DNA from: a phage
Length of the DNA: 47,573 nt
Direction: 5' to 3' (one strand)
Sequence record: PX132564.1
In this document: piece after piece, positions 1 to 47,573 of the stretch
Layout of the letters: each line of letters starts with the position of its first letter
How positions within the stretch are numbered: the stretch's first letter is position 1
Program-made: the position numbers and the translations under genes
The notes under the pieces: generated by a model
Told to the model about the DNA's origin: nothing
What the model saw: the letters and a program-made list of their open reading frames with translations, nothing else
The model's database searches: none

Positions 1-139
1 GGCGTTTCCGTTCTTCTTCGCCGTAACTTAATGTTTTTATTTAAAACACTCCCTGAAAAGAAAGGAAACGACAGGTGCTGAAAACGGGCTTTTTGGCCTC
101 TGTCGTTTCCTTTCTCTGTTTTTGTCCGTGGAATGAACA
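1..139 (+). other. cosB-like terminase-binding leader upstream of nu1 (continuation of the cos region across the window join)
   Basis: Window end plus window start reads GGGCGGCGACCTCGCGGGTTTTCGC...TTTAAGGCGTTTCCGTTCTTCTTCG, matching the lambda left-end/cosB leader as I recall it; nu1 follows immediately. Confidence 0.55.
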
Positions 140-659
140 ATGGAAGTCAACAAAAAGCAGCTGGCTGACATTTTCGGCGCGAGTATCCGTACTATTCAGA
201 ACTGGCAGGAGCAGGGAATGCCCGTTCTGCGAGGCGGTGGGAAGGGTAATGAGGTGCTTTATGACTCTGCCGACGTCATAAAATGGTATGCCGAAAGGGA
301 TGCTGAAATTGAGAACGAAAAGCTGCGCCGGGAGGTTGAAGAACTGCGACAGGCCAGCGAGACAGATCTCCAGCCAGGGACTATTGAGTACGAACGCCAT
401 CGACTTACGCGTGCGCAGGCCGACGCACAGGAGCTGAAAAATGCCAGAGACTCCGCTGAAGTGGTGGAAACCGCATTCTGTACTTTCGTGCTGTCGCGGA
501 TCGCAGGTGAAATTGCCAGTATTCTCGACGGGATCCCCCTGTCGGTGCAGCGGCGTTTTCCGGAACTGGAAAACCGACATGTTGATTTCCTGAAACGGGA
601 TATCATCAAAGCCATGAACAAAGCAGCCGCGCTGGATGAACTGATACCGGGGTTGCTGA

Positions 660-685
<26 letters not shown>
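140..685 (+). CDS. nu1: terminase small subunit Nu1
   Basis: 181-aa ORF MEVNKKQLADIFGASIRTIQNWQEQGMPV..., essentially the lambda Nu1 sequence; first gene after cos. Confidence 0.95.
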
Positions 686-4366
<3,681 letters not shown>

Positions 4367-4386
<20 letters not shown>

Positions 4387-5686
4387 TCTCCCGCATATTG
4401 CCAGTATGGCCTTTAATGAGCCGCTGATGCTTGAACCCGCCTATGCGCGGGTTTTCTTTTGTGCGCTTGCAGGCCAGCTTGGGATCAGCCGCCTGACGGA
4501 TGCGGTATCCGGCGACAGCCTGACTGCCGGAGAGGCACCCGCGGCGCTGGCGTTATCCGTTGATGATGACGGACCACGACAGGCCCGCAGTTATCAGGTC
4601 ATGAACGGCATCGCCGTGCTGCCGGTGTCCGGCACGCTGGTCAGTCGGACGCGAGCGCTGCAGCCGTATTCGGGGATGACCGGTTACAACGGCATTATCG
4701 CCCGTCTGCAACAGGCTGCCAGCGACCCGATGGTGGACGGCATTCTGCTCGATATGGATACGCCAGGCGGGATGGTGGCAGGGGCATTTGACTGCGCTGA
4801 CATCATCGCCCGTGTGCGTGACATAAAGCCGGTATGGGCGCTGGCCAACGACATGAACTGCAGTGCAGGTCAGTTGCTTGCCAGCGCCGCCTCCCGACGT
4901 CTGGTCACGCAGACCGCCCGGACAGGCTCCATCGGCGTCATGATGGCTCACAGTAATTACGGTGCTGCGCTGGAGAAACAGGGCGTGGAAATCACGCTGA
5001 TTTACAGCGGCAGCCATAAGGTGGATGGCAACCCCTACAGCCATCTACCGGATGATGTCCGGGAAACACTGCAGTCCCGGATGGATGCAACCCGCCGGAT
5101 GTTTGCACAGAAGGTGTCGGCATATACCGGCCTGTCCGTGCAGGCTGTGCTGGATACCGAGGCTGCAGTGTACAGCGGTCAGGAGGCCATTGATGCCGGA
5201 CTGGCTGATGAACTTGTTAACAGTACCGATGCGATCACCGTCATGCGTGATGCACTGGATGCACGTAAATCCCGTCTCTCAGGAGGGCGAATGACCAAAG
5301 AGACTCAATCAACAACTGTTTCAGCCACTGCTTCGCAGGCTGACGTTACTGGCGTGGTGCCAGCGACGGAGGGCGAGAACGCCAGCGCTGCGCAGCCGGA
5401 CGTGAACGCGCAGATCACCGCAGCGGTTGCGGCAGAAAACAGTCGCATTATGGGGATCCTCAACTGTGAGGAAGCTCACGGACGCGAAGAACAGGCACGC
5501 GTGCTGGCCGAAACCCCTGGTATGACCGTGGAAACGGCCCGCCGCATTCTGGCAGTTGCACCACAGAGTGCACAGGCGCGCAGTGACACTGCGCTGGATC
5601 GTCTGATGCAGGGGGCACCGGCACCGCTGGCTGCAGGTAACCTGGCATCTGATGCCGTTAACGATTTGCTGAACACACCAGTGTAA
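4367..5686 (+). CDS. C: capsid maturation protease / minor capsid protein C
   Basis: Lambda gpC-like sequence beginning (V/M)TAELRNLPHIASMAFNEPLMLEP...; GTG start at 4367 within the longer track ORF 4232-5686. Confidence 0.9.
5081..5686 (+). CDS. nu3: scaffolding protein Nu3 (in-frame internal start within C)
   Basis: ATG at 5081 in the C frame about 201 codons before the shared stop, as in lambda C/Nu3. Confidence 0.6.
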   Translation: MDATRRMFAQKVSAYTGLSVQAVLDTEAAVYSGQEAIDAGLADELVNSTDAITVMRDALDARKSRLSGGRMTKETQSTTVSATASQADVTGVVPATEGENASAAQPDVNAQITAAVAAENSRIMGILNCEEAHGREEQARVLAETPGMTVETARRILAVAPQSAQARSDTALDRLMQGAPAPLAAGNLASDAVNDLLNTPV

Positions 5687-5695
5687 GGGATGTTT

Positions 5696-6028
5696 ATGAC
5701 GAGCAAAGAAACCTTTACCCATTACCAGCCGCTGGGCAACAGTGACCCGGCTCATACCGCAACCGCGCCCGGCGGATTGAGTGCGAAAGCGCCTGCAATG
5801 ACCCCGCTGATGCTGGACACCTCCAGCCGTAAGCTGGTTGCGTGGGATGGCACCACCGACGGTGCTGCCGTTGGCATTCTTGCGGTTGCTGCTGACCAGA
5901 CCAGCACCACGCTGACGTTCTACAAGTCCGGCACGTTCCGTTATGAGGATGTGCTCTGGCCGGAGGCTGCCAGCGACGAGACGAAAAAACGGACCGCGTT
6001 TGCCGGAACGGCAATCAGCATCGTTTAA
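5696..6028 (+). CDS. D: head decoration protein D
   Basis: [31 protein letters not shown]..., lambda gpD-like, 110 aa. Confidence 0.92.
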
Positions 6029-6048
6029 CTTTACCCTTCATCACTAAA

Positions 6049-6070
6049 GGCCGCCTGTGCGGCTTTTTTT
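6049..6070 (+). terminator. hairpin GCCGC-ctgt-GCGGC followed by a T7 run between D and E
   Basis: GC stem plus TTTTTTT seen directly in sequence; probably a partial terminator since E must be expressed. Confidence 0.45.
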
Positions 6071-6083
6071 ACGGGATTTTTTT

Positions 6084-7109
6084 ATGTCGATGTACACAAC
6101 CGCCCAGCTGCTGGCGGCAAATGAGCAGAAATTTAAGTTTGATCCGCTGTTTCTGCGTCTCTTTTTCCGTGAGAGCTATCCCTTCACCACGGAGAAAGTC
6201 TATCTCTCACAAATTCCGGGACTGGTAAACATGGCGCTGTACGTTTCGCCGATTGTTTCCGGTGAGGTTATCCGTTCCCGTGGCGGCTCCACCTCTGAAT
6301 TTACGCCGGGATATGTCAAGCCGAAGCATGAAGTGAATCCGCAGATGACCCTGCGTCGCCTGCCGGATGAAGATCCGCAGAATCTGGTGGACCCGGCTTA
6401 CCGCCGCCGTCGCATCATCATGCAGAACATGCGTGACGAAGAGCTGGCCATTGCTCAGGTCGAAGAGATGCAGGCAGTTTCTGCCGTGCTTAAGGGCAAA
6501 TACACCATGACCGGTGAAGCCTTCGATCCGGTTGAGGTGGATATGGGCCGCAGTGAGGAGAATAACATCACGCAGTCCGGCGGCACGGAGTGGAGCAAGC
6601 GTGACAAGTCCACGTATGACCCGACCGACGATATCGAAGCCTACGCGCTGAACGCCAGCGGTGTGGTGAATATCATCGTGTTCGATCCGAAAGGCTGGGC
6701 GCTGTTCCGTTCCTTCAAAGCCGTCAAGGAGAAGCTGGATACCCGTCGTGGTTCTAATTCCGAGCTGGAGACAGCGGTGAAAGACCTGGGTAAAGCGGTG
6801 TCCTATAAGGGGATGTATGGCGATGTGGCCATCGTCGTGTATTCCGGACAGTACGTGGAAAACGGCGTCAAAAAGAACTTCCTGCCGGACAACACGATGG
6901 TGCTGGGGAACACTCAGGCACGCGGTCTGCGCACCTATGGCTGCATTCAGGATGCGGACGCACAGCTCGAAGGCATTAACGCCTCTGCCCGTTACCCGAA
7001 AAACTGGGTGACCACCGGCGATCCGGCGCGTGAGTTCACCATGATTCAGTCAGCACCGCTGATGCTGCTGGCTGACCCTGATGAGTTCGTGTCCGTACAA
7101 CTGGCGTAA
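6084..7109 (+). CDS. E: major capsid protein E
   Basis: MSMYTTAQLLAANEQKFKFDPLFLRLFFRESYPFTTEKVYL..., lambda gpE-like, 341 aa; start at internal ATG of track ORF 6057-7109. Confidence 0.95.
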   Translation: MSMYTTAQLLAANEQKFKFDPLFLRLFFRESYPFTTEKVYLSQIPGLVNMALYVSPIVSGEVIRSRGGSTSEFTPGYVKPKHEVNPQMTLRRLPDEDPQNLVDPAYRRRRIIMQNMRDEELAIAQVEEMQAVSAVLKGKYTMTGEAFDPVEVDMGRSEENNITQSGGTEWSKRDKSTYDPTDDIEAYALNASGVVNIIVFDPKGWALFRSFKAVKEKLDTRRGSNSELETAVKDLGKAVSYKGMYGDVAIVVYSGQYVENGVKKNFLPDNTMVLGNTQARGLRTYGCIQDADAQLEGINASARYPKNWVTTGDPAREFTMIQSAPLMLLADPDEFVSVQLA

Positions 7110-7150
7110 TCATGGCCCTTCGGGGCCATTGTTTCTCTGTGGAGGAGTCC

Positions 7151-7549
7151 ATGACGAAAGATGAACTGATTGCCCGTCTCCGCTCGCTGGGTGAACAACT
7201 GAACCGTGATGTCAGCCTGACGGGGACGAAAGAAGAACTGGCGCTCCGTGTGGCAGAGCTGGAAGAGGAGCTTGATGACACGGATGAAACTGCCGGTCAG
7301 GACACCCCTCTCAGCCGGGAAAATGTGCTGACCGGACATGAAAATGAGGTGGGATCAGCGCAGCCGGATACCGTGATTCTGGATACGTCTGAACTGGTCA
7401 CGGTCGTGGCACTGGTGACGCTGCATACTGATGCACTTCACGCCACGCGGGATGAACCTGTGGCATTTGTGCTTCCGGGAACGGCGTTCCGTGTCTCTGC
7501 CGGTGTGGCAGCCGAAATGACAGAACGTGGCCTGGCCAGAATGCAATAA
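7151..7549 (+). CDS. FI: DNA packaging protein FI
   Basis: MTKDELIARLRSLGEQLNRDVSLTGTKEEL..., lambda FI-like; start at internal ATG of track ORF. Confidence 0.9.
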   Translation: MTKDELIARLRSLGEQLNRDVSLTGTKEELALRVAELEEELDDTDETAGQDTPLSRENVLTGHENEVGSAQPDTVILDTSELVTVVALVTLHTDALHATRDEPVAFVLPGTAFRVSAGVAAEMTERGLARMQ

Positions 7550-7560
7550 CGGGAGGCGCT

Positions 7561-7914
7561 GTGGCTGATTTCGATAACCTGTTCGATGCTGCCATTGTCC
7601 GCGCCGATGAAACGATACGCGGGTACATGGGAACGTCAGCCACCATGACATCCGGTGAGCAGTCCGGCGCAGTAATACGTGGTGTTTTTGATGACCCTGA
7701 AAATATCAGCTATGCCGGACAGGGCGTGCGCGTTGAAGGCTCCAGCCCGTCCCTGTTTGTCCGGACTGATGATGTGCGGCAGCTGCGGCGCGGCGACACG
7801 CTGACCATCGGTGAGGAAAACTTCTGGATAGACCGGATTTCGACGGATGATGGCGGAAGCTGTCATCTCTGGCTTGGGCGTGGCGTGCCGCCTGCCGTTA
7901 ACCGTCGTCGCTGA
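7561..7914 (+). CDS. FII: head-tail connector FII
   Basis: MADFDNLFDAAIVRADETIRGYMGTSAT..., lambda FII-like, 117 aa. Confidence 0.9.
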   Translation: MADFDNLFDAAIVRADETIRGYMGTSATMTSGEQSGAVIRGVFDDPENISYAGQGVRVEGSSPSLFVRTDDVRQLRRGDTLTIGEENFWIDRISTDDGGSCHLWLGRGVPPAVNRRR

Positions 7915-7925
7915 AGGGGGGATGT

Positions 7926-8504
7926 ATGGCCATAAAAGGTCTTGAGCAGGCCGTTGAAAACCTCAGCCGTATCAGCAGAACGGCGGTGCCCGGTGCCGCC
8001 GCAATGGCCATTAACCGCGTTGCTTCATCCGCGATATCGCAGTCGGCGTCACAGGTTGCCCGTGAGACAAAGGTACGCCGGAAACTGGTAAAGGAAAGGG
8101 CCAGGCTGAAAAGGGCCACGGTCAAAAATCCGCAGGCCAGAATCAAGGTTAACCGGGGGGATTTGCCCGTAATCAGGCTGGGTAACGCGCGGGTTGTCCT
8201 GTCCCGACGCAGGCGTCGTAAAAAGGGGCAGCGTTCATCCCTGAAAGGTGGCGACAGCGTGCTTGTGGTGGGAAACCGTCGTATTCCCGGCGCGTTTATT
8301 CAGCAACTGAAAAATGGCCGATGGCATGTCATGCAGCGTGTGGCCGGGAAAAACCGTTACCCCATTGATGTGGTGAAAATCCCGATGGCAGTGCCGCTGA
8401 CCACGGCGTTTAAACAGAATATTGAGCGGATACGGCGTGAACGTCTTCCGAAAGAGCTGGGCTATGCGCTGCAGCATCAACTGAGGATGGTAATAAAGCG
8501 ATGA
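7926..8504 (+). CDS. Z: tail completion protein Z
   Basis: 192-aa ORF in lambda Z position and size. Confidence 0.88.
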   Translation: MAIKGLEQAVENLSRISRTAVPGAAAMAINRVASSAISQSASQVARETKVRRKLVKERARLKRATVKNPQARIKVNRGDLPVIRLGNARVVLSRRRRRKKGQRSSLKGGDSVLVVGNRRIPGAFIQQLKNGRWHVMQRVAGKNRYPIDVVKIPMAVPLTTAFKQNIERIRRERLPKELGYALQHQLRMVIKR

Positions 8505-8896
8505 AACATACAGAACTCCGTGCAGCCGTACTGGATGCACTGGAAAAACATGACACCGGGGCGACGCTTTTTGATGGTCGCCCCGCTGTTTTTGATGAGG
8601 AGGATTTTCCGGCAGTTGCCGTTTATCTCACCGGCGCTGAATACACGGGCGAAGAGCTGGACAGCGATACCTGGCAGGCGGAGCTGCATATTGAAGTTTT
8701 CCTGCCTGCTCAGGTGCCGGATTCAGAGCTGGATTCGTGGATGGAGTCCCGGATTTATCCGGTGATGAGCGATGTCCCGGCACTGTCAGATTTGATCACC
8801 AGTATGGTGGCCAGTGGCTATGACTACCGGCGCGACGATGATGCGGGCCTGTGGAGTTCAGCCGATCTGACTTATGTCATTACCTATGAAATGTGA
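8501..8896 (+). CDS. U: tail terminator protein U
   Basis: 131-aa ORF, lambda gpU-like, coupled to Z. Confidence 0.9.
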
Positions 8897-8903
8897 GGAC
8901 GAT

Positions 8904-9644
8904 ATGCCTGTACCAAATCCAGTAATGCCGGTGAAAGGGGCCGGGACCACCCTGTGGGTTTATAAGGGGAACGGTGACCCTTATGCGAACCCGCTTTCAG
9001 ACGTTGACTGGTCGCGTCTGGCTAAAGTTAAAGACCTGACGCCCGGCGAACTGAGCGCTGAGTCCTATGACGACAGCTATCTCGATGATGAAGATGCGGA
9101 CTGGACTGCGACCGGGCAGGGGCAGAAATCTGCCGGAGATACCAGCTTCACGCTGGCGTGGATGCCCGGAGAGCAGGGGCAGCAGGCGCTGCTGGCGTGG
9201 TTTAATGAAGGGGATACCCGTGCCTATAAAATCCGCTTCCCGAACGGCACGGTCGATGTGTTCCGCGGCTGGGTCAGCAGTATCGGTAAGGCGGTGACGG
9301 CGAAGGAAGTGATCACCCGCACGGTGAAAGTCACCAACGTGGGACGTCCGTCGATGGCAGAAGATCGCAGCACGGTGACGGCGACAACCGGCATGACGGT
9401 GACACCCGCCAGTGCTTCCGTAGTGAAAGGGCAGAGCACTACGCTGACCGTGGCATTCCAGCCGGAGGGCGCAACCGACAAGAGCTTCCGTGCGGTGTCT
9501 GCGGATAAAACAAAAGCCACCGTGTCGGTCAGCGGTATGACCATCACCGTGAACGGCGTTGCTGCAGGCAAGGTCAACATTCCGGTTGTATCCGGTAATG
9601 GTGAGTTTGCTGCGGTTGCAGAAATCACCGTCACCGCCAGTTAA
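8904..9644 (+). CDS. V: major tail tube protein V
   Basis: [31 protein letters not shown]..., lambda gpV-like including the C-terminal Ig-like region. Confidence 0.92.
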
Positions 9645-9659
9645 TCCGGAGAGTCAGCG

Positions 9660-10082
9660 ATGTTCCTGAAAACCGAATCATTTGAATATAACGGCGTGAC
9701 CGTCACGCTTTCTGAACTGTCAGCCCTGCAGCGTATTGAGCATCTTGCCCTGATGAAACGGCAGGCAGAACCGGCGGGATCCGACAGCAACCGGCAGGTT
9801 ACTGTGGAAGACGTCATCAGAACCGGCGCGTTTCTGGTGGCGATGTCCCTGTGGCATAACCATCCGAAGAAGACGCAGATGCCGTCCATGAATGAAGCCG
9901 TTAAACAGATTGAGCAGGAAGTGCTTACCACCTGGCCCACAGAGGCAATTTCTCATGCTGAAAACGTGGTGTACCGGCTGTCCGGTATGTATGAGTTTGT
10001 GGTGAATAATGCCCCCGAACAGGCAGAGGACGCCGGGCCTGCAGAGCCTGTTTCTGCGGGAAAGTGTTCGACGGTGAGCTGA
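9660..10082 (+). CDS. G: tail assembly chaperone G
   Basis: 140-aa ORF MFLKTESFEYNGVTVTLSELSALQRIEHL..., lambda gpG-like. Confidence 0.9.
   Translation: MFLKTESFEYNGVTVTLSELSALQRIEHLALMKRQAEPAGSDSNRQVTVEDVIRTGAFLVAMSLWHNHPKKTQMPSMNEAVKQIEQEVLTTWPTEAISHAENVVYRLSGMYEFVVNNAPEQAEDAGPAEPVSAGKCSTVS
10058..10064 (+). promoter_or_regulatory. -1 programmed ribosomal frameshift slippery heptamer G GGA AAG (G to G-T)
   Basis: GGGAAAG lies in the G reading frame as G|GGA|AAG just before the G stop, and the T frame is open from here. Confidence 0.8.
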
Positions 10083-10498
10083 GTTTTGCCCTGAAACTGG
10101 CGCGTGAGATGGGGCGACCCGACTGGCGTGCCATGCTTGCCGGGATGTCATCCACGGAGTATGCCGACTGGCACCGCTTTTACAGTACCCATTATTTTCA
10201 TGATGTTCTGCTGGATATGCACTTTTCCGGGCTGACGTACACCGTGCTCAGCCTGTTTTTCAGCGATCCGGATATGCATCCGCTGGATTTCAGTCTGCTG
10301 AACCGGCGCGAGGCTGACGAAGAGCCTGAAGATGATGTGCTGATGCAGAAAGCGGCAGGGCTTGCCGGAGGTGTCCGCTTTGGCCCGGACGGGAATGAAG
10401 TTATCCCCGCTTCCCCGGATGTGGCGGACATGACGGAGGATGACGTAATGCTGATGACAGTATCAGAAGGGATCGCAGGAGGAGTCCGGTATGGCTGA
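10064..10498 (+). CDS. T: tail assembly protein T (made as G-T fusion by -1 frameshift)
   Basis: -1 frame ORF overlapping the end of G with no independent RBS; lambda gpT-like sequence. Confidence 0.8.
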   Translation: MFDGELSFALKLAREMGRPDWRAMLAGMSSTEYADWHRFYSTHYFHDVLLDMHFSGLTYTVLSLFFSDPDMHPLDFSLLNRREADEEPEDDVLMQKAAGLAGGVRFGPDGNEVIPASPDVADMTEDDVMLMTVSEGIAGGVRYG

Positions 10499-13052
10499 AC
10501 CGGTAGGCGATCTGGTCGTTGATTTGAGTCTGGATGCGGCCAGATTTGACGAGCAGATGGCCAGAGTCAGGCGTCATTTTTCCGGTACGGAAAGTGATGC
10601 GAAAAAAACAGCGGCAGTCGTTGAACAGTCGCTGAGCCGACAGGCGCTGGCTGCACAGAAAGCGGGGATTTCCGTCGGGCAGTATAAAGCCGCCATGCGT
10701 ATGCTGCCTGCACAGTTCACCGACGTGGCCACGCAGCTTGCAGGCGGGCAAAGTCCGTGGCTGATCCTGCTGCAACAGGGGGGGCAGGTGAAGGACTCCT
10801 TCGGCGGGATGATCCCCATGTTCAGGGGGCTTGCCGGTGCGATCACCCTGCCGATGGTGGGGGCCACCTCGCTGGCGGTGGCGACCGGTGCGCTGGCGTA
10901 TGCCTGGTATCAGGGCAACTCAACCCTGTCCGATTTCAACAAAACGCTGGTCCTTTCCGGCAATCAGGCGGGTCTGACGGCAGATCGTATGCTGGTCCTG
11001 TCCAGAGCCGGGCAGGCGGCAGGGCTGACGTTTAACCAGACCAGCGAGTCACTCAGCGCACTGGTTAAGGCGGGGGTAAGCGGTGAGGCTCAGATTGCGT
11101 CCATCAGCCAGAGTGTGGCGCGTTTCTCCTCTGCATCCGGCGTGGAGGTGGACAAGGTCGCTGAAGCCTTCGGGAAGCTGACCACAGACCCGACGTCGGG
11201 GCTGACGGCGATGGCACGCCAGTTCCATAACGTGACGGCGGAGCAGATTGCGTATGTTGCTCAGTTGCAGCGTTCCGGCGATGAAGCCGGGGCATTGCAG
11301 GCGGCGAACGAGGCCGCAACGAAAGGGTTTGATGACCAGACCCGCCGCCTGAAAGAGAACATGGGCACGCTGGAGACCTGGGCAGACAGGACTGCGCGGG
11401 CATTCAAATCCATGTGGGATGCGGTGCTGGATATTGGTCGTCCTGATACCGCGCAGGAGATGCTGATTAAGGCAGAGGCTGCGTTTAAGAAAGCAGACGA
11501 CATCTGGAATCTGCGCAAGGATGATTATTTTGTTAACGATGAAGCGCGGGCGCGTTACTGGGATGATCGTGAAAAGGCCCGTCTTGCGCTTGAAGCCGCC
11601 CGAAAGAAGGCTGAACAGCAGAGTCAACAGGACAAAAATGCGCAGCAGCAGAGCGATACCGAAGCGTCACGGCTGAAATATACCGAAGAGGCGCAGAAGG
11701 CTTACGAACGGCTGCAGACGCCGCTGGAGAAATATGCCGCCCGTCAGGAAGAACTGAATAAGGCCCTGAAAGACGGAAAAATCCTGCAGGCAGATTACAA
11801 CACGCTGATGGCGGCAGCGAAAAAGGACTATGAAACGACACTGAAAAAGCCGAAGCAGTCCGGCGTGAAGGTGTCTGCGGGCGATCGTCAGGAAGACAGT
11901 GCTCATGCTGCCCTGCTGACGCTTCAGGCTGAACTCCGGACGCTGGAGAAGCATGCCGGAGCAAATGAGAAAATCAGCCAGCAGCGCCGGGATTTGTGGA
12001 AGGCGGAGAGTCAGTTCGCGGTACTGGAGGAGGCGGCGCAACGTCGCCAGCTGTCTGTACAGGAGAAATCCCTGCTGGCGCATAAAGATGAGACGCTGGA
12101 GTACAAACGCCAGCTGGCTGCACTTGGCGACAAGGTTACGTATCAGGAGCGCCTGAACGCGCTGGCGCAGCAGGCGGATAAATTCGCACAGCAGCAACGG
12201 GCAAAACGGGCCGCCATTGATGCGAAAAGCCGGGGGCTGACTGACCGGCAGGCAGAACGGGAAGCCACGGAACAGCGCCTGAAGGAACAGTATGGCGATA
12301 ATCCGCTGGCGCTGAATAACGTCATGTCAGAGCAGAAAAAGACCTGGGCGGCTGAAGACCAGCTTCGCGGGAACTGGATGGCAGGCCTGAAGTCCGGCTG
12401 GAGTGAGTGGGAAGAGAGCGCCACGGACAGTATGTCGCAGGTAAAAAGTGCAGCCACGCAGACCTTTGATGGTATTGCACAGAATATGGCGGCGATGCTG
12501 ACCGGCAGTGAGCAGAACTGGCGCAGCTTCACCCGTTCCGTGCTGTCCATGATGACAGAAATTCTGCTTAAGCAGGCAATGGTGGGGATTGTCGGGAGTA
12601 TCGGCAGCGCCATTGGCGGGGCTGTTGGTGGCGGCGCATCCGCGTCAGGCGGTACAGCCATTCAGGCCGCTGCGGCGAAATTCCATTTTGCAACCGGAGG
12701 ATTTACGGGAACCGGCGGCAAATATGAGCCAGCGGGGATTGTTCACCGTGGTGAGTTTGTCTTCACGAAGGAGGCAACCAGCCGGATTGGCGTGGGGAAT
12801 CTTTACCGGCTGATGCGCGGCTATGCCACCGGCGGTTATGTCGGTACACCGGGCAGCATGGCAGACAGCCGGTCGCAGGCGTCCGGGACGTTTGAGCAGA
12901 ATAACCATGTGGTGATTAACAACGACGGCACGAACGGGCAGATAGGTCCGGCTGCTCTGAAGGCGGTGTATGACATGGCCCGCAAGGGTGCCCGTGATGA
13001 AATTCAGACACAGATGCGTGATGGTGGCCTGTTCTCCGGAGGTGGACGATGA
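10491..13052 (+). CDS. H: tail tape measure protein H
   Basis: 853-aa ORF, lambda gpH-like, coiled-coil rich. Confidence 0.95.
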   Translation: MAEPVGDLVVDLSLDAARFDEQMARVRRHFSGTESDAKKTAAVVEQSLSRQALAAQKAGISVGQYKAAMRMLPAQFTDVATQLAGGQSPWLILLQQGGQVKDSFGGMIPMFRGLAGAITLPMVGATSLAVATGALAYAWYQGNSTLSDFNKTLVLSGNQAGLTADRMLVLSRAGQAAGLTFNQTSESLSALVKAGVSGEAQIASISQSVARFSSASGVEVDKVAEAFGKLTTDPTSGLTAMARQFHNVTAEQIAYVAQLQRSGDEAGALQAANEAATKGFDDQTRRLKENMGTLETWADRTARAFKSMWDAVLDIGRPDTAQEMLIKAEAAFKKADDIWNLRKDDYFVNDEARARYWDDREKARLALEAARKKAEQQSQQDKNAQQQSDTEASRLKYTEEAQKAYERLQTPLEKYAARQEELNKALKDGKILQADYNTLMAAAKKDYETTLKKPKQSGVKVSAGDRQEDSAHAALLTLQAELRTLEKHAGANEKISQQRRDLWKAESQFAVLEEAAQRRQLSVQEKSLLAHKDETLEYKRQLAALGDKVTYQERLNALAQQADKFAQQQRAKRAAIDAKSRGLTDRQAEREATEQRLKEQYGDNPLALNNVMSEQKKTWAAEDQLRGNWMAGLKSGWSEWEESATDSMSQVKSAATQTFDGIAQNMAAMLTGSEQNWRSFTRSVLSMMTEILLKQAMVGIVGSIGSAIGGAVGGGASASGGTAIQAAAAKFHFATGGFTGTGGKYEPAGIVHRGEFVFTKEATSRIGVGNLYRLMRGYATGGYVGTPGSMADSRSQASGTFEQNNHVVINNDGTNGQIGPAALKAVYDMARKGARDEIQTQMRDGGLFSGGGR

Positions 13053-13378
13053 AGACCTTCCGCTGGAAAGTGAAACCCGGTATGGATGTGGCTTCGGTCC
13101 CTTCTGTAAGAAAGGTGCGCTTTGGTGATGGCTATTCTCAGCGAGCGCCTGCCGGGCTGAATGCCAACCTGAAAACGTACAGCGTGACGCTTTCTGTCCC
13201 CCGTGAGGAGGCCACGGTACTGGAGTCGTTTCTGGAAGAGCACGGGGGCTGGAAATCCTTTCTGTGGACGCCGCCTTATGAGTGGCAGCAGATAAAGGTG
13301 ACCTGCGCAAAATGGTCGTCGCGGGTCAGTATGCTGCGTGTTGAGTTCAGCGCAGAGTTTGAACAGGTGGTGAACTGA
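13049..13378 (+). CDS. M: tail tip protein M
   Basis: 109-aa ORF MKTFRWKVKPGMDVASVPSVRKVRFGDGYSQRA..., lambda gpM-like. Confidence 0.9.
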   Translation: MKTFRWKVKPGMDVASVPSVRKVRFGDGYSQRAPAGLNANLKTYSVTLSVPREEATVLESFLEEHGGWKSFLWTPPYEWQQIKVTCAKWSSRVSMLRVEFSAEFEQVVN

Positions 13379-14076
13379 TGCAGGATATCCGGCAGGAAAC
13401 ACTGAATGAATGCACCCGTGCGGAGCAGTCGGCCAGCGTGGTGCTCTGGGAAATCGACCTGACAGAGGTCGGTGGAGAACGTTATTTTTTCTGTAATGAG
13501 CAGAACGAAAAAGGTGAGCCGGTCACCTGGCAGGGGCGACAGTATCAGCCGTATCCCATTCAGGGGAGCGGTTTTGAACTGAATGGCAAAGGCACCAGTA
13601 CGCGCCCCACGCTGACGGTTTCTAACCTGTACGGTATGGTCACCGGGATGGCGGAAGATCTGCAGAGTCTGGTCGGCGGAACGGTGGTCCGGCGTAAGGT
13701 TTACGCCCGTTTTCTGGATGCGGTGAACTTCGTCAACGGAAACAGTTATGCCGATCCGGAGCAGGAGGTGATCAGCCGCTGGCGCATTGAGCAGTGCAGC
13801 GAACTGAGCGCGGTGAGTGCCTCCTTTGTACTGTCCACGCCGACGGAAACGGATGGCGCTGTTTTTCCGGGACGTATCATGCTGGCCAACACCTGCACCT
13901 GGACCTATCGCGGTGACGAGTGCGGTTATAGCGGTCCGGCTGTCGCGGATGAATATGACCAGCCAACGTCCGATATCACGAAGGATAAATGCAGCAAATG
14001 CCTGAGCGGTTGTAAGTTCCGCAATAACGTCGGCAACTTTGGCGGCTTCCTTTCCATTAACAAACTTTCGCAGTAA
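13378..14076 (+). CDS. L: tail tip protein L
   Basis: 232-aa ORF, lambda gpL-like, with C-terminal cysteine cluster. Confidence 0.9.
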   Translation: MQDIRQETLNECTRAEQSASVVLWEIDLTEVGGERYFFCNEQNEKGEPVTWQGRQYQPYPIQGSGFELNGKGTSTRPTLTVSNLYGMVTGMAEDLQSLVGGTVVRRKVYARFLDAVNFVNGNSYADPEQEVISRWRIEQCSELSAVSASFVLSTPTETDGAVFPGRIMLANTCTWTYRGDECGYSGPAVADEYDQPTSDITKDKCSKCLSGCKFRNNVGNFGGFLSINKLSQ

Positions 14077-14080
14077 TCCC

Positions 14081-14824
14081 ATGACACAGACAGAATCAGC
14101 GATTCTGGCGCACGCCCGGCGATGTGCGCCAGCGGAGTCGTGTGGCTTCGTGGTGAGAACGCCGAAGGGGGAAAGATATTTTCCCTGCGTGAATATCTCC
14201 GGTGAGCCGGAGGCGTATTTCCGGATGTCGCCGGAGGACTGGCTGCGTGCACAAATGCAGGGGGAGGTTGTGGCACTGGTCCACAGCCACCCCGGTGGTC
14301 TGCCCTGGCTGAGTGAGGCTGACAGGCGGCTGCAGGTGCAGAGTGATTTGCCGTGGTGGCTGGTCTGCCGGGGGGCGATTCACAAGTTCCGCTGTGTGCC
14401 ACATCTTACCGGGCGGCGCTTTGAGCACGGGGTGACGGACTGTTACACGCTGTTCCGGGATGCATACCATCTGGCGGAAATTGAGATGCCGGATTTTTAT
14501 CGCGGGGATGACTGGTGGCGTAACGGCCAGAATCTCTATCTTGAAAATATGGAGGCGACTGGTTTTTACCGTGTCGCACTGACAGAGGCGCAGCCGGGCG
14601 ATGTGCTGCTGTGCTGTTTTGGTTCATCGGTGCCGAATCATGCCGCCATTTACTGTGGTGATGGCGAGCTGCTGCACCATATTCCTGAACAACTGAGCAA
14701 ACGAGAGAGGTATACCGACAAATGGCAGCGACGCACACACTCCCTCTGGCGTCACCGGGCATGGCGCGCATCTGCCTTTACGGGGATTTACAACGATTTG
14801 GCCGCCGCATCGACCTTCGTGTGA
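14081..14824 (+). CDS. K: tail tip assembly protein K
   Basis: MTQTESAILAHARRCAPAESCGFVV..., lambda gpK-like; start at internal ATG of track ORF 14039-14824. Confidence 0.85.
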   Translation: MTQTESAILAHARRCAPAESCGFVVRTPKGERYFPCVNISGEPEAYFRMSPEDWLRAQMQGEVVALVHSHPGGLPWLSEADRRLQVQSDLPWWLVCRGAIHKFRCVPHLTGRRFEHGVTDCYTLFRDAYHLAEIEMPDFYRGDDWWRNGQNLYLENMEATGFYRVALTEAQPGDVLLCCFGSSVPNHAAIYCGDGELLHHIPEQLSKRERYTDKWQRRTHSLWRHRAWRASAFTGIYNDLAAASTFV

Positions 14825-15363
14825 AAACGGGGGCTGAAGCCATCCGGGCGCTGGCCACACAGCTCCCGGCGTTTCGTCAGAAACTGAGCGACGGCTGGTA
14901 TCAGGTACGGATTGCCGGGCGTGATACAGGTGAAACGGAATTATCAGCCCGTCTTAATGAACCGCTGGCAAATGGTGCTGTGATCCATATCGTGCCGCGT
15001 CTGGCAGGAGCCAAAAGTGGCGGTGTGTTTCAGGCTGTGCTGGGGGCGGCTGTTATGGCGGTTGCTATATGGATGCCGGGGGTAGGAATTATGGCGAGTA
15101 ATCTGCTGTTTTCTCTCGGTGCCAGTATGACGCTTGGCGGTGTTGCACAGATGCTGGCCCCTAAACCCAGAACCCCCCGCACACAGACAACGGATAACGG
15201 CAAACAGAACACCTATTTTTCTTCACTGGATAATATGGTTGCCCAGGGCAATGTTCTGCCCGTTCTGTACGGTGAAATGCGCGTGGGATCACGTGTGGTA
15301 TCTCAGGAGATCAGCACAGCAGATGAAGGTGATGGTGGTCAGGTTGTGGTGATTGGTCGCTGA
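14722..15363 (+). CDS. I: tail tip assembly protein I
   Basis: MAATHTLPLASPGMARICLYGDLQRFGRRIDLRV..., lambda gpI-like, overlapping K 3' end as in lambda. Confidence 0.85.
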   Translation: MAATHTLPLASPGMARICLYGDLQRFGRRIDLRVKTGAEAIRALATQLPAFRQKLSDGWYQVRIAGRDTGETELSARLNEPLANGAVIHIVPRLAGAKSGGVFQAVLGAAVMAVAIWMPGVGIMASNLLFSLGASMTLGGVAQMLAPKPRTPRTQTTDNGKQNTYFSSLDNMVAQGNVLPVLYGEMRVGSRVVSQEISTADEGDGGQVVVIGR

Positions 15364-15381
15364 TGAAAAACGTTTTATGTG

Positions 15382-15402
15382 AAACCGCCTCCGGGCGGTT
15401 TT
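15382..15402 (+). terminator. hairpin AAACCGCC-tcc-GGGCGGTTTT between I and J (likely weak or attenuating)
   Basis: Perfect GC-rich inverted repeat followed by TTTT; J lies immediately downstream. Confidence 0.35.
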
Positions 15403-15423
15403 ATCGTTTATGGAGCATGACGA

Positions 15424-18400
15424 ATGGGTAAAGGCAGCAGTAAGGGGCATACCCCGCGCGAAGCGAAGGACAACCTGAAGTCCACGCAGCTGCTGAGTGT
15501 GATCGATGCCATCAGCGAAGGGCCGGTTGAAGGTCCGGTGGATGGATTAAAAAGCGTGCTGCTGAACAGTACGCCGGTGCTGGACAGTGAGGGGAATACC
15601 AATATATCCGGCGTCACGGTGGTGTTCCGGGCCGGTGAGCAGGAGCAGTCACCGCCGGAGGGATTTGAATCCTCCGGCTCCGAGACGGTGCTGGGTACGG
15701 AAGTGAAATATGACACGCCGATCACCCGGACCATCACGTCGGCAAACATCGACCGTCTGCGCTTTACCTTCGGTGTACAGGCACTGGTGGAAACCACCTC
15801 AAAGGGAGACAGGAATCCGTCGGAAGTTCGCCTGCTGGTTCAGATACAGCGTAACGGTGGCTGGGTGACGGAAAAAGACATCACCATTAAGGGCAAAACC
15901 ACCTCGCAGTATCTGGCCTCGGTGGTGGTGGATAACCTGCCGCCGCGCCCGTTTAATATCCGGATGCGCAGGATGACGCCGGACAGCACCACAGACCAGC
16001 TGCTGAACAAAACGCTCTGGTCGTCATACACCGAAATCATCGATGTGAAACAGTGCTACCCGAACACGGCACTGGTTGGCGTGCAGGTGGACTCGGAGCA
16101 GTTCGGCAGCCAGCAGGTGAGCCGTAATTATCATCTTCGCGGGCGCATTCTGCAGGTGCCGTCGAACTATAACCCGCAGACGCGGCAATACAGCGGTATC
16201 TGGGACGGAACGTTAAAACCGGCATACAGCAACAACATGGCCTGGTGTCTGTGGGATATGCTGACCCATCCGCGCTACGGCATGGGGAAACGTCTTGGTG
16301 CGGCGGATGTGGATAAATGGGCGCTGTATGTCATCGGCCAGTACTGCGACCAGTCGGTGCCGGACGGCTTTGGCGGCACGGAGCCGCGCATTACCTGTAA
16401 TGCGTACCTGACCACACAGCGCAAGGCGTGGGATGTGCTCAGTGATTTCTGCTCGGCGATGCGCTGTATGCCGGTATGGAACGGGCAGACGCTGACGTTC
16501 GTGCAGGACCGACCATCAGATAAGGTGTGGACCTATAACCGCAGTAATGTGGTGATGCCGGATGATGGCGCGCCGTTCCGCTACAGCTTCAGCGCCCTGA
16601 AGGACCGCCATAATGCCGTTGAGGTGAACTGGATTGACCCGGATAACGGCTGGGAGACGGCGACAGAGCTCGTGGAGGATACGCAGGCCATTGCCCGTTA
16701 CGGCCGTAACGTCACGAAGATGGATGCCTTTGGCTGTACCAGCCGGGGGCAGGCACACCGCGCCGGGCTGTGGCTGATTAAAACGGAGCTGCTGGAAACG
16801 CAGACCGTGGACTTCAGCGTGGGTGCTGAAGGGCTTCGCCATGTACCGGGGGATGTCATTGAAATCTGCGATGATGACTATGCCGGTATCAGCACCGGTG
16901 GTCGTGTGCTGGCGGTGAACAGCCAGACCCGGACGCTGACGCTCGACCGTGAAATCACGCTGCCATCCTCCGGTACCACGCTGATAAGCCTGGTTGACGG
17001 AAGTGGCAATCCGGTCAGCGTGGAGGTTCAGTCCGTCACCGACGGCGTGAAGGTGAAAGTGAGCCGTGTTCCTGACGGTGTTGCTGAATACAGCGTATGG
17101 GGGCTGAAGCTGCCGACGCTGCGCCAGCGACTGTTCCGCTGCGTGAGTATCCGTGAAAACGACGACGGCACGTATGCCATCACCGCCGTGCAGCATGTGC
17201 CGGAAAAAGAGACCATCGTGGATAACGGGGCGCACTTTGACGGCGAACAGAGTGGCACGGTGAATGGTGTCACGCCGCCCGCGGTGCAGCACCTGACCGC
17301 AGAAGTCACCGCAGACAGCGGGGAATATCAGGTGCTGGCGCGATGGGACACACCGAAGGTGGTGAAGGGGGTGAGCTTTATGCTTCGCCTGACCGTGGCA
17401 GCGGATGACGGCAGTGAGCGGCTGGTCAGCACGGCCAGGACGACGGAAACCACATACCGCTTCAGGCAACTGGCGCTGGGGAACTACAGGCTGACAGTCC
17501 GGGCGGTAAATGCGTGGGGGCAGCAGGGGGATCCGGCGTCGGTATCGTTCCGGATTGCCGCACCGGCAGCGCCATCGCGGATTGAGCTGACGCCGGGCTA
17601 TTTTCAGATAACCGCAACGCCGCATCTTGCCGTTTATGATCCGACGGTACAGTTTGAGTTCTGGTTCTCGGAAAAGCGGATTGCGGATATCAGGCAGGTT
17701 GAAGCCAGCGCGCGTTATCTTGGTACGGCGCTGTACTGGATAGCCGCCAGTATCAATATCAAACCGGGCCATGATTATTATTTTTACATTCGCAGTGTGA
17801 ACACCGTTGGCAAATCGGCATTTGTGGAGGCTGTTGGCCAGCCGAGTGATGATGCATCCGGCTATCTGGATTTTTTCAAAGGAGAGATAGGGAAAACCCA
17901 TCTGGCTCAGGAGTTGTGGACGCAGATTGATAACGGTCAGCTTGCGCCTGACCTGGCTGAAATCAGGACGTCCATTACGGATGTCAGCAATGAAATCACG
18001 CAGACCGTCAATAAGAAACTGGAAGACCAGAGTGCAGCGATCCAGCAGATACAGAAGGTTCAGGTTGATACAAATAATAACCTGAACAGCATGTGGGCTG
18101 TGAAGCTGCAGCAGATGCAGGACGGACGCCTTTATATCGCGGGTATTGGTGCCGGTATTGAGAATACCCCTGACGGTATGCAGAGTCAGGTGCTGCTGGC
18201 GGCGGACAGGATTGCGATGATTAATCCTGCGAATGGCAATACAAAGCCGATGTTTGTTGGGCAGGGCGATCAGATATTCATGAACGAAGTGTTCCTGAAA
18301 TATCTGACGGCTCCCACCATTACCAGCGGTGGCAATCCCCCAACGTTTTCACTGACACCTGATGGTCGACTTTCTGCGAGAAATGCGGATATCAGCGGTA

Positions 18401-18906
18401 ACGTGAATGCGAACTCCGGGACGCTCAATAATGTCACGATTAACCAGAACTGTCGGATTCTGGGAAAACTGTCAGCTAACCAGATTGAAGGTGATATTGT
18501 CAAAACGGTGGGAAAAGCCTTTCCGAGAAATGGCAGTTATGCCAGCGGTACAATAACGGTCACTGTGTACGATGACCAGGCTTTTGACCGTCAGATAGTC
18601 GTCCCCCCCGTTCTGTTTCGCGGTGGTAAGCATGAAAACTTCAACAGCAACAACCAACAGTCATACTGGTATTCAACCTGTAAGCTGCAGGTGCTGAAGA
18701 ACGGACAGGAAATCTTTCAGCAACCCGCGACGGATGTCAGCAGGGTATTTTCATCAGTCATTGATATGCCTGCCGGACACGGCCATGTCACCCTGACTTT
18801 CAATGTTTCTTCATATGGTGCAAATAACTGGACGCCAACGACCAGTATCAGCGACCTTCTTGTTGTCGTGATGAAGAAATCAACAGCCGGCATCAGTATC
18901 AGTTGA
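15424..18906 (+). CDS. J: central tail fibre / host specificity protein J
   Basis: 1160-aa ORF, lambda gpJ-like N-terminal and central regions; C-terminal receptor-binding part not verified. Confidence 0.93.
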
Positions 18907-18926
18907 ATTTTAAAACCCAAATTCGG

Positions 18927-18951
18927 GCACCAGAAATGGTGCCTTTTTTAT
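18927..18951 (+). terminator. rho-independent terminator after J
   Basis: GGCACC-agaaat-GGTGCC followed by TTTTTTA. Confidence 0.6.
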
Positions 18952-18958
18952 TTGTGGA

Positions 18959-20986
18959 GTGAATATGGCAGTACAGATTTCAGGTGTGCTGAAAGACGGT
19001 GCAGGAAAACCGATACAGAACTGCACCATTCAGCTCAAAGCAAAACGTAACAGCACCACAGTTGTGGTGAACACGGTGGCCTCAGAAAATCCGGATGAAG
19101 CCGGACGTTACAGCATGGATGTTGAGTATGGCCAGTACAGCGTCGCCCTGCTGGTTGAAGGTTTTCCGCCTTCACATGCCGGGACCATCACCGTGTATGA
19201 GGATTCTAAGCCGGGGACATTGAATGATTTTCTGGGCGCTGCAACAGAAGATGATGTTTGTCCGGAGGCACTGTATCGTTTTGAAAAGATGGTGGAAGAG
19301 GCGGCACGCAACGCTGAAGCCGCCTCTCAGAGCGCAGCGGCAGCAAAGAAATCAGAAACAGCAGCGGCATCGTCCAGGAACGCGGCGAAAACATCAGAGA
19401 CGAATGCAGGTAACAGCGCGAAAGCGGCAGCTTCTTCAAAAACAGCCGCACAAAACGCAGCAACAGCGGCAGAACGTTCAGAGACAAATGCCCGTGCGTC
19501 AGAAGAAGCCTCCGCAGACAGTGAAGAGGCTTCCCGCCGTAATGCAGAGTCAGCCGCTGAAAATGCCGGAGTCGCCACCACAAAAGCGCGGGAGGCCGCA
19601 GCAGACGCAACAAAGGCCGGGCAGAAAAAGGATGAGGCTCTGTCGGCAGCGACACGAGCTGAAAAGGCGGCAGACCGCGCAGAAGCCGCAGCGGAAGTGA
19701 CTGCAGAGCCCTGTGCGAATATAGTGCCGCCGCTGCCTGATGTGTGGATACCGTTTAACGATTCACTGGATATGATTACGGGTTTTTCGCCATCTTATAA
19801 AAAGATAGTTATTGGTGACGATGAAATAACAATGCCAGGCGACAAGATTGTTAAGTTTAAACGTGCTTCAACAGCAACGTATATTAATAAGTCCGGCCAA
19901 CTCAAGCTTGCTGAAGTTGACGAACCGCGATTTGAGCGCGATGGCTTATTGATTGAAGGACAGAGGACAAATTATCTGAGGAACTCAAATAAACCAGACT
20001 CATGGACTGTTCATTCCGCACTGAATAAAACATTTGGCACTGATAAACAGGGGTTCAATTATGCCACGGTGACACCCACGGAAAGTATAGTGGGAACAAC
20101 AGGTGGCTATACTGTGCATGGTGTGGTTGCAGCAGACAGATTCCCGCTGGCAAGTGGTGAATGTTTCACTTTTTCGTGCCGGGTTAAAGGCGCTAAAGCA
20201 CGATGCAGGTTAAGAGTTTCAGTTATTATTGGTGGAACAGATACCTTCTCTGCTGACTCTTATCTTGATCTGGATACCCGGATCGCAACAGTAAGCGGTA
20301 ATACATCCCTTATAACAGCCAAAGCTGAACAACAGGGCGAGTGGACCTACTATGAGGCCACTTATACAGCTAATACGGACATTGATACCGTTAACTGTGC
20401 TTTTTATATGACAAATAAAATAAGTAATGAGACATTCTATGATGACTCAACATTAACCATGACGACGCCGCAAATTGAACTGGGCAATACGGCATCGTCA
20501 TTTATTGTAACTACAATGCCAACAACACGCGCAAGTGATGTAGTTACTATCCCATCGCAGAATAACCTGTCAACACGGCCTTTTACGGTATTGTGCGAAG
20601 TAAGCAGGAACTGGAGTACACCGCCCAATGTTGCGCCAAGGATATTTGATGTTGGAGGGCACAGTATTGATGATAATTATTTATCGCTGGGGTTTGTTGC
20701 AACAGGAAAGATAAGCGCCAACGTAGGAATGGTTCAGCCACAAATTGCCTCAGATGGAGAAAGGTTCATTGTGGGTGTGAGAGCTAAATCTGATTTATCA
20801 GTAAATGCAATATGCAATGGTAATTATACAACAAACCTTAATGGTAAAATATTTGGAGTTACAGCAACATCGTACCGGTTTGGTGGGCAGACCGCAGCAG
20901 GAACGCGTCATTTGTTTGGACACATCAGAAATTTCAGAGTCTGGTTTAAAGAATTAAATGACAGGCAAATCAAGGAGGCAGTATGA
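18959..20986 (+). CDS. stf: side tail fibre protein: lambda Stf-like N-terminus plus Ala/Ser-rich repeat shaft plus unrelated AT-rich C-terminal distal domain
   Basis: First ~110 aa MAVQISGVLKDGAGKPIQNCTIQLKAKRNSTTVVVNTVASENPDEAGRYSMDVEYGQYSV... resemble lambda Stf; distal ~400 aa are AT-rich and not lambda-like. Confidence 0.8.
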   Translation: MNMAVQISGVLKDGAGKPIQNCTIQLKAKRNSTTVVVNTVASENPDEAGRYSMDVEYGQYSVALLVEGFPPSHAGTITVYEDSKPGTLNDFLGAATEDDVCPEALYRFEKMVEEAARNAEAASQSAAAAKKSETAAASSRNAAKTSETNAGNSAKAAASSKTAAQNAATAAERSETNARASEEASADSEEASRRNAESAAENAGVATTKAREAAADATKAGQKKDEALSAATRAEKAADRAEAAAEVTAEPCANIVPPLPDVWIPFNDSLDMITGFSPSYKKIVIGDDEITMPGDKIVKFKRASTATYINKSGQLKLAEVDEPRFERDGLLIEGQRTNYLRNSNKPDSWTVHSALNKTFGTDKQGFNYATVTPTESIVGTTGGYTVHGVVAADRFPLASGECFTFSCRVKGAKARCRLRVSVIIGGTDTFSADSYLDLDTRIATVSGNTSLITAKAEQQGEWTYYEATYTANTDIDTVNCAFYMTNKISNETFYDDSTLTMTTPQIELGNTASSFIVTTMPTTRASDVVTIPSQNNLSTRPFTVLCEVSRNWSTPPNVAPRIFDVGGHSIDDNYLSLGFVATGKISANVGMVQPQIASDGERFIVGVRAKSDLSVNAICNGNYTTNLNGKIFGVTATSYRFGGQTAAGTRHLFGHIRNFRVWFKELNDRQIKEAV

Positions 20987-21261
20987 AAGATTTAACTTTG
21001 AAATTTCCTGGTAACAGAGAGTTTAAATCCTTCCTGTCATCTCTTGACTGGGAGGAGGATGAAGACCTCCAGAATAAACTGTTAGTCGATGAAATTGGTT
21101 TCACCTACACAGAAACAGGGGTAACAGAAGAGGGAGAACCTGTCTGTGTCCGGAATGACGGTTATTTTGTCAACATTCGCATTCTTGATGACTTGTTTGA
21201 TGTTTCTGTATTCTCTGATTATGTCGTGGAGCTGGAAACACCGCTTCGGGAATGGAGCTGA
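20983..21261 (+). CDS. hypothetical acidic 92-aa protein, translationally coupled to stf (possible fibre assembly factor)
   Basis: ATGA stop/start overlap with stf; no family recognised. Confidence 0.4.
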   Translation: MKDLTLKFPGNREFKSFLSSLDWEEDEDLQNKLLVDEIGFTYTETGVTEEGEPVCVRNDGYFVNIRILDDLFDVSVFSDYVVELETPLREWS

Positions 21262-21273
21262 AAGGAGGAAATA

Positions 21274-21567
21274 ATGGATATAAGCCCCTTACTTCATGCA
21301 CTTTGTGCTGTGGCTGCGCAGATACTGGTTGGTCTTTTTACCGGAAACTGGGCTTACGGAGCGATAGCCGGTTGTACGTTCTTCATTGCGCGTGAACATA
21401 CCCAGGCAGAATATCGCTGGATTGAAATGTTCGGGCATGGCAAGCGAATGAATATGCCGTGGTGGGGCGGTTTTGATCCGCGAGCTTGGGATGTGGCAAG
21501 CCTGATGGATTTTGCTGTGCCGGTGGTGGCGTGTCTGCTGGTCTGGCTGTTGGTTAATCGTGGGTGA
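21274..21567 (+). CDS. hypothetical small membrane protein (about 3 predicted helices)
   Basis: 97-aa ORF with hydrophobic segments AVAAQILVGLFTG, AIAGCTFFIA, FAVPVVACLLVWLLV; RBS-like AGGAGG upstream. Confidence 0.4.
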   Translation: MDISPLLHALCAVAAQILVGLFTGNWAYGAIAGCTFFIAREHTQAEYRWIEMFGHGKRMNMPWWGGFDPRAWDVASLMDFAVPVVACLLVWLLVNRG

Positions 21568-21658
21568 AAAAAGGTGAGCTGTATATGCAACGGAGGAAGA
21601 AACCCCGTTGCTGGAAGCCAGGAAAAAGTATCGGGTGTTGCTGTCCTCGGATGTTGTG

Positions 21659-22516
21659 CTAATTGGGTGATAACAGATCCTGTGTATGGGAGTTTCCCTT
21701 TTTGCGTGCGTTGATGCTGGTAACGGCAAACGTCATGATGAACAAAACCGCGAATAAGACGACAATCGTCGGAGCTGGTGCGCTGTCGATAAAAAAGGAC
21801 AACCAGACACCAGTCATTGACACTATTACCGATATGCCAGTCGCCAGTAGGAGCGCAATATGAAAGCGTTGTGTCAGGAGTACCGCAATGGCGCCAGGCG
21901 CAATGAGCAGAGAAATGGAGAGAATGATACCTACCGCTTTCAGCGTCGCCACAATGGTCAGAGAGACCATGCACAGCAGCCCATAATGCAGCCATCTCGT
22001 ATGCAAACCGCTTACCTGCGCCTGTTGATAATCAAAGCTGAACAGCAAAAAATCCCGCCATTTTACGCTAATAACAAGTGTAACCAGCCCGGCAATAATC
22101 ATCGTCTGGATTATATCGCCGATGGTTATCCCGAGCATGTCGCCGAAAAGAATATGGTCAAGATGTACGTCTGGTTTGACTGCAATATACAAGATCAGAC
22201 CTGCGGCAAACATGCCAGAAAAAACAATCCCCATCACTGTATCTTGCTTGATTCGGCTGTTGTCTTTCAGGTATCCCGTCGCCACCGCACAGAATACTCC
22301 GGCGACGAATGCCCCTGTAGCCAAAGGTAACCCCAGAATCCAGGCAAGCACGATGCCAGGAAAAACCGCATGACTCATCGCGTCACCCATCAGTGCCCAA
22401 CCTTTCAGGACCAGAAAGACCGACAGCAGCGCACAGGGTATGGAAACTACCAGTGAAATCAGCAGTGCGTGACTCATAAAGGTGAACTGCAGTGGCTCCA
22501 GTAATAATGCCATCAT
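21659..22516 (-). CDS. sitD: Mn/Fe ABC transporter permease SitD
   Basis: 285-aa polytopic membrane protein, last gene of a four-gene binding protein/ATPase/permease/permease operon. Confidence 0.85.
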   Translation of the reverse strand: MMALLLEPLQFTFMSHALLISLVVSIPCALLSVFLVLKGWALMGDAMSHAVFPGIVLAWILGLPLATGAFVAGVFCAVATGYLKDNSRIKQDTVMGIVFSGMFAAGLILYIAVKPDVHLDHILFGDMLGITIGDIIQTMIIAGLVTLVISVKWRDFLLFSFDYQQAQVSGLHTRWLHYGLLCMVSLTIVATLKAVGIILSISLLIAPGAIAVLLTQRFHIALLLATGISVIVSMTGVWLSFFIDSAPAPTIVVLFAVLFIMTFAVTSINARKKGNSHTQDLLSPN

Positions 22517-23370
22517 GAGCGATCCTCCAGCGCCTTATGCGCACGCCGACGATTTGCCAAAAGCCCATGGGTGGGCGCAAAGACAAATGCTAAAAGAAAC
22601 AGCAGTGTCTGCGCCACCACGATGATTCCACCTGTCGCGCCGTCCAGAAAGTAACTGACCCACGCGCCGAGGAAACTGGTTACACTGCCAATAGTTACAG
22701 CAATCATGAGCAGGCGGGGAAAACGATCGGTTAACAACCATGCTGTTGCACCGGGAGTCACCACCAGACAGATCACCAGAAAGGCACCAACCGTTTGCAG
22801 CGCCGCAACGGTCGAAACCGACAGCAGGGTGAAGAAGAGGAGTTTTAATCTGCCCGGATGCAATCCAATAGCACGGGCGTGATTCTCGTCGAAAAAGGTC
22901 ACCATAAGATCTTTCCATTTGAAAAAAAGCACGATGATCGAGAGAATGCCAATGATAGTGAGTTGCAGGATATCCGCCGGATCGATTGCCAGAATATTGC
23001 CCAGGACGATGGTCTGAATGTTCACAGATGTCGGGTTCAATGACACCATAAACAGCCCCAGGCCAAAAAAGGACGAGAAGATCAGACCGATGATGGCATC
23101 TTCTTTTAAGCGGGTGCGTTGGTTAAGAAACAGCATGCTGCCCGCAGCCAGTCCGCCGGAAAAGAAGGCTCCCAGAGAAAACGGAAGCCCCAGCATATAT
23201 GCCCCCGCAACACCCGGGACAATAGAGTGCGACAACGCATCGCCAATCAGCGACCAGCCTTTTAGCATCAGATAGCATGACAGGAAAGCGCAGAGACCGC
23301 CGACCATCGCCGAGACCCACATCGCATTGAGCATATATTCATAGCTGAAGGGTTCCAGTAGCACGTTCAT
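22513..23370 (-). CDS. sitC: Mn/Fe ABC transporter permease SitC
   Basis: 285-aa polytopic membrane protein, paralogous to the adjacent permease. Confidence 0.85.
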
Positions 23371-24194
23371 CTTTCTTCCCTCTGCACCGCTGACGGTCGA
23401 TGAGCCACAAAAGGGCGTTCATCGTCAGTAATAATGCTTTCTTCCGAGCCGTTAAGTGTGACATGGCGCAGTACGCCGCTAAAAGCCAGCTCTAGGTTCT
23501 CGGCTGTAAAAGTGGTGTCTGTCGGCCCGCTTGCCAGGACGGTGCCTTTGACCATGACCGTATAATCGCAAAATGTCGTGACGGATCCGAGATTGTGTGT
23601 TGAGACAAGCATCGTTTTGCCTTCCGCGCGTAACTCCCTCAACAGGCTGATGATTTTGGCTTCGGTTTTCACATCAACGCCAGTAAAAGGTTCATCCAGC
23701 AGGATCACATCACCCTGCTGTGCAATCGCTCTCGCCAGAAAGACGCGTTTCTTTTGTCCACCGGAAAGCTCGCCGATTTGTCGATGGCGAAAATTCACCA
23801 TATCGACACGTTCCAGCGCATCGGTGACAATTTGACGATCCCTCTTTTTGGCGATACGCAACATACCCATATGCCCATAGCGGCCCATCATCACCACATC
23901 TTCCACCAGTACAGGAAATGACCAGTCAACATCTTCTGACTGAGGGACGTAGGCAACCAGGTTTTTCTGTAACGCCTGTCGCGTGGGAATACCCAGAACA
24001 GATATCTTTCCGCTGGTCAGACGCACAAATCCCATAATCGCTTTAAACAACGTCGATTTTCCGGAACCGTTTACCCCAACCAGAGCGGCAATAGATCCAC
24101 TTGGTACTGTGAAGGATGCATCGCGCAGTGCTGTGTGCCCGTTACGCCAGGTGACAGTAACATCATTAACGACAATGCCTGCAGATTGCATCAT
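23367..24194 (-). CDS. sitB: Mn/Fe ABC transporter ATP-binding protein SitB
   Basis: Walker [13 protein letters not shown] signature LSGGQKKR, Walker B ILLDEP. Confidence 0.9.
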
Positions 24195-25108
24195 TATTTC
24201 TCCCTTTTCCCAGCTTTAATTCCCTGTACCAGCGTACTGGTAGTAACCTTAAGAAGGTCGATATACGTCGGTACCGGGCCGTTTTCTGTGCTCAGGGAAT
24301 CGACATAGAGCACACCGCCGTAGTGTGCGCCGGTTTCACGCGCAACCTGACGCGCTGGTTTATCGGAAATCGTACTCTCGCTAAAGACTGCCGGGATATG
24401 ATTTTTCTTAACTATATCAACAACCTTACGTACCTGCTGCGGTGTTCCTTGTTGATCGGCATTAATCGGCCACAGATAAAGCTCTTTTAGCCCCAAATCG
24501 CGTGCGAGATAAGAAAAAGCCCCTTCACTGGTGACCATCCATCGCTGATTCTCAGGGAGTTCCGTAATCTGCTTACGCAGGGGGGCAAGGGTTTGGGTAA
24601 TCTTGGCTTTATAAGTATCGGCATTGCGTTGGTAGGTTTGTGCATTTGCCGGATCGTATTTTATCAACGCATCACGAATATTATCGACGTAAATCAGAGC
24701 ATTATCTGGCGACATCCATGCATGGGGGTTAGGTTTGCCCTCATAGGGTCCTTCGGTGATCCCTACAGGCGTCACACCCGAAGAGACAATTACTTCTGGA
24801 ACCCCATTGAGATGCTGGTAAAAGCGTTGGAACCACAATTCCAGATTCATACCATTGGCGAGAATCAGTTGTGCCCCCTGCGCACGTTTAATATCGCCAG
24901 GGGTAGGCTGATACTCATGAATTTCTGCACCAGGCTTGGTTATGGATGAGACTTCTGCAGCATCTCCCGCCACGTTTTTGGCCATATCCGCGATGATGGT
25001 AAATGTTGTAATGACCTTGAATTTTTCAGTTGCACTTGCCTGAAATGCGATCGAGCAGGTGAGTGCGAGCCCCCCCAAGAGCATGGTTACTTTTTTTATC
25101 GAGTGCAT
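24194..25108 (-). CDS. sitA: periplasmic Mn/Fe-binding protein SitA
   Basis: 304-aa protein with signal peptide [26 protein letters not shown] and metal-binding-protein-like body. Confidence 0.9.
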
Positions 25109-25140
25109 AATTTAGTACCTATAGTGAGCAAAATTAGAAC

Positions 25141-25163
25141 AAATATAGCAACGGCTATGTTTT
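25141..25163 (-). promoter_or_regulatory. MntR-box-like palindrome upstream of sitA
   Basis: AAATATAGCAACGGCTATGTTTT contains the inverted repeat ATAGC-N4-GCTAT, close to the MntR box AAACATAGC...GCTATGTTT as I recall it. Confidence 0.5.
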
Positions 25164-25184
25164 ATAGCACAGCCTATACAAAAT

Positions 25185-25203
25185 GAAAATGATTATCATT
25201 AGC
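25185..25203 (-). promoter_or_regulatory. Fur-box-like sequence upstream of sitA
   Basis: GAAAATGATTATCATTAGC matches about 16 of 19 positions of GATAATGATAATCATTATC. Confidence 0.5.
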
Positions 25204-25502
25204 AGCTTTGAGGCCCAAAACAGGGATTAGGTTGTTTCCTGCTGGCGACGCGTTATTGAGGAAAAAAGTAAGGCAGCTAGTAGGCTTTGAAATAACGTTT
25301 TGCGGTTGGCTGATGCAATTTCGAGAGTGCATGTATTGAATGATTTCTAGCCGTTACTGATTTTCGTATTTTTTGTATGGGAGGATTTGCACCTCCCCCC
25401 ACCGAGCCTCCATGACTTTACTCCACTGTCTCTAGGGCTGCTGTGTGCCAGGAGCGGAAGCAGGGGGGCCAGAGACTCCTTAAAAGTTGATAGCTCGTTT
25501 TG

Positions 25503-25598
25503 CAGGGAGACTTACACGGTAAGCGTTATTCCGAAGAGCTTAAAATTGAAGCAGTCAAACGGGTTGTTGAGCGTGTTTATGCGCTGCCATCTGATTAA
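25503..25598 (+). pseudogene. possible IS3-family transposase OrfA N-terminal remnant
   Basis: Short frame ...GKRYSEELKIEAVKRVVERVYALPSD* resembles the N-terminal HTH motif (KRYxEEFKxEAV) of IS3-family OrfA; only about 30 codons, no downstream transposase. Confidence 0.3.
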
Positions 25599-25806
25599 TC
25601 GACGGAAGCAGTTCCGTTTGGTCTATGATGCAGTTGTCCGGCAGGCGCTCTGTGACGCAAAAGAACGATAGGAGTAGCATTGAAGTGAACGAGGTTATGC
25701 TTGTCTTATATTATCCTCTATTTTAAAAACATCAGCTGGTTGTGTAAGAGTTTTTATTGTTTTATCTTGTTGACTTTGCTTTTATGAAAACAGAGTGATT
25801 GATACA

Positions 25807-26565
25807 ATGAAAACCTTAAGTGGGAAAGAGTTTAGGAAATTATTTAATCGTTATGAGACAGGATTCTATCTAAGTGAGTTTGAATACTTAAAGGACTTTG
25901 ATCCTTTGTTTCCTGAATGCGTAGGGAAAGAATTAAAGTTGGGTTATAAACGAAAAGTTGATGTATGGTGCGAAGAGGATGCTGCGCTATATGCAGAATT
26001 TATAGCTACAAAAGAAAGGCTGAAAAGAGGCCGGTTAATCCTAAAAATAAACCAAGTGTGGTCGCGTGTATATCCTGCTTATATTTATGCAATTGAAGAA
26101 AGAATAAATGTCAGGGCAAAGGGGAGAGAGTCATTTAAGTATGAAACTGTGCAAGAAAAACAATGTAAACTTTCCATAATGTTAGATGGTCTGAAAGACC
26201 TTGAATGTGAAATAGCTATGATTTCAAGTGAGTTTGAAATTGAAAAACACTCTATGCACTATTTTTATATGATTTTTGATATTGAACGCTATATAAATGA
26301 CTGCAGTTACTTTGTTTTTTCTGCTGCTAAAGTTGTTAAAGGCGTGATTCAATGCATTGGTTACATTGACAAAAATAACAAAGCAAGTTGCGATGAATTT
26401 TATTCAGGCAGCTATGAATGCTTGGATGATGATCAGGAAACACTGAACTATTTAAATGAATCATGCGCAGAGGGTATAGACGCTGATAAAGATCTCATCA
26501 GGAAGAATGAGTTATTAGCCTTATCCCTGAAGGAATTGTATCAACTTCTCGTTTCAAAAAAATAA
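25807..26565 (+). CDS. hypothetical protein, AT-rich orphan (252 aa)
   Basis: Long uninterrupted ORF MKTLSGKEFRKLFNRYETGFYLSEFEYLKDFDPLF... with markedly lower GC than flanking phage DNA; AT-rich upstream with TTGACT -35-like hexamer; no family recognised. Confidence 0.55.
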   Translation: MKTLSGKEFRKLFNRYETGFYLSEFEYLKDFDPLFPECVGKELKLGYKRKVDVWCEEDAALYAEFIATKERLKRGRLILKINQVWSRVYPAYIYAIEERINVRAKGRESFKYETVQEKQCKLSIMLDGLKDLECEIAMISSEFEIEKHSMHYFYMIFDIERYINDCSYFVFSAAKVVKGVIQCIGYIDKNNKASCDEFYSGSYECLDDDQETLNYLNESCAEGIDADKDLIRKNELLALSLKELYQLLVSKK

Positions 26566-26687
26566 CAAGTAATACGGCGAGCGATATGACGTGCCATGGG
26601 ATATCCGCACCCAGCAGCATGTTGTCTCCACGATGTCCGCAGTTCGCTCATAATAGACATTCACTACAGTTATAGTAGAAGGTATGC

Positions 26688-26846
26688 ATGCTGCTGAGTG
26701 GGGAAAGTGTGAAAGAAAAGAAGACAGCTGCTTTGTTTGTCGTCACGTTTATCTTCATTGGCTATGCAAGTCGTAATACAAGGCGGGACAAAACTGAGAC
26801 ACATAAGGCCTCGCAATGGCTTGCAAGGCCACACATGTATTGAGAT
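26688..26846 (+). CDS. possible small single-helix membrane protein (52 codons)
   Basis: MLLSGESVKEKKTAALFVVTFIFIGYASRNTRRDKTETHKASQWLARPHMY; below the track length cut-off; coding status uncertain. Confidence 0.2.
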
Positions 26847-26894
26847 GTTAATAAAATGTAGACTTGTAATTTTGATATAAATGGTAGAGAAAAT

Positions 26895-26907
26895 CTTTCC
26901 CCAAAAT
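26895..26907 (+). repeat. CTTTCCCCAAAAT, distal copy of the TTCCCCAAAA repeat family (candidate Int arm-type site)
   Basis: Same motif as the three tandem copies at 27256-27292, on the other side of the icd-homologous segment. Confidence 0.35.
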
Positions 26908-27024
26908 AAAAACGAACGTCAATGAAATCAAACGGTTGAATAAAGTTGATTTTGGCTAATACAAAGACAAGAAAATAATATTTATGATTAAATATCAGCG
27001 AGTTGAATACATAATTTTTATATA

Positions 27025-27189
27025 CTGCTGCGCCATATGGGTTGGACTGAAGCGGCTGACCTGATTGTTAAAGGTATGGAAGGCGCAATCAATGCCAAGA
27101 CCGTAACCTATGACTTCGAACGTCTGATGGAAGGCGCTAAACTGCTGAAATGTTCAGAGTTTGGTGACGCGATCATCAAGAATATGTAA
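27025..27189 (+). pseudogene. icd: phage-borne copy of the icd (isocitrate dehydrogenase) 3' end within attP
   Basis: Translates in frame to ...[54 protein letters not shown], the Icd C-terminus; no upstream icd body; lies just downstream of the int 3' end. Confidence 0.8.
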
Positions 27190-27212
27190 TCACTACATGT
27201 GTTAAATATTGA

Positions 27213-27241
27213 AACGGGCGTATAACACGCCCGTTGTTTTA
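27213..27241 (+). terminator. rho-independent terminator after the icd fragment
   Basis: ACGGGCGT-ataac-ACGCCCGT followed by TGTTTTA. Confidence 0.6.
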
Positions 27242-27255
27242 TGATGATGTAAAAT

Positions 27256-27292
27256 CTTCCCCAAAACTTTCCCCAAAACCCTTCCCCAAAAC
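27256..27292 (+). repeat. three tandem 12-13 bp direct repeats (C/T)TTCCCCAAAAC, candidate integrase arm-type sites
   Basis: CTTCCCCAAAAC / TTTCCCCAAAAC / CTTCCCCAAAAC at about 27256, 27268, 27281, just beyond the int stop. Confidence 0.4.
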
Positions 27293-27302
27293 TGGCTATT
27301 TT

Positions 27303-28445
27303 CTATGCTGTTTTGATATCTACGATAATCCAGTCTTTACCACGATCATCATTGTATCGGTCGGTCATTTTTCTGGATTTATGGCCTAACAACTTTTGCG
27401 TATCCAGACCCTGTTCCCGATATAACCGTTCTGACAGAGATCGCTGCTCATGAAATGTGGGCGCAGTTCCTTGCTCCCATTTTATGCCACATTTTTCCCG
27501 GGCCTTTTTAAAAGCCGTTGTCAGAGTATTTGCAGAAACCTGGTCTCCTCTGTTTGCTTGAGAGGTAGTGTGACGGTAATGGACCAGATATTTACTAACA
27601 ACAGCATCCCTGCACTGAGATATAACTTCACGAAGGGTAATATTCAGAGCATCGCATTTCAGGTTAAGCGGAATAGCAAGTTTTGAACCGGTTTTTTCCT
27701 GAGTAATGTGCAACATGTCGTCCCATATATCAGAGAATTTCAAATTGCAGATATCGCCTAAACGTTGTCCAGTAACAAGAGCAAGTAGCATGCCGCATTT
27801 TAAATAGGGCTGCCGTCTGCTTACGCTGTCAAATATTGCCTGCCATTCGGGCAGTGACAATCTTTGGCGGTTTACTCGATTTCGCGGTTGTTTTGTTGCC
27901 TGCGCTGGGTTAAATCCTGGCGGAACATGTCCTGCGTGTTGTGCTTCTTTGAAGACGTCGATCAACACCATTCTCACGACTTGCGCCATCCTGTTATGAC
28001 CTTCAGCCTTTACAGCATCAATTATTTCGGCAATATCAAGTGCGGTAATATCCTTGAGGTGTTGCATTCCACAATGCTCACGGAAAAGACGAATGGGTTT
28101 GCCTTTTTGCCGATAGGAGTTGGGTCTTAGTTCATTATGTTGCAGCCTGTCCTCTTGGATAGAAATATATTTATCAAGCCATTCTGTCACCGTAATGTCT
28201 GAGCGCCTGCCTTTCATTCTTTCCAGACGCTCATTGACGCTTAATATTTGTCTGGTACGTTGTTCAGCAATAATGGTATTTGCTTCAGTAGCAACTTGTT
28301 TTGCTTCATTCTCATCAGTTCCTAAGCTATGAAAACGACCGGATAGTGGATGTTTGTATTGCCAATATACCTTTCCGGTTCGCTTATCTAATTTGCAATA
28401 TAAATTGGGTATAGAGATTTTGTGAGATCGGGGTCTAGCAGCCAT
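27303..28445 (-). CDS. int: tyrosine integrase (lambda Int family)
   Basis: 380-aa protein; C-terminal catalytic region ...FHEQRSLSERLYREQGLDTQKLLGHKSRKMTDRYNDDRGKDWIIVDIKTA with R..H..R..Y arrangement; adjacent to attP and xis. Confidence 0.9.
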   Translation of the reverse strand: MAARPRSHKISIPNLYCKLDKRTGKVYWQYKHPLSGRFHSLGTDENEAKQVATEANTIIAEQRTRQILSVNERLERMKGRRSDITVTEWLDKYISIQEDRLQHNELRPNSYRQKGKPIRLFREHCGMQHLKDITALDIAEIIDAVKAEGHNRMAQVVRMVLIDVFKEAQHAGHVPPGFNPAQATKQPRNRVNRQRLSLPEWQAIFDSVSRRQPYLKCGMLLALVTGQRLGDICNLKFSDIWDDMLHITQEKTGSKLAIPLNLKCDALNITLREVISQCRDAVVSKYLVHYRHTTSQANRGDQVSANTLTTAFKKAREKCGIKWEQGTAPTFHEQRSLSERLYREQGLDTQKLLGHKSRKMTDRYNDDRGKDWIIVDIKTA

Positions 28446-28671
28446 CAGCGATTATCCTTTGGAGTTTTGGGTTTGCGTTTATTGGGAGTTGCGGTTCTGC
28501 AAGCGTTCCTACAAAACGGGAATTTCGGTCAATCATCCAGTAGCGACCAACTTTTATAGCGGGTGGGGCCATCATTTTCCCTTGCGCGTATTTTTTCAGA
28601 ACTCGCTCACTTGGTGCTAAGTCCCCAAATTCTTCTTTAGCCCAGTCCTGTAAAGTGATTAGTCGAGACAT
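28435..28671 (-). CDS. xis: excisionase
   Basis: 78-aa ORF overlapping the int start as lambda xis does; small basic DNA-binding-like protein. Confidence 0.7.
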   Translation of the reverse strand: MSRLITLQDWAKEEFGDLAPSERVLKKYAQGKMMAPPAIKVGRYWMIDRNSRFVGTLAEPQLPINANPKLQRIIADGC

Positions 28672-28810
28672 TTGTCCTCCTCTTAGCTGCTGAGGGAGTT
28701 TGTGACCGATATATCTGACATGATATTAAGCTCATGGCAGGTACATCTCTTGACTGGTCATAGAGATAAATTTAATGCTGAGAAATGCAGTATTGAATTT
28801 ATCAATTTTT

Positions 28811-29050
28811 CTATTTCCTGCGCATGTCACGTAACTTCTTAATGTGTTCTGCCGTTTCGATCTCTTCTGCTATCCGATCTGCATCAGCTTTATTCACAGG
28901 TTCAAAGTCATGATTAAAGCGGAACATGCTGGCGATACATGTTCTGCCTTTTCGGATGTAGTGAACTTTGTTGTGGGTAGAACGCAGGATTTTGCAGGGA
29001 GTGCCGTGGTGGTCGACGTACCAGGTGTTAGGGTCAATCACTCTGAACAT
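28811..29050 (-). CDS. hypothetical early-left protein (79 aa)
   Basis: ORF in the leftward operon between xis and exo; no family recognised. Confidence 0.45.
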   Translation of the reverse strand: MFRVIDPNTWYVDHHGTPCKILRSTHNKVHYIRKGRTCIASMFRFNHDFEPVNKADADRIAEEIETAEHIKKLRDMRRK

Positions 29051-29363
29051 TCTTGACCTTGTGTTGTGCGGATTGATATTCAGTGCTGATATTCACCTTT
29101 ATAGCGAACACCTTTACCGGTTTATCGCCAAAGTGCGGATGTGTGATTGTCTTCACTTCATATCCGTCATACGGAACATCAATTCTGCGACTGGAATCGT
29201 CGCGCTTCGGATATCCCTTTGTGATAATCAGGCGGTCATATTCCCGGAACATAATTCGCTTATTCCAGTAGTCATTACACAAGCGATACTCTTCCGTTTT
29301 CTCTCCGCGAATCATGGCATCGAAGTATTCACTTTTAACAGCAAGTTGCAGGTTAGCCATCAC
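29034..29363 (-). CDS. hypothetical protein, ASCH/PUA-like N-terminal motif
   Basis: 109 aa; LQLAVKSEYFDAMIRGEKTEEYRL resembles the ASCH-domain signature; coupled to neighbouring ORFs. Confidence 0.45.
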   Translation of the reverse strand: MMANLQLAVKSEYFDAMIRGEKTEEYRLCNDYWNKRIMFREYDRLIITKGYPKRDDSSRRIDVPYDGYEVKTITHPHFGDKPVKVFAIKVNISTEYQSAQHKVKNVQSD

Positions 29364-29581
29364 TTAATCCCCCTTTGTTTGCGGATAAGCTCCAGATCTT
29401 GCTGGCAACTGGCGCAAGTCCGACAACCCTGAACGGCCAGGCGTCTTCGTTCATCTATCGGATCGCCACACTCACAACAATGAGTGGCAGATACAGCCAG
29501 GTAGTTCAGGCGGCGCATTTTTATTGCTGTGTTGCGCTGTAATTCTTCTATTTCTGATGCTGAATCAATGATGTCTGCCAT
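29360..29581 (-). CDS. TraR/DksA-family C4 zinc-finger protein
   Basis: 73 aa with C-x2-C-x17-C-x2-C (CCECGDPIDERRRLAVQGCRTCASC), typical of phage TraR-like proteins. Confidence 0.7.
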   Translation of the reverse strand: MADIIDSASEIEELQRNTAIKMRRLNYLAVSATHCCECGDPIDERRRLAVQGCRTCASCQQDLELIRKQRGIK

Positions 29582-29679
29582 CTTTCATTAATCCCTGAAC
29601 TGTTGGTTAATACGCTTGAGGGTGAATGCGAACAATAAAAAAGGAGCCTGTAGCTCCCTGATAATTTTGCTTTTCATGT

Positions 29680-29961
29680 TCATCGTTCCTTAAAGACGCC
29701 GTTTAACATGCCGATTGCCAGGCTTAAATGAGTCGGTGTGAATCCCTTCAGCGTTACCGTTTCGCGGTGCTTCTTCAGTACGCTACGGCAAATGTCATTG
29801 ACGTTTTTATCCGGAAACTGCTGTCTGACTTTTTTGATTTCAGAATTAGCCTGACGGGCAATGCTGCGAAGGGCATTTTCTTGCTGAGGTGTCACTGAAC
29901 AAGCCCCATGTCGGCAAGCATAAGCACACAGAATATGAAGCCCGCTGCCAGAAAAATGCAT
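29680..29961 (-). CDS. hypothetical protein (lambda orf61 position); start uncertain
   Basis: 93-aa track ORF at the left edge of the lambda-like block; N-terminus unverified. Confidence 0.35.
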   Translation of the reverse strand: MHFSGSGLHILCAYACRHGACSVTPQQENALRSIARQANSEIKKVRQQFPDKNVNDICRSVLKKHRETVTLKGFTPTHLSLAIGMLNGVFKER

Positions 29962-29971
29962 TCAGTGGTTG

Positions 29972-30163
29972 TCATACCTGGTCTCTCTCATCTGCTTCTG
30001 CTTTCGCCACCATCATTTCCAGCTTTTGTGAAAGGGATGTGGCTAACGTATGAAATTCTTCGTCTGTTTCTGCTGGTATTGGCACAAACCTGACTCCAAT
30101 TTGAGCAAGGCTATGTGCCAAATCAATACTCGTTCTTAACTCAACAGGAGATGCTTTGTGCAT
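29972..30163 (-). CDS. lambda Orf63-like protein
   Basis: 63-aa [29 protein letters not shown]... at the lambda orf63 position relative to exo. Confidence 0.6.
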   Translation of the reverse strand: MHKASPVELRTSIDLAHSLAQIGVRFVPIPAETDEEFHTLATSLSQKLEMMVAKAEADERDQV

Positions 30164-30324
30164 ACCGCCCCCCGTTTATTATTTATCTCCTCAGCCAGCC
30201 GCTGGGCTTTCAGCGGATTTCGGATAACAGAAAGACCGTGAAATACCCAGCCTCGCTTTGTAACGGAGTAGACGAAAGTGATCGCGCCTACCCGGATATT
30301 ATCGTGAGGATGGGTCATCGCCAT
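30136..30324 (-). CDS. lambda Orf60a-like protein
   Basis: 62-aa ORF immediately downstream of exo (lambda orf60a position). Confidence 0.6.
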
Positions 30325-30995
30325 TGCTCTCCAAATACAAAACCAATTTCAGCCAGTGCTTCGTCCATTTTTTCGATGAACTCCGGCACCATCTCGTCAA
30401 AACTCGCCATGTACTTTTCATCCCGCTCAACCACGACATAATGCAGGCCTTCACGCTTCATTCGTGGGTCATAGTTGGCAAAGTACCAGGCATCTTTTCG
30501 TGTCACCCACATGCTGTACTGCACCTGGGCCATGTAAGCCGACTTTATGGCCTCGAAACCACCGAGCCGGAACTTCATGAAATCCCGGGAGGTAAACGGG
30601 CATTTCAGCTCAAGGCCATTGCCGTCACTGCATAAACCATCGGGAGAGCAGGCGGTGCGCATACTTTCGTCGCGATAGATGATCGGGGATTCAGTAACAT
30701 TCACGCCGGAAGTGAATTCAAACAGGGTTCTGGCGTCGTTCTCGTACTGTTTTCCCCACGCCAGCGCCTTAGCATTAACTTCCGGAGCCACACCGGTGCA
30801 AACCTCAGCCAGCAGGGTGTGGAAGTAGGACATTTTCATGTCAGGCCACTTCTTTCCTGAGCGGGGCTTTGCTATCACGTTGTGAACTTCTGAAGCGGTG
30901 ATGACGCCGAGCCGTAATTTGTGCCATGCATCATCCCCCTGTTCGACAGCTCTCACGTCGATCCCGGTACGCTGCAGGATAATGTCCGGTGTCAT
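30315..30995 (-). CDS. exo: exonuclease (Red-alpha)
   Basis: 226 aa [43 protein letters not shown]..., lambda Exo. Confidence 0.96.
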
Positions 30996-31777
30996 GCTGC
31001 CACCTTCTGCTCAGTGGCTTTCTGTTTCAGGAATCCAAGAGCTTTCACTGCTTCGGCCTGTGTCAGTTCTGACGATGCGCGAATGTCGCGGCGAAATATC
31101 TGGGAACAGAGCGGCAATAAGTCGTCATCCCATGTTTTGTCCAGGGCAATCAGCAGAGTGTTAATCTCCTGCATGGTTTCATCGTTAACCGGAGTGATGT
31201 CGCGTTCCGGCTGACGTTCCGCAGTGTATGCAGTATTTTCGACAATGCGCTCGGCTTCATCCTTGTCATAGATACCAGCAAATCCGAAGGCCAGACGGGC
31301 ACACTGAATCATGGCTTTATGCCGTAACATCCGTTTGGGATGCGACTGCCACGGCCCCGTGATTTCTCTGCCTTCGCGAGTTTTGAATGGTTCGCGGCGG
31401 CATTCATCCATCCATTCGGTAACGCAGATCGGATGATTGCGGTCTTTGCGGTAAATCCGGCACGTACATGATTCATTGTCCTGCTCAAAGTCCATGCCAT
31501 CAAACTGCTGGTTTTCATTGATGATGCGGGACCAGCCATCAACGCCCACCACCGGAACGATGCCGTTCTGCTTATCAGGGAAGGCGTAAATTTCTTTCGT
31601 CCACGGATTAAGGCCGTACTGGTTGGCGACGATCAGCAATGCGATGAACTGCGCATCGCTGGCATCACCTTTAAATGCCGTCTGACGAAGAGTGGTGATC
31701 AGTTCCTGTGGGTCGACAGAATCCATGCCGACACGTTCAGCCAGCTTCCCAGCCAGCGTTGCGAGTGCTGTACTCAT
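30992..31777 (-). CDS. bet: recombinase Bet (Red-beta)
   Basis: 261 aa [48 protein letters not shown]..., lambda Bet. Confidence 0.96.
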
Positions 31778-31782
31778 CCGTT

Positions 31783-32079
31783 TTATACCTCTGAATCAAT
31801 ATCAACATGGTGGTGAGCAATGGTTTCAACCATGTACCGGATGTGTTCTGCCATGCGCTCCTGAAACTCAACATCGTCATCAAACGCACGGGTAATGGCT
31901 TTTTTGCTGGCCCCGCAGCGTTGCAAATGATCGATGCAGAGTGATTCAAACAGGTGCTGTGGAAGACCTTTTTCCATGTCGTCTGCCAGTTCTGCCTCTT
32001 TCTCTTCACGGGCGATCTGCTGGTAGTGACGCGCCCAGCTTTGAGCCTCAAGACGATCCTGAATGTAATAAGCGTTCAT
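31783..32079 (-). CDS. gam: Gam (RecBCD inhibitor), 98-aa form
   Basis: [46 protein letters not shown]..., lambda Gam; the track shows only the 98-aa form open. Confidence 0.9.
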
Positions 32080-32154
32080 GGCTGAACTCCTGAAAATGGC
32101 TGTGAAAATATCGCCTGCGAAATGCCGGGCTGATTAGGTAAACAGGAAAGGGGA

Positions 32155-32304
32155 TTAGTGATTCAGGCCGTTGCCGCGTCCGTCGAGAAAAACTTCCACG
32201 AGCAAATCACGGGTATAAGTGCGCTCGATGCCGCGATGCAGATAAAGCCGTCCGCGTAAATTAGCTGATGCAGTCCAGGTACCATCTTTGTGTTTGACCA
32301 GCAT
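32155..32304 (-). CDS. kil: Kil-like small protein (C-terminal part of track ORF 32155-32445)
   Basis: Stop is at the lambda kil position relative to gam; the upstream part of the 96-aa track ORF is not lambda-like, so the start is uncertain. Confidence 0.4.
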
Positions 32305-32651
32305 TCCTGGCATGACCGCACCGCGATTAACGGTCTGCGTTCCGTAATGTTGATGAACCATAAAAACTCCTGCCCGTAAGCTGGGCTGCTGAACATATAG
32401 AGACTTCTGCGCGTATTCAGGCGGTGGATGGCCGCCGGTTGTCATAACTAAGCCGCCTCGTTGAAGCGACTAAGGTATGAAATGTTGAGTTAATTTCAGC
32501 TGGTCACACCGACGTTCACGCGTCCGTTTCACCCCTCGCACTCCCCGAAGCCTGCTGAAATTCAAACTGCGGATCTAAGCGGTCATCGCAACGGTGAATC
32601 AGGTAGTTGCCGTATCGTTGTGTTGTTGCGATGAACTTATTTAAAACTATA

Positions 32652-32693
32652 GTTGTTTTATCGTCAACAACAAAAGTTGTTTTATTGGTTGTT
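32652..32693 (-). promoter_or_regulatory. OL-like operator cluster with leftward promoter
   Basis: GTTGTT / AACAAC hexamers at about 32652, 32666, 32676, 32688 forming GTTGTT-N8-AACAAC and AACAAC-N4-GTTGTT, the same half-site as the cI-cro operator; TTGACG -35-like on the minus strand. Confidence 0.45.
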
Positions 32694-32956
32694 TTAGATA
32701 TAACTGGTTGTATTTAGGATGGATTTATTTTGTGACTTGAATCGCATAGCGATAACTGAAGCGAGGTTATGGTGGTTTTTTTAACGGTGTGTGTGATGAG
32801 GGGAGGGCAAAAGAAAACCCGGCACGGTGACCGGGATTCTTACGCCGTTAGGTAAAGATATTATTGCGGTGGCTTAATATTACTACCTAGAGCAAAGATA
32901 GGAATTAGTTCTTTACTGAATGAGCACAATGCCCAGTTGATAATTTTTAATTGGTA

Positions 32957-33646
32957 CTACCCATGCTTCCTATATGTCTGCGGCATGCTCCCAATAACCT
33001 TACCGAAGATGAACACCCGGTTCATCTCGTCTTTCTCGATCGGGTCCCACGGTGAGTAGCTTTTGTTATCAGAGATGACCAGCAGCTTATCCTTCATCAT
33101 TTGCAGGCGCTTTACATGGGCTGTGTCGTCGTACAGAAACGCATAGATACCATCACCGTCGAAAGATTTAACTGTGATATCAACGAACAGCAGATCACCT
33201 GGTTCGATCGTTCCTGACATGCTGTCACCACGCACGTTAATGATGCGGATATTTTCCGCCTTCCTACCATCGAACATGTGACGAGCATCGTCAAACGAGT
33301 ACTCAACCGAGCGTAGAACTTCTACAAACTCACGGTTGATGACTCCCGGCCCAGCACTGACTTCTATATCAAGAACGTCAATCTTGAAGTATTTGGAATG
33401 GCTGACAGTTGATTGTATTGGTTGCACTGTACTGTCTGACATATTTCCAACGCCAGAAGATAACCATTCTGCGCGCACACCCAAAGCGTTCGCGATCTCC
33501 ACGATTTTAGTTGTTTGATTAGCTTTCCCTGTTTCGATTTTCTGAATAGCAGCCTGGCTAACCCCGACCAAATCCCCAAGCGCCTTTTGTGTAAGGCCTC
33601 GCGCTAATCTGGCTTCTTTAAGTCTTTCTGAGAGTGTTGTTTTCAT
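32957..33646 (-). CDS. cI: CI-type repressor (HTH_XRE N-terminus, LexA/S24 peptidase-like C-terminus)
   Basis: MKTTLSERLKEARLARGLTQKALGDLVGVSQAAIQKIETG... HTH, then C-terminal ...INVRGDSMSGTIEPGDLLFVD...VKRL... with Ser/Lys dyad motifs; divergent from cro; not lambda cI. Confidence 0.85.
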   Translation of the reverse strand: MKTTLSERLKEARLARGLTQKALGDLVGVSQAAIQKIETGKANQTTKIVEIANALGVRAEWLSSGVGNMSDSTVQPIQSTVSHSKYFKIDVLDIEVSAGPGVINREFVEVLRSVEYSFDDARHMFDGRKAENIRIINVRGDSMSGTIEPGDLLFVDITVKSFDGDGIYAFLYDDTAHVKRLQMMKDKLLVISDNKSYSPWDPIEKDEMNRVFIFGKVIGSMPQTYRKHG

Positions 33647-33690
33647 AGTCCAAATGTACAACCAAGGTTTTATTCCATCAAACGAAAATG

Positions 33691-33723
33691 GTTGTTGACT
33701 AAAAACAACCATAGTTTTAATCT
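33691..33723 (+). promoter_or_regulatory. OR-like operator palindrome overlapping a pR-like promoter
   Basis: ATGGTTGTT-GACTAAA-AACAACCAT palindrome; TTGACT (-35) inside it, 17-bp spacer, TAATCT (-10), then GGAGG RBS and cro ATG. Confidence 0.55.
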
Positions 33724-33750
33724 TGATTCAAATTAACCACGGAGGTTGTT

Positions 33751-33981
33751 ATGAACCCAGCTATCAAAACAGCGATCAATATCGTTGGTTCACAAAAGAA
33801 ACTGGGCGCTGCTTGCGAAGTTTCACAGCAGGCCGTCTATAAGTGGCTTCACAACAAAGCAAAGGTATCCCCTGAACATGTCGGCAGCATTGTTACGGCT
33901 ACTGGTGGAGTAGTGAAGGCATACCAGATTCGCCCGGATCTTCCGAAGTTGTTTCCACACACCGAAAAGAACGCAGCTTAA
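33751..33981 (+). CDS. cro: Cro-type repressor
   Basis: 76-aa HTH protein (…KKLGAACEVSQQAVYKW…) divergent from cI with strong RBS. Confidence 0.8.
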   Translation: MNPAIKTAINIVGSQKKLGAACEVSQQAVYKWLHNKAKVSPEHVGSIVTATGGVVKAYQIRPDLPKLFPHTEKNAA

Positions 33982-33993
33982 ATTTCCATTTCA

Positions 33994-34006
33994 CGCTCTT
34001 TAACAA
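33994..34006 (+). promoter_or_regulatory. boxA-like element (nutR position)
   Basis: CGCTCTTTAACAA just after cro, matching the rrn/lambda boxA consensus (T/C)GCTCTTTAACAA as I recall it; no obvious boxB hairpin follows. Confidence 0.4.
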
Positions 34007-34050
34007 TAAGCAATCAACTTAACAGTCAATTCAAACTAAAGGAGTCAATT

Positions 34051-34590
34051 ATGCAACCACTTACATACCAACAGACTAGCGGATTTAGCCCGACTGCGGT
34101 GATAAATCGTTCTCAAACAAAACAGGTGCCAGGCCACGAAAAAATCCGTGATGCCGTCCGCGCCTGGTCGGCTGTAGATAATCAGGATGTCGTTGCCACA
34201 CTCATTGTGAATGAGTATCTGGAGCAGGGCGGCGGCACCATCGATTTCCCTGATGATGTCAGCCGTGCACGCCAGAAGCTGTTCCGCTTCCTCGATAACA
34301 AATTCGATTCTGAAAAATACCGAAATAACGTGCGTGAACTGACCCCGGCAATTCTGGCGGTACTACCGCTGGAATATCGCGGTTACCTGGTTGAGCAGGA
34401 TAGCTTCATGGCTAGGTTGGCTGAAATGGAAAAGGAACTCAGTGAGGCAAAACAGGCTGTCATTCTCAACGCACCACGCCACCAGAAACTGAAGGAAATT
34501 AGTGAAGGTATTGTGTCGATGTTTCGTGTGGACCCAGATCTGGCTGGTCCATTGATGGCGATGGTTACTACCATGCTGGGGGCGATATGA
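34051..34590 (+). CDS. CII-like / YdaT-family regulatory protein (putative)
   Basis: 179-aa ORF in the cII position with AAGGAG RBS; not lambda CII; family assignment from recollection only. Confidence 0.45.
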   Translation: MQPLTYQQTSGFSPTAVINRSQTKQVPGHEKIRDAVRAWSAVDNQDVVATLIVNEYLEQGGGTIDFPDDVSRARQKLFRFLDNKFDSEKYRNNVRELTPAILAVLPLEYRGYLVEQDSFMARLAEMEKELSEAKQAVILNAPRHQKLKEISEGIVSMFRVDPDLAGPLMAMVTTMLGAI

Positions 34591-34676
34591 CAGGTTCAGA
34601 AATGGCGAAAGCCGGTCTGCTGGAACAGAACCGACTTTCAGGTGCAAATCGTAACACACTCATTGCGGGAGGAATT

Positions 34677-35606
34677 ATGGCAAACACTGCTGAGATATTC
34701 AATTTTCCAGTGCCGGATGCGGCACAAAAGGAGCCGCGCGTGGCAGATCTCGATGATGGTTATACGCGCATTGCAAATGAGTTGCTGGAAGCTGTGATGC
34801 TGGCCGGATTAACACAGCACCAGCTTCTGGTCTTTCTGGCTGTCATGCGCAAAACATATGGCTTTAATAAAAAACTGGATTGGGTTAGCAACGAGCAACT
34901 TTCCGAATTAACCGGGATATTGCCGCACAAGTGTTCTGCTGCAAAAAGTGTTCTGGTAAAGCGTGGGATTTTTATTCAGAGCGGGCGGAATACCGGCATT
35001 AATAATGTGGTCAGTGAATGGTCAACATTACCCGAATCAGGTAAGAAAAATAAAGTTTACCTGAAAGAGGTAAATTTACCTGAATCAGGTAAAAAAAGTT
35101 TACCCAAATCAGGTAAAGGCGTTTACCCGAATCAGGTAAACACAAAAGACAAACTAACAAAAGACAATATAAAACCTTTTTCGTCCGAGAATTCTGGCGA
35201 ATCCTCTGACCAACCAGAAAACGATCTTCCTGTGGTGAAACCGGATGCTGCAATTCAGAGCGGCAGCAAGTGGGGGACAGCAGAAGACCTGACCGCCGCA
35301 GAGTGGATGTTTGACATGGTGAAGACCATCGCGCCATCAGCCAGAAAACCGAATTTTGCAGGGTGGGCTAACGATATCCGCCTGATGCGTGAACGTGACG
35401 GACGTAACCACCGCGACATGTGCGTGCTGTTCCGCTGGGCATGCCAGGACAACTTCTGGTCCGGTAACGTGCTAAGTCCGGCCAAACTCCGCGACAAGTG
35501 GACCCAACTCGAAATCAACCGTAACAAGCAACAGGCAGGCGTGACAGCTAGCAAACCAAAACTCGACCTGACAAACACAGACTGGATTTACGGGGTGGAT
35601 CTATGA
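34677..35606 (+). CDS. O: replication initiator O
   Basis: MANTAEIFNFPVPDAAQKEPRVADLDDGYTRIANELLEA... is lambda O N-terminus-like; GGGAGG RBS before the ATG at 34677; ori iterons inside. Confidence 0.85.
   Translation: MANTAEIFNFPVPDAAQKEPRVADLDDGYTRIANELLEAVMLAGLTQHQLLVFLAVMRKTYGFNKKLDWVSNEQLSELTGILPHKCSAAKSVLVKRGIFIQSGRNTGINNVVSEWSTLPESGKKNKVYLKEVNLPESGKKSLPKSGKGVYPNQVNTKDKLTKDNIKPFSSENSGESSDQPENDLPVVKPDAAIQSGSKWGTAEDLTAAEWMFDMVKTIAPSARKPNFAGWANDIRLMRERDGRNHRDMCVLFRWACQDNFWSGNVLSPAKLRDKWTQLEINRNKQQAGVTASKPKLDLTNTDWIYGVDL
35031..35140 (+). repeat. replication origin iterons inside O (four 18-19 bp repeats TTTACC(C/T)(G/A)AATCAGGTAAA) followed by an A/T-rich segment
   Basis: Copies at about 35031, 35076, 35098, 35121, each an internal inverted repeat TTACC...GGTAA; A-rich stretch 35141-35180. 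Confidence 0.7.
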
Positions 35607-36304
35607 AAAACATCGCCGCACAGATGATTAACTTTGACCGTGAGCAGATGCGTCGGATCGCCAACAACATGCCGGAACAGTACGACGAAAAGCCGCAGGT
35701 ACAGCAGGTAGCGCAGATAATCAACGGTGTATTCAGCCAGTTACTGGCAACTTTCCCGGCGAGCCTGGCTAATCGTGACCAGAACGAACTGAACGAAATC
35801 CGCCGCCAGTGGGTTCTGGCTTTCCGGGAAAACGGGATCACCACGATGGAGCAGGTGAGCGACGGAATGCGTGTTGCCCGTCGGCAGAATAGACCATTTC
35901 TGCCATCACCCGGGCAGTTTGTTGCATGGTGCCGGGAAGAAGCATCCGTTACCGCCGGGCTGCCAAACGTCAGCGAGCTGGTTGATATGGTTTACGAGTA
36001 TTGCCGGAAGCGTGGTCTGTATCCGGATGCAGAGTCTTATCCGTGGAAATCAAACGCGCACTACTGGCTGGTTACCAACCTGTATCAGAACATGCGGGCC
36101 AATGCGTTGACTGACGCGGAATTACGGCGCAAGGCTGCCGATGAACTGGCCTGTATGACCGCGCGAATTAACCGTGGTGAGGCTATACCTGAACCAGTAA
36201 AACAACTTCCTGTCATGGGCGGTAGGCCTCTAAATCGTGCACAGGCTCTGGCGAAGATCGCAGAAATCAAAGCTAAGTTCGGGCTGAAAGGAGCGATGAA
36301 ATAG
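35603..36304 (+). CDS. P: replication protein P (DnaB helicase loader)
   Basis: 233 aa MKNIAAQMINFDREQMRRIANNMPEQYDEKPQVQQVAQIINGVFSQLL..., lambda P. Confidence 0.95.
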   Translation: MKNIAAQMINFDREQMRRIANNMPEQYDEKPQVQQVAQIINGVFSQLLATFPASLANRDQNELNEIRRQWVLAFRENGITTMEQVSDGMRVARRQNRPFLPSPGQFVAWCREEASVTAGLPNVSELVDMVYEYCRKRGLYPDAESYPWKSNAHYWLVTNLYQNMRANALTDAELRRKAADELACMTARINRGEAIPEPVKQLPVMGGRPLNRAQALAKIAEIKAKFGLKGAMK

Positions 36305-36553
36305 AGCTAAAGTATTAGCTTAAAAATAAAGTATACCTAGCGAATATAATCTAGGACTAGTTGTAACGCCCGAAATGATTGATTGCGTGAGCAACAAAAT
36401 TTTTCTTCCATTGTTGTGAAATCATTTAGCCATAAAGTTTATGCAGAGATTTTATTTTATTTTTGAGTTGATTTTTTTGTAACGAGCTGTATATTTCGCG
36501 CCTCTTGTCATACCAGTTATTTTTTTCATTATATTCATAACGTTGATTGAACT

Positions 36554-39500
36554 ATGACCACTGTGAATAAAAAGTTAAAAAAAACTGCATCTGGCGCGAT
36601 TACATGGTCGGTAATTGTTACCCAGATATTATCTCCAGTTTCTCTTTCTTTGATCCCAGCAAACAGTTTTGCATCATCTGGTAATAAAGATGTTACGCAA
36701 ATTTATGCCAGCGATGAGCATGCAAATAAAGTGGCCTCATTTGCAGCAAGTGCAGGTCAGAGCCTGGCGAATAATAATGCAAGTAGTTTTGCTGTAAATA
36801 CTTTATCAACTCAGGCGACAAAAGAGGTCGTCGACTGGTTGCAACAATATGGCAATGCGCGCATCAAGCTTAATGTCGATGATTCTTTTTCCTTGAAGGA
36901 TTCATCATTCGACTTTTTATATCCATGGCTGGATACTCAGGATTATGTGTTATTCAGTCAGACATCACTACATCGTACTGATGACCGAAATCAGACCAAT
37001 ATTGGTTTGGGGATTCGTCATTTCACTCCTGATAACGCAATGTTGGGTGCGAATGTTTTCTATGATTACGATTTAAGTCGTAGTCACTCTCGTGCAGGTT
37101 TTGGGGTTGAGTACTGGAGGGATTATTTCAGGCTTGGTGTAAATACCTATTTTGGTCTATCTGACTGGAAGAACAGTCGTGATATTGATGATTATCTGGA
37201 AAGACCTGCAAATGGCTGGGATTTTTCTGCTGAAGGATGGCTACCTGCTTATCCGCAATTAGGGGCATCTATTCAGTTTGAAAAATATTATGGTAAAAAT
37301 GTCGGGTTATTTGGAAGCGATAACCTGCAGGAAAACCCTTACGCAGTTACTGGGGGAATTTCTTATACACCAGTTCCTCTGATTAAGTTTTCTGCACAGC
37401 ATAAGCAAGGACAGAGCAACACTCACGATACAACCTTTGGTGTTGAGTTTAATTATCGCCCGGGCGTTTCCTTGGCTGAACAGCTTAGCAGCGATAATGT
37501 TGCAGTTATGCGAGAAGTCCAGAACCGGCGTTATGATTTTGTTGAACGAAATAACAACATTGTTCTGGAGTACAAGAAGAAGCATGCACTGAAAATCAGT
37601 TTGCCAGAGTCTGTTCAGGGGGAGGGGGAATCAATCATCCCTGTAACACTGACAATCAACAATGCTAGTGGTGGTATCAAGTCTGTACAGTGGAATGATA
37701 GTGCATTCACTGCGGCTGGCGGCAAGATCAGTGGAAATGGCACATCATGGCAGATCACTTTACCGGCTTATAAAAGCGAAGGTGTAAATTCGTGGAATGT
37801 TGGAGCCACAGTACAGGATAACAGAGGCAACGTTTCCAACTATGCCGTGATGAATATTAGCGTTACTGATAGTGGTGTCTCGACGGCTGATTCGTCTTTT
37901 ACACTGGATGGAGATTCGTCGCCGACAATCTCTGCTGATAGCCAATCCACTTATCCGATAGTATTAAGCCTGAAAGATAGTAACGGTAAGGCATTAACCG
38001 GACTGGCTGATGACATTGAAATGTCAGTGGAATTTACAGCAGATAGCAATAGTGCTCGACAGCGTGAAACGGTAACTGCTCCGTCATTAGGCGCGGTAGA
38101 GGAAATCTCTGCTGGGGTATATCGCTCTAAAAGCGAAGGTGTAAATTCGTGGAATGTTGGAGCCACAGTACAGGATAACAGAGGCAACGTTTCCAACTAT
38201 GCCGTGATGAATATTAGCGTTACTGATAGTGGTGTCTCGACGGCTGATTCGTCTTTTACACTGGATGGAGATTCGTCGCCGACAATCTCTGCTGATAGCC
38301 AATCCACTTATCCGATAGTATTAAGCCTGAAAGATAGTAACGGTAAGGCATTAACCGGACTGGCTGATGACATTGAAATGTCAGTGGAATTTACAGCAGA
38401 TAGCAATAGTGCTCGACAGCGTGAAACGGTAACTGCTCCGTCATTAGGCGCGGTAGAGGAAATCTCTGCTGGGGTATATCGCTCTGTTCTGGCTGCTGGT
38501 TCGCAGGCTGGTACGGTACGTGTAACTGCAAAAGTTCAGGGAAAAACATTTACTCTCAGTATTAAGCAAACAGCAACAACAGAACCTGATTCTGAGGTCA
38601 GTGCTGTTTTAACCGCTGCACCAGCAGAACAGGTAGTTGGTTACAATATCAATCTACAACTGGCAGTGAAGGATTCACAAGGAAATGCAATCACTGGTGA
38701 TAACACTCTGAGCTTTTATGCTCTTAACCAGGCAGAAGGAGTCGAGTTTGGGACTGTAACGGAAAAAGACGGTGTCTATAGCGCGACAGTAACTTCAAAA
38801 CGAGCTGGTAAGATTACTATCGGTGTTAAATCTGATAGTCATGATTTCTCAGGTGTTAAGAAAGAAATCACCTTTATTGAGGACCGGCAGCAGGTTACAT
38901 TCTCTCAGTTTGAAGCCAGCCAAAATAATGCATTGGCTGATGGAAAACAGAGAAATATGGTAACTGTAAGCCTTGCGGACCGTTTCGGCAATGTTGTTCC
39001 TGGTTATGCTGTCACATTGTCTTTACCAGCAGGGATAACTCAAGTTGGTGGTGAACATGCTGTTTCAACTGACGAAAATGGTAATGCTATTTTTGCGTTA
39101 ATAAGCTCCACTCCGGGGTCTTACGTGATTACAGCTCATGCTGGTTCTCAGATGTCTACTGAGTTAACAGTGACCTTTGCATCAAATATGACCGGAGCTT
39201 CACTGTCACTGACGCCTGAAAGCAGTAGTTTAATTTCCAATATTCCTGCTAATGGTAAGGATGCAGCGGTATTAGATGTGCAGCTGACAAATACGAATGC
39301 GTCGGTCAATGGGCAAAAGATTCAGCTCATCACCTCATCTGAAGGATTATCTGTACCAACAAATATCGTGACTGATTCAACAGGGCATGTTTCTGTTCCG
39401 CTTACAACGGTGAAAGCTGGTGAGTACACGGTGACTGCACGGGTGACTGACGGTTCCCATAGCGTGGAATCTGGCAGCGTTAAGTTAACTTTTGTGCCCG

Positions 39501-40462
39501 ATGTTGCTTCTGCAGAACTGAATATGAGTGTATCAAAACAGGAGATTGTGGCCGATGGCAGTGAAAACGCAACAGTAAACATTCAGTTGGTTGATGCGAA
39601 TAACAATGCGTTTACAGGCGAGGTGGATTTAACGATTACACCATCGACGGGAGCATCATTGACCAGTAGTAATCTGCAACTGGATGCTCATGGACAGGCA
39701 ACAACGCAGTTCACTGCATCGAAATCAGGCCAGTACACAATTCAGGCCGAGTATGTTCTGGATGGGAAACGCATAACCGCAAGCCAGAATATTGATGCCG
39801 TGACGGATGTGAAGGGGGCTGTGTTGGAGATCACATCATCTGCATCTTCGGCTGTAGTGAGCGATACCAACAATCTGGTATTTACGTTACTGTTGAAAAG
39901 TAAGTCAGGCGAAGCATTAAGTGGTCGAGCATTGAATGTTAAGACATCTGGGCCGTCTAAATATGGTGCGTTGGTGGTTGATAAAACCACAGTAACGACT
40001 GATGAGAACGGTCAGGCTACGGTAAGCGTACATGGTCGAACGGTTGGTTCGTATAAATTAACGGCGACCTTAAACGAACTTGGCAGTGATGTTAGCGCGG
40101 TGAAATCATTCTCCCTGTACGCTGATGACGCAAATGGAGTATTGACTCTAACAAAAGATCCTGGTTATGAGACAAACGATGGATCTCCAGTAGGTATTTA
40201 TGCTCGATTTGTCGATCATTTTGGAAACCCATTATCTGGTACGGTTGAGTTTTCTGCTGGTAGTGAAGATAGTCCAGACTCTCAACGGGTCAAAATGGAG
40301 CCTGCTACAGTAACGTTACACTGGACAGGTAATGCAGCTTCGGAATTCAGCACCTATGAAAGTGGTTATCACTGGATTAAGGCCAAAATAACGAATAGCA
40401 AAAATACATATGAGAAAACAATAAGGACTTATGTTGTAAAACTACCTGAAAAGGATAGTTAA
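36554..40462 (+). CDS. invasin/intimin-family inverse autotransporter adhesin with multiple Big (Ig-like) repeats
   Basis: 1302 aa; signal peptide, then a beta-barrel region (…LFSQTSLHRTDDRNQTNIGLGIRHF…NPYAVTGGISYTPVPL…DRNNNIVLEYKKK) resembling Yersinia invasin/intimin, then serial Ig-like repeats; AT-rich upstream. Confidence 0.85.
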   Translation: MTTVNKKLKKTASGAITWSVIVTQILSPVSLSLIPANSFASSGNKDVTQIYASDEHANKVASFAASAGQSLANNNASSFAVNTLSTQATKEVVDWLQQYGNARIKLNVDDSFSLKDSSFDFLYPWLDTQDYVLFSQTSLHRTDDRNQTNIGLGIRHFTPDNAMLGANVFYDYDLSRSHSRAGFGVEYWRDYFRLGVNTYFGLSDWKNSRDIDDYLERPANGWDFSAEGWLPAYPQLGASIQFEKYYGKNVGLFGSDNLQENPYAVTGGISYTPVPLIKFSAQHKQGQSNTHDTTFGVEFNYRPGVSLAEQLSSDNVAVMREVQNRRYDFVERNNNIVLEYKKKHALKISLPESVQGEGESIIPVTLTINNASGGIKSVQWNDSAFTAAGGKISGNGTSWQITLPAYKSEGVNSWNVGATVQDNRGNVSNYAVMNISVTDSGVSTADSSFTLDGDSSPTISADSQSTYPIVLSLKDSNGKALTGLADDIEMSVEFTADSNSARQRETVTAPSLGAVEEISAGVYRSKSEGVNSWNVGATVQDNRGNVSNYAVMNISVTDSGVSTADSSFTLDGDSSPTISADSQSTYPIVLSLKDSNGKALTGLADDIEMSVEFTADSNSARQRETVTAPSLGAVEEISAGVYRSVLAAGSQAGTVRVTAKVQGKTFTLSIKQTATTEPDSEVSAVLTAAPAEQVVGYNINLQLAVKDSQGNAITGDNTLSFYALNQAEGVEFGTVTEKDGVYSATVTSKRAGKITIGVKSDSHDFSGVKKEITFIEDRQQVTFSQFEASQNNALADGKQRNMVTVSLADRFGNVVPGYAVTLSLPAGITQVGGEHAVSTDENGNAIFALISSTPGSYVITAHAGSQMSTELTVTFASNMTGASLSLTPESSSLISNIPANGKDAAVLDVQLTNTNASVNGQKIQLITSSEGLSVPTNIVTDSTGHVSVPLTTVKAGEYTVTARVTDGSHSVESGSVKLTFVPDVASAELNMSVSKQEIVADGSENATVNIQLVDANNNAFTGEVDLTITPSTGASLTSSNLQLDAHGQATTQFTASKSGQYTIQAEYVLDGKRITASQNIDAVTDVKGAVLEITSSASSAVVSDTNNLVFTLLLKSKSGEALSGRALNVKTSGPSKYGALVVDKTTVTTDENGQATVSVHGRTVGSYKLTATLNELGSDVSAVKSFSLYADDANGVLTLTKDPGYETNDGSPVGIYARFVDHFGNPLSGTVEFSAGSEDSPDSQRVKMEPATVTLHWTGNAASEFSTYESGYHWIKAKITNSKNTYEKTIRTYVVKLPEKDS
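37772..38485 (+). repeat. perfect tandem duplication, 2 x 357 bp (119 codons), inside the adhesin gene
   Basis: Protein segment KSEGVNSWNVGATVQDNRGNVSNYAVMNISVTDSG...EEISAGVYRS occurs twice back to back; antisense track ORFs 37760-37945 and 38087-38302 are identical over their shared 60 residues. Confidence 0.9.
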
Positions 40463-40473
40463 CAAAATTGAAT

Positions 40474-40500
40474 GGGGAGGGCTTAGCCCTCCCTCTTTTT
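40474..40500. terminator. bidirectional rho-independent terminator between convergent adhesin and esterase genes
   Basis: GGGGAGGGC-tta-GCCCTCCC(T)C followed by TTTTT on plus and an A/T-rich run on minus. Confidence 0.7.
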
Positions 40501-41542
40501 ACAGGTTAGCGTTTGGGTTTTGTTGTTGGGGAGCTGTTTTTATAGGCGCTCCCAGGTTTTTAGTAAACCACTCAACGACTCTGTTTATAATAATTGGCTG
40601 ATACCATGTCTTATCGCCATGCTCGGCCCCTTCTACCAGCACGTACTCAGCGTTATCACCGTTCTTCTTCAACATCCTGAATAGTTTGGCGCTTTGCTCA
40701 GGTGAAACCAGAGTGTCTTTGCTACCATGCATAATAAGAAATGGGGGTTTTACTCCTTTCATATGTCCGATTGGACTGGCGTTTAGCGCTTTTTCTTTTG
40801 ACGCTGTGATGGGGGCTCCCGCAAAATTTCTGAATGCAGGGCCATTGATCATTAAGGCTTCGGTTACGGCAGGAGAGCGATGAACCTCCTGCACTGATTC
40901 AGGGAACCCCTCGCCAATATTCAACAAGTCAGAAATCCCATAAAGTGTGGCAACTGCCTGAACATCTGAGGATTGCTGAAGAAAGTCACCTTTATCAAAG
41001 GTTTTGTCACCATTTGTAGTTCCCATCATCTGGGCAAGCCATCCACCGGCAGAGTCACCCAGAACTCCGATTCTTTGAGGATCAATCCCATAATTGCTGG
41101 CATGCTCTCTCAGGTAACGTATTGCAGCTTTTCCATCCTCAACTGGTGCTGGAAATGTATCAGGAATTGTTCTGTATTCTACAGCGGCCACAACAAAACC
41201 AGCTTCTGCCAGAGCCATTCTCATTTCAATAAATTTGTCATGTTCAGAAGACATGAATCCGCCGCCGGGATAATAAATAATGGCTGGTTTTAAATCATTT
41301 GTTCGCGGGACAAGAACTGACATGTGAAGCTGTCTGACAGAACGAGTTCCTTTTATCTGGGAATAAACAACATCACCAATGAGATCGACCTGGTTTCTGG
41401 TCGGTGAAACACTAATGATATCTGCACCCGGGGTGTAACCAGGAAGATTAGTCTGGACAGGTGTTGCACAACTCCCGACCGACATGGCCATTGACATACC
41501 ATACAATAGTGTTGCAGATGATAATATCTTGTTAATTTTCAT
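40499..41542 (-). CDS. alpha/beta-hydrolase esterase/lipase, probable lipoprotein
   Basis: 347 aa; lipoprotein-type signal ending in Cys; oxyanion-hole PGGGF, nucleophile elbow GDSAGG, C-terminal HG. Confidence 0.8.
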   Translation of the reverse strand: MKINKILSSATLLYGMSMAMSVGSCATPVQTNLPGYTPGADIISVSPTRNQVDLIGDVVYSQIKGTRSVRQLHMSVLVPRTNDLKPAIIYYPGGGFMSSEHDKFIEMRMALAEAGFVVAAVEYRTIPDTFPAPVEDGKAAIRYLREHASNYGIDPQRIGVLGDSAGGWLAQMMGTTNGDKTFDKGDFLQQSSDVQAVATLYGISDLLNIGEGFPESVQEVHRSPAVTEALMINGPAFRNFAGAPITASKEKALNASPIGHMKGVKPPFLIMHGSKDTLVSPEQSAKLFRMLKKNGDNAEYVLVEGAEHGDKTWYQPIIINRVVEWFTKNLGAPIKTAPQQQNPNANL

Positions 41543-41989
41543 GTTTTACATGCCTTGACTTATCGGATGAAATTCTCTTACTAAATTTAACGGCAGTTTA
41601 ATAGCCGTACAACTCGTGGTAGCCAGGGAAATATCCCAGTCGTGGTTAAGGTTGTACTTGACGGCTATTATTTCAACAATGCTTAAAGTGAGAGCTTAAG
41701 GTTATGCGTATGTTTTACAGTCCGAGTAGATTCTGACCAATAGCTTCTTTGTATAATTCTGTCAGAAATAAATCTTGGCTTGCATGAAGTTTGAGACCTT
41801 ATCTTGTTTGATTATGAATAATCAATTCGCCATAATTGTATCACCGGAGCCTGAACAACTCCGGTGACTTCTGCGCTAAACGGGGACGTTTATGCGCACA
41901 CACAATCCAAACTCTCTTCTCCCTTCACAGATGCAGAAATGCACCTGCGTTTTTTTGCATCTAGCGTCTGACCTCTGTGGAGGTGAAGC

Positions 41990-42445
41990 GTGAACCTACC
42001 ACAAGATGGCATCAAACTGCATCGCGGTAACTTCATCGCTATCGGCCAGCAGATCCAGCCTTATCTGGAGAACGGAAAATGCTTTCGCATGGTGCTTAAA
42101 CCGTGGCGTGAGAAACGCAGTCTTTCCCAGAATGCACTCAGCCACATGTGGTACAGCGAAATCAGTGAATACCTCATCAGCAGGGGGAAATCGTTCGCTA
42201 CCGCAGCATGGGTAAAAGATGCTCTCAAACACACATACCTCGGTTATGAAACCAAGGACCTGGTTGATGTCGTAACCGGCGAAATCACTACTATCCAGTC
42301 GTTACGCCATACCTCCGATCTCGATACCGGAGAGATGTATGTCTTCCTGTGTAAGGTTGAAGCCTGGGCGGTGAATATTGGCTGCCACCTGACTATTCCG
42401 CAGAGCTGCGAGTTCCAGCTGCTGCGCGACAAGCAGGAGGCGTAA
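41990..42445 (+). CDS. ninB: NinB-like recombination protein (putative)
   Basis: 151 aa, GTG start; contains KRSLSQN...W like the NinB RSLDQN motif; first gene after the nin-region insert. Confidence 0.55.
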
Positions 42446-42615
42446 TGGCTACACCGCTTATTCGTGTCATGAACGGACACATCTACAGAGTACCAAATCG
42501 TCGTAAGCGTAAGCCTGAGCTGAAACCATCCGAAATACCAACACTGCTCGGATATACCGCCAGCCTGGTTGATAAAAAATGGTTGCGACTGGCAGCAAGG
42601 AGGAATCATGGCTGA
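42445..42615 (+). CDS. NinE-like small basic protein (putative)
   Basis: 56-codon ORF coupled (TAATG) to ninB and overlapping the ybcO start; below track cut-off. Confidence 0.35.
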   Translation: MATPLIRVMNGHIYRVPNRRKRKPELKPSEIPTLLGYTASLVDKKWLRLAARRNHG

Positions 42616-42898
42616 CTTGAGAAAAGCAGCGCGTGGTCGGGAATGCCAGGTAAGAATCCCTGGCGTATGTAATGGCAATCCTGAAACGTCAGTACTGGCA
42701 CATATCCGGCTGGCTGGATTGTGCGGTACCGGTATCAAACCGCCAGACCTGATTGCCACCATTGCATGTTCTGCCTGCCACGACGAAATCGACCGTCGCA
42801 CGCATTTTGTTGACGCTGGATATGCAAAAGAATGTGCGCTGGAAGGTATGGCGAGAACACAGGTTATCTGGCTGAAAGAGGGGGTAATTAAGGCGTGA
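42608..42898 (+). CDS. ybcO: YbcO-like (DUF1364) putative nuclease
   Basis: [42 protein letters not shown]..., recalled as DLP12 YbcO; Cys-rich. Confidence 0.75.
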
Positions 42899-43257
42899 AT
42901 ACTTACTGCATCACACTACCCTGGCCGCCGAGCAATAATCGCTATTACCGCCATAATCGCGGACGCACGCATATCAGCGCAGAGGGGCAGGCATACCGCG
43001 ATAATGTCGCCCGAATCATTAAAAACGCAATGCTGGATATCGGCCTGGCTATTCCTGTGAAAATCAGCATTGAGTGCCACATGCCGGATCGCCGTCGCCG
43101 TGACCTTGATAATCTGCAAAAGGCCGCTTTTGACGCACTCACCAAAGCAGGTTTCTGGCTGGATGATGCTCAGGTCGTTGATTACCGCGTTGTGAAGATG
43201 CCCGTTACCAAAGGTGGGAAGCTGGAGCTGACTATCACTGAACTGGGAGATGAATGA
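42895..43257 (+). CDS. rusA: Holliday junction resolvase RusA
   Basis: 120 aa [45 protein letters not shown]..., RusA. Confidence 0.92.
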
Positions 43258-43394
43258 TGTTTGAGTCTTATATGGCAGAACGTCTTCGCCGCCGCTGGGT
43301 GCGCCTGCGCTTATATCGTTTTCCTAGTTCTGTTTTGACCGATTACCGGATACTGAAGAATTACGCCAAAACACTGAAAGGAGCTGCCGCATGA
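43254..43394 (+). CDS. ylcG: YlcG-like small protein
   Basis: 46 codons [46 protein letters not shown], overlapping rusA stop and Q start. Confidence 0.5.
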
Positions 43395-44080
43395 ATACCC
43401 AATATTTACAGTATGTCCGCGAGCAACTCATTGTGGCTACCGCTGATTTGAGCGGAGCAACGAAAGGACAGCTTGAAGCCTGGCTGGAGCATGCACAATT
43501 TGATACTGGTACATACAAACGAAAGAAGCCGCGCATTCTGGATGAGGTAACTGGCAGGATGATTACGCTGGATAATCCGCCGATTTCCGGTAAGCAGTTG
43601 TACGCAAAAGGTTCATCCATTGCACTGGTCAGCCAGGTTGAGTTCTCAACCTCGTCATGGCGCCGCGCGGTTCTGTCTCTCGAAGAACATCAGAAAGCGT
43701 GGTTGCTGTGGAGTTACAGCGAAAGTGTTCGCTGGGAACATCAGGTCACCATAACGCAGTGGGCATGGAGCGAGTTTAAGACTCTGTTGGGTACCAGGAA
43801 AATTGCAGGTAAAACACTGGAACGTTTGAAGAAGTTGATCTGGCTGGCGGCACAGGATGTGAAGAACGAGCTGGCAGGGCGTAAGACCTATGAATACCAG
43901 GAGCTGGCATCACTGGTGGGAGTGACATCAAAAAACTGGTCTGAGACATTTACTGAACGCTGGGTTGCAATGAAGCACATTTTTCTACAGCTTGATAGCC
44001 AAGCTTTATTGCTTTTAACGAAAACACGTTCAAAACAAAAGACCATATTTTCACAGCAAGATATTGCAAAACTGGATTAA
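43391..44080 (+). CDS. Q: late-gene antiterminator Q (putative, non-lambda type)
   Basis: 229-aa ORF immediately upstream of a promoter/terminator region and the lysis genes; not lambda Q by sequence. Confidence 0.55.
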   Translation: MNTQYLQYVREQLIVATADLSGATKGQLEAWLEHAQFDTGTYKRKKPRILDEVTGRMITLDNPPISGKQLYAKGSSIALVSQVEFSTSSWRRAVLSLEEHQKAWLLWSYSESVRWEHQVTITQWAWSEFKTLLGTRKIAGKTLERLKKLIWLAAQDVKNELAGRKTYEYQELASLVGVTSKNWSETFTERWVAMKHIFLQLDSQALLLLTKTRSKQKTIFSQQDIAKLD

Positions 44081-44261
44081 AAATCATATATTTTATGTAA
44101 ATCTGATATTTTGCCAATGTTGTACGCACTGGCAGTAATCCAAATTCAAGCCCGAGGTTTAAAGCCTTGGGCTTTTCTGTTTCTGAACGGTGAGTAGCCT
44201 TCCAACCTACCCCAGCCAGGGTGTCTTCAGCTGTTGAGTTGATATTGCTTAACCCTCTGTT

Positions 44262-44285
44262 GCCAGCTACATGCTGGCTTTTTTA
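44262..44285 (+). terminator. tR'-like rho-independent terminator in the late leader
   Basis: GCCAGC-tacat-GCTGGC followed by TTTTTTA; a second hairpin plus T run lies near 44147-44180; candidate -35 TTGCCA near 44113. Confidence 0.5.
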
Positions 44286-44401
44286 TTCCAGGCTTGCGGG
44301 GAGCATCAACTCCGTGCTTTGTCGTTAAATTACCCCGTGAGCCTGATTTCTGACATTTAACGTCCCGGCCTTTTGTCGGCGGCGAAACATTGGCTATTCA
44401 T

Positions 44402-44707
44402 ATGCACGAAAAAGAGAGCCTTGCCGGAGCGTTCTGGCTCGTTTTGCTGATCATCGCAGGTTGGGGCGGTCTGGTCCGCTACCTGATAGATGTGAAGCAG
44501 AGTAAAGCAACGTGGAGTTGGATAAATGCTCTGGCTCAAATAGTGGTATCAGGATTCACCGGTGTTATTGGTGGCCTGATCAGCATCGAAAGTGGATTCA
44601 GTATTTACATGATTCTCGCGACAGCGGGGATTAGTGGTGCGATGGGTTCGGTTGCACTGACGTACTTCTGGGAACGACTGACAGGGGTGAAAAATGCAAA
44701 ATCTTAA
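44402..44707 (+). CDS. S: holin (three predicted helices), not lambda S
   Basis: ORF directly upstream of and overlapping R; three hydrophobic segments; track ORF starts at TTG 44390, ATG at 44402. Confidence 0.65.
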   Translation: MHEKESLAGAFWLVLLIIAGWGGLVRYLIDVKQSKATWSWINALAQIVVSGFTGVIGGLISIESGFSIYMILATAGISGAMGSVALTYFWERLTGVKNAKS

Positions 44708-45170
44708 TCCTCAGCGTAAAGCCTTCCTCGATATGTTGGCGTGGTCAGAAGGAACGGATAACGGGCGACAACCGACACGTAACCACGGTTATGATGTTAT
44801 TGTTGGCGGCGAACTGTTTACTGATTACTCCGATCACCCTCGCAAACTTGTCACGCTACACCCCAAACTCAAATCAACAGCCGCCGGACGTTATCAGCTT
44901 CTTTCACGCTGGTGGGATGCTTACCGTAAACAGCTTGGTTTGAAAGACTTCTCCCCCAAAAGCCAGGACGCAGTGGCATTACAGCAGATTAAAGAGCGTG
45001 GTGCTTTACCGATGATTGATCGCGGTGATATCCGTCAGGCAATCGACCGTTGCAGCAATATCTGGGCTTCACTGCCGGGCGCTGGTTATGGTCAGTTCGA
45101 GCATAAGGCTGACAGCCTGATTGCAAAATTCAAAGAAGCTGGCGGAACGCTCAGAGAGAGTGAGGTATGA
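44694..45170 (+). CDS. R: endolysin R (lytic transglycosylase)
   Basis: 158 aa ...[46 protein letters not shown]..., lambda R. Confidence 0.95.
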
Positions 45171-45628
45171 GCAGAATAACCGCGATTATCTCCGCTCTGG
45201 TTATCTGCGTCATCGTCTGCCTTTCATGGGCGGTTAATCATTACCGCGATAACGCGATTACCTACAAAGCCCAGCGCGACAAAAATGCCAGAGAACTGAC
45301 GCTGGCGAACGCGGCAATTACTGACATACAGATGCGTCAGCGTGATGTTGCTGCGCTCGATGCAAAATACACGAAGGAGTTAGCTGATGCGAAAGCTGAA
45401 AATGATGCTCTGCGTGATGATGTTGCCGCTGGTCGTCGTCGGTTGCACATCAAAGCAGTCTGTCAGTCAGTGCGTGAAGCCACCACCGCCTCCGGCGTGG
45501 ATAATGCAGCCTCCCCCCGACTGGCAGACACCGCTGAACGGGATTATTTCACCCTCAGAGAGAGGCTGATCACTATGCAAAAACAACTGGAAGGAACCCA
45601 GAAGTATATTAATGAGCAGTGCAGATAG
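45167..45628 (+). CDS. Rz: spanin inner-membrane subunit Rz
   Basis: 153 aa [44 protein letters not shown]..., lambda Rz. Confidence 0.92.
45387..45569 (+). CDS. Rz1: spanin outer-membrane lipoprotein Rz1, embedded in Rz
   Basis: 60 aa [60 protein letters not shown], lipobox VVGC, Pro-rich; +1 frame inside Rz. Confidence 0.88.
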
Positions 45629-45659
45629 AGCTGCCCATATCGATGGGCAACTCATGCAA

Positions 45660-45953
45660 TTATTGTGAGCAATACACACGCGCTTCCAGCGGAGTATAAA
45701 TGCCTAAAGTAATAAAACCGAGCAATCCATTTACGAATGTTTGCTGGGTTTCTGTTTTAACAACATTTTCTGCACCACCACAAATTTTTGCTGCATCGAC
45801 AGTTTTCTTCTGCCCAATTCCCGAAACGAAGAAATGATGGGTGATGGTTTCCTTTGGTGTTACTGCTGTAGGTTTGTTTCCAACAGTAAACGTCTGTTGA
45901 GCACATCCTGTAATAAGCATTGCCAGAGCGGCAGAAAACAACATTTTTTTCAT
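45660..45953 (-). CDS. bor: Bor lipoprotein (serum resistance)
   Basis: MKKMLFSAALAMLITGCAQQTFTVGNKPTAVTPKETITHHFFVSGIGQKKTVDAAKICGGAENVVKTETQQTF..., lambda Bor; start at internal ATG of track ORF. Confidence 0.92.
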   Translation of the reverse strand: MKKMLFSAALAMLITGCAQQTFTVGNKPTAVTPKETITHHFFVSGIGQKKTVDAAKICGGAENVVKTETQQTFVNGLLGFITLGIYTPLEARVYCSQ

Positions 45954-46433
45954 CTTATTATCCTGCATTGTTAAAAACGGCAGAATCCTATGTGACAACA
46001 ATTAAACGATAGTTAAATGGATTGATGAAAATTAAAACTACACAGGTGGGCTCAGACTATTGGAGGAAGTTGGGGACACTCAGAATCCTGTGGAATGAAA
46101 TAAACCGGTCTATCCGTCCATTACCCTTTTAGCTGCGCTGTATCGTCGCCGTATTCCCGCATTAACCATGACCGTAGCCCGACGGGGAATTCCTTCTGCG
46201 TGAGTGTGCGGGAATAATTAAAAACGATGCACACCGGGTTTTTACCGCGTTAATGATTCGCGGGTTTATCCCGGTGCGATGGTGGAAGAAACAGGAAGCT
46301 GTATTACAGAAAGTGCTACTACTGTATCCCGATGCGATGTATGTAATGTGAGTCAGATAATGGCACAGGATGTGGTGATGTGGCAGTCTGGAACACAGGA
46401 TATATTGTCAGAATAAGACCCGTAGGAATAAAA

Positions 46434-46760
46434 ATGAAAAGACGCCTTTTACTACTTTTTCTGTTATCTGTCCTGGCAGTGGGATGCTCGCAGCAAAAAG
46501 CTGATGAGCCCCGGCAATTAGTGACGGTGTATCCACGATATCCGGAATATGCTGCAGCAAATTATATCAAGGGGCTGGTTGAGGTTAAGTTCGATATTGG
46601 TGCTGATGGGACTGTGACACGGATCGTTTTTCTCCGCTCAGAGCCTCATAATTTGTTTCGTGATGAAGTGGTGAAGGCCATGGCGAAATGGCGATTTGAA
46701 AAGAATCGCCCCTGTCAGGGAGTGAAGAGACAATTTATCTTTACGCCGTCACGTCCTTGA
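46434..46760 (+). CDS. lipoprotein with TonB-C-terminal-like fold (putative envelope protein)
   Basis: MKRRLLLLFLLSVLAVGCSQ lipobox; YPRYPEYAAANYIKGLVEVKFDIGADGTV...AMAKWRF resembles TonB_C; AGGAAT RBS. Confidence 0.55.
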   Translation: MKRRLLLLFLLSVLAVGCSQQKADEPRQLVTVYPRYPEYAAANYIKGLVEVKFDIGADGTVTRIVFLRSEPHNLFRDEVVKAMAKWRFEKNRPCQGVKRQFIFTPSRP

Positions 46761-46882
46761 TGCTTCCAGGTAGAGAGGGGCTGGAAGCAGGAGAAAAATG
46801 AAAGAGCCAGCGGTTATATTTTTGTCATGGCTGACGAGGAATGATGGAAGAAGGCGTTGTATGCCACACAACGCCTCACTGT

Positions 46883-47062
46883 TCATTTCTTCTTTTTCTC
46901 TGGTGGAACCCGATGAATAAGAGTTGCACTGGTTTCCGATGAGATGGCGATATACTCGGGCAAAGTATGCTGGCAGTTTTCCAACTGGTCAAAAATACCT
47001 GCTCTCGTCTGTTGCAATGCCTGCAGCATGCGGCGGCAATGCGCCTTGCTTTTACTAACCAT
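46883..47062 (-). CDS. hypothetical small protein (59 aa)
   Basis: MVSKSKAHCRRMLQALQQTRAGIFDQL... preceded by strong RBS GAGGAAGGAAAG; chosen over the longer overlapping track ORF. Confidence 0.35.
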   Translation of the reverse strand: MVSKSKAHCRRMLQALQQTRAGIFDQLENCQHTLPEYIAISSETSATLIHRVPPEKKKK

Positions 47063-47123
47063 CTTTCCTTCCTCTATCAGTCGCTGCGTGAACTCATCAT
47101 GGAATACCAGGTAAATGCGGATG

Positions 47124-47375
47124 TTATCGGTTTTGGCTACGCAGCATAGTACAAAACGGACAGGTGCATCCCGGGACGGGGGAGGCGTCACATGTCCCTG
47201 TGATGGTTGTTCCGGGTAATGTACTGTGTGGGGCATAAAAATGTCCGATAATTTTACTTTCTACCGCAGTTAGTTGATTCGTTGGTCCTGGTAGCACATT
47301 GGGCGAGGATTTAAATGCCAGGCAACTGAAGGATGATGTCGCAAGGGAGATAGCGAGAATATTTCTGATTTTCAT
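47124..47375 (-). CDS. hypothetical small secreted protein (83 aa)
   Basis: MKIRNILAISLATSSFSCLAFK signal-peptide-like N-terminus, Cys-rich C-terminus; start at internal ATG of track ORF. Confidence 0.35.
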   Translation of the reverse strand: MKIRNILAISLATSSFSCLAFKSSPNVLPGPTNQLTAVESKIIGHFYAPHSTLPGTTITGTCDASPVPGCTCPFCTMLRSQNR

Positions 47376-47523
47376 TTGATGATGCCTCTGTGTGAAATGA
47401 CGGTAAACGACGCACTTGTGCCGGCACATAATAGCAAGCACCATAATAGATCAGATTCGATTCTTGCTGTAAGTGATAATTATTCTCGTTTTCGGGTCCT
47501 TTCCGTCGATCCAACAGGTTACG

Positions 47524-47535
47524 GGGCGGCGACCT
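47524..47535 (+). other. cosN cohesive-end sequence GGGCGGCGACCT
   Basis: Identical to the lambda 12-nt cohesive end as I recall it, followed by the lambda left-end leader that continues into position 1. Confidence 0.75.
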
Positions 47536-47573
47536 CGCGGGTTTTCGCTATTTATGAAAATTTTCCGGTTTAA

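Follow-up and report, generated by a model that had tools for sequence, protein, structure and literature searches.

The window analysed here, that is the whole stretch of 47,573 nucleotides of sequence record PX132564.1, very probably represents a temperate lambdoid phage in full, as a single unit genome that is circularly permuted and opens 50 bp rightward of the top-strand nick in cosN. As judged from its sequence, the cos formed by the two ends together is a chimera, in which the cosQ side of phage 21 is joined to the cosN/cosB side of lambda. The original prediction had spoken of a whole genome, and this is borne out: the window holds exactly one unit, its ends abut within cos and no chromosomal flanks accompany it. 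Its length is 98.1% of that of lambda. Lambda packages genomes of about 75-105% of its own length, so that at 98% the window genome falls inside these limits. For annotation, the window is thus best treated as a complete, circularly permuted phage genome.

The two ends rejoin into one cos

The 12-nt cohesive end of lambda (bp 1-12), GGGCGGCGACCT, has a single exact match in the window, on the + strand at 47524-47535. By arithmetic, about 0.006 exact matches to a 12-mer would turn up by chance in 47.6 kb when both strands are counted; with at most one mismatch to GGGCGGCGACCT, shuffled sequences average 0.19 matches. The flanks of cosN, ...TTACG to the left of GGGCGGCGACCT and CGCGG to its right, are the same as in lambda, conserved CG dinucleotides included. 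The cohesive end had been announced 39 bp before the end of the window: it is indeed present, but it is followed by 38 bases.

The joined ends were compared with lambda (NC_001416) and phage 21 (OL657228) in a three-way alignment. Window 47524-47573 is identical to lambda bp 1-50 without any mismatch and window base 1 corresponds to lambda bp 51; as foreseen, the end joined to the start is collinear with the cos of lambda, without indel across the boundary. Positions 1-139 differ from lambda bp 51-190 by seven substitutions and one 1-bp deletion. These 139 bases precede the nu1 ATG at 140, which agrees with the earlier statement that the window start continues the cos leader into nu1. No overlap or direct terminal repeat exists between window end and start, the longest exact overlap being 0.

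The same junction is found as continuous DNA elsewhere. The 800-bp join sequence (47174-47573 followed by 1-400) is contiguous in 560 of the 5,426 complete E. coli genomes, and it is 100% identical in many E. coli genomes, including JJ1887 and O25b:H4 strains. In the prophage of strain FXCREC028, 99.9% identical to the window, position 47573 runs directly into position 1, and does so twice. At the window boundary nothing is lost and nothing is doubled.

The notion of a genome joined at cos stands in that the ends abut within cos; the break itself does not coincide with the cohesive end. It lies between cosN and cosB R3, at about the first base of R3. As 50 bp separate them from the top-strand nick on their left, the window termini are not virion termini. 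By analogy with lambda, the nicks would fall at 47523/47524 (top strand) and 47535/47536 (bottom strand), and the predicted virion ends should be annotated there, not at the window ends. Signs of pac-type (headful) packaging were sought in the terminase, the cos and the window ends and none was seen: TerL is lambda-like, cos is complete and the two ends share no repeat.

Two phages contribute to cos

Joining end to start rebuilds a full cos, with cosQ, cosN, R3, I1, R2 and R1 in this order, then lambda-type nu1 and A:

47494-47500, + strand: cosQ heptamer GGGTCCT, 24-30 bp left of the nick, the offset at which cosQ is annotated in OL657228
about 47519-47540: cosN
47513-47540: 28-bp block identical in lambda and phage 21, holding all of cosN
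1-16, + strand: cosB R3, a TerS binding site, core CGTTTCC at 3-9; extent drawn by analogy to R3 (bp 50-65) in OL657228
24-36, - strand: cosB I1, the IHF site, reverse complement AAACATTAAGTTA, at the position of lambda bp 74-86
57-72, - strand: cosB R2, inverted relative to R3 and R1, core GGAAACG at 64-70, same as lambda
99-115, + strand: cosB R1, core CGTTTCC at 104-110, same as lambda
140-685, + strand: nu1, small terminase subunit (TerS)
660-2585, + strand: A, large terminase subunit (TerL)

The spacing from cosN to R3 is that of lambda, and I1 equals the IHF consensus that the phage 21 record cites for this site. The changes in cosB relative to lambda (seven positions, and the 1-bp deletion between R sites) all lie outside the R cores and I1.

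To the left of cosN the resemblance is to another phage. Over the 951 bases that precede the cohesive end (46573-47523) the window matches the right end of phage 21 at 100% identity, and it is there that the phage 21 record annotates cosQ; lambda is unalignable on this side, except for the last 45 bp or so. In the three-way alignment the last base specific to phage 21 is 47512 and the first base specific to lambda is 47541, so the switch from 21 to lambda occurs somewhere in the 28 bp of 47513-47540. A lambda cos, as first proposed, therefore describes cosN, cosB and the terminase well; it does not describe what stands left of cosN, the flank of cosQ included, which is from phage 21. The annotation of the site should name phage 21 for the cosQ side, and lambda both for the cosN/cosB side and for the packaging specificity.

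A lambda-type terminase

The genes for TerS and TerL lie directly downstream of cosB. Nu1 shares 178 of its 181 residues (98%) with lambda Nu1 and only 53% with the TerS of phage 21; gpA shares 634 of 641 residues (98.9%) with lambda gpA and 417 of 643, about 65%, with the phage 21 protein. Residues 1-44 of Nu1 are those of lambda, including Glu24 in the recognition helix of the winged helix-turn-helix (wHTH). In R3 the bases corresponding to lambda bp 56 (T, window position 6) and bp 59 (C, window position 9) are also the lambda alleles. R3 bp 56 and 59 together with TerS Glu24 were reported as determinants of lambda-versus-21 recognition (PMC4669245), so that the lambda alleles at both bases and the Glu24 of Nu1 point to lambda packaging specificity for the window phage.

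Initiation of packaging takes cosN and cosB, whereas termination, for which cosQ is the signal, takes cosQ and cosN; both cosQ and cosN are identical in lambda and 21 (PMC4669245). Hence a right end derived from phage 21 should be fully compatible with a lambda-specific terminase. If the known lambda pathway holds for this phage, Nu1 dimers would span the bend that IHF makes at I1, binding R3 and R2 on either side of it, and would place gpA for the nicking of cosN; the DNA would then be packaged rightward, up to the next cos, where cosQ and cosN would end the process. The 98-99% identity to the lambda terminase, with unaltered cosN and cosB sites, suggests that the phage is competent for packaging.

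A mosaic genome with bacterial-type cargo

The gene order is nu1-A-heads-tails-J-sitABCD-attP-int-red-immunity-O/P-Q-lysis-cos. The original prediction of a vegetative order is confirmed, this order being collinear with those of lambda and phage 21. BLAST against the full lambda and phage 21 genomes, together with the listing of open reading frames, gives the following map:

1-17920: lambda 51-18002, 96.9% identity; nu1, A, W, B, C, D, E ... J
47541 through 1 to 17920: lambda-type cosB, terminase, head and tail
7786-19974: also phage 21, 94.8%; tail genes common to both phages
20875-32161: phage 21, 98.3%; sitABCD, icd fragment, attP, int, xis and exo/bet/gam (red module)
32161-45167: mostly neither lambda nor phage 21; immunity, replication, Q and lysis, with S24 repressor, cro, YdaT-domain protein, O-like and P replication proteins, inverse-autotransporter adhesin, esterase, ybcN/ninE/rusA, Q, holin and endolysin
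35140-36294: short lambda-like stretch in O/P, 94.9% to lambda and 94.4% to phage 21
44699-46007: short lambda-like stretch, 92.2% to lambda; its part 44699-45167 (endolysin) belongs to the 32161-45167 region
45167-47523, + strand: right-arm end block from phage 21 (2.36 kb), 99.66% to the right end of OL657228 (40575-42931); Rz/Rz1, bor/iss, TonB-C fragment and cosQ flank

The structural open reading frames have lambda-like lengths, with no truncation visible.

It had also been claimed that no host DNA is present apart from icd. Chromosomal flanks are indeed absent, but the window carries bacterial-type cargo, which is also found in related phages:

21659-25108, - strand: sitABCD, complete iron/manganese ABC transporter operon, in the b-region from the tail fibre genes to attP
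36554-40462, + strand: inverse-autotransporter adhesin of 1,302 aa, IAT_beta and five Big_1/Invasin_D3 domains, intimin/invasin-like
40499-41542, - strand: alpha/beta hydrolase (esterase)
46380-46760, + strand: TonB C-terminal fragment, Pfam TonB_C only, shared at 100% with the right end of phage 21

To these is added bor/iss in the right arm. SitABCD is placed as in phage 21, within the 98.3% identical block. The adhesin gene lies between the replication gene P and the nin region and contains a perfect tandem repeat of 357 bp in 2.0 copies (37771-38485); the exact 1,302-aa protein was not on record in a large protein collection. The repeat is present in more copies in FXCREC028, and in strain 4/1-1 the distance from att to cos is greater by 357 bp. 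ISEc23 also interrupts the adhesin gene of FXCREC028, at window 40268-40275, with an 8-bp overlap that resembles a target duplication.

The immunity region (32957-34590) is neither that of lambda nor that of phage 21:

32957-33712, - strand: S24/HTH repressor
33751-33981: small cro-like open reading frame
34051-34590: YdaT toxin-domain protein, sitting where lambda has cII

In the related prophage NC-SV the paper that describes it places a small RNA, svsR, at the 3' end of cI. A tRNA scan and an Rfam scan of the whole window found nothing.

Integration at icd

The integration module is of the phage 21 type, and the attP should be annotated as such (phage 21/icd type):

26895-27291, + strand: attP, phage 21 (icd) type, intact
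26895-26906 (one) and 27255-27291 (three): attP arm-type repeats, consensus YTTYCCCCAAAA, on both sides of the core
within 27026-27035: crossover core, from the comparison of attL, attR and attP in FXCREC028
27026-27189: icd 3' fragment, with its terminator to about 27242
27303-28445, - strand: tyrosine integrase, phage 21 type, Pfam Arm-DNA-bind_1 and Phage_integrase
28435-28671: xis, within the block 98.3% identical to phage 21

The attP region is 98.7% identical to phage 21 attP/int records. Homology to icd begins at 27026, and the first host-type base in attR of FXCREC028 is 27036. The left arm of the window corresponds to the phage side of attR in that strain, and the right arm to the phage side of attL. 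The icd 3' fragment is matched by all 5,426 E. coli genomes; in nearly all of those bearing the integrase, the match to 26500-27800 starts at 27026 and is fused to the 5' part of the host icd, which is attL. The phage thus supplies a substitute icd 3' end, and its insertion keeps icd intact.

Set against the att sites of FXCREC028 (attL, attR and the internal attP), the window also proves to have an intact attP and neither attL nor attR, as had been stated. A contiguous attP was found in no PLSDB plasmid, and the exact pattern of the intact attP is absent from GTDB genome contigs, JGI metagenome contigs and IMG/VR. Its distance of about 27 kb from cos is that of 23 virion-derived phage records.

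Strain FXCREC028 (NZ_CM135822.1, 154259-255416) is assembled with two head-to-tail copies of the phage at icd. The 112 kb annotated there read icd-attL-int...cos...J-sit-[attP]-int...cos...J-sit-attR-ymgL, with a unit of 50,470 bp, and every base of the window maps inside its attL-attR prophage unit.

How the window and its cos may have arisen

An integrated prophage with its flanks was considered and rejected: the window ends lie inside cos and abut, and attL and attR are missing. The earlier statement that the window is not a prophage with host flanks is therefore right about the flanks. That it is not a prophage at all does not follow from the layout: as FXCREC028 is assembled as a tandem double lysogen, vegetative order and intact attP do not exclude a chromosomal source. 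Any cos-to-cos stretch of FXCREC028 would show the layout of the window, intact attP in mid-stretch, FXCREC048 is assembled in the same way, and dilysogens of exactly this kind serve as packaging substrates in the helper-packaging work of the Feiss laboratory (PMC4669245). This calls for caution in similar cases, a tandem lysogen displaying the same two features as a free phage genome. We nevertheless consider it improbable that the window was cut cos-to-cos from the chromosome of a tandem double or multiple lysogen, or from a replicating concatemer. A contiguous attP occurs in only two of the 5,426 complete genomes, FXCREC028 and FXCREC048, against the 23 phage records, and the FXCREC028 tandem could itself be an assembly artefact combining prophage and excised circles. 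Besides, the FXCREC028 copies differ by ISEc23 and by extra 357-bp repeats, which disqualifies FXCREC028 as the source. A stretch taken arbitrarily from a chromosome would hardly measure exactly one unit and have ends that abut to the base; both features favour a circular or unit-length phage record. It is harder still to believe that the window is a defective element that is not packaged, its chimeric cos or mosaic joint being inviable and cos a mere relic. The seven substitutions and the 1-bp deletion in cosB could be read in this way, but cosQ, cosN, the R3, R2 and R1 cores, I1 and the Nu1 wHTH with its Glu24 are all intact, the structural genes have full lambda-like lengths, the genome at 98% of lambda is of packageable size, and isolated complete phages (Perceval, PhiR47_2, PhiR57_1 and PhiR63_2) share the same cos, 21 on its left and lambda on its right. 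We thus retain the reading of the window as a complete phage genome.

The chimeric cos may have arisen as a by-product of packaging. A single exchange at another place, between genomes of lambda type and of 21 type, would give a mixed concatemer or cointegrate; if packaging then began at a lambda-type cosB and ended at the following cos, whose left side is of 21 type, the resulting chromosome would have a lambda end on its left and a 21 end on its right, and the two would anneal at the next infection into a chimeric cos. As the halves of cos are parted at each packaging and re-annealed at the next infection, no recombination at cos would be needed. Alternatively, the switch was made by homologous or short-homology recombination inside the conserved cos block. 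This block of about 75 bp (about 47490-47565) is nearly identical in lambda and 21 and long enough for a Red- or RecA-mediated exchange, and the switch is placed no finer than 28 bp; the packaging route and an exchange within cos leave identical sequences. Such an exchange is possible, though we judge it rather unlikely: the packaging route asks for no event at cos, termination taking only cosQ and cosN (PMC4669245), and all combinations of flanks occur in nature, as expected if the two sides of cos part and rejoin at every generation.

These combinations were counted by typing 300 bp on each side of cosN in the IMG/VR contigs found with four short cos patterns (left flank / right flank):

lambda / lambda: 41 contigs
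21 / 21: 22 contigs
21 / other: 16 contigs
21 / lambda, the combination of the window: 14 contigs
lambda / 21: 7 contigs
lambda / other: 2 contigs

A typing of the cos halves by 47-nt patterns (counts of 40, 15, 52 and 7) proved too coarse and was replaced by these 300-bp flank identities; several contigs with "lambda-like" first 23 bp had in fact 21-like or other cosB flanks. The IMG/VR flanks of cosN include at least one further cosB type, neither lambda nor 21.

Natural populations are thus consistent with a free reassortment of cos halves. To go further and see in cosN a natural module boundary, at which cosQ and cosB halves would reassort freely among co-resident lambdoid phages of differing specificity, is a speculation that we hold to be doubtful. 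A related idea, likewise doubtful, is that natural icd tandem lysogens, as assembled in FXCREC028 and FXCREC048, might allow packaging in situ, from cos to cos, without excision. If true, the two ideas would extend lambda genetics to natural populations, neither being a new mechanism.

Related phages

Lambda (NC_001416) has the same cohesive end, bp 1-50, R3-I1-R2-R1 layout and R cores as the window. It differs by its att/int module, its immunity, most of the nin/Q region and its right end, and it integrates at attB-lambda (gal-bio), whereas the window phage integrates at icd.

Phage 21 (OL657228, Jouyvirus) is alike where lambda is not: its right end, cosQ flank included, is 99.7-100% identical, and the region from sitABCD through icd', attP, int and xis to exo/bet/gam shows 98.3% identity, its icd fragment and attP arm repeats being those of the window. 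On the other hand the relation drops to 53-70% for its cosB R sites, terminase and head genes, and its immunity, Q and holin/endolysin modules are different. It also possesses tRNA-Asn and tRNA-Thr genes downstream of Q, which are absent from the window (43391-44700 compared with phage 21 15283-15438).

Close relatives among Escherichia phages are Perceval (OV696612), PhiR47_2 (PV340567), ev017, PhiR57_1 and PhiR63_2, which combine the 21 right end with the lambda left end in the same manner and match large parts of the window at 97-100% identity, none being identical overall. The best matches in the phage collection are 97-98.5% identical with partial coverage, and no record is identical. Coverage of the right half of the window is 70% for Perceval and 67% for PhiR47_2; the latter is 100% identical over the last 1,001 bases (46573-47573). 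The record of PhiR47_2 (PV340567.1) starts at window 27174, where the icd fragment is in its final codons and the crossover core lies about 140 bp to the left; this start is neither cos nor the exact att crossover.

Lambda-like prophages at the icd site of phage 21 have been described, for example NC-SV of E. coli NC101 (PMC12803456). These prophages (NC-SV, those of ST131 type such as JJ1887, and FXCREC028) are integrated, permuted at att and bounded by attL and attR, whereas the window has attP. Both the phage type and the combination of a 21 with a lambda side of cos are already public, in Perceval, PhiR47_2, ev017 and IMG/VR. The window phage belongs to a kind of temperate phage that is common in E. 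coli and already described; its arrangement is ordinary, so that it leaves the current understanding unchanged.

Textbook lambda genetics already treats cosQ and cosN as interchangeable between lambda and 21. The lambda-21 hybrids of the Feiss laboratory obey the same principle as the window phage, cosQ and cosN being interchangeable and cosB having to match TerS (PMC4669245). Those hybrids are constructed crosses, whereas the window phage is a natural mosaic, widespread in E. coli genomes.
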